Shown here: positions 1 to 64,000 of the stretch, piece by piece | Layout of the letters: every line of letters starts with the position of its first letter | Position numbering within the stretch: the stretch's first letter is position 1 | DNA from: Leucoraja ocellata | Taxonomy: Eukaryota | Assembly: GCA_036785375.1 (NCBI GenBank) | Contig: JAWMAR010000009.1 | Coordinates: 3,968,001 to 4,032,000 of the forward strand | Length of the DNA stretch: 64,000 bases | Reading direction: 5' to 3' | Translations under genes and position numbers: made by a program | The notes under the pieces: model-generated | Databases searched by the model: none | What the model was told of the DNA's origin: nothing | What the model saw: the letters and a program-made list of their open reading frames with translations, nothing else

Positions 1-257
1 AGAGAATCTCAAGAGTTTATATTCCAGTAGCTGGAAAGATCCCTTGGTGATCTTTAACCAGCTGAACCCCACTTACTACATGCAACAGGAGTTTGGAGCT
101 TGCTCACTGAATGAGGTTTGGACTTGTTCATCCCTCACTTTCAGCGACATGAAAGATCAGGGACTCGATCATTGTTCAGTACGAGCTGGAGAGTTTGCAT
201 TGCCAAGTTTTGTTTTGGTTAGTAATGTTAAAAAGTTGCAAATTTTGAATGGTGTGA

Positions 258-582
258 ACATAGAAACATAGACATAGAAAATAGGTGCAGGAGTAGGCCA
301 TTCGGCCCTTCAAGCCTGCACCGCCATTCAATATGATCATGGCTGATCATCCAACTCAGGATCCTGTACCTGCCTTCTCTCCATACCCCCTGATCCCTTT
401 AGCCACAAGGGCCACATCTAACTCCCTCTTAAATATTGCCAATGAACTGGCCTCAACAACCTTCTGTGACAGAGAATTCCATAGATTCAACACTCTCTGT
501 GTGAAAAATGTTTTTCTCATCTCGGTCCTAAAATATTTCCCCCTTATCCTTAAACTGTGACCCCTTGTTCTGGACTTCCCCA
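258..582 (-). mobile_element. CR1/HER1-type LINE, 5'-truncated 3' end
   Basis: ORF 356..583 encodes the CR1 ORF2 C-terminus (TRGHSLRI...FFTQRVLNLWNSL). Tail (CATAGAAA)-like repeats at 258-280. Near-identical to the end of the copy at 54890-55698. Confidence 0.9.
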
Positions 583-1022
583 AAGACCTTGGTCACCTGT
601 CACACAGAAGCTGAGCGTCAACAGATGTCACATGAAATAAAAACAGAGTCCAATCGCCTTGCTGTCGACATATTGTGCTGTTATTTTAAACATAAAGAGA
701 GAAATAAACCATGTGACGTGAGTCGCCCAGGCCTTTTTTCTCACTTCTGAAACATTGGTTCACTCTGCCTTATAGTGTGTTTGACCTGGCTGGAGGCTCA
801 GAGAGATGAAATGGGGGAGAGTTAGATAGAATTCAAAGCATAAAAAATACTTTGAACACATACAGGATCGTATTGTAAGATATTGAAGACGCTATAAATG
901 AGTTATTACCTTTGAAGTACTTTCACAATATATTTGCAAGATATTTATTTCACTTTTGTTTATTCAAGGTATCTGGGGTCTCAAGAAAGCCAGTGATTTA
1001 TTCAGTGCCCTCTCCCTGACAT

Positions 1023-1155
1023 GCAGTTTAAAGAATGGACTCGACCTGAAACGTCACCCATTCCTTCCTTCCAGAGATACTGCCTGTTCCACTGAGTTAC
1101 TCCAGCATTTTGTGTCTATCTTCAGTGTAAACCAGCATCTGCTGGTCCTTCCTGC
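1023..1155 (+). mobile_element. Penelope-related mini-element with degenerate hammerhead-like core
   Basis: gactcgacctgaaacgtcacccattccttc...gagttactccagcattttgtgtctatc, the family motif repeated more than 15 times in the window. Confidence 0.75.
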
Positions 1156-1419
1156 ACTTTGGTTTATTCATCCCTGGTTTTCCTTGAGCAGGTGATGCAG
1201 CCTGTGGTGAACAATGTTTTTTTCCAGTAGTTTGTCCTTGAATACACAAGTCAGGGCTATCATAACCATGGAGTACATTGGCTAGGAATACCCAATCGAA
1301 GGATAAATGCCGTTTAATCCGATGGATAAAAAAACAGAGGGTCTGCTTGAGAAAAAGCAGCATGTTTGGCACCTAGGGAGGAGGGAAGGAAGAAAGCCAA
1401 TGCTGTGACAATGCAATAA

Positions 1420-1612
1420 GTTCCACAATTCCACACTTCTGGGCATCCTGAACAGTATCCTATCACACGGGGGAAAACACACTTGGACAGGTACATGGAT
1501 CGGAAAGGTTTAGAGGGCCATGAACCAAATGCAGGCAAACGGGACAAGGTTAGAGGAGGCATCTTGATCGGGCATGGTCAAGATGGGTTGAATGGCCCGT
1601 TTCCGTGCTGTA
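1420..1612 (+). mobile_element. CR1-type LINE 3' end fragment
   Basis: cacttggacaggtacatggat...gagggccatgaaccaaatgcaggc...ggcccgtttccgtgctgta, the typical CR1/HER1 terminus. Confidence 0.7.
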
Positions 1613-2862
1613 GAGTGTTTGGTTGAACGTGCACTGATCTAGAGTTTATTGCCTAATAAAAGAAAACCAATACAAAAGTTCCCGTACATGCAAAGCTAGA
1701 CATACCCCGCAAACCTCCCCCCGCCCCTGGTGCTAAATCTAAAGTGAACGGGCTGCTAAAATGAAACGCAGCACATAAAATCCCCTCAATCTTAGTCATG
1801 CTGTCAAATCTCAGATTTCCTTGGAGGGATGGGTTGACACTTTCTTCTTACAAAGGAATCAATTTTACAAAATAAGATTTCCTTCATGTGACTTAAAAAA
1901 AAACAGGTTTTAAAATCAACTTCTAAATATGATGTCATTATTTAGCACTACTGCTCAACATGTAGTTTCAATCTATCAGGAATAAAAACAAAAGTGCTGG
2001 AAGAACTCAGGCAGTCCGGCAGGCAGCATCAGCGGGAAGGGAAACTCATCTGCGATTTTGGCGAGTGACTCCTCCTCTGATCCTATTTCTTCCCACATTT
2101 CAGTCTTAAGCAGTTTCCAGTATCTGCAATTTTATTTGTTTTCCTTCTGCCTGTTAAATCTGGGCCTTGGTGAAGATCGCAGCTTTCAATTATATTCTGC
2201 ACTGTTTGATGGGCGTCACATGCCAGCAGTTCATTTTGCACAGTATTGCTCTGAAGTGACTGCATTCCGAACTTGCTTTGATCAACCTGACTTGCCTTAC
2301 TGTGTATGGACACATGCAACATAGCTTCATCTGGAATAGTAATCATATATCACAGGACCATTTCAATTGTCAACCCTTTGGGTGGAGTCCTTTATTAATA
2401 AGTGCAAATCTAAAAGTTTCCTGCCGGGTAATCAAACGCCAAGAATGAAATATTAGTCTTTGGGGAAACTTGTTAAAGGTCTTTTATTCTTTTATCCATC
2501 ATCCTTTTATTTTTTGCAATTTATGCCTTTGTTGTTCAGCCAAATAGAAATGTTTCTCAAACCAAATATTACCACAAGGTGGCACTCAGACGAAGAAGTT
2601 AACATGCTCGCAATCCTTATTTTTCCTTATCATATACAGTCCTCATTTCTATGGAAGATATTTAATTAATTTTTGAAGTGTAAATGAATGTTTTAAAGAA
2701 CTTAGTTATGCTAGCTACCTTAAATAACTAAGATAGTGGTCAATAATGCAATGCTAATTTTAAGTTAGCTTGCATGGCTAATTTCATGCTTATATTGGCC
2801 ATTGGCAGCTTACACTGTTTCAACACCACTTAAAGAAGGAGTATATGAACAATTCACATTCA

Positions 2863-3027
2863 NNNNNNNNNNNNNNNNNNNNNNNNNNNNNNNNNNNNNN
2901 NNNNNNNNNNNNNNNNNNNNNNNNNNNNNNNNNNNNNNNNNNNNNNNNNNNNNNNNNNNNNNNNNNNNNNNNNNNNNNNNNNNNNNNNNNNNNNNNNNNN
3001 NNNNNNNNNNNNNNNNNNNNNNNNNNN
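2863..3027. other. assembly gap
   Basis: Run of N. Confidence 1.
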
Positions 3028-4353
3028 TTGTGTGTATGTATATGTAGCCGTCAGCTCGGCCGCTGCATGGGCTATAGTGCATCTGCCCTGCATGGGCTAT
3101 AGTGCCCTGACGACAGGCCCAGGCTCGTCCTTGGTTCCAGCGGCGGCTTCTTTCTCGGTCCCAGTCACGGCCCCATCCCAAGCCCCGGGCACAATCTGGT
3201 TAATTCCTATTTTCTTCCAAACGCTAGGCCACAGCCTTCTCATTTTCACACATTCTACTCACATTTTTCCCGATAAACATCTTCCCGTCGCATTCCCACC
3301 TATATTTCTGAACTTTTTAATCGCTTAAAGTTTTAAAAACAGCCTGAATACTTGCCCATTTCGGGAAAAAAACCCCCAGTGATGTCACAATGGACTTGCA
3401 AGGCAGGACGGGACACTCTGGGAGGGAGGGGCACTCCAGCGCTCATGCAGCAGCTGCCGGCGCCCGACATCTGGTGGCGAGGGAGGTGCCGCGGGCCCTG
3501 GCTGGAGCCGAGCTGGAGTGAGAGCCGAGCCCGGGGCTTGGGATGGGGCTGTGACCGGGACCGAGATAGAAGCCGCCGCTGGAACCAAGGACGAGCCTGG
3601 GCCCATCGTCAGGGCACTATAGCCCATGCAGGGCAGATGCACTATAGCCCATGCAGGGCAGGTGCACTATAGCCCATGCAGCGGCCGAGCTGACGGCTAC
3701 AGTCTACAGCCAGGGCCGGGCCGGGTACAAGAACCAGGCCGAGTTCGAGGCCCTGGCGCTGCTCTACGACCTGGGTAGGTCCTGGGGCAGGGAATGGGAG
3801 TGTAGGGGAGGTGGATGAGGGAAATGAGGAGGAGGGAGATATGGTGGGGAGTGGGGTGGTAGAGGGAGATGGGGGGGGGGGGGGGTGGAGGAGGGAGATG
3901 GGAAGGGGTGGAGGAGGGAGATGCTCCATCCCTATCTACCCTCACTCCCACCCTCTACCCCTCCCTCTCTACCCCCTCATCTCTACCTCTCTCTCTCCCT
4001 CTCCCTCTCCCTCTCTAACCTCCCTTCCCCCAACTCTACCCCCCTCCCACTCTCACTCTACCCCCAAGCCCCCCTCCCTCTACCCTTCCTCTCTTCTTCC
4101 CTCCCTCTCCCTCTCTACCCCCCTTCCACTCCCCCATCCCTCTCTACCCCCCCCTTATCTAGGGATTGAAGAGGGAGGGTGAAGAGGAAGAGGAGGGAGT
4201 GGTGGGGGATGAGAAGAAATGAGCCGTGCCTGCGCAGTTGGGGGCTATGAGTGAGTGGTGCAATATAGGGTTGGGGGAATGGCTTGCGTGGGGGAGCGGG
4301 TGGTGGAATCTTACGTTGGGGAGCAGACCCAACTTGGTCTGCACTTGGTCTAG
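3028..4353 (+). mobile_element. Non-autonomous Helitron-like element with internal inverted repeat
   Basis: 3' end gcagacc-caactt-ggtctgc hairpin (4323-4342), then 7 nt, CTAG (4350-4353) and a flanking T, matching the Helitron 3' signature. Shares blocks with 24217-24799. Inverted repeat 3043-3190 / 3529-3701. Confidence 0.7.
3614..3681 (+). repeat. 25-bp tandem repeat (gcactatagcccatgcagggcag(a/g)t), about 2.7 copies
   Basis: Unit starts at 3614, 3639 and 3664. The inverted arm at 3043-3190 has one unit fewer. Confidence 0.9.
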
Positions 4354-4913
4354 TCTCCTATAATCTTTCCTCTCACCTTAGAGCTATGCCCTCTTGACTT
4401 TGACATTTCCACCCAGGGGAAAAAGGTTCTGACTGTCTATCCTACCTGGGTCTCTCATATTTTTAATATAATTTTATGTAGAAGGTTTCTCTTTTCTCCC
4501 GGTTTTCTTGACTTGTCCAATTCACCAGTGAACAGCTGACTGGTACATGTGACACAAATCAACAGAGGCAGTCTGCAAAACTGCCACTTGAGCTTGGTTT
4601 AGCAAGCAAACAAACAAAACAGTCAATGTCAAGTTTTCCCTCATTTAGAGAATCCTTGCCCCAGGATTCTTCAGAGGACTTTTATGCCCATTTAGACATC
4701 TTTTCAGCAAGCTTTCTCAGCTACAATGTGATACCAACAGCAGTCACATCTTCCCCTCCCAATCCCTTTCTGTTTTCCGCCAGGCCCACTCTCTCTCTGA
4801 ATCCTTGGTTCACTCCCTCACCTCAAGCACTTTCCGCTGAATCCGTACACCCTCTCTCTCACCTCCATCCAGGGACCTAAACAGCCTGCCCAGTTGTGAC
4901 AGTGATTCGTGTG

Positions 4914-6273
4914 TGTAACAAAATATATGTAGGAATCAAGGATTTGGGTCTATGAATGGAGAAAGCACATCTCAAAGATTACAAATAACTCATTATTAAA
5001 GCAAAATAGTAGTAAAATACAGAAATGCTATCAATAAAGTAACAATACAAAATAACAGGTCTCATGGCCCTCTGCGTATTCGAGTCTGTTATCTGCACTG
5101 GCTGGCACCATCACACACCACTGTCCTAGCTCTGTTTCTCCCTCCCCCCGAAGGTGAAGCTCTCCTCTAGCAGCGCGTTAGTCATTTCTACTTTTTTTGA
5201 ATTTTTTAGTATGTCCAAATGTCTCTCGGTGTGTTTTGTGTGGGGGGGTGTTGAGGGGGGGGGTAAGGGGGAAACTGCTTTTGGTCACCTCCTCCACGGA
5301 GAGGTGACTTTTTCCAGTTGCCTCCCTCGCGGCCTAACACCAAGGATTGGTGTGGCCTTTCCCGGAGTCGGGCCCGGAGCTTCAGCAGCGGGCGCAGCGT
5401 GGACTTTCCCCGATCGCTGGCCCGTTCAGCCTGGAGTTGCGGTCTGCAGAGCTTCTAGCCACAGGTGCGGCATCTGGAGCCTGAGATCCCTCGTTGGGGA
5501 CCCCCGGAGAAGAAGAGCTCCAACCCACCGGCCCGCGGCCTACAACACCTTGAAGCCACGGACTGCGGAGCTTTTAGGCGCGGCGTCCGGAGCCTGGGAT
5601 CCCTCGTTGGGGACCCCCGGAGGAGAAGAGCTCCGACCGCCGGCCTGCGGCCTACGTCATCCTGAAGCCACGGTCTTCGGTAGGGAAGCAACGATTTGGG
5701 ACACCTTCCAGCCTGTCATCTGGCCTCCTGAAGCTGCGACTGCGGAGGTTATGGCCTCGACCACGGGGAAAAATGGAGGAGGGCTGACAATACTTTGTGC
5801 CTTCCACCACAGTGAAGAATGCTGTGGCGGATGTTTGTGTTAAATTTTGATTGTGTATTATGTGTTCTTTTTTATTGTACCGCTGCTGGCAAAATTCATT
5901 TCACTGCATTTTATTGTGTATATGATGAATAAATCTGATTGATTGATTGATTTATTGATTGGAAGAATGCACTTCTATAGTAACTTTATCTCTGAGAACA
6001 ATAGATGACTATGTGTCAAAACTAGCTACCCTCCTTGGTGCATAATGGTGTGAGTTATGTGTCCTATCGGACACCGAGCTCGTCCCGGATGTCACGAGGA
6101 CAGCAAAGCTTATCTTAGTGACCTCGCAAATGGCTACAAGAATTACTGGTCCCTTCAAGTTAGCCTAAGTATTCTTTGAAAACATCTACTAAGCAGGGTT
6201 TGAAATGTGGTGCTGCTAATTTAGCTGACAGCTCCGTTTTAGCGGACATAGTCGGTTTATCCCTTATATTACA
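4914..6273. mobile_element. Solo-LTR-like insertion (TGTAA...TTACA) carrying a nested GC-rich element
   Basis: Termini tgtaacaaaa / ttatattaca are inverted. It splits a contiguous Penelope sequence. The flanks gtgtg/atatg are only an imperfect 5-bp TSD. Confidence 0.5.
5150..5960 (+). mobile_element. Unclassified GC/CpG-rich SINE-like retroelement with (GATT)n tail
   Basis: CpG-rich body with an internal duplication (ggagcctg.gatccctcgttggggacccccggag at about 5477 and 5589). Ends ttcactgca...gatgaataaa(tctgat)(tgat)n. The 229-aa ORF has no recognisable motif. Confidence 0.55.
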
Positions 6274-6716
6274 ATATGCTCTTCCTCCAACCTCTCCTAT
6301 TGCATTAGAAGCATCTTGCGTGGCTTCCTCTACGCTGCTGAGACCAAGCACAGACTATGCAACCATATTGCTAAGCATCAGCACTCTGTAAGCCATGGGG
6401 ACCTGGAGCTCCTGGTTTCAAGCCATTTCAATTCCTCTTTCCATTCCCAAACCAACTTGTCTGACCTCAGCCTCCTCCACTGTCAGGATTAGGCCAAATG
6501 CAAACTGGAGCACCAGCATCTCGCATTCTGCTTGGGTAGCCTACAGCCCAATGGCATGAATATTAAAATTTCCTATTTCAAACAGCCCACTTTCTGCCTG
6601 TCCTTTTCTCTCTCTTTCTGATCAACATAGGTCCTTTCACGCATATCCTTCTTTTCCAAAACTTCCTTCCCCGGAACTTGAACACTCAGTTTCTTTCCCT
6701 CTGCTATCTAGATCAT

Positions 6717-6850
6717 CAGTCTGAAGAAGGGTCTCGACCTGAAATGTCACCTATCCTTGTTTTCCATCTATGCTGCCTGACCTGCTGCGTTACTCCGGCA
6801 CTTTGTGTCTTTTTTTATGTAAAGCAGCATCTGCAGTTCCTGGTTTCTAT
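6717..6850 (+). mobile_element. Penelope-related mini-element with hammerhead-like core
   Basis: cagtCTGAAGAagggtctcgacctGAAAtgtcacc followed by the family body. Confidence 0.8.
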
Positions 6851-7344
6851 GTCATCTGCCCATTGCCCACAGGCTCATCCCACAGAGTTCCTATCGCCTC
6901 CCATTCCCATCTGCCCACCTTCCCCGTCCTTGTCTGCTTCCACTCTTCCTTTCTTATTAGATTTCATAATCTGCAACTCTTTGCTATCTCCACCCATCAC
7001 CTCCCAATCTGTATCACTATCTCCAACCTTCTACTTGACTCCATCTGCCAATTCCTCGTCCCATAGAGTCAGCGTGGAAACAGGCCCTTCGGCCCAACAT
7101 CTGGATCCACCTATCACCTACCTTGCTGCACTCCAACCGACTCCATTTTTTTACTGGCAATCTCCTCTCTATTCTTTCACAGCAGATGGTCTCACCCTGA
7201 ATAGTTAACTGACTATTTCCTTCCACAGATGTTGCCTGGCCCACTGAATTCCTCCAACACTTTTTTAAATCTCAGCTGATCTTTGTAATTTAAATGGGTT
7301 TTTTTTTGTCCTGTGACCTTTGCCAGTTTGTGAGTCAATAAGCA

Positions 7345-8000
7345 AACCACAAAATGGTGGAGGAACTCAATTGGTTTGCAAGCATCTGTGAAGGGAATGT
7401 ACAGACAATCTTTTGGTCTGGACCCTTCTTCAGACTAGAGAGTTGGGAGGAGAAAGCTGGAAAAGAGAGGTGGTGGTGGGTCAAGGCTGACAAGTGAAAG
7501 GCTTGTTACAGATGAGGCATTGATTGGCAGATGCATGGTGACAATGATCAGAGGTAAAAATAAGACAAAAGGGTCTCAAATAAGGAGAGGAGGAGTGAAA
7601 TGTAAAGCTGAATGGCGGGATATGGGTAGAAAAGGATAGGAGTAGGGGAAAAAGTGGGGATAAAAGGGAAATGGAGAACTTGGGGACGGGAGATGAGCAT
7701 ACCGAGGAGTGGAAAGGAGCAGTATGTCTGAGTGAGGTGGAGGTGGAGAGAGAAACGTGTGCAGCGGAAGGAAAGGGGGGTAGGTGGGTGGTGGGCATTG
7801 CTTAAAATTGGAGAATGTAATGTTTATACCATTGAGTTGTAATTTTCCTACCTCCAGTTCGCCCCCCTCCCCCCCCCCCCCTCACCTCCAACCGCTCGGC
7901 TTTTAGTCTGAAGAAGGGTTCCGACCCGAAACATCAAGCGTTGCTTTTCTCCAGGGATGCTGCCTGATCCGCTGAGTTGCTGCAGCACTTTGTGTCTCTG
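7345..8000. mobile_element. Inverted pair of Penelope-related termini flanking a purine-rich spacer
   Basis: gacccttcttcagact (minus, about 7421-7436) and agtctgaagaagggttccgacccgaaacatc (plus, about 7905-7934). Confidence 0.65.
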
Positions 8001-8340
8001 TCCTAAAACTGATCCACCCTGACAGTTTTGTCAGCTGGCAAAGCCCCATCTCCAGCACTACTAACCATCTAAACTGTGAGGATGCTCCTTTTCATTAAAT
8101 ATCACTGATATTCAGTGCCATTTAAAAACCATTAAAGTCCAAGAACATTTTTTAATTAATTAATTAGCAAAATCGATAAATTATTAAAAAAATTAAACTA
8201 GACCAAAATAATTTTAAAGAAGAATCTTGCCTTCCTCTTTGCTTCCCAGTGTAAAAGTTCCCTTGAAATCACTAGGGGGCTGAAATGCTCTGTCAATTTA
8301 GACCCGGCACAGAATCTGAGAGACAGATCCCTGGTGTGAT

Positions 8341-8541
8341 GTGTAGGAAGGAACTGCAGATTTTGGTTAACTCCCAAGATAGATAAAATGCTGGAATAAC
8401 TCAGCGGGTTAGGCAGCATCTCTGGAGAGAAGGAATGGGTGACGTTTCGGGTCTGAAGAAAGATCTTAACCCGAAATGTCACCCATTCCTTCGCTCCAGA
8501 GATGCGGCCTGTCCCACTGAGTTACTCCAGCATTTTGTGTG
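8341..8541. mobile_element. Palindromic Penelope-related mini-element with about 15-17-bp TSD
   Basis: Arms about 8381-8452 and 8470-8540 are reverse complements, with central CTGAAGA...GAAAtgtc. Flanks gatccctggtgtgat (8326-8340) / gatccctagtgtaat (8542-8556). Confidence 0.85.
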
Positions 8542-9302
8542 GATCCCTAGTGTAATGTATTTGCCTGTGAATGCATGGAGATATTGGACTTAACACAGCA
8601 TAAACTGCTCTATTGTTCTGCCCGAAATCACCAGCATTAGTTAGGAAATTCTGGTGCTGTATGTGACTGCTGATTTATCTTGTGTTTGCATTATTATCCT
8701 CAGTGTGAAGTTGCAATATATAAAGTTTGTCAGTTTAATCCTGAAGGAGATGTGAATATTGAATGGAATATTTAGATGGTGGCATGATTGACACTGCAAT
8801 CATATTCTTATTTGTGTGTTGCTGAGTCTATTAAGTTTTTGGTTCTTTTATTCCTTTCCCCACGGAGTGCATTGCAGCAAAGCAAGCTCAGGAATTAAAT
8901 GGGATTCAATGCTTATTTATATCAGTTAACCTTTTTAAGTAGGATTGAGTGAATCAGCACTTTTTATCTTCACTTGAATTTGTTGAAGGTAGATAAATGT
9001 ACAGTAAATTGTGTTAAATTGCAGATCAAGTCAAACAACTTTTTCAAAGGAGAAAGTAACTAAACCATGGTAGGAGCAAGAATGGAGGTGTATATTGCGT
9101 ACTGAATATCTGTATTTTTCATATATTTGCTTTATCGATTTTTATTAAAGAAGAAGCAGAGAGATGAATACTAACCTTTCTTTACTAAACATGGTAGAAA
9201 GTAATGACAGCAATTTCTGATAATCCCATTACTTGGTAATCCGAATGGTTCAGCATCGGTTTACCCAGTGATGTTTCCCACTTTCCCGTTAAATTCACCG
9301 GG

Positions 9303-10663
9303 TAGGGTTGCCAACTGTCCCGTATAAGCCGGGACATCCCATATATCCCAAATATAAGCCGGGACATCCCATATATTGGGCTAAATTGGTTTGTCCCACA
9401 CGGGACCGCTCTTGTCCCGTATTTGACTGCTACTACTTGGGTCGAGGGGATTGTCGGGTCGGAGCGGCACGTCCGGCCCCGCCTCACCCGTCCCGACATA
9501 GTGCAGCCCGTGGAGTGCAGCAGCAGGGCCTCTCCGGCTGGCTGTCCGACCTTCGGACTGTTGCTTGCCGCCGACACCACCATCCCTCCTTCTCATGACC
9601 GATCATATAACCATATAACCATATAACAATTACAGCACGGAAACAGGCCATCTCGACCCTTCTAGTCCGTGCTGAACACATAATCTCCCCTAGTCCCATA
9701 TACCTGCGCTCAGACCATAACCCTCCATTCCCTTTCCATCCATATAACTATCCAATTTATTTTTAAATGATAAAAACGAACCTGCCTCCACCACCTTCAC
9801 TGGAAGCTCATTCCACACAGCTACCACTCTCTGAGTAAAGAAGTTCCCCCTCATGTTACCCCTAAACTTCAGTCCCTTAATTCTCAAGTCATCTCCCCTT
9901 GTTTGAATCTTCCCTACTCTCAGTGGGAAAAGCTTTTCCACATCAACTCTGTCTATCCCTCTCATCATTTTAAAAACCTCTATCAAGTCCCCCCTTAACC
10001 TTCTGCGCTCCAAAGAATAAAGCCCTAACTTGTTCAACCTTTCTCTGTAACTTAGTTGCTGAAACCCAGGCAACATTCTAGTAAATCTCCTCTGTACTCT
10101 CTCTATTTTGTTGACATCCTTCCTATAGTTAGGCGACCAAAACTGTGCACCATACTCCAGAATTGGCCTCACCAATGCCTTGTACAATTTTAACATTACA
10201 TCCCAACTTCTATACTCAATGCTCTGATTTATAAAGGCCAGCACACCAAAAGCTTTCTTTACCACCCTATCTACACGAGAGTCCACTTTCAGGGAACTGT
10301 GCACAGTTATTCCCAGATCCCTCTGTTCACCTACATTCTTCAATTCCCTACCATTTACCATGTACGTCCTATTTTGATTTGTCCTGCCAAGATGTAGCAC
10401 CTCACACTTATCAGCATTAAACTCCATCTGCCATCTTTCAACCCACTCTTCCAACTGGCATCATCAGTTCATGAGTTTGATGCGGTGCCGGGCCAAAACT
10501 CCTCAGCTTCCCCATTGGCTGGGCTTTGTGTGCAGTCCAGCACCCGGGCCAACTCATCATTCACCCAGCCATGCCCGAGTTGGTCAACGAATTGCCATCA
10601 GGAATTTGTCCCTTATTTTGATCTTTCGTCCATTATTTGGGAATGTGAAAGTTGGCAACCCTA
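9303..10663. mobile_element. Non-autonomous hAT (Blackjack-like TIR) with nested CR1
   Basis: TIR tagggttgccaact / agttggcaacccta. Perfect 8-bp TSD tcaccggg (9295-9302, 10664-10671). Subterminal repeats tataagccgggacatcccatatat x2. Confidence 0.9.
9603..10460 (-). mobile_element. CR1-type LINE, 5'-truncated, with open 254-aa ORF2 C-terminus
   Basis: ORF 9690..10454 (WQMEFNADKCEVLHLG...LYKALVRPILEY...LERRRLRGDLIEVFK). (CATATAAC)3 tail at 9605-9628. Confidence 0.95.
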
Positions 10664-10671
10664 TCACCGGG

Positions 10672-11045
10672 ACTCCATTGCTTGTAATCCATTTTAACTC
10701 ACTGGGCCCCATTTCCTGTGCTCCAGTGAAACGCCCTGTTTCTTGAGCTCCCCTTAAGCTCAAGGGGCCCTGTTTCCTGCTTTATCTTCAAATCTACCCA
10801 GACCCTGTTTCCTACGCTCCCTTTAAACTCTCCAGGACCCTATTTTCTGCGCTCTCTTCAAACTCATGGGGACCCAGTTTTTCACACCTGCTTGAAACTC
10901 ACCACATTTATTTCCCATGCTCTCTTGCAATCCACTAGAGACTTGTTTTCTCAACTCCCCTGAATGTCACTGCCTTCCCTTTCTCATATCCTTTCAAACT
11001 CACCAGGGCCATTTCCTGTGCTTCCGTTAAACCTACTGGGTTCAT
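10672..11045 (+). repeat. Diverged minisatellite, unit about 33-35 bp
   Basis: Recurring aaactcac..ggccc(c/t)(a/g)tttcctg.gctccc.tt, about 10 degenerate units. One more unit lies left of the hAT at about 9260-9302. Confidence 0.7.
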
Positions 11046-11164
11046 TGCAATATTTATTTAGCGACCAAGTAACATCTCAAATTTAGTGAATTAACAATAC
11101 CGTGGGATATTAATAGGTACAGCAGCCAATAATGCTGCAAATTTGGCAGTCTGGCATCACTGTG

Positions 11165-11305
11165 GTACATGGAATAGTACAGCAGAGGAACAGGCCCTTC
11201 AGCCCACAATGTCTGTGCCGAACATGATGATGCCAAGATAAACTGATCTCACCTGACTGCACATGATCCATAACCCTCCATTCCCTGCCTAACCAAAGTC
11301 TCAAC
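11165..11305 (-). mobile_element. CR1-type 3' end fragment
   Basis: ggaacaggcccttcagcccacaatgtctgtgccgaacatgatg... Confidence 0.65.
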
Positions 11306-11939
11306 CATGCCAGATGAATGGAATTTTACTGTATCCTTGACAAATGTAGTCTGATTTGGGGCATACACTTTGCTGATTTCCGACAACCAAGAAGCTCAGC
11401 GAGCTCGTACTTTTACGATTGCAATGACAGGGAAACTTTACGTTTGCCGTCACTGTAATGGGAAACCGACAGCAATTTTGGAGTAGCTGTGAGCGAGAGT
11501 TTAAATTCTTAAGTCGCTGTCAATGATTCAACCCACACTCACTCTCATGGTGCAGTGTTGGCAGCCCTCTCCACCACAACCCAGGGGAATAAATGATCAG
11601 GCAAGTGTTTCTGAAGTAATCTCACTTTGACAGGCTCTGAAATAGTTATGCTTTTGATGAGGTCCCAGTGAGCATTTAATGATATACAACGCCAATAATA
11701 CCCAAGGTAAATAGTAAATTCATTGAACCTATAAACAACATATATATATTTCTAAATAATATGACTTTTAAATAATGTTATAATTTAAGTTATAATTTTG
11801 TCTTTTTAAATAAAGTTTAGTATTGATATTTCAAATCCAAACTTAATGAGTACATGCTCCAATTTTTATTTTGTGTTTCATAAAACATTTGAGGCATGTG
11901 ATAGAAGTTTTCTTTTCAAGATGGCCCCGAATCTTCTCC

Positions 11940-12130
11940 ATAAGGCTATCAGGGTTCCAGGCAAGAATTGCAGAACATGCGGAAGGCTCCATTTAAATCA
12001 TATAGATGCAAGGAGACTGTGGCCGGGCGTGAATAAACATCAGGGGTGACAAGAAACAAATTAGGGGCAACCCCTGCCAAAGATGCTGGGTGAGCTTAAT
12101 GCCTTTTGAAACTGCTTTGAGCAGGTGAAC
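11940..12130 (+). mobile_element. Rex1/Babar LINE ORF fragment
   Basis: Translates to DARRLW.G.N and (D/G)ELNAF..FE, typical Rex1 pre-RT motifs. Confidence 0.55.
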
Positions 12131-12719
12131 CAAGGTTTCCCCCACTCCCCTCCGGTTTCCCTCTAGGTCTGTCCTATATAGTCATAGAATGGAAACAGGC
12201 CTTTCTGCCTAACTTGTCCATGCTGATCAAAGTGCCTTTCTGATCGTCCCATTTGTGTCCATTTGGCTCGCATACTTCTAAGTCTTTCCTATCCAAGTAT
12301 CCGAGTGACCCGCATGGGAGGCAATGGCTAGAAGCCTAGATCAGTCTTGGGCAGTCTAGATCAGCCTAGAACGGGCAATGCTCATAACAATTAGAGCGTG
12401 AACTGGACTTTGAAAATGATGCCAAAACATGGCACCGCCTGCATGCAGGATCAGTGGACGATTTCCGTCCACTTGCTAATTGAGGATGTGCTCGGGTGTA
12501 ACAATGCTCGACTGGACGGTTTGTGAGAAAATAATTTCACAGTGCGTTTGCACGTCGCACCTGTGACAATAAAGGCATCATTGAATCATTGAACATTGCA
12601 ATTGTACCTGCCTCTATCATTTCCTCTGGTAGCTCATTGCACATACCCATCACACTCCGGTCCCTCTAAATCTTTCCCATCTCTCCTTAAACTCCTGGTC
12701 GTTGAAGATAATGACACTC

Positions 12720-13012
12720 TGTTACCATTGTCTTTGAAGAAGTTCTCCTCCTCTCTCTGACGAGGGTTCTGCAACATCCTCTCTCGCTGCACCCCCTCTG
12801 TGTTTCCTCCTGCTCATTTGTTCTACATCACTCTATAATCACCATCTATATCTTTTCGTTTCCCTTTCCCCCGACTCTCAGTTAGAAGAAGGGTCTCGAC
12901 CAGAACTGTCACTTATTCCTTTTCTCCAGAGATGCTGCCTGACCCATTGAGTCACTCCAGGTTTTTGTGTCTATCTTCGGTTTAAACCAGCATCTGCCGT
13001 CCTTTCCTACAC
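12720..13012 (+). mobile_element. Penelope-related terminus / mini-element
   Basis: gactctcagttagaagaagggtctcgaccagaactgtcac...ccagcatctgccgtcctttcctacac. Confidence 0.7.
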
Positions 13013-13579
13013 GTCCTGTTGTACTGGTTGGCTATTGCAAAAACCCGCTGTGCTAAATTTTGACTGCTTAAAACTGAATTCACCTTCGGCTGGTTCAGTG
13101 CTTACTGCACAGCCTCTATCACATCAGTAACTTAGCAACCATATGCATTTTATTGCATCACAACCACAGCAGTACATTTCTCTGCAGTGTGGGGTTAGCA
13201 AATAGTGTTGGTCGCTTTCCAAAGATGTTGCATTTCTGTGATCTTGGACATATTTAAATACAGTTATCTTGGGCTGTGGTGAAACAATTATTTTTTAATT
13301 GAATTTTGTATTTGTCGGGCTAACATTCTCTGTGCTGGGGAATTATGTTCATCTTCTTTATATTATTAATTCTTCCAATGACAAGCACAGCATGAGCTTG
13401 CAGTCAAATCTCATCTTCATTACTGCATCCTACAGTCCTGTAAAAATAGAGCTAGAATACGAGGCAGGTTGCCTTTTTACATTAACGAACTTTAGGATCG
13501 GAAGCTGGAGCAAGCCATTTGTACCTTCACGTGCTCTCCTTCATTCAATAAGATTGTGGCTACACACACTTTATTTCAC

Positions 13580-14430
13580 ACCAGATCAACAGGGGTTGTG
13601 AATTTCTGGCTCTCCGCTCTGCACTGGACTACTTGGACGGTTAGAACACGCACATCAGGCTGTTGTTCATCAACTAAAGCTTGGTGTTCAACATAATGAC
13701 CACTTCCAAACCTGTTAACAAATTGGGGTCTCTACTCTTCCCTACGCAACTGGATCTTTGACCCCCCCTTGGACAGACCACAATCAGTATGGTTTGACAA
13801 CAACTCTTCCTCTTCGATAACCATTAGCACAGGCGTACCTCAGGTCTGTGCGTGCATTCCCCTGCTCAATTCACTCTATGCCGAAGATTGTGTGTTGAGA
13901 CACCGTTCCAATGCTATTTCTTAATTTGCCCACGTCACCACCGTTGTTAGAGCATAGGGGGGAAGTTCAGAAATCTGATGAAATGGTGCCAGCACAACAA
14001 TCTTACTCTCAATTTTAGGAAGACCAAGGGGTTGATTGTTACTTTAGAAGAGAAAGCCAAGGACCCATGGCTTTATCGACAGGATAGTGATGGAGAGGGT
14101 CAACAACTTCAAGTTTCTTGGCGTGCATTGTCTCTGTCCTGGCCCCAGCACAGTGGTGCAATCTTAAAAACGACACATCACTGCTTCTTTATCCGTAAAA
14201 GATTATGGAGATTCAATATGTCGCCTAATACTCTCTTGAACGTGTTGCATGGTAAAGACCATACTGATTGGTTAGGTTAGTTTATTATTGTCATGTGTAC
14301 CGAGGTAGAGTTAAAAACGTTTTGTTGCGTGCTATCAAGTTGTATCTCGGCCTGGTTCGGCGACTCAAATGTTCAGGAGCAAAGGAGATTACAGTTGTAG
14401 ATGCTGCCTGGTCCATCACAGGTACTGACC
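13580..14430 (+). mobile_element. Decayed Rex1/Babar LINE RT region
   Basis: Remnants of WIFD, GVPQG..., FA(D)(D)TT and WCQHNNLTLN..KTK, with stops and frameshifts. Confidence 0.75.
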
Positions 14431-14534
14431 TCACCAAAAGTATTGTTTAATAAAGCATTCTCTTTATCTTGAAAATCGTCAATCTGCTTTCAAGCTAATG
14501 AGAATGCTTTATTATAAACAAAACTTGCAAGGTC

Positions 14535-15075
14535 AAATAGAGTCACAGAGTCACACAGCACAGAAACAGGTCCTTCAGCCCAACTTGTCCATACTGGCCA
14601 AGATGCACAATCTATGCCAGTCCCAATTGCCCATATTTGGCCCACATCCTTCTTAACCTTTCCTGTCCATATATATACCTGTCCAAACGTTTTTTTAAAT
14701 GTTGTTATAATACCCACCTCACCTATCTCGTTTGGCAATTCATTCCATATACCCACCACCCTCTGTGGGGGAAAAGTTACCCCTCAGATTCCTCTCTTTC
14801 CCCTCTCACCTTAAACCTATGTCCTCTGGTTCTTGATTTCCCTAATCTGGGTAGACGTCACTGTGCATTTGTTTTATCTATTCCCCTCATGATCTTATAC
14901 ACCTCTATATGATCACCTCTCAGCCACCGCCGCTTCAAGGAACAATGTCCTAGCCTGACCTTGTTCACCCTATAGCTCAAGCCCTCAAGTCCTGGCAACA
15001 CCCTCGTAAATCTTCTCTGCACTCTTTCCAGCTTAATGACATCAATCCTATAGCAGGATGACAAAAACTGAACAC
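14535..15075 (-). mobile_element. CR1-type LINE 3' fragment
   Basis: ORF 14858..15115 LERVQRRFTRVLPGLEGLSY...RGDHIEVYKIMRG and ORF 14490..14759 VGIWNELP. Confidence 0.85.
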
Positions 15076-15222
15076 ATGTCCAACGCGTTGTATACCTGTC
15101 ACAACTTGAGGACAAGTGCTGGAGTAACTCAGCGCGTCAGGCAGCATCTGGAAATAGATAGATGATGTTTCGGATCGGGACACTTCTTAAGACATGGAAC
15201 TCTTCAGATTTATACATATGCA

Positions 15223-15530
15223 GGGCGGCACAGTGGTGCAGCGGTAGAGTTGCTGTCTTACAGCGTCAGAGACCCGGGTTCAATCTTGACTATGGGTGCT
15301 ATTTGTATGGAGTTTGTACTTTCTCCCTGACCATGTGGGTTTTTCTCCGGATGCTCCGGTTTCCTCCCACACGCCTAAGACGTGCAGTTTTGTAGGTTAA
15401 TTGGCTTCTGTAAATTGTAAATTGTCGCTAGTGTGTTGGATAGTGCTAGTGTACGGGGCGATCGCTGGTCGGTGTGCACTCAGTGGGCACAAAAGACTAG
15501 TTTCCACACTGGATCTCTGAAGTCTAGATA
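15223..15530 (+). mobile_element. HE1/V-SINE (tRNA-derived)
   Basis: A box tggtgcagcgg, B box ggttcaatc, V-domain tggagtttgtac...gctccggtttcctcccaca, CR1-derived tail. Confidence 0.9.
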
Positions 15531-17081
15531 GTAAAGGAATATAAATTCAGGATCACCAAACCCAGTAGGGGGCACTGTCCCCAAACTTAGAAAATCTCAG
15601 CAGGATTACTTTGGGCAAGGCAAACCTTATTTGAAACTGCAGAGCAATAAGTACTCAGTTCATTAACTACAAATTGTGAGAGGCTGTGCAGTTTTCTTAA
15701 CATACTGTGTATGATTGTGATAATCAAGATAAAAAAGCTACACTGTATGAAATTGGGGATTTGCTCGTCTATCAATGTCATCGCAGGTTAAATGTATCCT
15801 CCAGTTGCAGGTTGCCCAACAATGTTACAGAAACCATCAGAAATGTACTAAGTCTCATAGACTAATGCTATTTAAAGCACCAATTAAGCAAATAGTTCCA
15901 TACTTTTACCAGAATGTCTTCATAATTTATTTTTGTCATACTTTGAATATTCCCTGGCGATTCAACTAAGTAATCACTTAATGCATCGGAAAGAAGTATT
16001 TTGTGTCTGAGTTGCCCAACCATGGCATGGTACTTGGCTTACCTGCCCACACTAGCCAACATGTCCCATCTACACTAGTCCCACCTCCTTGCATTTGGTC
16101 CATATCCCTCTAATCCTGTCCTATCCATGTACCTGTTTATTTGGATGTTCTGGTGAAGGTTCTTTAACATAAAACATTTCTCTCTCCACAAATGCTGCCT
16201 GACCAGCTGAATGTTTCCTGTTTTTTTAATTCTTATTCCCGACATAACTGGGTCTGATCCTTGTTTGGGTCCAGACCCAGAGGATTATAGTTACCTTAAC
16301 TTTCATCTGAAGGGGCGCAGCAAACACTTAGTTGTACTAAAATATCATTAGAACTCTTCAGCCAGCACAATGAATTCAATACTTTGTCCAGTTGACTTTG
16401 TGAACTTCTTCCCATTAGTTTAAGGAATCTGTGCTCTAATTGGGAGAGTTGTTCCAAAAGCTTGGTCAGTCAAAGTTCTGGATATTAACTAGTAAGACAG
16501 ATGTATTTGGAGGTAATGCTACGATCAGGAGAGAATGGGCCTCAAAATCATTAATGTTGTCTCGTAATCACCTTAAGTCTTATGGCAGCAGATCAAAATT
16601 GGACCAGGTAGCCTCTGCTAATTGCGACCTATTAACCTCCCTCAGCTGTTCCATTTGCATCACTCCATATTGAACACCACGTGACAAAAACAAGGACATC
16701 TTCTTCATGATGGGGAGCTTCAAGAGATAGCGGCACCTCTGCTGACCAAGTTGGTCTGATCCAGGAGGTTAAACCAATTGGACTGCACTAACTGCAGAAG
16801 GTAAACCAATTTAAATTCATATTCACCTGATGTATTTGGTAGGAGTCTTCTCTGCCTGGTCTAGGTGGAGATAAAGCCTATTGTATGGCACTATCACCAT
16901 GTGAATTCAGGTGTGTGTTAGCTGTGTCTCTCAATATACATAGTGGGTAGTCAGAGGTAGCAAACCTTTATCTCAGCCTGGCATAACCCACATCTACCAC
17001 AACCATTAGAGCATTCCATTTGGAATGTACAAAAGCAACACCAGACCTACCTACAAGCACGGTGCCAATTTAATGAAGTTA

Positions 17082-17608
17082 AGGGCCTGTCCCACGAGCA
17101 TGCGACAAGCGCGACCAAACCGGAAGCGGGGGCGGCGCGGAGGTCGAGTGATCCCCGTACAGGGCCTGTCCCACCAGCATGCAACTGCATGCTGCGAGCG
17201 CGACCAAAGCGGGGGCCGCGCGAAGGTCGAGTGATCCCGTACTAGTTGATGTGAAGTTCGAGCGAAGTCCGCAGGAAGTTCGCGTGTGACGTATGGCATC
17301 AAGACGCTGCGTACGGCGTCAAGACGCTGCGTACGGCGTCAAGACGCTGCGTACGGCATCGAAACGCTGCGCAGGCCCGTCGAGGCGGTGCGTACGGCCT
17401 CAATGCAGCTGCGGGCTGGCAGGCCGTTGCCACGCGGAATCTTTGGACAGTGTCAGTTTTTCGGAGCCCCGCGCGATGTCGGGACCAGCTCCGCACAACT
17501 CCATACGGCTCCGACGATCGTAGTGGGAGCGGCCCCGCGAGGCCGTATGGCTCAAGCGACCACGTTAGGTCGCACTTGCCGCATGCGACTGCTCGTGGGA
17601 CAGGCCCT
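17082..17608. mobile_element. PIF/Harbinger-type MITE
   Basis: TIR agggcctgtcccacgagca / tgctcgtgggacaggccct. 3-bp TSD TTA (17079-81, 17609-11). Internal 20-bp tandem repeat 17291-17370. Confidence 0.85.
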
Positions 17609-18159
17609 TTACAGCCGGTTTTGCACAGTGGTGGATAATGGAGCAGGCTTCAGAAGAAGGAGCCTCTTGTCAACACTATCCTCAACACTGGCAAGGCCAT
17701 TGAGTGAGTGCCCAGCATCAATGCTCAGTCTCAGCACAGTCAATGCATTTCAAGTGATATCCAGAAATGAGTGATTGCCTTGGAAAATGGCAAAGTCAAT
17801 AGATCAAAACAATATGCCGACAGCCATGCTGGAGATAATTGTTCCAAGATTACTTGCACCTCGAACCAAGTTGCTGTCGTAGACACATCCACCCGAGGTT
17901 ACCACCACCCAACTTATATTTGGCTAATACATGCAAACAAGCTTTTGGGAGATGGTCAGAATGGATATGTCGGTTGCAGGCATCTTCTGGCATGTGGGAA
18001 ATCGGTTCATTGACAATATCATTGCATCTTGCAGTGAAATCTGAATGGTTGAATTAAACGCCCTGCTTTAACTACACATTGCTCGTGGCTGGCCTATGTT
18101 TATATTTAGAGATATTGTTGGGCAGCTACATTTCCAGCTAGCAAACTCTTTGTTTTTTT

Positions 18160-18556
18160 AATTTAGAGATACAGCACGGAAACTGGCCCTTTGGTCCACC
18201 GAGTCCACACTGACCGTAACCACCCATTTACACTAATCCTACAATGATCTATTCCAACTTTACTTTAGAGATACAGCATGGAAACAGGCCCTTCAACCCA
18301 GCGAGGCTGCGCCGATCAGCGTTCATCCCGTACACTATCACTATCCTACACACTAGGGACAATTTACAACATAGAAACTAATTAACCTACAAACCTGTAC
18401 GTCTTTGTAATGTGGGAGGAAACCGGAGCACCTGGATAAAACCCACGCCATCACAGGGAGAATGTACAAACTCCTTACAAATAGCACCCGTAGTATGGAT
18501 TGAACCGAGGTCTCTAGTGCTGTAATGCAGCAACCACTGTGCTACTGTGCTGCCCT
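18160..18556 (-). mobile_element. HE1/V-SINE copies (one partial, one near-full)
   Basis: tttagagatacagca.ggaaacaggccc tail twice, V-domain tgtgggaggaaaccggagcacc, head ...gtgctgccc. Confidence 0.85.
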
Positions 18557-18589
18557 TTTATAATACCAAATTTTATTTGGTATTATAAA

Positions 18590-20135
18590 ACACATAGAAT
18601 CCATAAACGATATCTATGTAAACCCAAAGAAATTGGTAGACTGGCTCTCCCCAATTTTTTATACTAATATTGGGCAACGAATATTAAAAATGTAATCTAT
18701 TGGTTGGACAACACAAGCCAACAGGTAAAATGGTTAATAATGGAGAGAGAGGATTGCTCGCCTTTTAATATAGGCACGATTCTTCTCTCTCCAATAAATT
18801 TGAAGAAAACTATGTGAGAAAAATCCGATTATCCACAGTACCTTATGAATCTGGAGACAAGTGAAGTCAACCCTTAAACTGAGAAATTTATCTCTTCTCT
18901 CACCAATTGCCAACAATCCTTCGTTCAAGCCATCTATTCTAGACAAAACGTTCACACATTGGGAAAGATTAGGAATCAAAAAACTCGGAGATCTTTATGA
19001 GATGGGAACTCTTCTCGCATTTCAAGAATTACAGTCGAAATATCACCTGAAATGTAGTCAATATTTTACCTTCAAATTCGAGACTATCTGAAATCATATA
19101 CCCAAGACTACCAATCTTTGTTGCCAGACATACTAGACGAATGTATGAATAGAAACTCGGAGTCAAACAAGTTAATATCATATCTGTATAACACCCTTTT
19201 AAATATAGAAATACCATCTTCAGAAGTAATTAGAAGAGCTTGGGAAGATGGACTTGGCCTAAAAATTCTATAAGACAGATGGGAGGAAAACCTTCTCTAT
19301 ATACACAATTGTTCGATTAACGTTAGGCATTCGTTAATTCAATTTAAAATACTGCACAGACTATATTATTCAAAGTCTAAACTGAATAAGATCTTTCCAA
19401 ATGTATCTCCTATTTGTCTCTTGTATAACGATACATAATTTCTGGAGAGGAATTTTTGAATTTTTTTCAAAAACACTAAAAATAAAATTGGATCCCGAAA
19501 CGGAATTAATTATTCTAGGTATGTCAGAAGCCTGCTCTGAGCTATCATTATTTCAAAGACGTTTCCTGAATTATGGCCTGATAACGGCGAAGAAATGAAT
19601 ACTCAAATTTTGGAAACATACATCAATCCCTACTCTTAAGATGTGGATTATAAACATGTCCGAGACACTACATGTTGAAAATATTAGACTTGTCTTGGCA
19701 GAAAAACCAGATAATTTTTCGAAGACATGGACACCATTCATTGATTTATTGCAAGGATAATATGGTACAACACAACTTTGGATTTAAATCTAATTACGGG
19801 TTGGGTGAGGTGGGTGGGGAGGGATGTGAGGCAGGTATATCACCACTTTTTTCTTTCTTTCTCTTTTTGTCCTTTTTAAAATTTTTTTTAATTTTTTCTA
19901 TTCCTCTCTTCTTTCTTTCATTTATTCACCCTTTGGCTACACCACTTTGGTAGTCAAGGGGTTCTATCTTTGCACATCTCACTTTTTCTCTTTCTTGCTT
20001 TTTCTCCTTTCTTTTCTTCCAACCATAGCTAAAAAGTTAAAATTGAAGCTGTACAATAACTGTATAATTTTATATGCCGTTGGTTCTATTTTTGGAAAAT
20101 TTGCTTCTAACAAATAAAAATATTTAAAAAAACCC
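18590..20135 (+). mobile_element. L1-clade LINE, ORF2 C-terminal region plus 3' UTR
   Basis: PNFLYY.W, NPIIHSTL.IWRQ, SPIANNPSFKPS...WERLGIK...DLY, LIQFKILHRLYY, LNYGLITAKK. T-rich 3' UTR, aataaa and A-rich tail. Disrupted. Confidence 0.85.
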
Positions 20136-20145
20136 CCAAAAAACC

Positions 20146-20318
20146 CATAGAAACATAGAAAATAGGTGCAGGAGTAAGCCATTCAGCCCTGTGAGACAGC
20201 ACCGCTATTCAATATGATCGTGGCTGATCATCCAAAATCAGTACCCCGTTCCTGCATTTTCCCCATATCCCTTGATTCTCTTAGCCCAAAGAACTAAATT
20301 TTACTCTCTCTTGAAAAC
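20146..20318 (-). mobile_element. CR1/HER1 3' end
   Basis: catagaaacatagaaaataggtgcaggagta... Confidence 0.85.
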
Positions 20319-20610
20319 TAACTGACATTGAACTGTAGCCAGCAGGTGATCTGAATGAAAGGTCTTACTCAAGTTTGCAGACAATGCAAGGTCTTCTTCA
20401 CCTATCCTATCTGTAATGTGTTGAATACTTGTGCTGGAACTTGTAACCCATCTCTCTGAGCAGGCCTGAAATCTTTGCATGGTTGTTAACTGAACATCAT
20501 TGGATCGGTATTATTGATTACATTTGGAAATGTTTACGTAAATTGGTTGCCTTTCAAACTAATTCAAATGTGCAATCTTGGTTTAAAAATGGTATGAAAT
20601 GTAACCAAGT

Positions 20611-20921
20611 AGGGCGGCAAGCTGGCGCAGCGGTAAAGTTACTGCCTTACAACGCTTGCAGCGCCAGAGACCCGGGTTCGATCCTGACTACAGTGTTTGT
20701 ACGTTCTCCCTGTGACCGCATGGGATTTCTCCAAGATCTTTGGTTTCCTCCTACACTCCAAAGATGTACAGGTATATAGGTTAATTGGCATGGTGTATGT
20801 GTAAATCGTCCCTTGTGTGTGTAGAAGAGTGTTAATGTGCGGGGTGATCACTGGTCGCCGTGGACTCGGTGGGCCGAAGGGCTAGTTTCCGCGTTGTATC
20901 TCTAAACTAAACTAAACTAAA
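20611..20921 (+). mobile_element. HE1/V-SINE
   Basis: tggcgcagcgg A box, ggttcgatcc B box, V-domain, tail (ctaaa)n. Confidence 0.9.
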
Positions 20922-21174
20922 AGCATATAACGAGCAAACATAACCTGCATTTGTATGGGTTTCTCATCAATTACATTTACCAAGATTCTTTCATAAAGCA
21001 TTATTGACACTTTTTGTACATAACTGTAGGAATTTTTAAATTCTTGTTATGCGGAGAGTCAGAGTGTGCTACCGTGGTCATTTTCTGCTCTCATCTATAA
21101 AATTCACTGTCCTTATGTAATGGTCACCTTAAAATTTAGAAATACTCCCTCGGGGAAATCCATTTATCAAATTG

Positions 21175-21710
21175 CACAACATAGAAACTGACCATTCGAA
21201 CCACGTGTCTAAACTGATCAAGATGGCATATTGGGCCAGTCTCATTTGCGTGCTATATCCCTGCAAACGTTTCTTATCCATATATTGTCCAAAAGTCTTT
21301 GAAAAGTCGTCTTCTTCTGCAGCTTTTTCTGGCAGCTCAATCCAGGTACGACCATCCTCTGAGTGAAACAGTTGCCCTGAGGTCCCTCTTAAATCTTTCC
21401 TCTCTCACCTTAAGCCAATGCTGTTTAACTTTAGAATCCTCTACTGTGGGAAAAAGATTGTGAGCATTCACTTTACCCATGCACCTCGTGATCTTGTACA
21501 CCTCAATAGGGTTGTCCCTCAGCCTCCTGTGCTCCAAAGAAAAAAGTCCCAATCTATCCAAACTCTCCCGATAACTCAAGCTAACATCCCAGACCACCTC
21601 CTGGTGAATCTCTTTTCCAATTTAATCACCACTTTTTTGTAGCTGAGCGATCAGAATTGTACACAATACACAAAGTGTGGTCTCACCAACGCCTTGTACA
21701 GCTGCACCAC
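21175..21710 (-). mobile_element. CR1-type LINE fragment
   Basis: ORF 21337..21597 LSYRESLDRLGLFSLEHRRLR..IEVYKI. Confidence 0.8.
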
Positions 21711-22261
21711 AATGTCCTATTTCCTTGGCTCCAACACACCTATTGCAGTATCCACGTTACAGGATATTCTCCATTCCTTAAACTTCATTCCCTTAATTTC
21801 ATTGTGAACCATTATAAAATGGGTATGAAGTACAAGAGCACCACTACTTAATATTTCTTTCCTTGATGCACATACATTTCATAAAAGCAGCAAAAAAATC
21901 AGATATCTGTCCATTTTTATTCATATCCTGGAGCTATCATATATTTGTCAATTTCCAACCACAGAAAAATTGAGCTTAATAAACAGCAAGCTCCAGCATT
22001 TTTCTTAATCAATATAATCTTCAATTGATGAATTATATTTAATTTAGATTCTATGTTCCCTGCACTTTCCTACTGCCAGGAAAATTTACAGTTTCTATTT
22101 ATATCCTTCAATGATAAATAGATGACTTGTGGAGGTTCACAGTGCCATCTGATCAGAAATCTGATAGCTTTACTTTAGTTTTGTTTAGTTTAGAGATACA
22201 GTGCGGAAACAGGCCCCTCGGCCCACCGAGTCCGCAACGACCAGCGATCCCTGCACATTAA

Positions 22262-22695
22262 AGGGCCTGTCCCACTTGGCCGTCATTTGCGCACCATTTA
22301 AGCGACCTCCAAAAATGTGGTTGTCTACATTTATCCTGCGCTACCCACATGGGTATGGAGGAGTGTGGAGTTGCGCACGGTATCGCGCGACGCTCCAGGA
22401 TTTTGTGTTGCACAAAATCCTCGCGCGCCACCTGCGTAACGTATCGCGTATGCACGCTGACGCGTTGGGTACGCATGCTGACACATTGGCGTTGCACGCT
22501 GGCGTCCTGACGTCTCACGTCACCGTGCATAACCACGTGCTGCCGTGTGCCGCAGGGTATTCTAATGACGTCACGTGCACCAGACTGCATGATGACGTGT
22601 GATTTGCGCGCGATGTCGCGCGTAACGACGTGTTGGCCTAATTTACATATGACGCGTAAATGAGGCACAAATGACGGCCAAGTGGGACAGGCCCT
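22262..22695. mobile_element. PIF/Harbinger-type MITE (second subfamily)
   Basis: About 45-bp TIR agggcctgtcccacttggccgtcatttg.... TSD TAA (22259-61, 22696-98). Very CpG-rich. Confidence 0.9.
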
Positions 22696-22754
22696 TAACC
22701 CTATCCCACCTACGCGAGGGACAATTTACATTTAAACCAAGACAATTAACCTAA

Positions 22755-22964
22755 AATACAAAAAGCTGAAGTAACTCAGCGGGACAGGCAGCATCTCTCG
22801 AGGGAAGGAATGGATGATGTTTCGGGTCGAGACCCTTCTTCAGTCTGACACATTCCAAACATCACCCATTCCTTCTCTCCAGAGATGCTGCCTGTCCCGC
22901 TGAGTTACTCCAGCTTTTTGTGTCTATCTTTAGTTTAAACCAGCATCTGCAGGTCCATCTTACA
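22755..22964. mobile_element. Palindromic Penelope-related mini-element
   Basis: Inverted arms. The minus strand reads CTGAAGAagggtctcgacccGAAACatc at about 22816-22843. Flanked by aattaac direct repeats. Confidence 0.8.
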
Positions 22965-23255
22965 TAATTAACATACAAACCTGTATATGTTTGGAGTGTG
23001 GGAGGAAACCGAAGATCTCAGAAAAAAACCCACGCGGTTACGGGGAGAACATACAAACTCCGTACAGACAACACCCATAGTCAGGATCGAACCCAGGTCT
23101 CTGGCACTGCAAGTGCTGTAAGGCAGCAACTCTACTGCTGCACCACCGTGCCACCCATGTGCCCTGCCCTACCATGTTTCTCCAAAGTTGCTTCCTTATA
23201 TCTTTACCTCGTTCAAAAAGCATTCATTATATTTCCTCCACCTATTGCCAGGAAG

Positions 23256-23850
23256 CTTCTCCATGGATTGTCACCTTGTCCTGGTGGAGAAGCTTGTGTG
23301 GTCCTGAGATCCTGAAAGCAATGCTGTCTGGAGCTATGCACCTGGTAGGGCCACCCTTGGCGGTAAGGTCGAGGGGGGGAGGACTCTGACAAAGAGCAAT
23401 CCAACCAAGACCTCAACTGTGGAACAGGCAGAAGATGATGGCTGACCTTAGTGGAGCGTCACAACAGCTGGGAAGGCGGATGAAGGCTGCAGCAGAAAAG
23501 GGCCTCCGGTCGTCTTGGACTCCATGCTGTGGTATTATGCAATAATAGTATAAGGCTGGGCAGACGGGCACTAGGACCCTGTGTGACAGAAGCCAGGCTC
23601 CAGTAACTGGATGTGACTGGAACCCTGGGGTGTGGGCAGTTAGGGAGTTGCCTGGGCTTGCACACGAGGTTGCTGCTGTTGTACAGAGTTGTTAAATAAA
23701 GATATACTCTGTTTACGTCGTGGTACGAGCCTTATTACAAGCATAACTCGACACATGCCACTGGATCCTGACCCAGATCTGCCAAGGACCGTGTGGTGGC
23801 TGTCTGTGCACCAGTCTCCCCACGTTAAGCAACGTCACGCTCTGGCGTCC
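23256..23850 (+). mobile_element. RTE-clade (Expander/Rex3/BovB-like) 5' region, interrupted by a solo LTR
   Basis: ttgtcaccttgtcctggtggagaagcttgtgtggtcctgagatcctg...ctggtagggccacccttggcggtaaggtc...gacaaagag resembles the conserved 5' UTR of vertebrate RTE elements (recalled, not searched). Confidence 0.6.
23528..23753 (+). mobile_element. Solo LTR (226 bp)
   Basis: TG...CA ends with imperfect 13-bp inverted termini (tgtggtattatgc / gcataactcgaca). Perfect 5-bp TSD catgc (23523-27, 23754-58). AATAAA at 23695. Confidence 0.85.
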
Positions 23851-24216
23851 TCCAACCCTGGAGACACCCATGGTCAGCCATCACCAAAGGGGGGCCTAAA
23901 AAGTCGGGAAGAATTACGGTAATTTTCGGTATCTTTCATGATATGCGGTGTCTTTTAATGAGCCACACCGCCAATTGTGCTGAAGATGAGCCAGGTCCGT
24001 ATTCAGCAAGAGAACACACTCAGAGGAGACCTGCTGATGGAATCTCTCTGAACTCAAGATATTTAGTTTTTTTTACTCTTTCAGCACCACAATAAAGGTG
24101 ATTAGGCGATTGAGGCATAAATAGGGCAAACAGTCAGAACCTTTTTCACAATGTCCACAAATATCAAAGATTAGTGGACATTGGTTGAAGGTGACAAGGG
24201 AACAATTTAAAGGAGA

Positions 24217-24799
24217 CTAGACCAAGTGGGACCCATTAGGCCCAGTTCCCCCAACACAATATTCCACCACTCACCCATAGCCCCTAACTGCGCAGGCGTG
24301 GCTCATTTCCCCTCATCCTCTAGCACTCCCTCCCCCTCCTCTTTACCCCCCTCTTCTTTACCCTCTCCTCCTACCCTCACCCACTCCCTCCCTCACCTCT
24401 CCCTCCCTCTCCTTTCCCCTACCCTCAGTCACTCCCTCCCTCCCTCCATCACCCCTCTCCTATCCCTACCCCCACCTCTACATCTATCTCCCTGCTGCCC
24501 CCCCTCCTCACCTCTCCCCTATCTCACCCCCTCCCCACTGAACACAATGTTTAAATAAAATGTCTCCTCCTCCCCTTCCCCACTCTCCCTCTCCTTTCTC
24601 CTTTCCCCTACTCTCAGTCGACTCTCTCACTCTCCTCTTGTTTGTGTGTATGTATATATGTGGGTGTGTCATCTGAGCACAATCTGGTTAATTCCTATTT
24701 TCTTCCAAACGCTAGGCCACAGCCTTCCCATTTTCACACATTCTACTCATATTTCTCCCGATAAACATCTTCCCATCGCATTTCCACCTATATTTCCGA
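24217..24799 (-). mobile_element. Non-autonomous Helitron-like element (second copy)
   Basis: A|CTAGaccaagtgggaccc... on the plus strand equals a minus-strand 3' CTAG|T end with an imperfect hairpin. 24248-24310 matches the reverse complement of about 4215-4278, and 24677-24797 matches 3189-3310. Confidence 0.65.
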
Positions 24800-25070
24800 T
24801 CTTTTGCAGATTTATGAGATAATTTCCCATGCACCAAGCCACGCTGACCATCCCAAATCAGTCCTTGTCTCTCCAAATGTTGGTAGATCCTGGCCCTCAG
24901 AACCCCTTCTTGTAATGCACCCACCACTGACATCAGGCTCAACTGCATGTAGTTCACTTGCTTATCCTTGCTGCTCTTCTTAAATAACTGTACAGCATCG
25001 GCTACCTTCCAGTTTTCAACCTGTCACCTGTGGTTAAAGAGGATACAAACATATTTGCAAGGACCTCTTC
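24800..25070 (-). mobile_element. CR1-type LINE RT fragment
   Basis: ORF 24712..24957 NY...SLMSVVG..EGVLR.RIYQHLERQGLI.D.Q.G.V.G. Confidence 0.7.
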
Positions 25071-25750
25071 TGTATTGTTAAAAAAAATGGGGCAAAGTTT
25101 AAAGCTGCACTTTCTTAGAACTGAGATTTTCAGAGTTCTCAGCGTTCTGGTTCTCAGAGTTCGATTAAAAACAAAGTTGAAATTTAACAATGCATCTTGC
25201 ATTAAATGGGTTCATAGAGTCAAAGAGCCATCGAGTCTATGACTCTATGGAAACAGACCCCTCAGCCCAACCTGTGCCAACACCGGCCGACATGTCCCAT
25301 CTACACTAGTCCCTCTTGCCTGTGTTTGGCCCATATCTCTCTTAACCTGTCCTATCCATGTACCTGTCTAAATGTTTCTTAAGATTCCTGAAGAAACCTA
25401 TGGGTTCCCAAAGATACCTTTGAGCTAGCCTGGCTTTCGAATTCATGAAACAGTAAGGGTTTGAAAATAACGAGGCCTGAACACTTGGGATTCGAAAGGA
25501 GCAGCTGATGTGACATCTGATCATTTTTCAATATGAATTGTTGGTGAAATCTTTATATTTTTTGCATTAGGCTCGGCAGCTGCCGCAACTTTTATAACGA
25601 TAGATGCCTCACATTATTGATGCTGGTAATTTTAGTGAATGCAGCCTATTTTTCGTCAATAATTCTCTGTTTGAAAAGGCCAACATTTGTCTCGTCTATT
25701 CCCTTTCTGGAAGATCTTGGTTTGGCTAGCAAACTAAAGGATCATGTTGA

Positions 25751-25874
25751 AGATAGACACAAAATGCTGGAGTAACTCAGCAGACCAGGCAGCATCCATG
25801 GAGAAAGGAAATAGGTGACGTTTCAGGTCGAGACCCTTTTTCGGACCAGCATCTGCAGTTCCTTCCTACACACT
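25751..25874. mobile_element. Penelope-related mini-element with 14-bp TSD
   Basis: aaggatcatgttga at 25737-25750 and 25875-25888. Body ggtgacgtttcaggtcgagaccc. Confidence 0.8.
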
Positions 25875-25952
25875 AAGGATCATGTTGATAGCACTTTCAG
25901 AATGTTTGACTGAATTTGTATGTGAATCTAAACATTGATATTTTTATGATAT

Positions 25953-26247
25953 TTGAATCAATTCCCTCTGGAAGGTGACTCCGGACTGTCAAAGCTGCCA
26001 CAGCCAGACATAAAAACAGCTTTGAAAACACGAGTAGTAGCTCTACTCAATAACCAAAAATATGTAGCCTCCTTTTGCTCTGGTATTTTATTTTATTCAC
26101 ATGTTTAATCAATAATGTTTTATTTTTTATGTTTTAAGTCTCATTCTTAACTGTCACTATATGTCATGTTGTCACTTGTGGGCAGAGCACCAAGGCAAAT
26201 TCCTTGTATGTGAATACTTGGCCAATAAACTTATTCATTCATTCATT
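25953..26247 (+). mobile_element. Rex1/Babar LINE 3' end with (ATTC)n tail
   Basis: FESIPSGR.LRTVKAATARHKNS-like C-terminus, then aataaacttattcattcattc. Confidence 0.75.
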
Positions 26248-26334
26248 GATATTTTATAAGGATTGACAAAGCTTTGAGGGGTTGATGAAACAATGGTTCA
26301 GTCTGAGAATAAACTTATCAGGTTCTTTTATGTT

Positions 26335-27023
26335 AAATTTAGTTTAGTTTAATTTAATTTAGAGATACAACATGGAAAGCGGCACTTCGACTCACCGATC
26401 CATGCCGACTTGATCACTCGTTCACACTAGTTCTATGTTATCCCACTTTTGCATACAAGTAGGGACAATTTACAGAGGCCAATTAACCCAGTGATTCCCA
26501 ACCTGGGGCCATGGCAAATTTCAGGAGGCCGCAGAAAAATTTGGGATTTAGGGGGCCACAGGTTCAATGAAGGGGGCCACAGAGCTACCACCCTGTTGCC
26601 TCCTAAATTTCAGTTTAATAAATTTAAATCTATGTAGTTGAAATATTTTTGATGTTTGTGGAATAGAATAAAAGAGAATATATGTGCAATTAATAGACAT
26701 TGATATTTTTATGGAAGGTATTATAATATTGAAGTACTTTTTTTCCGCTAATAATGTCGGGGGGGGGGGGGGGGGGCACAGAAAAATTAAAAGATCCCAA
26801 GGGGGCCATGAGCTAAAAAAGGTTGGGAACCACTGAATTAACCTACAAACTCACATAGGCTTTGGGCTGTGGGAGGAAACCAGAACACCCGGGGGGAAAC
26901 TCACACAGTCACAGTGAGAATGTGTAAACGCCACATGGGCAGCACATGAGATCGGGATTCAGCCTGGGTGCCTGGCATTGTGAAGCAGCAGCAGCAGCAG
27001 CAGCTGTACCATTGTGCTGCCCT
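26335..27023 (-). mobile_element. HE1/V-SINE interrupted by a hAT MITE
   Basis: Tail tttagagataca..., body resumes aattaacctacaaac at 26836, head ...gtgctgccc. Confidence 0.8.
26489..26835. mobile_element. hAT (Charlie-like) MITE, 347 bp
   Basis: TIR cagtgattcccaacct / aggttgggaaccactg. Perfect 8-bp TSD aattaacc (26481-88, 26836-43). Confidence 0.92.
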
Positions 27024-28077
27024 TTTGAAGCACTTTATCCCTGCAAAGGGTATTGAACATTCAATGGTGTTTTGGCAGTTACAGTGTATTCCCATTGTAA
27101 ATATGTAAATCTGCAAAGCTACCTGTCTACAAATGTTAAAGCTAAGCAGGTAATTATAGCTCCTGCAACTGTAGTTAAATGGTTATTGAGCAAAGTACAA
27201 ATTGCTGGACGAACTCAATGGCCCAATCAGCATCTGGGGAAGGAATGGAGGGGCAACGTTTTGGGTTGGGTCCTGTCTGGAGAAGGATTCCAACCTGAGA
27301 TGCCGCCTGTACCTCTTCCTCCCCAGATGTTTCCTGACCTGCTGAGTTCCTCCAGTACTTTGTGCTTTGCTCACGACTTCACCATCTGTAATCTCTTGTG
27401 TCTCCGTTAATTGTTTCCTTTGTGTTTAAAAGATATGGAAACTTTGAGTTTGGACTGAGATGGTCATCAAGAGAACGTCTGGTTCTCCTGATGAATAAAG
27501 ATGTTCATATCTACGACTCCAGAGTGACTCAGTTCACAAGTCACAATGATGATAATGGTTTAATAGAGAACAGTAACCTTGTCTTATCTGTGTACTTATG
27601 GAGTAAGGATGCCAGTCATTCATTCACTGTATGTGGACATCACTGACAAGGCAGGCTTTTATCGTCCCATCTAATGATCTCCAGGTTTTTAAGATTGCAC
27701 TATATTAGTGGTCCATGTGTTACAGTATATAGAAGATTTATTTGCAGCCAGATGATAATATTAATTACAAGGTGGAATATTAATTCTTCACGCTATTAAG
27801 CATGTGTTCTTCAACACTCCCGTCCATCTGCTCATTTTTCATTCAACGGCAGCTCTCCGTGATTAACCACGCAAGAATTTACTCATGATTAAATATTGAA
27901 ATCTGACTAAGGAAAATTATAGAATCATCTATTATCTATGAATCGTCTATGAATTATAGAATCAAGTGCAGACTTTTACCTGCACTTCACAAGGCCAACA
28001 TAATTAAGGGCCATTTTCACCCCAGTCATTCCCTCTTCTCCCCTCTCCCATCAGGCAAAGAAATCAAAGCTTGAAAG

Positions 28078-28972
28078 CAAGAGCGGAACTCGTTATCAAA
28101 ACATGGAGGGGACCGGGGGACACNNNNNNNNNNNNNNNNNNNNNNNNNNNNNNNNNNNNNNNNNNNNNNNNNNNNNNNNNNNNNNNNNNNNNNNNNNNNN
28201 NNNNNNNNNNNNNNNNNNNNNNNNNNNNNNNNNNNNNNNNNNNNNNNNNNNNNNNNNNNNNNNNNNNNNNNNNNNNNNNNNNNNNNNNNNNNNNAATCCA
28301 GCGCTAAATGCAGCTCAACTCTGCCTGTCTCACCGGGTTAGCTACAGCCCTGTCTGGACTGACGGGACACCAGCGCTGCTTCTCCGCACTGGCCATACTT
28401 CCCACAAGTCCAGGAAGGGCTGTAGGCTTACCTGGCGGGACAGGCAGAGTTGAGCTGGGTTTAGCGCTGCTTCTCTGCGCTGGCTGTGGGCCTGGGAACA
28501 CCGCGCCCGTCTGACTCCCGGCCAAAGGTCCTATAGTGGAGGATCTTTGCTGCCGACCTCTCTGGCCACTGGGGGGGGGGGGGGGGGGGGGGTGGCGGGG
28601 TATGCGGGAGGGGACGGCACATGCCGGGGAGCCGGCCGGGAATGATCCTGGCTGCGGATGAGGCGCAGGTCTGTGCCCCGTCTCCCTCCTCCAATCACCG
28701 CACTGTATCCTCAGTCCCACCCTCCCCACCCACTCCTCCCTCCTCCAATCACCATGCTGAATCATCATGTCCCGCCCCCATTGCCTGCTGACCGACATCT
28801 CTCTTGTCCAATCGGCGCCCTCGATCATCAGTCCCACCCCCACTGTCTCGCGGAAAGCGGAGAATTCACCGGGTTTTTAAATCTGGATTACAAAAACTTG
28901 GGGGGGATGTCCCACCTCGCAAAAAATGGGGGGGCGTGTCCCCTCTGACCTCCCCCGGGTTTTCCGCCCCTG
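28078..28972. mobile_element. Non-autonomous hAT with GC-rich interior, inserted in a Rex1 3' end
   Basis: TIR caagagcggaa / ttccgcccctg. Perfect 8-bp TSD cttgaaag (28070-77, 28973-80). The flanks join into a Rex1-like LPSG...SLKARTTSLRNSFF. Confidence 0.85.
28124..28294. other. assembly gap
   Basis: Run of N. Confidence 1.
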
Positions 28973-30171
28973 CTTGAAAGCACGTACCACTAGTTTGAGG
29001 AACAGCTTCTTCTCCAATGTTATCAGACTACTAAACGGCTCTTTGACAAGCTAGAGGGTAGACCCGATCTTCCAACCTACCTCATTGTGGACCTTGAACT
29101 TTTTATAACTGAAATTTTAATGCTAAAATGCTGTACCATTATATTCTACACTCTTGTAGCTTTTTTTTTGCACTACCTGCTGTACTTGTGTTTGGTTTAA
29201 TTGTACTCATGTATAGTTTGTTAGCTTTTCAATGTATCTCTGTACATGGGCGGTACATGTACATTGCATGACTTAACAATCCTATCAACAATTAGAGAGC
29301 GGCCCTGAACTACCATCTACCTCAGTGGAGACCCTTGGACTATTTATAATTGGACTTTACTGGACTTTATTTTACACTGTGGACAGCTTAATTGTAATCA
29401 TGGATAGTTGATCTGCTGACTGGATAGCACGCAACAAAAAACTTGACACAGTACCACAGTACACATGCCAATAAACAAATACTACACGCATGGCAATAAT
29501 ATATTAATATTAATATCAATCAGATGGTATATTTTTAACAGGGGAAATGAATAAAGATTCAACTGCAGAAAAAGCCATGAAGTGTTATGATTAAAATATG
29601 GGATGATTGCCATCTTGTATTTCAATCTCATTGCTGATTGAACAAACTATCTGTACAACAACATTCATATAGTGCAAGAAAAACTGACAGGAATATGTCT
29701 GGATTTGTTCCTGCAACACTACTGTAAAGGCTAAAATGATAAAAATGCTGAAAGCTAGTCCAGCCTGAAGAAGCACCCAAAACGTCACCTATCCAAGTTC
29801 TCCAGAGATGTTGCCTAACCCACTGAGTTACTCCTGCACTTTGTGTCTTTTTTGTGAACCAGCACCTGTGGTCCCTTATGTGTACAAACAAAGCAGTGGT
29901 AATTTTACTTTTCAAAATGTTTTTATCCTTTTTAAGTGTAAAGCTATTTCAGCAGTAAGCTTTTTTTATTTTTACAGTAGCTTAGCAGAGTGTGGCTGAA
30001 ATCCCCATTACGGGGAGGGGAACTGTCGGGGGGGTCAGGGTGTTGGGAGGGGGGAACTGAGATTCTTGATGTTCAGCATGGTGCAGCAATTGTTGGCCTG
30101 GAGTTAGCAGCCAGGTGTTAAGAGTTAAAGTTCATTATAGCATGCAATTGCAAGGTACTTGAAATGCAAGG

Positions 30172-30365
30172 TGTTTAAGAAGGAACTGCAGATGCTGGAA
30201 AATCGAAGTTACACAAAAAAGCTGGAGAAACTCAGCGGGTGCAGCAGCATCTATGGAGCGAAGGAAATAGGCAACGTTTCGGGCCAAAGCCCGAAACGTT
30301 GCCTATTTCCTTCGCTCCATAAATGCTGCTGCACCCGCTGAGTTTCCCCAGCTTTTTTGTGTACC
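30172..30365. mobile_element. Palindromic Penelope-related mini-element with perfect 15-bp TSD
   Basis: acttgaaatgcaagg at 30157-30171 and 30366-30380. Near-perfect hairpin centred on tttcgggc-caaa-gcccgaaa. Confidence 0.9.
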
Positions 30366-31384
30366 ACTTGAAATGCAAGGATGGAATTAGTCTTCCCGTG
30401 CCCTTTTCTAAATCTACTGGTTATACAGCTTTTCCGTCAATCTTGTGTCCTTTCCACCTAAGGGACTTACACCTATGAAACAAACTATTGCTGAGTGTTG
30501 AAGTTTTAGACTGCAATAAACATTTGCAGTTGAAGATCTTGCATCAAGCGGAGAACAGATTAATTTACAGCTTTGTGGTAAGAGTATAATTTTTCCGTAT
30601 TAGTACTTCTATACTTTCGACTTTAAAAAATGGTTCTGCAAATGGAGTGATTAAATGAGTTTATTACTTCTTCTGCTCCCTCAATATATATTAACATTTA
30701 ACAGATCAAAAGCTACTGAAGTTATTAAGGAGTTTATAGTTTCCGAGTGAAGCGATTGACATATGTGAGGAGATATTGGACAGATTATCTTCCATTTTGA
30801 CTGTCTGATTAAGCAGCTTTCTACACGTATTGATTGTCTGTCAAAAAAAAATCAATGAGTTTCATTTAGAGAAACCAGTTTTAAGTTGCAGCAACTATTT
30901 CCATTTGAAGTTGTAGAAAAGTATAAATGACCCATTTTGTCAGACTGATGAAGAAATGGCTGTGCTGAAGGAAAGAAGTTTGAAAGGAAGAAAATCAAAT
31001 GGATGCCGTCAACTGAAGAAAATATAATGATCCTGCAGGGTGAAATTAAATTTACCTTTAACCCTGCTTCTTTGAGCAAATGCTGAGAGCAGGGAATAAC
31101 TAAATTTATCTCTGCACAATAAAACGGGTGATGGCATTATGTCAGTCTTTCATATGAAGTGCAGAGCTCCAAGAAAATTGCATTTTTGTGACATATTTGT
31201 CAATATTACTACTTTCCTTTGTACTTTGCTGACAGGGCAATTTCTGCAAATGGTCTTGTTTGACGCCACTGGTTTTTGAAAACCTATCATGAGAGTGGAA
31301 GCTGAGATTGTGGGGGTGAGAAGTTCAACTGTTTGCCAAGGAAGCAAACACCGGTGTTGGTCTTCCAGATTTTACTCACTGGCC

Positions 31385-31745
31385 GATGGAATGAGCTGCC
31401 AAAGGAGGTAGTTGAGGCAGGGACTATCCCAACATTTTAGAAACAGTTAGACAGACAGGTACATGGATAGTACAGATTTGGAGGGATATGGAGCAAACAC
31501 GGGCAGGTGAAACTAGTGTAGAGGGGACATGTTGACCGGCGTGGGCCGAAGGGCCTGTTTCCACACTGTATCACTCTATGACCTGGCATTCACCATTTAC
31601 ACCAGATATGATGGCAGCATTAAGATACTTTTAAGAGAGGAGCATGATATGCAGGTAATGGAGGGATATAGATCATGTCCAGCATTTGGGATCATGACTG
31701 GCACAGACATTGTGGGCTGAAGGGCGTGTACTGTTTTATGTTTGA
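31385..31745 (+). mobile_element. Two tandem CR1-type 3' end fragments
   Basis: tggaatgagctgcca..gaggtagttgaggcagg... and ...ttgtgggctgaagggc. Confidence 0.75.
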
Positions 31746-32809
31746 TGCTATGTTCAATTTGAAAACATTTGATGGGGCTGCCTGATACAAGTCTTAAGTT
31801 TCTTATAATCCAAGTTGTCATCTTATAGCTGTTGTTGCATCCAAGCTGAAAAACAGAGGTGCAACTAATTAAGCAATATATTGTGCTTTCATCCTTTGTA
31901 GACCAGGTATAGGATCACCTAACAGTTAGTGTTTGTGTTCTCTATTAGGCAAATCCTGACCAGTTGTGGGCTCCTATAAGGCACGACCTGGGACTGTTCT
32001 CTTCGCTCAACGTGGTCATCAGCGTTGAGCTGGTTGATGCCTGACCTTCAGAGGCTGGCAGGTTAGATCAAATGGCTGTTTGTTGGCAGAGACATGTTAT
32101 TAAATCCTCCAACCAACTTACAGAGCTAAAGTTGTCATGGAACTCGGATTGGATTGAAACTGCATACAAACTCAATGAGAAGCTTCCGTAGCTACAGCAG
32201 AAATGTCTGACTTTTTTGGGATATGTTATGGGTCCAGCACTTTAAATAAAATGTTTAAGCTTCTGAAGAATGTACTTCAACAGACCTGAGTTCTTGTGAG
32301 AAATCGCCAATGGACTTCTTGAAAATCAGTTTCTGCCCAAAGTGGCTTCATTAATGTGCGATGATTGTTATTACGTGGGCCCGGTCAGGTGCAAGAGATT
32401 TCTATCCCACTTCCAACCAGGCGGCAATGGCACTGGGTAACTGGATAGGATCTGGGACTTAATCATATTTCCTGCATGGAGTACCATTGTTGCAATGTGA
32501 AACACCTCTATATTGCTGCCATATGCCAGGATTCTTACAGGGCATAATTAGCTTTGCTTGTGACACTGTTGTCTCTTTGTGAAACACTGTGCCAGTGAGG
32601 AATAAAGTGGAGGTTCCACCTGTGCTTGGATTCTGTGTACCCACAGGAGGGGAAATAGGAACAGCAATGCATGCACAGCTCATTGGTAATTGTGTATGCA
32701 CAATTTGGCAGCAACTTTGTGTTTTTATATGTAAACCAAGAACAGCTGCAATAATGTCTTAAGAACCTATAATTGTAATTTGTGACATCAATGCTGTTAT
32801 TTGATGGAT

Positions 32810-33020
32810 TTGATTTGTCCTATGGCATATCTTTCATTCGTTTGTCCTTTGTACCTTCATATCTCTAGTTTCCCTCTCCCCTGACTCAGTCTGAGGAAGG
32901 GTCTCGACCTGAAACATTACCTATTACTTTTCTCCAGAGATGCTGCCTGACCTGCTGAGTTACTCCAGCATTTTGTGTCTATCTTCGGTGTAAACCAGCA
33001 TCTGTAGTTCCTTCCCACCC
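32810..33020 (+). mobile_element. Penelope-related terminus with hammerhead-like core
   Basis: gactcagtctgaggaagggtctcgacctgaaacattacc... Confidence 0.75.
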
Positions 33021-33367
33021 AAGATTTTAAGGCGTCTTTTTAAATTAACAAGCTATGGAGAAAATAAAAATTCAAAATTAAGTAGCTGTAATCTATTTTT
33101 ACTTAACCAGCATTTTTAAATCTGCTGAAAATCTTGACATTGCAGATGCTGAAATTAGGACAGAGAATACTGGAAACACTCAGTAGGTCAGGCAGTATCT
33201 GCAGGAGGAGAAACAAAGTTATTTTTTCAGATCAAAGATCTCTTGGGAACTTCTGACAAAGTCTTATTGATGTGAATCATTAATTCTGGTTCCCTTTCAT
33301 AAAGATGCTTCCTGACCTGTCTAGTCTTTCCAGCATTTTTCTTTTTTGACAACAGTTGAGAATTGGT

Positions 33368-33500
33368 NNNNNNNNNNNNNNNNNNNNNNNNNNNNNNNNN
33401 NNNNNNNNNNNNNNNNNNNNNNNNNNNNNNNNNNNNNNNNNNNNNNNNNNNNNNNNNNNNNNNNNNNNNNNNNNNNNNNNNNNNNNNNNNNNNNNNNNNN
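33368..33500. other. assembly gap
   Basis: Run of N. Confidence 1.
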
Positions 33501-35049
33501 TCCTTCCTCCGTAGTCATTTTCTTCACTCCTCCTTTGAGCTGGTGTGGATTTCTGAACAAGTTGTCATTGTAAAGAGCAGATACGAGCAGTATTGCCATC
33601 CTAACTACCTCAAAATTTGGGCTAAGCGATCTTTCATTTCAACTGCCTGCAAAGACTCAACACTGGTCCCTGCACTACATTGCAGACTGTTCTGGATTGG
33701 CCTCCCTCTAATCCCTGCATGATGAGTCAAAAGCAAGGTGTACGAAGACCTTGGATACTTGGGCCACATCATAACTCTTCAGCAGCCTCTGGTGTTGGCC
33801 TTGATTCTCCATGAAATTGACGGTGGTTTTGGGAATTTCTGAATGAGGTAGATTATTGAGGAAAAGGAGAAGATGCTGTCAGCCATTCAGCACGGTATGT
33901 CTAGCTGTACCAATGCTGTCTCCAGCATTTATATGATTATGGAAATCAATGATGCAGCGTGAATTAACTGCTGCCACTTAAAGATAATTTGTTCAAAGAG
34001 TTTGCACCAGCTCTAAGAGACGCAAGGAGTGTTTTTGCATAGCAGAAGCTGATTTTAATGGAAGAGAGCAGCTACAAGAGACCCAGGTAGCACAATTTGA
34101 AATGCTAGTTAATTTATAAATGATTTTTTAAAAATTCCGATAGCTTAATGATTTAGAAACATTTTTTTCAAATTGTTAATTTAAAAAGACTGTGCTATAA
34201 AGTCTTCGTAATCATTTTTTAATTTAAAAGAAAAGACATTTAAAAATATTTTCAGGACTTTTAAATACAAAATTGACCAATAGCTTATTAATTTAAATTG
34301 TTATGAAAATTTTGAAAGCTTTTAAAACTTCAAACTCAGCTTATTTCTTGCAACAGTTCAGATTGAATCTAAAGCTGATTTTTTTCCCCCCTGTTTTTTT
34401 AGGGGGGGGAAGACCTAGACTGTATTGTCCAAGAATATGCCACGGTGCATAATGTCAAGCCGTGTAAAAACTTTGCAGTGCTCTTTCGATCTTCATATTG
34501 GAAGAGCTGCAGAATGTTAATATGTGTAGGAAGGAACTGCAGCAAAGATAGACACAATGCTGGAGTAAATCAGTGGGACAGCACCTCTGGAGAGAAGGAA
34601 TGGGGGACGTTTTGTGTCGAGACCCTTCTTCAGACTGTGTTTTTCATTAAATTCGCAATGACTGTAATTTCGCAGCTGACTGCAAATGCTCTGCCTCATG
34701 TCATTTGGGCCGCTGAATATTTTCATAAAGTTTGGGACAAGCATTTGAGATAGCCACTCGCATATCCATAAAGATTTTAGGAAAAACTTTCCTCGGAGAG
34801 TGGCGAGATGTGGAACTCGTTACAAATTTGGTGTTGTTGAAACAAACAACATGTAGATGCATTCAAAAGGAAATTTGATGACAATGAGAGGTTGAAAGCT
34901 ATGGAAGAATATGTTAGTGGGGGGGTGAGCTGAAACTTAAACAGAAGGCTTCCCCTGGTTTGAAGAGCGAAACTGAATGTCTTGTCCCAGTGCTGCAAGT
35001 TCTCCACCCGGATATATGCTGGGTAAAACAAAAGCAACACAATTTTACA

Positions 35050-35420
35050 GCTCCAGGTATCTCCAAATCCTTGACAATCCATTACATTCTGAAATGCGGT
35101 CACTGCCACGACATAGGACATGTATGCAGGGATATCCAACATAAAAGCCAGGTAATTTGCGTTTGTGTTGTGAATTGAGAAATAAAGGTTGGTCGGTTTA
35201 CAAGCGCGTGCGAACTTAAGCTAACGCCATTGGATCTTGAACAGTTGTATGGGAGACCAGGAAGAGTTCTGCTTAATACCTCATCCAAAAGACACTCCAC
35301 CGACACTATAGCACCAGAATGCCAGGGCACAGTTTGTGCTTGGGTGGGATTCAAACCCATGTACATCTGCCTGAGCCGCAGTTTACACAGTGGGATCAGA
35401 TAATGCACTATAGCCTGATG
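35050..35420 (-). mobile_element. Ancient DeuSINE-like (SacSINE1/AmnSINE1-type) element
   Basis: Minus strand gtgctatagtgtcggtggagtgtcttttggatgaggtattaa resembles the Deu domain. B-box-like gggtttgaatccc at about 35346-35358. Confidence 0.55.
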
Positions 35421-36009
35421 CCTAAAGTTTAAAAAAAAAACTTGAATCATCAAAATATTTTGTGTTCAATTCTCGCATTAATGGATGTGTAGATCCTTTT
35501 TTTCTGGCATCTGGGTGTATTTTTTAAAGATTGAAAGGATAATTTTGCAATGGTGTACTCTAAAATCTTTAACCACGTTTCCAAGTAAGTCTGATTAATT
35601 ATCTGTCCCTGAACACTATTTTCAAAGGAGCCTTCTTCCCACAAATCACCGACAAGGGACAAAATAAATTGCAGCAGACTTCTGTGCCTTGGTGAGATCA
35701 GAAGTGTAAATGAAAAAAATGAATGTTGCAGATTTATAATACACTTGGGCTGCAATGTCCTCCATCTGTACTGAGAATCTCCCCCACAATGTTTTTGTGC
35801 TATCATTCACACTGATCCTGTCATTCTGAGCCAGCCCAGCATTTTCATCACTGTCTCATCCACAGCCTTCTGTTGGTATGTGATGCTAGCAAACCTGGCA
35901 CTATGCCTTGTTAGAAATCCTATTCCCAGTGGTGTAGCTCAAAGACGCACCTAGCTTGGCGATTGTGGCAATCTGACTAGAAGGTCCAGATGTGTTAGAA
36001 ATAGCTTCC

Positions 36010-36610
36010 TGACAGGCCGCGTGACATAAAGTCACTTCCCGATGGGCTACAGTCACGCCCGACAACAGGCCTGGCTCATTGGCCCGGTACCAAGAACCAG
36101 CTTGGTAAGGTTGCCGCCTGGCCTCTTCTCACCCCGAGGACTGGAGAGGAGGGTGTCGTGCCGAAGGCCAGTAAGCACACCAGTGGCGGGAGGTACTGCA
36201 AGGCCCACTGGAGGCCTTGCAGCAGCCTGGGGCTTGACAAGGCGAGCCGTGGCCATATCCCAACTGTAAGCCCAGCTAAGGGGTGTTGCCGCCTGCTTCC
36301 TCGGTTGATTGTGGGAATGCGCCCTGTCCCACCACCCGTGGAATGAGGGCTGAAGAGGGTCAGGCGTAGAGAAGAACACCAGTTTGCAGACGGCTGGATG
36401 GAAGCAATGGCTGCAACAGGCCTTTGTGGCCCGCTGCAGCTGAGATTGTAAAATGGTACATCTTGCACCTGTACTCAGTGGGCTGCTCTGCACATTCTGT
36501 ACTAACCAAGGGGTTGTGCTTGTGTACAGGGATAGTCTTACTGTATGCAAAAAATGTACATCACTGTGCCTGATACTCATGACAATAAAGAAACCATTTT
36601 ATCATTGAAA
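36010..36610 (+). mobile_element. Unclassified GC-rich retroelement with tcactgtg...atgacaataaa tail
   Basis: GC-rich head and the same tail type as 5150-5960 and 12300-12598. Confidence 0.4.
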
Positions 36611-37669
36611 TGTGTATGTATTTTGATCAGCATCATGTCCATACCATTTCACAAGGCCATCTGAGATGCGGAATGCACACACTTTAAGATGCCCATTATA
36701 TAAAACCAACATCTGCAGTTCATTCCTACACATCTAAAACTGAGTGCTTGAGGAATTGATGATTTTGATTAACTGGATAAGTTCTTCAAATCTCCAACGG
36801 GATAGTGGGATTGTAGCTCCAAATGGAGCATCCTGCAAGAAGATGGAGAAGAGGTTGGGTTGAGTTCCTCCAGCTGTAATTTAAAGAACTGAGAAGCAAG
36901 TTAAACATAAGGACTTCAAATCACTTCCACTCTTCTTGCTGGTTCCAGCGTCTTGTGAAATATTCAATTGAACACCGCACTGTCTTCCACTCCAACTCAT
37001 TCTTCCTCAAATTCTTAAAGCAAATGGGTTCCTTACATCCTTCTAATTTTTATTTTGTCACATTCATCTTCTAAGATCCAGATTAGGCAATAACCTGTCA
37101 CTGCCTCCCAATGTGTCTAGTTAATCCATTAACCCTGACTGTAGGCCACGTGAATCAGCCTTTCCTTTATTCTTCAATAAGAGGGGGAGAGGGGGAGAAT
37201 CTAGTAATAGGATAATCCCAATAGATCTGTAAGAGGCTAATAATAAACTCTGATAATATCTCCCGTTTGTTGCTGACTATACAGTTACATTTCACTTTCT
37301 TATGTTATTGATGTCTATTTAATGTTCTTTGAAATCTGATAATCACGTCCTCCTGGTAAATAGTTTCAGGTATTGGAAGTATTCCTTGGCATATGAATCT
37401 GAATAAAATGTATATACTGCAGTTCAGGCGATGGATTAATCTTCAATTTTGTCCCTTAAGGTTCAGTAATAATGGGAAGCGGTGGAGGAGGTGAAAGAGC
37501 TTCGTCTTAATTACGAGGAAAGCATTCAACTCTTTATGTATGCAGTTGTCATATAATTATTGTTATAGTATCTACTTACTAAGCAGTCCCTTGGGATTGA
37601 GAATGCCTTGCTTCCATTATAGTTCTGTAATGCCTGAGAGGGCTAATGAGGCCAATGTTTGAACTGGAG

Positions 37670-38030
37670 ACTCATGGAGCATGGAAACAGGCCCTTTGAC
37701 CACACTTGTGTGTGTGTGTGTGTCACCTCCTTGGCTTCCTATAACATATTTACCCCCTCCCCTTAAATCTGTGTCCTCTGGTTCTCGATTCCTCTACTTT
37801 GAGTAAAAGACTCTATACATTTACCTTATCTTTTCGTCTCATGACCTTCCATGCCTCTATAAGATCACCCCACATCCCCTGTGCTCCAAGGAATAAAGTC
37901 CTAGCCTGCTCAACCTCTCTCTATGGCTCGGACCCTCGAGTCCTGGCAACATCCTCATGAATCTTCTCTGCACCCTTTGCGGCTTAACAACATCTTTCCT
38001 CTAACAGAATAACCAATGCAATACTCTAAA
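37670..38030 (-). mobile_element. CR1-type LINE fragment
   Basis: Reverse complement of RRFMRMLPGLEG...ERLSRLGLYSL. Confidence 0.8.
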
Positions 38031-38447
38031 TGCAAAACTCTGCATCAGTGGGGTTAGAAACAAATTGACATTTTGTATTCAAAAGCCTTATTAAATCGAG
38101 AAAAGAAAGCAAACAAGCATGTGATGTTGAACAGTTTGCTATTAGTCCTGAAGATGACCTCCACTCCTTTGATATTTTTATTGAGGTGAAGCACCCTGCA
38201 AAGGAAGATTGTAAAAAATGGACTCAGGGCAATGATGTGGCCTTGTTTGGCGATTATCTATTCTGTGAATTGCTCTTTTGTAGTTCTGTTGAGTAGGAAT
38301 GTGGCTTTCATGTCATCATGAAGCCGACAAGATGGATTTCAGAGTTCAGCTGGATCAGTGGCTGAGGAATATGATCTGCAGTCCCTTATGTTTGGAGTTA
38401 AATGCTCTAGTGAATCTGAAAATGGTCATCTCCTTTGGTCGGCGCTG

Positions 38448-38742
38448 ATTTTAGACAGCACAGAAACCGGTCCTTTGACCCACCGACTCCATGCCGACCA
38501 GCGATTACCCAGTACACCAGCGCTATCCTACACACTAGGGACAATTTACATTATTAAGCAAAGCTAATGAACCTACAATTCTCAACATCTTTGGAGTGCG
38601 GGAGGAAACGGAGCACCAAGAGGAAACCCCTATGGTCACAGGGAGATTGTACAAACTACTCACAGACAACGTCGATAGTCGGGTTCGAACTTGGGTCTCT
38701 GGCACTGTAAGGCAGCAACTCTACCGCTGCGCCACTGTGCCA
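38448..38742 (-). mobile_element. HE1/V-SINE
   Basis: Head ...caactctaccgctgcgccactgtgcc, V-domain and tail present. Confidence 0.85.
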
Positions 38743-38764
38743 CTGCACTTCTCTTGGAGTTGTC

Positions 38765-39290
38765 TTGCAGTGAAGCGCATGTCCACTGTTTCTGTAGATG
38801 GATACTAATCTCTCTTTGGCCACTGGGGGGAGATGGGTTTGGAGGACCCTGGCGAAGATGTGCCTTGTAGCGGAGAGCAGGTAAATTCCTCTGCAGGCTT
38901 GTTTCTTTCCTTGAGGATTATTGTCTGAGGCCCCCTGGTGGTCCTCTTCTTCCCAGATGAGAGCTACGTAGTTAAGGGTTTGTGACTTGAGCTCTTTACT
39001 GCTGGGCTTTAGAACTTTGGTGGATTTACCGTCTGCTCTTGAGACCTTGTTGTTTTTTAGTCTGGATGTGGGCTTTTTGATTTCTCGGTCAAGATTGGTG
39101 TTGAGGCTTCCCTGAATAAGCTGTTGTATGACAAGAGTCAAGGGCACTCATATCCAAGGTCGTCTTGGTTGAAGAGATTCTCCAAACATTTCTTCCAGTG
39201 GCTGTCTCTGCATTATTGATAAATTCACTTCCACTCTCTGCCTTCAGTGAGGTGGAGCCTTGCCTATAGATTGTGTTGACAGTAATTTAT
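38765..39290 (-). mobile_element. RTE/BovB-like LINE RT fragment
   Basis: ORF 38656..39147 ...LKNNK..ADG...CRGIYLLSATRHIFARVL..HLPPVAKE resembles RTE YRGISLLS..GKIFARVL. Confidence 0.75.
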
Positions 39291-41374
39291 GATGATACTG
39301 GAACAATAGTCCAAAGAAATTGGATTGTAATCAATGTCCGAGCAAATGAGAATTTGATTTATAGTTAAGGACATAGATGTGTGTTGAGATGGGTGACTGT
39401 AACATGCATGCATTTTATTGAAATTAGTTTAATATACTGTTTATCTTTATAATTCTTTGCAGTCACATGCTAATACTATTGATTATTTTATGCTTGCCTC
39501 TTGATTGTGACTAACTGTGTAAAATTGCAGCATAGATTGAGGCATAGTGTACTGCGAAGATTTAAGACGACCGATCACACCCTTCTCCAGGCAACCAGAG
39601 GTAGGTAATAAACACAAAATGCTTGAAACACCCAGCAAGTTTGGCAGCACCTGCGGAAAGAGAAACCAATTGCATTCTTCATGTCCAGGACCCATCATCA
39701 GAACCAGTCAGTCAATCTGATGAAAGGTTCCCGACCTGAAAAAATAACAATTTCTCTTTCCACAGATGTCGAGGGTTTTTTTTAGTATGTTTTATTGCAA
39801 ATTTTTATTTCAGTTCTTTTATTTTCATTTAGGGTTGGATACTTAACACTTTATCACCGACAGTCATATGCCAAGAATATATTAAAACAAGACATTTGCA
39901 ATATATTACAGATATGACCTAAAATTAAAAGGCATTTTTGTTACTGGAACTCCATGGTTACTTATCAATTCTTCTTTCAGTACTTGCTTAAAGTTTCCAA
40001 TACAACATCAGAAGTTGAAAGAAAGAAATGTTTAATGTTATTTCATTGTCGGATCTAATGGCCCAGCTATTAGTCACCATCAGAGCCTTGTCCCCAAGAT
40101 CAGATACAGCACCGGCAGCAAACATTCATGGTTTCTGCCCTGATGTATTGCATCTCTGTTTAGTTTAATTTGAAGATAGATCTGCCACAACGATCCTTCC
40201 TGTCAAATAAGCAGAAGCAGGTTTTCAATGCAATTGTGCTTAATTTCAAGATGACTATGGAAGGAATTGGCAGGGTGTAAATTTCTCTGAAAACGTTACC
40301 TAAAGTGAAGCACTGAATTCTACCAAGCAGCCATCAAGAGCACTCGGATGTGCAGTGATATTTATAGAGGCCACAGTTCAAAAATACACTTCTTGTGCTC
40401 TCGTAAGTTGGATTTGACACGTGAAAAAATACTTAATGTCACCTTCTGTATTCCTTTTGAGGTTTGTTTGAGGCAAAAGTAGGTTAATCTGGACTTTCTT
40501 GCAGGGAGGAAATGCCAAAGACTAGAGGGCATTGCTTTGAGGTGAGAGGGGCACAGTTTAAAGGTGAATGCCTGAAATGTGTAGCCAGGGGTTGTGGTGG
40601 AGACTGATAAGATAGTGGCCTTTAAGAAGATTTTAGGCAGGCAATGGATTTGCTGATAATGGAGAGATATGGATCACATGCAGGCAGAGGAGATTCATTT
40701 AAATTGGCATCATATTTGACAGACATTGTGGGCTGAAGAGCCTATTCCTGTGCTGTACTCTTTCTACATTTGATTTCAAACTTTACCCAGTTCTGATGAA
40801 AGCTATTGAAACATTAACTTTGCTTTTCTCCTCCTAGATGGTGTTGGGGCTGCTGCATATTTCCAGCATTTTGGTTTTTATTTCAGGTTTCTACCACCTG
40901 CCGTTTTTTTGCATTTTGATTCTTTTCTGACTCTTGTTCCACAGCAGAGATCAGAGTTAATTTAACACCAGCAGCCTCTGCTGCACCATTTTAGTGATGA
41001 ATTGGTAAGGATAAATGTATGAGATAGCGAGCGTCACTGTAATGTTTTTATACCAGGTATTTGTGTCGTCTTTCTGTGTGAGACGTGCAAATTCACGTCA
41101 AATTATAAAATGTTTCATATTGCAAGATTACGGATATCTGTGTTCTAGTTCTTGTGCTTTCAGCTGCATAGGCTCTAAGCTTTTGAATTCTTCTTTAAAC
41201 GTATCTGCCCCACAACCTATTATCAGTTAAGGTGCTATCTATCCAGCATACCTATGCTTCTTTATCCAGACTTTTGGCATTGTCCAATTAGTTTTAAATG
41301 GGATAAGTATACTTTTATAATGAATCTCCTGTTAATCACCTTTGCATATTTTGCCATGCTAGTGTAGTTATTAG

Positions 41375-41590
41375 ATTCATAGAGTGATACAGTGTGGAAA
41401 CGGGCCCTTTGGCCCAACTCCCACACCGGCCAACATGCCCCAGCTACACTAGTCCCACCTGCCGGCATTTGGTCCATTTTCCTCCAAACTTTTCCTATCC
41501 ATGTACCTGCCCAACTGTTTCTTAAATGTTGGGATAGTCCCCGCCTCAACTACCTCCTCTGGCAGCTTGTTCCATACACCCACCACTCTT
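41375..41590 (-). mobile_element. CR1/HER1 3' end
   Basis: ORF 41449..41697 KRVVGVWNKLPEEVVEAGTIPTFKKQLGRYMD. Confidence 0.85.
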
Positions 41591-43189
41591 TTGGTAATTT
41601 CTAAAGTAATAGGTTGAAATATATCGGGAAGCCGACTAGGCGATCCAGATTCTGGTTTCTCATGGAAGATTAGATGGAGGGAGAAAGTTCCAAGCAAAGA
41701 ATGCGCCTAGGTCGGGTGCATCAGTCATTTATTGTTAATAATCATCAACCTAATCTCGCCAAACCCCAGAGCCATATTACAATTACCATTACTTTAATAT
41801 GAAATGTAATAAATGTCATCCCCACTTTCATTTTTATTGGGGGATTTTAAAGAAGCCCGATCTGCAATGATGTCTCTTTGATCAGATGTTGTTTGGTTCG
41901 TGTTATAATGTGTTGTAACGATTCCAGAAGATTCCCGCAGCCAGGCTGAGCAGCAATTTTGTCAGCCTGTGCATCATGAATGTGAATGAATCTCTGACGT
42001 ACACAGTTTCCACGCTCAATTAGGTGTAACTAACCAAGTTCATCATCGGATTAGTTGATTGACGGGAAGTGTCAATTTGATTTGTGTAGATTGTCAATAA
42101 GTCATTAGCATGATAGAAATTTGCTGCCTGCTATTTCTCTCATCTGTGTGATTGTGTGCAATTTCATCCCTTGCTTGCTTTCATGCACAATTAAGTATAT
42201 TTTTCTAAATTACATTTCACAGCAATTAAACTTGCTGTTCAGATCTGAACCACCAGATCTCTGGCATTTAGACATCATAATATCGGGAACACAATATAAT
42301 GCTTCAAACTGTACAGTATTGCTAGACTTTATGCTTCCTTTATTTTATTTAGCTTTTCCAAATTTGTAGTAGTTAGCCGACATCACGGAAATGTTTGCTT
42401 ACTATTATGCACACGTAACTACTTGGGATGAAGCCAAATGCTCTTTTTTCCACCCATGTAAAGAGCCAAGTCTAGGTTAATTCAGTTTCTTAATTGCTTT
42501 ATATGCTTCAGTAATAACAAGCAGGCATAGATTGAAGCTGGGAATAGGAACAGGCTGGAAGTAGATAACCTTTCTTGGTATAATACCATTAGTTTGTCCA
42601 AGTGTTTCGAACTAACTTTAATTTCATTGGAACCAAAGTGTGTCTAATTATCTGTGCTGTGAGAAATGTTACCCAAAAGCCTGTTGCTGGACACTATCAG
42701 GTGCTGACTACACAAGTGGTGGATGCTGCCAATGATCTTCAGTTGTACAGGAGTGCCTGCTGTACAAAATTGTCTGCCAGTGATGAAAGCAAATTTGAGA
42801 CTCTCGATTATTAAACTTAAGGGGATTTACCTGACCAGGCTTGGCAGTCTCATCTCTTGGCCCCATTCTCTTGGCTTGGCCCCATTCTCTTCTCCCTGTA
42901 TATGCTCCCCTTGGGCCAAGTCATTCAAAGGCACGGCATTTCCTTCCATTGCTCTGCAGACAGGACCGGTGCTAGGAATTGCGGGGCCCAATTAGAAAAC
43001 TGATGGCGGGGCCCCTACTCTACAAAAGTAAAAATTTATGTATGTTTATATTTCGTGTAGTATGCTCGTCTTTAACCAAAAAAAACATTAAATGCTTGAT
43101 ATACTAAAATTTTGAAAAACTATATGAAAGTTTTATTTTTTTAATACAAGGTAAGGCAATTACAGACATACTGCTTATACACAGGTCTT

Positions 43190-45854
43190 TTAGAAAAATA
43201 CTTTTCTGGCTTTTTTATTTGCAAAGTCTCTCAAAATATTTTCAAGATCAATGGTTTTAGCAATGTCATTTTCTATAGATATCATTGCCAAATTGTTTAG
43301 TCTCTCTTGTGAAATTGTTGACCGTAAGTATGTTTTAATCAGTTTTAGTTTTGAAAAACTTCTTTCACCTGATGCGACTGTTACAGGCATTGTTAAGTAA
43401 ATCCTCAAAGCAATAAAAATCATTAGGAAATGCTGTAAATCGATTGTTTGCTACCAGGTATTCAAACAGAGCATGAGGCTTAATGATACTGGAGGGAAGA
43501 AAAGTTTTCAGAGCTTCAAGTTCTTCAGCCAATAGATAGCCATCAACGTCTTTAGTTTTTTCAGTAACTACCTCTTCATCAGTGCTCTGTTTTATTGTGG
43601 TGTCTGTTAAAGCTGCTTCAAGGTCCGCTGTGTGCTTCCTTATTTCCGCCTTCTGTATACTGAAAGTTATTTAGAAATCCAAATAATTTTACATGGCTTT
43701 TAAGTTGTTCAAATCTACACTCCATGGACTGAATAGCTTGGTCTAGCACTAAGTTGAAGCACTGAATTCTTTACGCTTCTTTTGGATCATATAAAGGTTG
43801 ATCTTTTGTCTCATATGAAAACATTCTCTTCCTTCTACGTAGTTTTTTTTCTTGAAATTGTCTAAACTCCAATGGTAATTCAACAGATTCAGCCAATTCA
43901 TTTGCACCTACTAGAACATCATTAAAACCTTCCTCTCTATAAATTCTTAGCCATGATAATAGTTTTTCAAATGACTCCATGCCTTCATCAATGTCCTTTG
44001 TTTCACCTTGTAGTTGCTTGCTTACATAGTTAACTTTAAAAAGTATTTCATACCAAAATATCAAAGAAACTAAAAATGTGTAGTCTTTTAGCTGGTTTGC
44101 TAAAGATTCAGCTTCTGCTTTTACCTTGGGCTCATCTGTTATCTCTGATATTTCCACAAGTGCATCATATACTTCTCCAACCTGATAACGAATAGCTTTA
44201 ACACTATCAATCCGACACTCCCACCTTGTATTGCTCAAGGGTTTAACTGATAACCCGGGTACATGTTTTTTAAAAACTGCCCACCTTTTTGTTGATGCTG
44301 AGAACAATATGTAGATCGTTTGCAGAATCCCAAAAAATGTTATGGCATCTGGACAACACTTGGCTACATCTCCGAGTAAAAGGTTATAATTGTGACATGC
44401 ACAGGGTACAAAAAATGCTCTTGAATTATCCTTCAACAGTCGTGCTTGTACTCCAGATGTGTGACCTTTCATGTTGCTACCGTTGTCATAGCCTTGGCCT
44501 CGAATGTCTTGCACTTCTAAATGTAATTCCTTCAGTGTGTTTAATAATGTTTTATATAAAACTTCTCCTGTGCTACTTTCAACTTGTATAAACTTTATGA
44601 AATGTTCATAAACACCCGAAGGAGCCAAGTTACCATCAGACACATACCTGATCGTTAGAGACATTTGTTCTTGGTGACTCATATCAGGTGTGCAGTCTAA
44701 AATAATGGCGTAGTACTTAGCTGCTTTTACACGTTTCAGTATTTCATTCAAAACAGCTGTAGCCATGATGTTTAGTAGTTCATTCTGAGTATCTTTTCCT
44801 AAATAGTGATTATGAATTTTGTGGGTTTTGATTTTTCGCAAATGTGTATCAAGAACAGGGTCAAACTTTACAAGCAGCTCCACAAGACCTAAAGAGTTTC
44901 CATTGTGCACACTCTCATTACCAACATTTTCTTTTGTTCCTCTAAATGCTAAATTTCTCTCAGCAAGAAACTGCACTATTGCTACTAACCTTTTGAATAC
45001 TTGCTGCCAGTGCTTTGCATGTTAATTGACGATTTTTTCACGCTCTTTTGTCAATTGTCTGTCCACTACAAAGTCTTTGGTGTAACTCCCAGAAACTCCA
45101 TGTGGTTTCTAAATGGTTCTTTGAATTTTCATGCTCACATAACCTTGTATGAAGATTACACCAGTTGTTGAATCCACTTGTTGATAATGTACTGGTTGTA
45201 TTCTTACTAAAAAGTTAAAAGTTTGCAATAAAAGCAATACATTCTATCAGCAGACTGAGTGTATATAATCCAAGGTCTTTCAACACTCTCACCATTTGTA
45301 AGTTTCCTCTTACAGTGAAACCTTGAAAAACACAATCCCTTTTCATTTCTTGGAAAGCTGGTCACTGGAATATTAGGAGGACCTTTCATTGTTAAATAAT
45401 CTCTTACATTTTTATTTATATCTGCTGGCCAACTGGTTGGGTCATCATACATGTTAATTACAACTGTACTCATGGATGATCTATCATTGCATGATGTTTG
45501 GTCTTGTTTTTCTCCGGTCATAAGTAAGCTTTCTGCTTTGGCACTGTCTTCTGGTGCATTGAGATCGTCTTCAATTTGATTCACAGCTGCGTCATCCTTT
45601 TCTAATTTGTTATCAATGTCATCATTGTATTTATCAACTGTAATTGGACTCAAAGCTATATCGTCATTTTCTGAATAGTTTTTGTTTTCTTCATCCTCAG
45701 TACATGGGCGCTTCAAAGATGGAGTGAGAAGGAATTTTTTGATAGCACCTCTATGTTTTTCATTTTCAGCTACCTTAGCCTTGACCAATGCTCGTTTCTG
45801 GTTGCCACTTAAATATTGACGCCCTTTGTCTCGATCTCTGCTTGTGCTTGCCAT
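43190..45854 (-). pseudogene. hAT transposase (ZMYM1-like/DUF4371 plus hATC dimerisation type), disrupted
   Basis: ORFs 45207..45905 (YCFYC zinc finger), 43771..44976 (IILDCTPD, GYDNGSNMKG, CACH, TRW) and 43190..43423 (PVTVASGERSFSKLKLIKTYLRS). In-frame TAA at 43771-3 plus frameshifts. ATG at 45854 in acATCATGG context. Confidence 0.92.
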
Positions 45855-45909
45855 GATGTAAGGCCTTTTTATATTATCTTTTTTAGAAAAGACAAACAAT
45901 GACAATAAT

Positions 45910-46455
45910 CTGAAATTTAAAAAAATTGTATTAACAAGAAGGAAGGAAAAAAGAAGAAGAAGGGGAAAGAAGGAAGAAAGTTTGAATGATGAAAGAAGGA
46001 AAGAACTTCAATATTAAAAAAAGTTATAAGAACTATTTTACGTTTTGAGAAATTGCCTTGTAAAGATTTTGTACGCATTTACTGTAATAAATTCTAAAGT
46101 ATTATGCCGAAATACTTGAAAATTGATGTGATTATACAAAATCTTATAAGGAAACCACTGTTATTTGGTCTTCGGAGTTGCACTAGGCTATGTTTACATT
46201 CATTACAAACATTCATTATAAACAGGTGATTCCTAGCCAAACCTACCGCTAGATAAATTTTTGAGTCATCTAACGAAACGAAACGAAACCAAACCAAACC
46301 TAACCTGCGATTGCACTTTTCATAATATAACATTAATTTAGGCCACATGTCACGGATCTACTTACCCGGGCGGAATGATTTGGCGGCGCCGGGCTGAAGG
46401 ATTTGCCGATGGTAATGCGGTGCGTTCCCCAAAAGTAAAAACTACCCTATATAAG
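45910..46455 (-). promoter_or_regulatory. Predicted transposase promoter and 5'-UTR intron
   Basis: Minus strand: TATATA at about 46454-46449, donor G|GTAAGT at 46365, long pyrimidine tract and tttcAG acceptor ending at 45910. AATAAA at 43137-43132 after the stop. Confidence 0.55.
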
Positions 46456-47699
46456 TATCCATGGAACACGAAAAATAATCATTATATTCAGAATCAGCTA
46501 TTCCACCCACAAGCCATTTTTGGAATTAAAATTTCTCATTCTTCATTTCACGTTTTCAGTAGTGATTTATTCCTCTTAGAATACAGAAAAGGCTTCAAAC
46601 GGTAACTCTGACGCCGCTGGCACGGGGCCCCCTTAAGGTGCGGGGCCCAATTTCATAAAATTGGTCAAATAGGCTTAAAACCGGCCCTGTATGCAGATGA
46701 TACACAACTCTATCTCCCCCTGAAGCCCAACAACCGATCAAATCTACTTAACCTTATCCACTGCCTCGAGGATATAAAGTGTTGGATGGCCCAGAACTTC
46801 CTCCAACTAAACGAGAGTAGGTCTGAGGTCATCCTTCTCGGCGCCTCGGACTCAATCAAAACCACAGTAGGCAGCCTTGGAAGCCTTACCCCATTACTCA
46901 AACCTCACGTCAAAAACCGTGGCGTGATATTTGACTCAGCATTGAAATTTGACAAGCAAGTCAATGCCGTGTTAAAGCTAGTTTCTTCCAGCTTCGGACG
47001 ACAGCTAAAATAAAACAATTCCTCCAGTTTGACAACCTTGAAAAAAATCATCCACTCATTTATCTCCTCCTGCCCCGATTACTGCAACTCCCATTACACT
47101 GGCATCAGCCAATCTTCCCTGTCCCGCCTGCAACTTGTCCAAAACGCCGCAGCGAGACTCCTGACGGACACCTGAAAAAGGGACACCATCACCCCGATTC
47201 TGGCCTCTCTCCACTGGCTCCCTGTGCGGTTACGAATAAATTTCAAGATCCTTCTTTTTGTTTACAAAGCCCTTAACGGGCTCACCCCCACCTACATCAA
47301 AAATCTGCTTACCCACCACACCTCCTCCAGGTCCCTCAGATCGGCCGACTTGGAGTTACTGACCATCCTGCAGTCTAGGCATAAGCTCAGGGGCGACCGC
47401 GCCTTTGCGGTTGCAGCTCGTAGACTGGAACAGCATCCCTCTTCCCATCAGAACTGCCCCCTCCATCGACTCTTTGAAGTCAAGACTTAAAATTCATCTT
47501 TACTCTCAAGCCTTTCTTGACGTCGTCTGAGGGAGGGCTATATGTATGTATTTATGTATGTACTTTAATCTATGAACCACTGTTGTATAATGTTAGTACC
47601 TCCACCAATGTAAAGCACTTTGGTCAATGAGAGTTGTTTTTTAAATGTGCTATAGAAATAAGGCATGATTAGAACATCACTGTACCACATCTAAAATCC

Positions 47700-47892
47700 T
47701 CCCTGGGACAACATGGGTTTTCTCCGGGTGCTTCAGTTTCCTCTTACATTCCAGTTGTACAGGTTTGTAAGTTAATTGGCTTCGGTAAAATAGTAAATTT
47801 TGGTGTGTAGCGATTGTACAGGGTGATCTCTGGCCAGTGCAGACTTGGTGGGTCGAAGAGCTTGTTTCCACACTGTATCTCTGAAGTCTAAA
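47700..47892 (+). mobile_element. HE1/V-SINE, 5'-truncated
   Basis: tgggttttctccgggtgcttcagtttcctc V-domain and tail. Confidence 0.75.
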
Positions 47893-47949
47893 GCTTGCTC
47901 CAACCATCCTCTCCCATAGAATATTGAAGCAAGGACCCGCACAAAAAGC

Positions 47950-48160
47950 ATGTATATGGAATTCTCTGCCTCAGAGGGCGGTGGAGGCAGGTTCTCTGGA
48001 TGCATTCAAGAGAGAGCTCGATAGGCTCTCAGTGGATATGGGGAGAAGGCAGGAACGGGGTACTGATTTGGGATGATCAGCCATGATCACATTGAATGGC
48101 GGTGCTGGCTCGAAGGGCCAAATGGCCTACTCCTGCACCTATTGTCTATTGTCTATTGTT
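47950..48160 (+). mobile_element. CR1/HER1 3' end with (TATTGTC)n tail
   Basis: tggaattctctgcctcagagggcggtggaggc...ggcctactcctgcacctattgtctattgtc. Confidence 0.85.
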
Positions 48161-48759
48161 GAAATGTCCTTTAATTTTAAGAATGTGGAGATGTGTAAAT
48201 GAGATAGTGGTACACATTCACATCTTTATCCTTGATCCTTTTAACAGGTAACATTTTCTCAACAGAAATATTTAATTTGTATTACTTTTTCTCAACAGAA
48301 ATATTTCGTTTAAATCACAGAAATGCAGGGGAACAGGGTCAATAAAGATTGCTCAAAAGTAAAAATCATTTTACTTGAAGTTTCTTTTAACTGTGAGTAG
48401 ATTTCCTGCTGGTGTGTTTCAAGGTTCCTGGTTTGATTGCTGAATTGTTCATGTAATCTGGAATATCCTGATGGGGAATCAGTTGGTTTAGATCCTTAGT
48501 AATAAAACAACAGGTGAAAACCTATGAATTTTGAAAACTGCATGTTGAAAACATTAGAAAAATGTTGTATTGTATAAGCCAGTGATGGTTAGCCTGTCTG
48601 AAGAAGGGTCCCAACCCAAAATGTTACCTATCCATGTCCTCCAAAGATGCTGCCTGATATGCTGAGTTACTCCAGTACTGTGTCCTTTTAAGGTTAGCCA
48701 AGGTCCTGATTTCTGCGAACTTTGTTAATAAGTGCAGACAGAATAGTGCCCCTGCAATG

Positions 48760-49580
48760 TGGCACAGTGGCACAGCAGTAGACCTGCTACCTTATAGCGA
48801 CCCGGGTTCAATCCTTACTACGTGTCTTGTCCGTATGGAGTTTATATGTTCTCTCAGTGGCCACAAGGGTTTTCTCTGAGTGCTCCAGTTTTCTCCCACA
48901 CTCCAAAGACATACAGGTTTGTAGTTTAATTGGCTTTGATAAGATTGTAAAAATAATTGTCCCTAATGTGTAAGATAGTATTAGTGTACGGGGTGGTCCG
49001 GCACGGACTCAGTGGGCTGAAGAGCCTATTTCCACGCTGTATCTCCAAAGTAAAATAAAGTAAATGCTTGTAAACCCTCACACCAAAACAACAACCCAGA
49101 CATTCCTGAGAAATGCGCCGCATGGTAGTACAGTTGATAGAGCTGCTGCCTCACAGAACCAAAGCCCTGGGTTCTATCCTGACCATGGATGCTGTTTGTG
49201 TGGAGTTTTCAGGTTCTTCCTGTGACTGTGTGCATTTCCTCCCATATCCCAAAGATGTGTGGGTCGGTTGGTTAATTGCCCCAAGTGAATGAGGAAGTGG
49301 ATGATAACATAGAGCTAGTGGCAATGGCTGATTGATGGTTGGGATGGACTCAGTGGATTGAAGGGCCTGATATGGATTGCTTTTGTCCCATTTTATTCTC
49401 CACACATTCCCTTCAACTGACCCCAAGTTCTACCATCCACATTCACTCTAGGGGTGATTTATAGTGGCCATTTCGTCCACCAAAATGCATGATTTTGGGA
49501 TGCGGGAGGGAATCCATGCAATTGCAGGGAGAACATGCAAACTCTACATGTGCAGCACAGGTCAGGATTGAACCAGAGAC
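48760..49580. mobile_element. Cluster of HE1/V-SINEs (two plus, one minus)
   Basis: Heads at about 48760 and 49120, V-domains, and a minus-strand remnant at 49400-49580. Confidence 0.75.
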
Positions 49581-50095
49581 TGCCCAAGACTGCAAGAAAT
49601 TGCAGATGGCTGTGGATGTAGGTCAGTCCATCCCACAGACCACACTTCCCACCATCGACTCTATCTGCATTTCATGCTTCTTCGGGAAGCAGCCGACATA
49701 ATTAAAGACTTTAACCATCCCGGCCATTCTCTCTTCTCCCCATTCCAATCGGGCAGAAGATAAAGAAGCTTGAAAGTGTGCACCATGAGATTCAAGAATG
49801 GCTTCTTCCATTCTGTAGTCGGGCTGCATGAACAGTTCTACCACAGGCTAGGTTGTAGTCTGATTTTCCTGCATCTCATTGTGGACATTGGATTTTATCT
49901 CGGGAACTGTTGCAATGCTGAGTTCTGCACTCTGTATCTTTCCCATTGCTCTACCTATTATACTTGCATTTGGCTTATGATACATAAGTACATTGAGTAT
50001 TTATGTATAATATCATCTGATTTGATTGAAGAGTGTTCATAACAAAGCTTTTTGCTGTACCTCGATACATCTAACGGTAACAAACCTAAATCTAA
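49575..50095 (+). mobile_element. Rex1/Babar 3' end
   Basis: AQDCKKLQ..V...LPTIDSI..S; H.LFSP..S.RR.RSLKVCTMRFKNGFF. Confidence 0.7.
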
Positions 50096-51704
50096 AGAGA
50101 TGCTGAAGTTGTAGAGGAACCTGGGTTTCCTTGAACACTGATTACTGAAAATTAAAATGCAGGTAGAGGGAGCATGCCATATATTGGCCTTTATTCTGGG
50201 AGGATTTGAATACAAGACTAAAGATGGTTTGAAGAAGGGTCTCAACCTGAAAAAGTCACCTATTCCTTAACTCCAGAGATGCTGCCTGACCCGCTGAGTT
50301 ATTCCAACTTTTTGTGTCTCTCTAAAGACGCTTTAATACTATTGCATAGGGCCCTGATGCAGTGCATCTGGAATATTATGTGCATCACAAAGAATGGATA
50401 TAATTCCAGTGCAGCAAACATTCACCAGATGAATTCCTTAGATGGTGGATTTATCCCATGAAAAGGGATTAATCGGATTAGGGGCTCAACGCTGCAGCAT
50501 GAATCTGTGCGATTTTCCAAGCAAGAGGGCAGTGGAGGCTCAGCTGCTGAATTTAACACTGAGATCAATAGATCTCGGAGATTAAGGGATATGGAATTAA
50601 TGCAGGAAAAGTGGCGCTGAGATAAAGGCTATTGAATGGCCTATTCCAGCTTTTATTTTTAAAGTGCTTATCTTTTTCTGTTCACTTTGTATAATTTAAT
50701 GCATGGTGTGTGGAGCAGACAAAGCTAAACAAATATTTACTGTATCATTCATTACGTTCAGTTACATCAGTTATCCAATATTTTATGATCCCCTAGTTTG
50801 CTTTGGCCAATGGGATGCATTTGTTATCTTTTAAAAGTTTACTTGATGACAGGAACACTATATAACTTTCACTTTTTAAGCTTTACATATCACCCATCGT
50901 CCTTGGGCACATTATGTCTCAGGGCAGAAAAGCAGATGTTATCTTTTTGATTAACATTGTACCCCAGCGGAACTCCAAGAAAACAACCTTTATTAATCCT
51001 AAAAAACATCTGCTAAAATGTCCTCTCAAGATTGACACAAACTGCTGGAGTAACCCATCAGGTCAGGCAACATCTCTGGAGAAAAAGGATGGATGATGAT
51101 ATTTTGGGCTGGGACCCTTCTTCACTCAGCAAGCAGAGGGGAGGGAACTGGAGGTAAGAAAAAGTCAGAACAAATCATGGCTAGCAACAGATGCCCCAAG
51201 GAAGGGTGGAGCCCACAATGGTCCATTGTTGAATGTTGAAACTAAGAGAATATCCACTGGCAAAACATTTAAATTGTGGCATTAATATCTGTCACTATAA
51301 CCTCTAAATTAACTTCTCATTAGATGATATTTACCCAAGACCATCCAAGAGATTACTCTATATGGGCACATTCCACTGACCTGTTTCGATGAGTAAAATT
51401 GTCACAGTGGCATCAACTTTTGGAACATTTTGTTTTGCTAAGTTATAAAAAGAATCTCTGCTGATAAATATGCTTCTTGGAGGGTTCTGTGCTGTTGTGT
51501 TTGCAATGAAGTGAGAAGCTGGCTTGAAATAAAATAGAAAATGTTGGAAATTGCTCAGCTGGTCAGGCACCATCTGTGGAGTGAGAAACGACAGTCGTGT
51601 TTGAGCCTGGTTACTTTTCACTAGACCTGGCAAATATTAGAGATTTAGCTCATTTTAGGCATGTTAACAGCCAGTGAAAGGTGCAAGAACACAAGGTGGG
51701 CCTT

Positions 51705-53310
51705 GGAACTTGGAACATAGAACAACACAGGAACAAGTGTCCATGCTGAACATGATGTCATTAAACTGATCTCCTTGGCCCACATATCCTTCCATCCCTT
51801 GTATATCCATGTGCCTATCTAAAAGTCTCTTAAATGCTGCTATCATATCTGCCTCAACCACCACCCTGGCAGCACATTCTGGGCACCCACCAAACTTTGA
51901 CTCTCTCACCTTGTTATACCCTATAGCGTTTGATATTTCCAATTTGATATTTGAGATTCTCAATAACTACCATATCAATGTCATTCATAATTTTATCTAC
52001 CTCTATCAGGATTCCATCAGTCTCCATTCCAGAGAAAACAATCCACAGGCATTAGGATGGAAAGACTAAAGGGGTTCATTGCTAAGGAAAAGGTGATGGT
52101 ATTGGAACAAAACAAATACAATGAGTATAAAATGGAAATTACTACTGTAGTTCTGTAGGAGGTGATAGTGGTGATGACAGTAGGGAGTGACCAGTAGAAT
52201 AGATAAGGGAGAATCCATGGGTGATTTCTAGAGGCTTTTGTTAAGGTCCTGCATAGGTTGGTCAACAAAATTGGGGAGCATGGGAATATGAGGAATGTAC
52301 TAGTGGGAATTGATTAACAAAGAGAAAACTGTGGGATTTAATGGGTCCCAGGATGGTAGGCTGTGACTATTGGGTACCATGAGGATCTATGCATGAATCC
52401 TGGCTGTTAATAATCTACATCAAACACTTGGCTGAGGAGATGAACTGCCATACTATATTTCCATGTTTGCTGGTAACACAGACATGGGAGGAATTATGAT
52501 AAGTGAAGAAGTGCATAGTGGCTTTGAGAGTGTAAAGTCAATTTAACTGAATGGCAGGAGCAAAACTGTAGGGAAAAAAATGTGAGCTCAACCATTTTGT
52601 TATTGGTTTATTATTGTTACATGTGTTGAGATACGGTGAAAAACTTTATTTGCCTGCTATCTAGTCAAATCATACTAAATGTCAATATAATCAAGCTCAA
52701 CAGGTAGTGCAAAGAGATAATAAATAATGTGGGATATAATATCACAGCATTATAGCATTCCAGTTACAGAGAAAGTGTAGGATAAAGTGCAAGGTTTGTA
52801 ATGAGGTTGGTTGGAAGATCGGGACTACACCCTGGCATGGGAGGACCATTTAATAATCTGATAGCAGTGGGGAAGATGGTGTTCCTGAATTTGGTGGTAT
52901 ATGCTTCAAGTGTTTGTATCTTCTGATGGGAGAGGGGAAGAAGAGGGAATGACCAGGGTTCAATGCACAGAACAGAAAGCAAAGTATATTTAAAATTGCG
53001 AGACAGATTAGGAAACATTGATGTTCAAAGCATGTAGGTGTTCGACCACCTCCATTTCAGCACCATTGATGCAGATTGTTGGTGTGTCCTCCACCCTGCT
53101 TCTTGAAGCTGATGTCCAGCTCCTTTGTTCTGCTGACAATGAAACAACAAGTTTTGTTATTTTGACACCATGCTACTAAGTTCTCTACTGCCTTGGAGTC
53201 CCTCCACCCCTCCCGTCATTGTCTGAAATCTGGCCCACCATGGTTGTGTCATTTACAGACATGTAAATAGAGTTAGAACAGAATAGCTGGACAGTAATGA
53301 GTGTGTAATC
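51705..53310. mobile_element. Mosaic of decayed CR1 (51705-52600) and Rex1 (52600-53310, minus) fragments
   Basis: CR1 terminus and RT remnants (gtaccatgaggatc, tttgctggtaacac). Rex1 TTKFRNTIFPTAIRLLN in ORF 52764..53018. Confidence 0.6.
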
Positions 53311-53589
53311 TTCATTATCTTTATATAGTTATCACAAAGGGAAAGTTTATTTCTAGGATGTAAAGGGTTGATAGTTGGTGTGAGAATGAACCACTTTTGC
53401 ACCTGGACTGTGACTTGAATGAGTCAGATTTGGTTGCTGGGCAAAATAGCTCAACATTTAAATCTGGTATAAAATCTTCAGCTAACAAGACTTGACAGTG
53501 CTGTCAACATTGATAAGTTGGATGGACCTTCACCGTGGTATGATTCTGGTACTTTGAGGACAAGGGAGTGTTTAAGGAGAATGGCAGGA

Positions 53590-53775
53590 CAATGGCACAG
53601 TGGGTAACACTGCTGCCTCACAGCACCAGAGACCCAGGTTCGATCCTGACTGTGGGTGCTGTCTATGTGGAGTTTGCACATTTTCCCTGTGGCTGCATGG
53701 GTTTCCTCCGGGTGCTCCCGTTTTCTCCCTCAGCCTGAAGACGTGCAGGATTTATAGGTCAACTGGCCTCTGTAC
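53590..53775 (+). mobile_element. HE1/V-SINE
   Basis: B box ggttcgatcc and V-domain tgtggagtttgcacattttccctg...gggtttcctccgggtgctcc. Confidence 0.85.
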
Positions 53776-54889
53776 ATTAGAGGTGAGGGGAAGTTGAGAT
53801 CATATAATATCAGTGTGGGACAGGTATGTGAAGTGGTGTGCCACCACTTATGCAGGGTTGGAGACACAGCAAGCAATACAGGCTGGAATCTTGATTTTTT
53901 TTTTAAATTGCTGAAGGAACCGAGCTCATTTCCGCAGTTTGTTTTTTTTACTTATGCAGGGTTTCTGTTTGTTTCTGATGCATGACTGTGAGTCCTCCAA
54001 TACCACCCCAAATGGTCCTCTTATGCTCTGAGCGACCAAGGTCCAAAGGTTTTCGAGAGTCGTGAAGATATTGAACTTCTGCTAGGAAGCTTTGGGCCAT
54101 GGTGTTGAGGATTCTTTAAAAGACATTTGGACAGGTATATGGACTGGAAGGATACAGACGGCTATGGGCCAAATGCAGGCAAACGGGGCAAGCCCAATAT
54201 GCCAACTTAGTCCTCATGGGCAAGGTGGGCTGAAAGACTTGTTTCCATGATGTGTAGCTCTAAGACTGCTGGTTACCATTACAGATACAAGTTGTAATTG
54301 GTATATGGTAACAAAATACAAATATAAATTCAAGAGACCAAAGACATATGGTAACTTCATGAATCTCTAAATGTTGCAACTGGTTTGAAAACTGCTGAAA
54401 ATGAATATTATTTTTGTGTGTAAACCTTTTTGATCTATCTTCTGCCCAATGACTATAAAGCTGTCAGCAAACTGCTGATGCCAGATTAATTATGTTCTTG
54501 TTTGCACTCGGTAACGGGTATATGTACTGTATGTATTTAATCATGCCATTTAATTCAAGACCTTAAGTTGTTCTTTAATTGGTCTAAATTTTTGACAGAA
54601 ATATGACAACGAGACCTGGCTAATAAGCAGAACACAGATTTCCTGTAATGTTTAATGCATGTTAGTACAAGGATCCTGCCTAACAGCTGGAAGAAGCAAA
54701 AGTTAAAACAAAGTTAAGGTGCAAAACAAATGGAACTTCATCTGTGACATTTACACTGACTATCAAAGGTAAATGTTTCACCAGTGCATTCAAATGAGTG
54801 GATTAAATGATAACGCATTTTGCCATAACCTTTATTTGCTCCCATGGTACTCCATTGATTTATTAGTTCCTATTGATTTATTAGTTCCT

Positions 54890-55698
54890 AGGTTATCCAT
54901 TTTGGTGGCAAAAACAGGAAAGCAGACTATTATCTAAATGGTGGCCGATTAGGAAAAGGGGAGATACAGCGAGACCTGGGTGTCATGGTATACCAGTCAT
55001 TGAAAGTAGGCATGCAGGTGCAGCAGGCAGTGAAGAAAGCGAATGGTATGTTAGCTTTCATAGCAAAAGGATTTGAGTATAGGAGCAGGGAGGTTCTACT
55101 GCAGTTGTACAGGGTCTTGGTGAGACCACACCTGGAGTATTGCGTACAGTTTTGGTCTCCAAATCTGAGGAAGGACATTATTGCCATAGAGGGAGTGCAG
55201 AGAAGATTCACCAGACTGATTCCTGGGATGTCAGGACTGTCTTATGAAGAAAGACTGGATGGACTTGGTTTATACTCTCTAGAATTTAGGAGATTGAGAG
55301 GGGATCTTATAGAAACTTACAAAATTCTTAAGGGGTTGGACAGGCTAGATGCAGGAAGATTGTTCCCGATGTTGGGGAAGTCCAGGACAAGGGGTCACAG
55401 CTTAAGGATAAGGGGGAAATCTTTTAAAACCGAGATGAGAAAAACTTTTTTCACACAGAGAGTGGTGATTCTCTGGAACTCTCCGCCACAGAGGGTAGTT
55501 GAGGCCAGTTCATTGGCTATATTTAAGAGGGAGTTAGATGTGGCCCTTGTTGCTAAGGGGATCAGAGTGTATGGAGAGAAGGCAGATATGGGATCCTGAG
55601 TTGGATGATCAGCCATGATCATATTGAATGGCGGTGCAGGCTTGAAGGGCCGAATGGCCTACTCCTGCACCTAATTTCTATGTTTCTATGTTTCTATG
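54890..55698 (+). mobile_element. CR1/HER1 LINE, 5'-truncated, open 204-aa ORF2 C-terminus
   Basis: ORF 54985..55599 (LYRVLVRPHLEYCVQFWSP...RRLRGDLIETYKIL). (TTTCTATG)3 tail. Confidence 0.95.
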
Positions 55699-56226
55699 TA
55701 TCTCATTTTGTTTAACTTATAAACTCGCATTACAAACCTGAAATAAAACCTGATGTTCTGTCTCCCATGGACTGATGCTGGGGCTGAATCACTCTTTTCA
55801 GAGCTGCACAATTTAAAATGATGCTACTTATTTTGTGTATTATTGATATCATTCAGAAACATACTCGAACGCTTATTTCCACACCATGGACTGGGACTTT
55901 GAGAGCACAGTCTTGCAGTGATTTGGACCAAATTGTTCGTGGAGTGACATTTGCTCCCGGGACAACCATGTGTAAGTAACACATTTCTGTGTAAGTAACA
56001 CATTTCAAGATTGGGACGTTTGGTTCTTGACTTGCCATTAATAGTTTGTATCCCATTCCCACCACACCCTCTTTTCACCAAATCCTTCCCCAAAGCTGCA
56101 CCAATACCACTCTTGATCCACCATCGGAACTTGGACAGGTACACTGAAATGAAAGGTTTGAACCCAATGTGGGGAAATTGGATGACCTTAGGTGGGCCAT
56201 CTTGGTCAGCATGGGTCAGTTGGGCC

Positions 56227-56362
56227 GGGGTGGAAGATTGCAACCTTCACGTGGTCCATCCTGTTTCGACTAATGCAATCAACTCGACGTGCACAAATGG
56301 AAGATCAAATCGAACAAGTTGTCCAACAACTTTAGGCTGTGCACGCCACACGGAAGGAGAAG
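56227..56362 (+). mobile_element. 136-bp non-LTR 3' end with GAAG-type tail, inserted in a CR1 tail
   Basis: 12-bp TSD gtcagttgggcc (56215-26) / gtgagttgggcc (56363-74). Ends ...gcacgccacacggaaggagaag. Confidence 0.7.
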
Positions 56363-57289
56363 GTGAGTTGGGCCAAAGGGCCTGTTTTCCTGCCATATGA
56401 CTCCATGACCAGCCTCAGTGCCCTGATTCCTGATGCCTTATTGGACAGGAACAGCTGCTTTCCTACAACTGTAAGGTTCTTGAAATGATCCACACAATTC
56501 TACACCTGTCTCAGTCACTGAACACTATGGACTACCTCTTGCACTACCATAGGCTATAAACATCTACCATGTTTTTGCACTAATGTCTTGTTATTGCACA
56601 GTCTTTTTCTTTTTGTTGTCTTGCATGCTTTGTACATTATGTCGGCTGGTCTTTGTGCCTGTGATGCTGCTGCAAGCAAGGTTTTCATTGTACCTGTATC
56701 TCACTGTACTTTTCTGACATTAAACCCAATTTGACTTGACTTGATCCTCTGAATGTTCAAACACCTTTGGGGGGAGGTCATGTAGATGGTCCAAAAGCTT
56801 CTGAGGGCAGAGATCCTCACACCCAAGATTACAGAGATCCTCACACCCAGATCCTCACACCTTTCATTACAGTGTTGAGACATATCCTGATTAATGCATC
56901 GTGGCAGGGATATGCCATGAACCATGTGTTAATACAAGAGATGGCCTCTCAATGTCTTACCTCATTTCAGCAGAGTGATTTGAATGAGAGTCCATTAATA
57001 TAAACATTCACCCATTGGCCTCTGCGTAGTTATAATGGTAACAATTCAGAATATCCCACACCTGATAATGGGCTCAATGGCCTTAAAGTATATTGTGAGC
57101 AAGTTTGTTTTTCTATTTTGAATATTTGGATCTCATTTTAATTAATATATTCTATCCACATAATTTTATTATTCCTGAATATTCTCTAATGCTTTGTCAT
57201 GGATGGGCAATGTTTGACCTGCTGAATTACTCCAGCACTTTCTCCTTATTTCTATTATTCTTTCACAGCAGTCTCTGCTGTCTAAAGAT

Positions 57290-57841
57290 GTCCTCTTTTT
57301 TCATTAAATGTGATTTCCCCCGCCTGCTGATTGGATGGAGCCCTCACCAGCATTTGTGTTGCATAGTTCTTTCTCTCTCCCTCCCTCCACATGGAACATG
57401 ATGGAGTTCCACTGGTCCTCGCCTTCACCCCATCAGGCTCTGTATCCAACACATCATTCCCCAATGTGATTCAATGTGATCCCTCACAAGTCACATCTTC
57501 CTGTCCCCAACCCTTTTTGCTTTCAGTAGAGACTGTGCTCTCTGCATTTCCTTGGTTCGCCGCCCAAATCACCCCCTCCCCAGCTACTTTTCCCAACAAC
57601 TATGGGAGGTGTAACACCTGCCTCACCACCTCTCACCTCCACCCATGGATCACTGCAGCTTTTCCAGGCGAGGGATAGATTCACTTGCATCTCTTCTAAC
57701 CCCGTCTTTTGCATTCGGTGCTCCTGATGTGGCCTCCTCTACATCAGCAAAACCTAGTGTGGACGATGCATTAGTTTCACTGAACACCTGCGCTCGGTCC
57801 ATCAAGAACTGCTCCATTTCACAAATGCCAACCATTTTAAC
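57290..57841 (+). mobile_element. Decayed Penelope-like element (GIY-YIG region)
   Basis: VPLVL at about 57405, C..GRCNTC, SSNPVFCIRCS*CGLLYISKT, NHFN. Confidence 0.75.
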
Positions 57842-58190
57842 TTAAGGAGAGGAGGGGGGATGTCTCCCTCCCATTCGTACGGAACATTTGCATTTTTCAG
57901 CTTGAAATTGTGCAATCTGGTGCATACTGTAGCTTGAATGCAATATATATGCTTTAAATTGGATTGGAGCGTTTTTGAAAGGGGGGGAGGCTGTGCGATC
58001 ACAGATCACTGGCCTTGGGGGTACCCGGTGAGAGAGTGGAGCAACCGAGTGGGGAGAGGGTGTGGAAGAAGGGTGTCCCCCCTCCCAGGGTAGGAACTTT
58101 TTGAAATTTGATGTATTAAAATCATGTTTTAGTGCACTGTAGAAGTATGATTTCAATGTTTTTTGTATGAAGTATTTTTATGAGGTAACT
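57842..58190. mobile_element. Probable internal fragment of a DNA transposon (hAT-like subterminal sequence)
   Basis: Two related blocks (ggggg.tgtc.ccctccca...ttttg...tgaaattgtg...gtgca). No TIR found. Confidence 0.4.
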
Positions 58191-58815
58191 TTTTAAGGGG
58201 TAACTTTATCCACACAAAGGGTGATGGGTGTATGGAACAAGCTGCCAGATGAGATAGTTGAGGCAGGGACCATCCCAACATTTAAGAAAAAGTTAGACTG
58301 ATACATGGATAGGACAGGTTTGGAGGTATGGACCAAAAGCAGGTAGCGTATCAGGGACATGTTGGCGGGTGTGGGCAAGTTGTGCCGAAGGGCCTGTTTT
58401 CACACTGTATCACTCTATGACTACATTATACCTCCACCATGCATGAATGCTTCAAAATCAAGTTATTGCGTTTTATTGCCATATACTCAAGCATAGAAAC
58501 ATAGAAAATAGGTACAGGAATAGGCCATCCGCCCTTCGAGGCAGCACTGCCATTCAATATGATCTTGGCTATTCATCTAAAATCAGTACCTCTGTCCTGT
58601 TTTTTCCCCATATCCCTTGATGTCGTTAGCCTCAAGAACTAAATGTAACTCTCTCTTGAAAACATCCAGTGAATTGGCCTGCACTGCCTTCTGTGGCAGA
58701 TAATTCCACAGATTCACAACTCTCTGCGTGAAGAAAGTTTGTTCTCATCTCAGTCCTAACTGCCCCCCACCCCCCCATGGTTCTGAACACCCCCAACATC
58801 GGGAACATTTTTCCA
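58190..58815. mobile_element. Two tail-to-tail CR1/HER1 3' ends
   Basis: Plus copy 58190-58422, minus copy 58493-58815 with catagaaacatagaaa tail. Confidence 0.85.
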
Positions 58816-58932
58816 ATAAGCTATGCAGTTACAATAAGTGAAAATCTAGCAGGCAAGCAGGATGCTTTCACCAACCACCCCCATTTGAAATCCACTATCT
58901 TCCACCGTTTCTACCCAGTGCTTGGTACTTAT

Positions 58933-59087
58933 TTCCAGCAGCCACTGGTTGTCCTCCAGGATGCACCGAGCCGCAGCCTGATCCATGCCGGTCACCTGGG
59001 CGAATTCGGCACAGAGATTCTCACGGCAGCGGTGCAACGCTTCGACGCCTCCGACAGCCCGGGATTCTTGCACTGAGGCTGCTCCAT
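58933..59087 (-). pseudogene. TDP2: TDP2-like first coding exon (N-terminal UBA-like domain), frameshifted
   Basis: RCRENLCAEFAQVTGMDQAAARCILEDNQWLLE matches the TDP2 N-terminal pattern LCxEFAxxxxxDxAxAxCxLxxNxWxxE. The ATG at 59087 is one base out of frame relative to the second copy. Followed by ATAAGT, possibly a mutated GTAAGT donor. Confidence 0.75.
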
Positions 59088-59182
59088 GGCCAGAGTTGCA
59101 GTGAGCGACTCACCAGCCCGGCAAACACTCGCCAGCCCCACTCCCCGTCCGCATCTGTCCCCGCCGCTGCTTCTGCTTCCAA

Positions 59183-59680
59183 CATGCTCTCATCTCTCTC
59201 TCCTCCTCTCTCTCCTCTCTCCTTCCCTTTGCCCCATTTCTCCCACCCACCTCACTCTCCCCCTTGCTCTCTCTCTCTCCCCTCTCTCTTTCTCCTCTCT
59301 CTATCTCCTCTTTCTCTTTGCTCCCCCATCTCTCTCTCTTTCCCCCCTCTCTCCCTCTTCCCCCTCTCTCTTTTACCACCCCTCTCTCTTCCCCCTCTCC
59401 CATTTTCTCTCACCCTCTCCTGCCTCTTCACCCCTTCTCTCTCTATTCCCTCTTTCTTCCCTCTCACCCCTCTCTCCCCCCCTCCCACTTCACTCTCCCC
59501 CTCTCTCTCCTACCTAGCTCTCCCCACTCTCTCTTCCCCCCCTCTCCCTCTTCTCTCTTCATTCACTCCCCCCTGTCTCACCCCTCTCTCCTCTCTCTCT
59601 CTCCCCCCTGTCTCCCTCCCCCCTGTCTCCCTGTCTCCTTCCCCTCTCTCTCTCTCCACCTCCCTTTGAGAGTCTGTCCC
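59183..59680 (+). repeat. CT-rich low-complexity tract
   Basis: About 500 bp almost purely C/T. Confidence 0.95.
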
Positions 59681-59764
59681 TTCGGCACAGAGACTCTCGC
59701 AACAGCGGCGCAACAGTTCCGACGCCTCCGACGGCCCGGGACACTCGCACTGGGGCTGCTCCAT
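59681..59764 (-). pseudogene. TDP2: Second, truncated copy of the TDP2-like exon start
   Basis: MEQPQCECPGPSEASELLRRCCESLCAE, then breaks into the CT tract. Nucleotide homology with copy 1 extends about 100 bp upstream of the ATG (to about 59873). Confidence 0.65.
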
Positions 59765-61069
59765 GGCCAGAGCTGCAGCGAGCGACTCGCCAGCCCCGCA
59801 AACACTCGCAGCACGGCAAACATTCGCCGGTCCCGGCTCCCCGCATCTGTTCCCAACGCTGGTTCTGCTCCCATCCCTCCCTCAGCCCCTGCTCTCCAAC
59901 ACCCGCGGACCATGCAGTTTATCCGAGTTTTGAAATTTTCATTGATCACAGAATTTCTCACCACAAAGCGTGAGAAATTTCTGATCAGCGTGAGAGTTTG
60001 CTTGAGGGCCTGATTGGCAGCCCTGTTCATACTCTCCCAGTCCCTTTACCTTTCTTGCCTTCATCTCTCACCCATCTCACCTGAGTCCCCCACTTTCCCT
60101 ATTATTCCCCCCCCCCCATTTCCACTTAAACCCCTCCCTCTGGCTTTACATTTCACTCCTCTTCTTTCCTTATCTGATGCCCTTTTCATCATTATCTGTT
60201 GATCTTATCACTTTACATTTTTTCGTCAACAAACGTCTCACCAGCAAAAGGTTATATTTATTAAAAAAAGTAAATTGGGTGTGGTATACATCTCCAGCTT
60301 TAGAGAACTCAGTTTGGGGGTGGCCATCTGTGCTGTGTTAAACTGAATGACCCAAAGCAATGAACTGATGCTGAAGTGCTAACTGCAGCAACTTGAGCAG
60401 CACAAATTTGTGCAAATAACTCTGGCTCCATCAAGTCTAGTCCTTATTAAACTTCTGCCATTACCTTTCTTCAGCCGTTCAAATGACAATGGGGTTTTAT
60501 CTGCCTTAGCAGCCAGATTTGCCAACTGCTTGCTTGTGACATTTGCAAATGGATACTGGTCATTAGGAGAGCTCAGTGTCAATAAAGCAATGACATTTAT
60601 ATGCACTAATATTTACACATTTGATGAAGAGATTGAGTCTGTAATGGTCAGAGTAACACGGATAATAAAAAACTATGATTAAGGAAACGTTTAATAGTAC
60701 CCTGGTTATATAAGCTGTCGATAACTGTTTACTTTCAGGAGGCTTATGGGCTTTGAGACAGTGACTACATCAACCTGCATTAAAACACAGGCCGTGAGAT
60801 TTTAACCCATGGGTTGACCAGAAGGTGGAAGTCTCAATCGTATTACAGATGCTTAGAGAGAGAGAGAAAGAGAGTGAGGAATAGATTGACTTTGCCTCAA
60901 TGTCTAGAGTAGATGGAGCCTGACTGTGAGAAGAAGGGATGAGGGTGCATTCAAGGGCCAGAGAGAGCAGAGAGCTCCTTGCACAATTCAAGTGGCTGGT
61001 GGCAATGTGGTTGTGGCTCAGGCTTGGGTGGACACAGGGTACCAAACTGTTTATTCATGTAGGGATCAT

Positions 61070-61340
61070 GTTTAGTTTAGAGATACAGTATGGAAACAGG
61101 CACTTCAGCCCACCAAGTCCGCACCGACCAGCGATCCCCGCACATTAACACTATCCTACACACACTAGGGACAATTTGACATTTATACCAAGCTAATTAA
61201 CCTACAAACCTGCACCTCGTTGGAGTGTGGCATGAAACTGAAGATCTCAGAGAAAACCCATGTAGGTTCACGGAGAGAACGTACAAACTCCTTACAGACC
61301 CGTAGTAAGGGTTGAACCCGGGTCTCTGGTGCTGCAAGGC
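61070..61340 (-). mobile_element. HE1/V-SINE
   Basis: tttagtttagagatacag tail, V-domain, gggttgaacccgggtctctgg B-box region. Confidence 0.85.
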
Positions 61341-62197
61341 ATATATACACGCCCATGGCTGGAGGTATAATGGGAAAGGTTGACTCAAACATGAAAATAA
61401 GAAACCAATTTCAAACCTAAAAGTATGAAAGATAAAAGAGCAGTTATTCCTAAAAACAGACGGTGGGAGAGTTTGGCAGGTCAGGCAGCATCCCCAGAGG
61501 CTAAAGGGTGGCTCTTTTGCATATCAAAAATAAACTTGATATATAATAAAAAGTAGATTCAAATCAAATACTGTACAAAACTTGTATTACATTAGTGATA
61601 TATTTTGCACTCATTGTTGCTGGTGTTATACAGGTAGTGTTAGTACCACCTTGTTTCCTTAAACTTAATATTAAGTTAAGGCTGATGATTGTTTGGGTCA
61701 AGACTCAGGATCGGGAATGAGAGGGAAGATTGCCAGTATATAGTGGTATGGGGGGGGGGGGGGGGGGGGGAGGGGGAAAGGACAAAGGCTGGTAGGTGAT
61801 GGATGGAACTAGAGGTTGGAGATGATGAGCCATGTTGGGAAGGGAGATGGGAACAGGAAAGGTGAGCAGGAAGAAACCTAGATATACAGGTGAATATGTG
61901 TGGGAGGAGATCACTGGGAGTGTGGGTTTTCTGAAATTTGAAAATTCAGAATTGGGTTGTAAGCTATTCTAGAGGAATATGGAAGGTTGTTCCTCTAATT
62001 TCAATTTGGCCACACCAGAATGGAAAAGGCTGAGGAAGGCAGTGTCGTGTGGGAAGAAGAGCTAAAAGATATGAAACCAGAAGCTCAAGATGGAATCTGA
62101 GCAGTGAGATCCTTAAAATGGCTGTCTGGTTCCTGCAACATATCTATGATAATATACTGTAAGCAATTTATTTGATATTGATTAAAAATCGAATTGA

Positions 62198-62322
62198 AAC
62201 AAGGAACTGCAGATACTGGCATAAAACGAGACACATAGTGCTGGAGTAACTCGGTGGGTCAGGCAACATCTCAGGAGAATATGGATAGGTGACGTTTCGG
62301 GTTGGGGCCCTTCTTCAGACTG
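62198..62322 (-). mobile_element. Penelope-related mini-element with intact hammerhead-like core
   Basis: Minus strand: cagtCTGAAGAagggccccaacccGAAACGTCacc. Confidence 0.8.
62288..62322 (-). ncRNA. Candidate minimal type I hammerhead ribozyme
   Basis: CUGAAGA box, stem II (ggg...ccc), GAAA box and GUC site with palindromic ACGU stem III. Stem I is only 2 bp, so activity is unproven. Confidence 0.45.
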
Positions 62323-62930
62323 ATCTTTTTGGGCTGGAGGATGTGCGGAAGTTACGAATGACTTGATATTCAGAGTTCTAATGTGGATGGCACATTGCAA
62401 TTGATGTTTGCTGCAAACATTTCTCCCCACAACTTTGTACAAAACTGATACATGTTGTTCCCCATCACCCAATCCCTACTTTGCATTTGTGTTTTCACCT
62501 GCTTTCTATAGCATTGGAGAATTTGTCTAGCTATCTTACTTTGATTCTGTTTTGTTTAGATTCCTATTCCTAGTGTAGTTTGGATTCATTTAGAGATACT
62601 GCACAGATACGGCCCTTCAGCCCCACCTTGTTCATTCCCACTTGTTCTGTTTATCCCACATTCCATCTTTGAATAAACACCTCTGAGGGACACCATCTTT
62701 CCTGTGTGAAAGATGCTGCAATTTTTACATTGTTCATATATTGTGCTAGTACGTTGTTATTTCTGTGGAAGTCTGCAGGAATCGATAGTGAGGTTTATAC
62801 ATCTGGGAAGGCAAGAGTGGTGCATTATTTGCCTCTGAGCAGAGATGCTGAAGGGAGAGCTTTTACCATAGTTAGTTTTGATCTACTTTTCCTGTTACTT
62901 CAAGTAGTTACTGATGCTCTGTGATTCTAA

Positions 62931-63499
62931 AGGGCCTATCCCACCAGCATGCGACTGCATGCGGCTAGCGCGACCTAACGTGGTCGCTTGAGCCGTACGG
63001 CCTCATGGGGCCATTCCCACTTCGATCGCCAGAGCCGAATGGAGTTGTGCGGGACTGTCCCGCCATCGTGGGGCTCCGAAAAACTGACACTGTCCAAAAA
63101 ATTCCACGCGACAACGGCCTGTCGGCCCGCAGCCGCATTGAGGTTATACGCAGCGCCTCAACGGGGCATACGCAGCGTCTCAACACCGTACGCAGTGTCT
63201 CGACGCCGTACGCAGCGTCTTGATGGTGTATGCCTAGTGCGTGGCGTTGCGCGATGAACATCACCGCCAGGCGTGCCGTTGCGTGATGACGTAACAGCCT
63301 GACGCCATGCGACGTCCAAATTCAGTCGGCCCGCCTCCTGGCCCAGCTGATTGGTGAGTATGATGGCCGGACCAGCCACGCACAACTCCAGACGGCTCCG
63401 CGGTTGGAAGTGGGACCGGCCCCGCGAGGCCGTACGCCTCAAGCCACCACGTTTGATCGCGCTAGACGCATGCAATCGCATGCTGGTGGGACAGGCCCT
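62931..63499. mobile_element. PIF/Harbinger-type MITE with about 130-bp inverted arms
   Basis: TIR agggcct(a/g)tcccaccagcatgcga(c/t)tgcatgcg. TSD TAA (62928-30, 63500-02). Shares one arm and the 20-bp repeat core with 17082-17608 in opposite orientation. Confidence 0.9.
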
Positions 63500-64000
63500 T
63501 AATTACCCAACCTTGGTGGATGTTTCTGACCCTTGTTATGGATGCTCGCTGCATTTGTTATATCTAGGTATCTACACAACTGCAGTTATACAAGAAAATC
63601 CCAAAGTTGCTGTTAGGTTTAGATTTAAGTTGCTGATGGTGAAACCCTACAGTGTTGCAGTCTTCAGTGCAGAGATGTGTGATTTGAAATGAACTTCATT
63701 ACTCGGACAGTAAAAACGATTAAAATTATCATGAGTGGGTGCTTTTGTAATCGCAAACCACGGTATAACTGCTGCTGAACAACTTCTCTTTGTTTCTGTG
63801 AAACCAATTTTATTTGTGTGGTTTATAATGTTCACTTCATTAATGCTGCAGAACCTGCTAAATGTTTGCAAGATTCTTTGGATTTCCATTATCCACATTA
63901 ATTGCTTCTGGGTTTTCTATATATAAAATATTTGGTGTTGCCGCTCTTTACGTGGCAACTCTTTGCATACTGTGTGTGTATGCAACAAAGGCTTTTCACT

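What the first reader, a model, noticed from the sequence alone, without database searches (positions are those of the whole stretch)
58860..60011. Tandem orphan copies of a TDP2-like first exon beside a transposon terminus (possible gene-fragment capture)
Seen: two CpG-rich direct copies (58933-59182 and 59681-59873) separated by a CT tract. They encode MEQPQC...LCAEFAQVTGMDQAAARCILEDNQWLLE. Copy 1 has a 1-bp frameshift and ends at GAA|ATAAGT, and copy 2 is truncated after LCAE. I recognised no further TDP2 exons (EEP phosphodiesterase domain) in the window. Immediately upstream, 59950-60011 has ctcac/gcgtgaga subterminal-type repeats ending ...ttgagggcctg, like a hAT end (CAGG...). Established: TDP2 has an N-terminal UBA-like domain and removes 5'-phosphotyrosyl adducts. 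Inference: a DNA-level capture of the TDP2 5' end (upstream sequence, exon 1 and intron start) by a Pack-type transposon. The matching left TIR and TSD (attggcag) were not found.
Basis: partly seen in the sequence, partly recalled or inferred. Interest (0 to 1): 0.7.

Follow-up and report, generated by a model that had tools for sequence, protein, structure and literature searches.

The report
Dead tdp2 fragments in broken transposon
In skate-like DNA, two decayed copies of the first exon of the DNA-repair gene tdp2 sit next to a DNA-transposon end and were likely carried there inside that now-broken transposon, a known kind of gene-fragment copying that likely makes no working protein.

Summary
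The two copies are real and are tdp2 exon 1. The best structural hit is the TDP2 UBA domain, and little-skate TDP2 is 89% identical. Copy 1 continues into intron 1 (26 of 28 read-through residues match record P0001), so the copying was at DNA level. Copy 1 has frameshifts and a GT>AT donor, copy 2 is truncated, and no later exon is in the window.

A hAT-type tip lies at 60014-60025, and the proposed 'TSD' is inside it. New here: 57844-60025 looks like a 2.18-kb insertion splitting an older retroelement, with about 225 nt of target missing on the left. That would explain the absent left end and TSD.

Best reading: a relic Pack-hAT-like element. It fails formal Pack-TIR membership because only one TIR is present. 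Copy number and parent position could not be tested. One unnamed record (P0122) is a clearly degenerate further copy, but its link to a transposon is unknown. Pack-TIRs are known in animals; I found no cartilaginous-fish case in the papers searched.

The parts
60014..60025 (-). Right terminal inverted repeat, hAT type (CAGGGCTGCCAA); true outer tip at 60025
   Evidence: One of 3 exact matches to the pattern in the window. The other two bound element 9303-10663, which has a perfect 8-bp TSD. Expected exact matches 0.06, but the pattern was chosen after seeing the site; identity to that element's TIR is 10 of 12.
59905..60013 (-). Subterminal region with three CTCA(C/A)GC repeats; inner boundary approximate
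   Evidence: Motifs at minus 60006, 59994, 59974; repeat density in the top 51 of 1332 windows
59681..59874 (-). tdp2 copy 2: upstream leader + exon 1 to LCAE, with an internal 18-nt duplication; ATG at 59764 gives an 84-aa product that runs into the GA tract
59183..59680 (.). CT/GA-rich low-complexity spacer; origin (element or tdp2 upstream) unknown
58933..59182 (-). tdp2 copy 1: leader + whole exon 1 (UBA-like helices); two frameshifts vs P0001; ATG at 59087 gives a 31-aa product without the UBA domain
   Evidence: Pfam UBA_4 E=1.2e-6; PDB 6q00_B E=1.3e-5; L. erinacea TDP2 89%
58815..58932 (-). Start of tdp2 intron 1 with dead donor (AT instead of GT)
   Evidence: 58849-58932 read-through matches P0001 at 26 of 28 and P0122 at 19 of 28 residues. 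Both have Val (a GTN codon) at +1, whereas spliced TDP2 continues RALNSY. 58815-58848 is assigned by position only.
58196..58814 (.). Two LINE 3' fragments (58196-58433 and 58487-58814) that cut off the intron copy; 'CR1-type' is a recalled name
   Evidence: multiple in-window blastn matches, 70-84% identity
57844..58195 (.). Possible remnant of the element's left arm, without a TIR; two related G-rich motifs
   Evidence: The two motifs align to each other (score 44, shuffles max 35). No match elsewhere in the window. Assignment to the hAT is inferred from position and recalled resemblance only.
57400..57843 (+). Left flank: decayed ORF of an older non-LTR retroelement (Penelope-like is a recalled name), broken at 57842
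   Evidence: aligns to in-window copy 6265-6433 (tblastn E=2e-6; nt score 89 vs shuffles max 82.5); Pfam gave no name
60026..60250 (+). Right flank: 3' tail of the same retroelement type, same strand, beginning 3 nt from the TIR
   Evidence: aligns to 7726->7502 (score 142; shuffles max 112.5; CT-tract decoys max 117) and does not extend left of 60028; blastn E=1e-11

Best explanation
Two decayed DNA copies of the tdp2 5' end (leader, exon 1 and, in copy 1, the intron start) lie just inside a hAT-type transposon tip, and were likely captured into a non-autonomous hAT element that likely jumped into an older retroelement here and later lost its left end. SHOWN: tdp2 identity; intron retention; broken frames and donor; no further exons; a hAT-type tip at 60025; retroelement pieces of one type, strand and order on both sides of 57844-60025. 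INFERRED: template switching during repair or replication copied the tdp2 5' end into the element; the fragment was doubled early; a transposase acting in trans inserted the roughly 2-kb element; LINE pieces inserted later; a deletion removed the left TIR, the left TSD and about 225 nt of target; the copies then decayed with CpG-type transitions. It most likely encodes nothing functional.
For: TDP2 identity. Intron read-through shared with P0001 and P0122. No exon 2+. The TIR class is validated by an in-window element with a perfect 8-bp TSD; 8-bp TSDs and subterminal repeats are hAT features (PMC10368747, passages). The retroelement tail starts at 60028 and the ORF piece ends at 57842, with 150+75 nt missing. 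A duplication that ends exactly at a TIR is expected from transposition, not from random segmental duplication (inference). Both copies differ from P0001/P0123 at 7-9 of 43 residues while those two differ at 4 of 43, which fits decay. CpG-context transitions 8 of 34 vs 5 of 94, p=0.006, inflated because the context was defined from either copy. P0122 is a further degenerate exon-1+intron copy. A hAT with transposase remains lies in the same window.
Against: No left TIR or TSD anywhere to the left. The TIR pattern was chosen post hoc; against the in-window TIR it is only 10/12, and 2-mismatch matches are at chance level. Subterminal repeats are weak. 57844-58195 has no tested link to the right end. 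Retroelement pieces are fairly common locally (another copy at 61933-62089), so the two flanks may be separate copies. The ORF spanning the tip found 0 hits among 1.84 billion representatives, so no second locus shows the junction. The exon-1 tree leaves the orphan copies as an unresolved polytomy. Skates have another route to such fragments: an A. radiata TDP2-like paralogue lacking the UBA domain.
Confidence: 0.5

Rival explanations
1. Coincidental neighbours: an unprocessed tdp2 fragment from local or segmental duplication, with an unrelated hAT remnant or a later rearrangement placing a TIR beside it.
For: Only one TIR. hAT-type elements are dense in this window: at least three others with 8-bp TSDs. 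A divergent TDP2-like paralogue exists in A. radiata. No second junction was found.
Against: Retroelement pieces of one type, strand and order flank the whole block, and the tail restarts 3 nt from the TIR. tdp2 similarity starts only about 140 nt inside the tip.
Confidence: 0.26
2. In-situ gap filling: an empty hAT inserted here first, and a break inside it was later repaired from the tdp2 5' end without further transposition (single-copy Pack-TIR).
For: Tan et al. report that most single-copy Pack-TIRs arise this way, 56.9% within 15 kb of the parent (PMC8277862 section 8). Only 4 kb is visible to the right of the element, so the parent could be just outside the window.
Against: No parent within about 58 kb on the left. 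A further degenerate copy exists in an unnamed record (P0122), although its genome and context are unknown.
Confidence: 0.18
3. This is the genuine tdp2 first exon, with an intron longer than 58 kb or a misassembly.
For: The UBA core of copy 1 is nearly intact in protein terms. The window has three N gaps.
Against: Two frameshifts, an AT donor and only a 31-aa product. The intron is cut by LINE pieces after about 118 nt. No exon 2+. The copies are 84% identical, too different for a haplotype duplication.
Confidence: 0.04
4. Retrocopy (processed pseudogene) of tdp2.
For: LINE fragments abut the copy.
Against: After the exon the sequence continues into intron 1, not exon 2.
Confidence: 0.02

Closest known systems
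Animal Pack-TIRs, especially multicopy Pack-hAT-N8_XT of Xenopus tropicalis (Tan et al. 2021, PMC8277862; read: abstract, sections 8, 9, 10, 14, term search of 12 supplements)
   Same: A short host-gene piece with exon and intron sequence inside a TIR element of hAT type; size within the 100-5000 bp range; parent elsewhere
   Different: Only one TIR and no TSD survive; the cargo is doubled and decayed; LINE pieces are nested inside; copy number unknown. The paper's table lists 0 Pack-TIRs for elephant shark, and its supplements have no TDP2/TTRAP hit.
Ssk-FB4 of Drosophila (same paper, sections 9-10)
   Same: Capture included the 5' upstream region and first exons
   Different: Ssk-FB4 carries a near-complete gene that is transcribed and translated; here only exon 1 is present, with broken frames and no catalytic domain
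TDP2 (tyrosyl-DNA phosphodiesterase 2) of skates; L. erinacea P0002, Rhinoraja P0003
   Same: Exon-1 peptide with UBA_4 domain, 89% identical to L. erinacea over the matched part
   Different: No EEP domain exons; the linker reads S-E-x-S-E as in P0001 and P0123, not QVDGEGE as in the annotated Leucoraja and Amblyraja proteins
Unprocessed (duplicated) gene-fragment pseudogene
   Same: Intron retained, disabling mutations, no downstream exons
   Different: Bounded on one side exactly by a transposon tip

Membership tests
Pack-TIR (Tan et al. 2021 criteria) | Both terminal inverted repeats of one element flank the cargo | tested here: not met
   right TIR at 60014-60025; no left TIR+TSD, best 14/20 vs shuffles 13-16
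Pack-TIR (Tan et al. 2021 criteria) | Internal captured sequence of 100-5000 bp from a host locus | tested here: met
   copy 1 + intron about 370 nt, copy 2 194 nt, both tdp2-derived
Pack-TIR (Tan et al. 2021 criteria) | Not a retrocopy (introns kept) | tested here: met
   intron-1 read-through 26 of 28 identical to P0001
Pack-TIR (Tan et al. 2021 criteria) | Parent copy at 90% identity or more in the same genome and not itself flanked by the TE | not testable with these tools
   no skate genome collection; the parent is not in the window
hAT superfamily element | Short TIR of hAT type | tested here: met
   same TIR class as 9303-10663, which has an 8-bp TSD; pattern chosen post hoc; the clade name Blackjack is recalled and was not confirmed
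hAT superfamily element | 8-bp target-site duplication | tested here: not met
   no partner for 60026-60033 beside a TIR; a left-side deletion of about 225 nt is inferred
hAT superfamily element | Subterminal repeats | tested here: inconclusive
   three short repeats; 51 of 1332 windows score as high
hAT superfamily element | Match to a curated hAT consensus or transposase | not testable with these tools
   no Dfam/Repbase library; no transposase inside the block
tdp2 unprocessed gene fragment | Closest relative is TDP2, not another UBA-like family | tested here: met
   PDB TDP2 E=1.3e-5 vs p47 E=0.043; 89% to L. erinacea TDP2; groups with skate TDP2s at support 99/95
tdp2 unprocessed gene fragment | Disabling lesions and missing catalytic exons | tested here: met
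tdp2 unprocessed gene fragment | Not transcribed into a functional product | not testable with these tools
   no RNA data

The most novel reading that the evidence does not exclude
A skate-specific multicopy Pack-hAT family spread the CpG-rich tdp2 leader and first exon around the genome. It would be a cartilaginous-fish Pack-TIR family, with copies that act as portable promoters or as small-RNA sources matching the tdp2 5' end; P0122 and P0123 would be sister copies.
Probability: 0.2. Interest if true: 0.5.

Novelty: new member of a known kind. Interest (0 to 1): 0.25.

Why it matters
Modestly. Gene-fragment capture by TIR transposons is established in animals (370 cases in 100 genomes, PMC8277862 abstract), but that survey lists none for its elephant shark genome. 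A confirmed skate case would extend the phenomenon to batoids and give a datable marker locus. The cargo has no obvious link to the carrier: TDP2 resolves 5'-phosphotyrosyl adducts, which hAT transposases do not form (recalled knowledge), and the catalytic domain was not captured. In practice it is an annotation trap, since it gives a UBA_4 hit that is not a gene. 'New member of a known kind' refers to unprocessed, transposon-associated gene-fragment duplicates; it is not filed as a formal Pack-TIR because one TIR and the TSD are missing.

Tried and rejected
1. Terminus at 60011/60012 with TSD attggcag: rejected.
2. Left TIR + TSD search over 1-59000: chance level.
3. Later TDP2 exons: none by tblastn (best other E=1.8) or by a 10-mer scan.
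4. Host gene for synteny: 550 of 664 candidate ORFs scanned (those under 40 aa left out). No curated-cutoff Pfam hit besides UBA_4; two sub-cutoff hits (Prolamin_like, HCV_capsid) were dismissed as noise. No Rfam hit. Short or domain-free exons could be missed.
5. Second locus with the tip-cargo junction: phmmer of the 155-aa spanning ORF gave 0 hits. This is weak, because spurious ORFs are rarely predicted.
6. Orphan copies as one clade: unresolved. P0001 may be a genuine exon 1 of a related skate; P0123 has one change at a conserved site (E in 97 of 100, Q in 3, K in 0 full-length hits; 20 of 120 lacked the motif).
7. Naming the flanking retroelement: no Pfam hit, so the name stays recalled.
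8. Literature: tdp2+skate 0 papers. Transposon/captured/exon/cartilaginous fish/hAT gave 9 papers, 8 listed, none on this topic by title and abstract start. TIR-string search gave 275 papers; the 40 listed looked unrelated by title.
9. Cluster membership of P0001/P0002 could not be looked up.

Full report
VERDICT. The finding is a real but probably functionless pair of tdp2 first-exon fragments, most likely the cargo of a broken non-autonomous hAT transposon. Capture is likely but unproven.

OBSERVATION. The minus strand carries two direct copies, 58933-59182 and 59681-59874, about 677-692 nt apart and separated by a CT tract. They match at 157 of 187 aligned columns. Copy 1 reads MEQPQC...SEAS, shifts frame at about 59041-59043, and continues ...LCAEFAQVTGMDQAAARCILEDNQWLLE to 58933. 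Copy 2 stops after LCAE. From their ATGs they give 31 aa (copy 1) and 84 aa (copy 2, running into the GA tract); neither contains the UBA domain. The window is skate-like DNA, judged from the protein hits below.

IDENTITY OF THE CARGO. The peptide hits Pfam UBA_4 (E=1.2e-6). In the PDB it matches the TDP2 UBA domain best (6q00_B, E=1.3e-5; p47 E=0.043). The protein search returned 2 of 4 candidates: an unnamed record P0001 and Leucoraja erinacea TDP2 (89%). In an exon-1 tree both copies fall with skate TDP2s (support 99/95). Spliced TDP2 continues WLLE-RALNSY, whereas P0001 and P0122 continue WLLE-V... to a stop. The window follows P0001 at 26 of 28 of these read-through residues. Valine requires a GTN codon, so those records keep the GT donor, while the window has AT. 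Thus 58849-58932 is intron 1, the copy was made from DNA, and its donor is dead. About 118 nt into the intron, LINE fragments take over. No later exon is in the window: best other tblastn hit E=1.8. No host gene was found for synteny among 550 ORFs scanned of 664 candidates, and there is no Rfam hit.

THE TRANSPOSON END. Thirteen bases further out, 60014-60025 reads CAGGGCTGCCAA on the minus strand. The pattern has three exact matches in the window, and the other two bound element 9303-10663, which has a perfect 8-bp TSD. 8-bp TSDs and short subterminal repeats are hAT features (PMC10368747, passages). Caveats: I chose the pattern after seeing the site, with recalled degeneracy; identity to the in-window TIR is 10 of 12; and the subterminal repeats are only in the top 51 of 1332 windows. 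The clade name Blackjack is recalled and unconfirmed. No left TIR with the expected TSD exists in 1-59000 (best 14 of 20; shuffles 13-16).

INDEPENDENT BOUNDARY EVIDENCE. The DNA right of the tip aligns to the 3' tail of a retroelement copy at 7726->7502 (score 142; shuffles max 112.5; three CT-tract decoys max 117). The alignment starts at 60028 even when 125 extra bases are offered. The DNA left of 57843 is the decayed ORF of the same retroelement type, aligning to 6265-6433 (E=2e-6) and ending at 57842. The two reference copies share the ORF end, which links them. Strand and order agree, and about 225 nt of target are missing (150 of ORF, 75 of tail). The simplest reading is a 2.18-kb insertion at 57844-60025 whose left tip, left TSD and adjacent target were later deleted. 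Against this, another copy of the retroelement lies at 61933-62089, so the flanks could be separate copies; the left alignment is only modestly above its shuffles (89 vs max 82.5); and 57844-58195 could not be tied to the right end. 'Penelope-like' is a recalled name; Pfam gave none.

OTHER COPIES AND DECAY. A profile search returned 3 of 570 candidates: P0001, P0122 and P0123. Over 43 shared residues, each window copy differs from P0001 or P0123 at 7-9 positions and from the other copy at 10, while P0001 and P0123 differ at 4. So the window copies are the decayed ones, and P0001 may be a genuine exon. Transitions between the copies are enriched in CpG context (8 of 34 vs 5 of 94, p=0.006; inflated by how context was defined). 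P0122 changes residues that are invariant in 11 of 11 named chondrichthyan TDP2s (R>H, E>K) and two more constrained sites, so at least one further degenerate exon-1+intron copy exists somewhere. Its genome and flanks are unknown. The tree does not resolve the orphans as a clade, and the ORF spanning the tip found 0 relatives. Amblyraja radiata has a TDP2-like paralogue without the UBA domain, which shows tdp2 also duplicates by other routes in skates.

MECHANISM. Shown: cargo identity, intron retention, disabling lesions, one hAT-type tip, flanking retroelement pieces. Inferred: capture by template switching, early doubling of the cargo, transposition in trans to this site, later LINE insertions, left-end deletion and neutral decay (0.50). 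Rivals: coincidental neighbours (0.26); in-situ gap filling of a resident hAT, the commonest route for single-copy Pack-TIRs in PMC8277862 section 8 (0.18); genuine gene (0.04); retrocopy (0.02). The first and third readings both amount to cargo inside a hAT, together about 0.68.

COMPARISON AND NOVELTY. It works like an animal Pack-TIR, closest to the frog Pack-hAT (PMC8277862; abstract, sections 8, 9, 10, 14 and a term search of 12 supplements). It is not filed as a member, because the two-TIR criterion and the TSD were tested and not met. It does meet the tests for an unprocessed tdp2 gene fragment. I found no report of it: tdp2+skate 0 papers; no TDP2 or TTRAP in the Pack-TIR supplements, and 0 Pack-TIRs listed for elephant shark; nothing on topic among the 8 listed. 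The library lacks most subscription papers, and bioRxiv supplements were not seen. Interest 0.25; 0.5 if it proves to be a multicopy, transcribed family (probability about 0.2).

Noticed in passing
window 42961-46689: hAT transposon with TIRs, an 8-bp TSD (7 of 8 match) and a frameshifted transposase (DUF4371 E=5e-12; Dimer_Tnp_hAT E=7e-12), inserted in what looks like a LINE reverse-transcriptase remnant (RVT_1 E=0.008, below cutoff)
   Followed up: partly
window 9303-10663: Non-autonomous hAT-type element with a perfect 8-bp TSD and a LINE 3' fragment nested inside; used as the TIR reference
   Followed up: yes
window 28078-28972: GC-rich element flanked by a perfect 8-bp direct repeat, with a hAT-like right tip, a degenerate left tip and an N gap inside
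   Followed up: partly
window 62930-63500; related pieces near 17080-17600 and 22200-22700: CpG-rich MITE-like elements with long inverted arms (133 nt, 83%) and 20-nt internal repeats; family not determined
   Followed up: no
window 3063-3656: 128-nt inverted repeat, 96% complementary, next to an N gap, with 25-nt tandem units; could be a young element or an assembly feature
   Followed up: no
protein P0014 (Amblyraja radiata TDP2-like): Annotated paralogue keeps the catalytic domain (81% identity to L. erinacea TDP2) but lacks the UBA domain
   Followed up: partly
whole window: No Pfam-detectable host exon and no Rfam family in 64 kb: a gene desert or a very large intron
   Followed up: yes

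Follow-up and report, generated by a model that had tools for sequence, protein, structure and literature searches.

The repeat at the focal position in this 64-kb stretch of Leucoraja ocellata DNA (hereafter the window) is, to judge from its sequence surroundings, the terminal pseudo-LTR (pLTR) segment of a Neptune-type Penelope-like element (PLE), because copies of it follow GIY-YIG endonuclease ends in the same orientation, as in an element found on an unrelated metagenome contig (L002). The segment carries a minimal hammerhead motif, and we consider it likely that most of its copies are short, dead-on-arrival reverse transcripts of uncut RNA. The putative Neptune-type assignment is drawn from a linker motif and not from an RT tree.

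The preliminary description of this DNA had reported an abundant repeat of about 130 bases. An iterated nhmmer model seeded from the focal copy confirmed it, with 32 matches in the window and none in the reversed window used as a control, and all 14 of the coordinates given in that description lie inside these matches. Together the matches cover 3,505 bp, or 5.5% of the window, at a density of about one copy per 2 kb, and their identity to the majority sequence has a median of 80% (range 56-92%). The quoted motif CTGAAGA...GAAAC-GTC proved to be the majority sequence of the family, but the exact string through GTC occurs nowhere in the window; its first 25 nt, with up to three mismatches allowed, were found in 7 copies and in none of 100 shuffles. 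The variant CTGATGA is present both at 39717 and at 40793, as had been noted.

The repeat had also been described as very high in copy number, and public DNA runs agree. Four of the 24 listed runs, at least one of them from a relative, were mapped to window positions 6240-7000 at 80% likeness. In two public contig sets, with 56,917 and 48,655 mapped records, the hammerhead reached a summed contig depth of 7-8 million, compared with 21-34 for unique flank and no more than 67,000 for the endonuclease relic, which is more diverged and so biases the last comparison. The ratio of hammerhead to unique flank, 2-4 x 10^5, is an order of magnitude and not a copy number; the public runs suggest a rough genome copy number on the order of 10^5. 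Hosts of minimal hammerheads named in the sections of PMC4209133 consulted here include fish, coelacanth (about 4,000), Xenopus (about 9,000) and reptiles, with no cartilaginous fish among them, and the abundance in the present genome looks far above that of those hosts. Axolotl carries up to 120,000 retrozyme copies according to the part of PMC7229834 used here. A search of the open-access literature listed no study of this family, which may already be catalogued in Repbase or Dfam, in subscription journals or in supplements, all outside the scope of that search. A literature search on Penelope hammerheads and sharks likewise found no shark ribozyme study; the "shark" of PMC6155905 was rejected as a simile for a shape.

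The proposed link to Penelope elements is upheld within the window. The copies at 6710 and 7331 follow GIY-YIG C-terminal relics in the same orientation (Table 1), and the relics reported earlier proved real, with a linker at 4719-4914, an endonuclease at 6229-6585 and a further relic at 57467-57916. Because the contiguous relic at 57467-57916 matches both of the first two, these probably come from a single element that an insertion has divided. Two more GIY-YIG relics lie at about 7798-7842(-) and at 61839-62095(-). A full HMMER search with relic 6271-6489 gave 36 protein matches. GIY-YIG matches, weak to cut-off level and mostly below the curated cut-off, were found in 6 of 14 scanned proteins, and 9 of the 10 proteins looked up were named from whale shark, little skate, Atlantic stingray or sevengill shark. 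A word-indexed homology search with the 105-aa relic found none among 17 candidates, and Pfam gave no match to the two window relics searched.

A full-length relative, P0038 (893 aa), has an RT, a Cys-rich linker and a GIY-YIG domain. The Cys linker motif is found in the relic near 57600 and in proteins P0003, P0009 and P0038, and such a linker marks Neptune and Nematis in the sections of PMC8557442 used here. Within the 64-kb window there is no RT-coding piece or full-length element of the repeat's PLE family; PLE-type RT was found in the relatives P0038 and L002 only. Exact-pattern scans returned no match in viral contigs and three loci in metagenome contigs (L001, L002 and L003). In L002 an RT-linker-EN frame, which matches P0038 at 35% (E 2e-54), is followed by a stop, about 180 nt and then a near-identical hammerhead. 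L001 (1937-2125) and L003 (2848-3036) have in common a PLE endonuclease tip with an inverted hammerhead, whose core is unchanged and whose 4-bp stem I differs in sequence. The C-termini of P0003, P0009 and P0012, from skate, stingray and shark, are PLE endonuclease ends that are fused to host domains or frame-shifted, and these proteins are likely gene-model artefacts or exonised relics.

Table 1. Copies of the repeat and associated PLE relics in the window, in order of position.
Feature	Coordinates	Strand	Remarks
Copy with short upstream part and tail	1018-1148	+	
PLE RT-EN linker relic	4719-4914	+	5' half of probable split element
PLE GIY-YIG endonuclease relic	6229-6585	+	One in-frame stop
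Copy placed as 3' pLTR	6710-6841	+	About 130 bp after GIY-YIG relic 6229-6585
PLE 3' end	7331-8015		Minus-strand; GIY-YIG tip 7798-7842, about 350-nt 3'UTR, pLTR 7331-7440
Inverted stub	7899-8015		At 5' junction of the minus-strand 7331-8015 PLE end
Head-to-head pair	8326-8559		Long-tail and short arm; within 17-nt TSD-like direct repeat
Copy with about 38 nt of upstream pLTR and tail	12845-13010	+	TATA-like and initiator-like motifs
Solo stub	15104-15201	-	Start -2
Head-to-head pair	22748-22956		Short arm and long-tail arm
Stub with inverted tail fragment at 5' end	25737-25888		Minus-strand stub; within perfect 14-nt TSD
Head-to-head pair, older	27166-27395		
Solo stub	29757-29875	+	Stem II deleted
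Head-to-head pair	30157-30380		Junction inside stem II; within perfect 15-nt TSD
Copy with about 42 nt of upstream pLTR and tail	32850-33018	+	Highest-scoring copy
Head-to-head pair, old	33139-33357		
Solo stub	34533-34648	-	
Head-to-head pair, older CTGATGA type	39604-39770		
Older CTGATGA-type copy	40783-40905	+	4-bp stem I; stem II partly deleted
Solo stub	48587-48700	+	Start -2; within 8-nt TSD
Solo stub	50218-50330	+	Start -2; within 7-nt TSD-like repeat
Copy with upstream CT-rich part, without tail	51018-51165	-	
PLE linker (CxxxxCxxC-like) and GIY-YIG relic	57467-57916	+	3' pLTR not detected
Decayed PLE GIY-YIG C-terminus	61839-62095	-	About 100 bp downstream of focal copy
Focal copy, pLTR stub	62198-62323	-	Initiator-like TCAGT, hammerhead, downstream block, tail
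Focal minimal type I hammerhead motif	62287-62321	-	Core 62290-62318

Positions within copies are counted from C3, the C of CTGA, which is 62318 in the focal copy. On this scale the focal copy runs from -5 to +123, and no target-site duplication (TSD) was found for it. Its motif consists of a 2-bp stem I, CUGAAGA, an extra A, a stem II of 3 bp (4-5 bp in the majority), GAAA, CG and UC. The predicted cut falls between 62291 and 62290, or between +27 and +28 in the family frame. Alone among the 32 copies, it keeps the whole core including the C-G of the ACGU palindrome. The GIY-YIG tip at 61839-62095(-) is followed by a CT-rich 3'UTR with a possible hammerhead remnant near 61690-61712; this second PLE 3' end, at 61690-62110(-) and in the same orientation as the focal copy, may be a chance neighbour or a deleted partial tandem. 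The focal copy, like the other long-tailed copies, also contains an 8-bp inverted repeat in which the ATG region (+48..+55, about 62266-62273(-)) pairs with the tail (about 62206-62213(-)). This pairing is complete in 5 of the 14 copies checked and mostly kept in several others; it shows little covariation and may be a candidate RT-binding stem.

In the family majority, 3 nt precede CUGAAGA, which is followed by an extra A, a stem II of 4-5 bp, GAAA, CG, UC and the 3' strand of stem I; this last stem is 2 bp long and adjoined by an A.C mismatch. The CUGANGA, GAAA and UH boxes stand in order in both the majority and the focal copy, and all are kept in order in 8 of the 32 matches. The extra A lies between positions 9 and 10.1 in 21 of 23 rows, and the closing pair G10.1-C11.1 is standard in 13 of 16. 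The ACGU palindrome, which replaces helix III at 15.2-16.2, is present in the majority, in the focal copy and in L001-L003, and has gone from most copies through CpG decay. Covarying families, an extra base between 9 and 10.1, G10.1-C11.1 and a palindromic 15.2-16.2 are the four recurring marks of PLE minimal hammerheads in the consulted sections of PMC4209133. With the extra base, the closing pair and the palindrome all present, the earlier recognition of the motif as a minimal type I hammerhead like those of Penelope elements stands, and so does the suspicion that many copies may be dead, as 31 of the 32 are without the whole core.

Covariation was scored on an alignment of 14 hand-picked window copies with L001 and L002. 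In these 16 rows, which represent few lineages, 72% of cells were paired and the score was 0.21, against 0.13 in shuffled alignments (0 of 500 as high), and the true stem register was the best of seven, all six slid registers being worse. Stem II was 86% paired, and in stem I only the first two pairs hold (13 and 14 of the 16 rows). We take this as suggestive support for helices I and II, and as suggestive only because the alignment holds few independent lineages. Identity to the majority was computed over 23 of the 32 rows, nine having been dropped with the core missing or barely aligned, and came to 0.86 for CUGANGA, 0.87 for GAAA, 0.62 for the adjoining spacer and 0.84 for the block +42..+83. 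In the comparison of core with flanks proposed in the preliminary description, the core thus exceeds the spacer but not the downstream block, and it is therefore not specially protected in the copies. Greater conservation of the core than of its flanks was rejected as a test of function, since the copies decay neutrally.

An Rfam scan of the window gave 96 matches at E<=10, none of them to a hammerhead family, and the top ones were GA/CT-rich artefacts. A purine-rich and then pyrimidine-rich tract at 3800-4210 gave rise to dozens of spurious Rfam miRNA-precursor matches. Predicted folding energies disfavour the active form: the active dimer of the majority sequence was calculated at -6.1 kcal/mol, a competing duplex at -21.1 and two monomers at -11.0. 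Folding of whole copies was no better than that of shuffles (z 2.2 for the focal copy, -0.1 for the best copy). The RNA data came from one polyA and one single-cell library, in which small or circular RNAs would be missed; 6,760 of 7.3 million reads mapped in X22 and 19,235 of 17.6 million in X23. Over the core, X22 reads are split roughly evenly between the strands, and 95-99% of them continue into unlike sequence, partly because the reference copy is diverged. A look for RNA ends at the cleavage position had been suggested as a check; neither X22 nor X23 had a place listed where many molecules begin or end. The reads fit host-transcript read-through.

It is somewhat unlikely, in our estimate, that the hammerhead-like motif has lost its activity in this lineage and persists only through descent or as a hairpin for protein binding. 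The 2-bp stem I with its adjacent A.C mismatch, the active fold disfavoured by modelling, a core no more conserved than the downstream block, the lack of an Rfam hammerhead match and the lack of RNA ends listed at the cut site are all in line with such a loss. On the other hand, the window types and the distant L001 and L002, whose flanks are unrelated, agree in the core, the extra A, the G-C pair and the palindrome, and stem I shows two-sided changes between the window types and L001/L002. Furthermore, the equally minimal PAc ribozyme cuts with its protein, according to the sections of PMC11167929 used here. A non-catalytic motif would be compatible with the rest of the PLE-stub account.

The ends of the copies were analyzed in the 18 of 32 matches with an alignment score of at least 60. 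A tail of about 35 nt is optional at the 3' end: nine copies end at +83..+96, nine at +122..+128 and none between. Half of the copies (9 of 18) have their start in the interval -5..-1, where uniform truncation would place 5.3% (P about 1e-7). Copy 6710 is among these nine because its 3'UTR differs from the reference; it is ORF-linked, which leaves 8 of 18. Three copies extend upstream by 19-42 nt into a common part, and 51018 extends by about 35 nt of a similar CT-rich stretch. None of the 18 starts at the cleavage site (+26..+30), a weak result with about one expected. Among the six best-supported loose ends of each run, those at 6718 (X22, X2, X7) and 6719 (X22), corresponding to -3/-2, have unrelated flanks (agreement 0.31-0.33), and a second class, before 6716, continues into the common upstream pLTR. 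This common part contains a TATA-like word (TATATC, weak) about 32 nt before the A of TCAGT, which is an initiator-like word. Before CUGA the sequence is rich in pyrimidines, closes with CAG and can also be read as a splice acceptor. When a cap-derived extra G was sought by eye, G was found at -3 in 3 of the 6 copies that start at -2. The first ATG (+50) opens a short frame only, and the start of the ORF was not found.

Eight neighbouring pairs lie less than 150 bp apart, of which six are head-to-head, two tail-to-tail and none tandem. Six head-to-head pairs compare with 0.95 expected at random (P 0.00015). The tail-to-tail neighbours, at 7186-7440 and 32882-33242 and separated by 66 and 127 bp, are not a significant excess (0.94 expected). 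In this one window there are no tandem arrays of the repeat, either as neighbours or among 31 TRF rows; a few "goes back" joints in the public runs indicate that rare tandems exist. TSDs were scored for 23 hand-delimited units. TSD-like repeats scored at least 8 in 7 units (null 5.2%) and at least 10 in 3 (null 0.2%), and a clear TSD was missing in 16, including the focal copy. The three best of these repeats (17, 14 and 15 nt) surround whole inverted units, and a pair is therefore one insertion event. Unequal arms, one long and one short, are clear in three close pairs and in the 25739 unit, probable in two further pairs and unreadable in two.

We propose the following cycle for the parent element. 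The pLTR would serve as a polymerase II core promoter, with the TATA-like word at about -32 and an initiator-like TCA+1GT, and PLE RNA would begin at an A or G 2-3 nt before CUGA, as copy ends and motif spacing suggest. A TATA and Inr pair is reported in a rotifer pLTR in the consulted part of PMC3846280. Stem I may be only 2-4 bp because the transcript begins just before the ribozyme core. RT would begin inside the RNA at one of two sites. A start in the 5' pLTR would bring it to the end of the template after 90 or 125 nt, leaving a stub, and one in the 3' pLTR would leave a 5'-truncated copy with 3'UTR and endonuclease tip. A stub would in this way be a cDNA that covers the 5'-most 90-125 nt of an uncleaved PLE RNA in full, inserted by the PLE's own enzyme. 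Extension could take place at both ends of the cut target, and the resulting two cDNAs would fuse, through microhomology (8443) or the self-complementary stem II (30182/30281), into a head-to-head pair with one long and one short arm. Stubs would lose the upstream TATA-like box and would not be expected to propagate themselves. In an active source element the hammerhead may cut weakly, as a protein-assisted dimer only, which would remove the first 31 nt or so, and cut RNA would not be the main template. Comparable steps are described for PAc of the anole, which cuts and extends both strands and in vitro starts RT at two internal sites matching the tail, with uncut RNA as the template and a hammerhead that cuts only with protein (PMC11167929, sections used). 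Inverted pLTRs, an optional 30-40 bp tail on one end and a TSD are given as PLE hallmarks in the portions of PMC3846280 and PMC8557442 used here.

Two of these steps have an alternative that we regard as unlikely, in which the fixed 5' start is a splice acceptor or an RT stall and pairs arise from fold-back self-priming at hairpins such as stem II. Splicing or stalling is suggested by the pyrimidine-rich stretch ending in CAG before CUGA and by the D. virilis Penelope intron, which ends at helix I (PMC4209133, in part), and fold-back by the pair 30182/30281, which is joined within stem II, and by the self-priming already proposed for PLEs (PMC3846280, in part). However, copies 48588 and 50222 have 1-2 nt between the TSD and the -2 start, which leaves no room for an upstream exon, and the two arms are unlike in sequence and in length of tail, an outcome not predicted when a single cDNA simply folds back.

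That the stubs are an independent non-autonomous pLTR-derived family, SINE- or retrozyme-like, with its own transcription and PLE proteins supplied in trans, is very unlikely: stubs do outnumber ORF-linked ends (hammerhead depth of about 7-8e6 and no more than 6.7e4 for the endonuclease relic, a comparison biased by the greater divergence of the relic), they have a sharp 5' end in common and non-autonomous PLE derivatives have been described (PMC8557442 and bioRxiv 10.64898/2026.07.22.740005, sections used), but there are no tandem units in the window, stub ends are not at the cleavage site (weak, with 0 of 18 and about one expected), stubs are without the upstream TATA-like segment, X22 RNA reads lie on both strands and run into unlike sequence in 95-99% of cases with no pile-up of molecule ends listed, and internal RT initiation gives the same ends without a second family. 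The "retrozyme-like" non-coding family of the preliminary description is thus not retained; there are no tandem arrays in the window, the ends are not at the cleavage site and the repeat is, by its context, the element's own pLTR.

The PLE-stub account can be compared with systems already described, each as presented in the sections of the papers used here. The min-HHRs of PLEs (Cervera and de la Pena 2014, PMC4209133) have the same CUGANGA and GAAA boxes, extra base, G10.1-C11.1 and palindrome, lack helix III, have a short helix I and a pLTR position, and occur mostly as single dispersed copies of truncated PLEs. Helix I is mostly 4-5 bp in the published examples and 2 bp in D. virilis, and is 2 bp in the main type here; helix II here is 4-5 bp. 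Neptune PLEs (PMC8557442, PMC3846280) have inverted pLTR pairs, an optional tail and TSDs as well, whereas most inserts here are reduced to 90-125 nt, which likely span the transcript start to the tail sites. PAc, a Poseidon element of the green anole (Frangieh et al. 2024, PMC11167929), is alike in that two 3' end points correspond to two internal RT starts, in a hammerhead that is dispensable for insertion and in the absence of RNA-seq ends at the cut site. It belongs to another clade, however, and its ORF begins at stem II, where the ATG at +50 here opens a short frame. Animal non-LTR retrozymes (PMC7229834; bioRxiv 10.64898/2026.07.22.740005) are short and non-coding, with a type I hammerhead and a PLE-related origin, but they form tandem units of 150-450 bp with mostly canonical ribozymes and circular RNAs, whereas the copies here carry minimal ribozymes, lie dispersed or as inverted pairs, and have ends that do not coincide with the cut site. 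The same preprint traces animal retrozymes to pLTRs and reports them from the single chondrichthyan in its sample, with a mean unit of 363 bp.

The window contains other features of note. Tandem repeats of 20 bp lie in GC-rich stretches at 17290-17403 and 63169-63220, and related translations are found in GC-rich stretches at about 17250-17770, 62940-63320 and 22190-22720; these stretches are probably another repeat family. At 43771-46007(-) there are two long, fairly well preserved ORFs of 266 and 416 aa, and the second matches DUF4371 (E 5e-12) and presumably resembles a hAT-type transposase. Open frames of 256 aa at 9690-10460(-) and 235 aa at 54892-55599(+) resemble what we take to be the C-terminal part of a CR1/L2-type LINE ORF2; Pfam had no match for the 256-aa frame.

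Minimal hammerheads in PLE ends, present as scattered truncated copies, have been known since 2014 (PMC4209133, in part), and the present family changes no category. What is notable here is its abundance, together with the record kept in the copy ends. The origin of PLE tails and inverted structures and the role of the weak ribozyme are stated to be open in the portions of PMC8557442 and PMC11167929 used here. Taken together, the observations allow a joint reading that we advance tentatively and consider rather doubtful as a whole. Cartilaginous fish would have the largest hammerhead load of any vertebrates, at 10^5 or more copies per genome, and the stubs would be an in vivo record of the Penelope cycle, with transcripts that begin with the ribozyme's first base. 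Carrying two RNAs, a PLE protein dimer would prime both target ends from two internal sites, giving unequal arms. The same two-RNA complex would supply the dimer required by a hammerhead without helix III, and the ribozyme would therefore act as a switch, triggered by protein, that removes the cap from the mRNA of its own element. In practice, such relics will swamp ribozyme scans and gene models in sharks and skates. Their value is as a resource, as about one copy per 2 kb lets counts of ends test the start site, the two RT starts, the asymmetry of the arms and the share of cut template.
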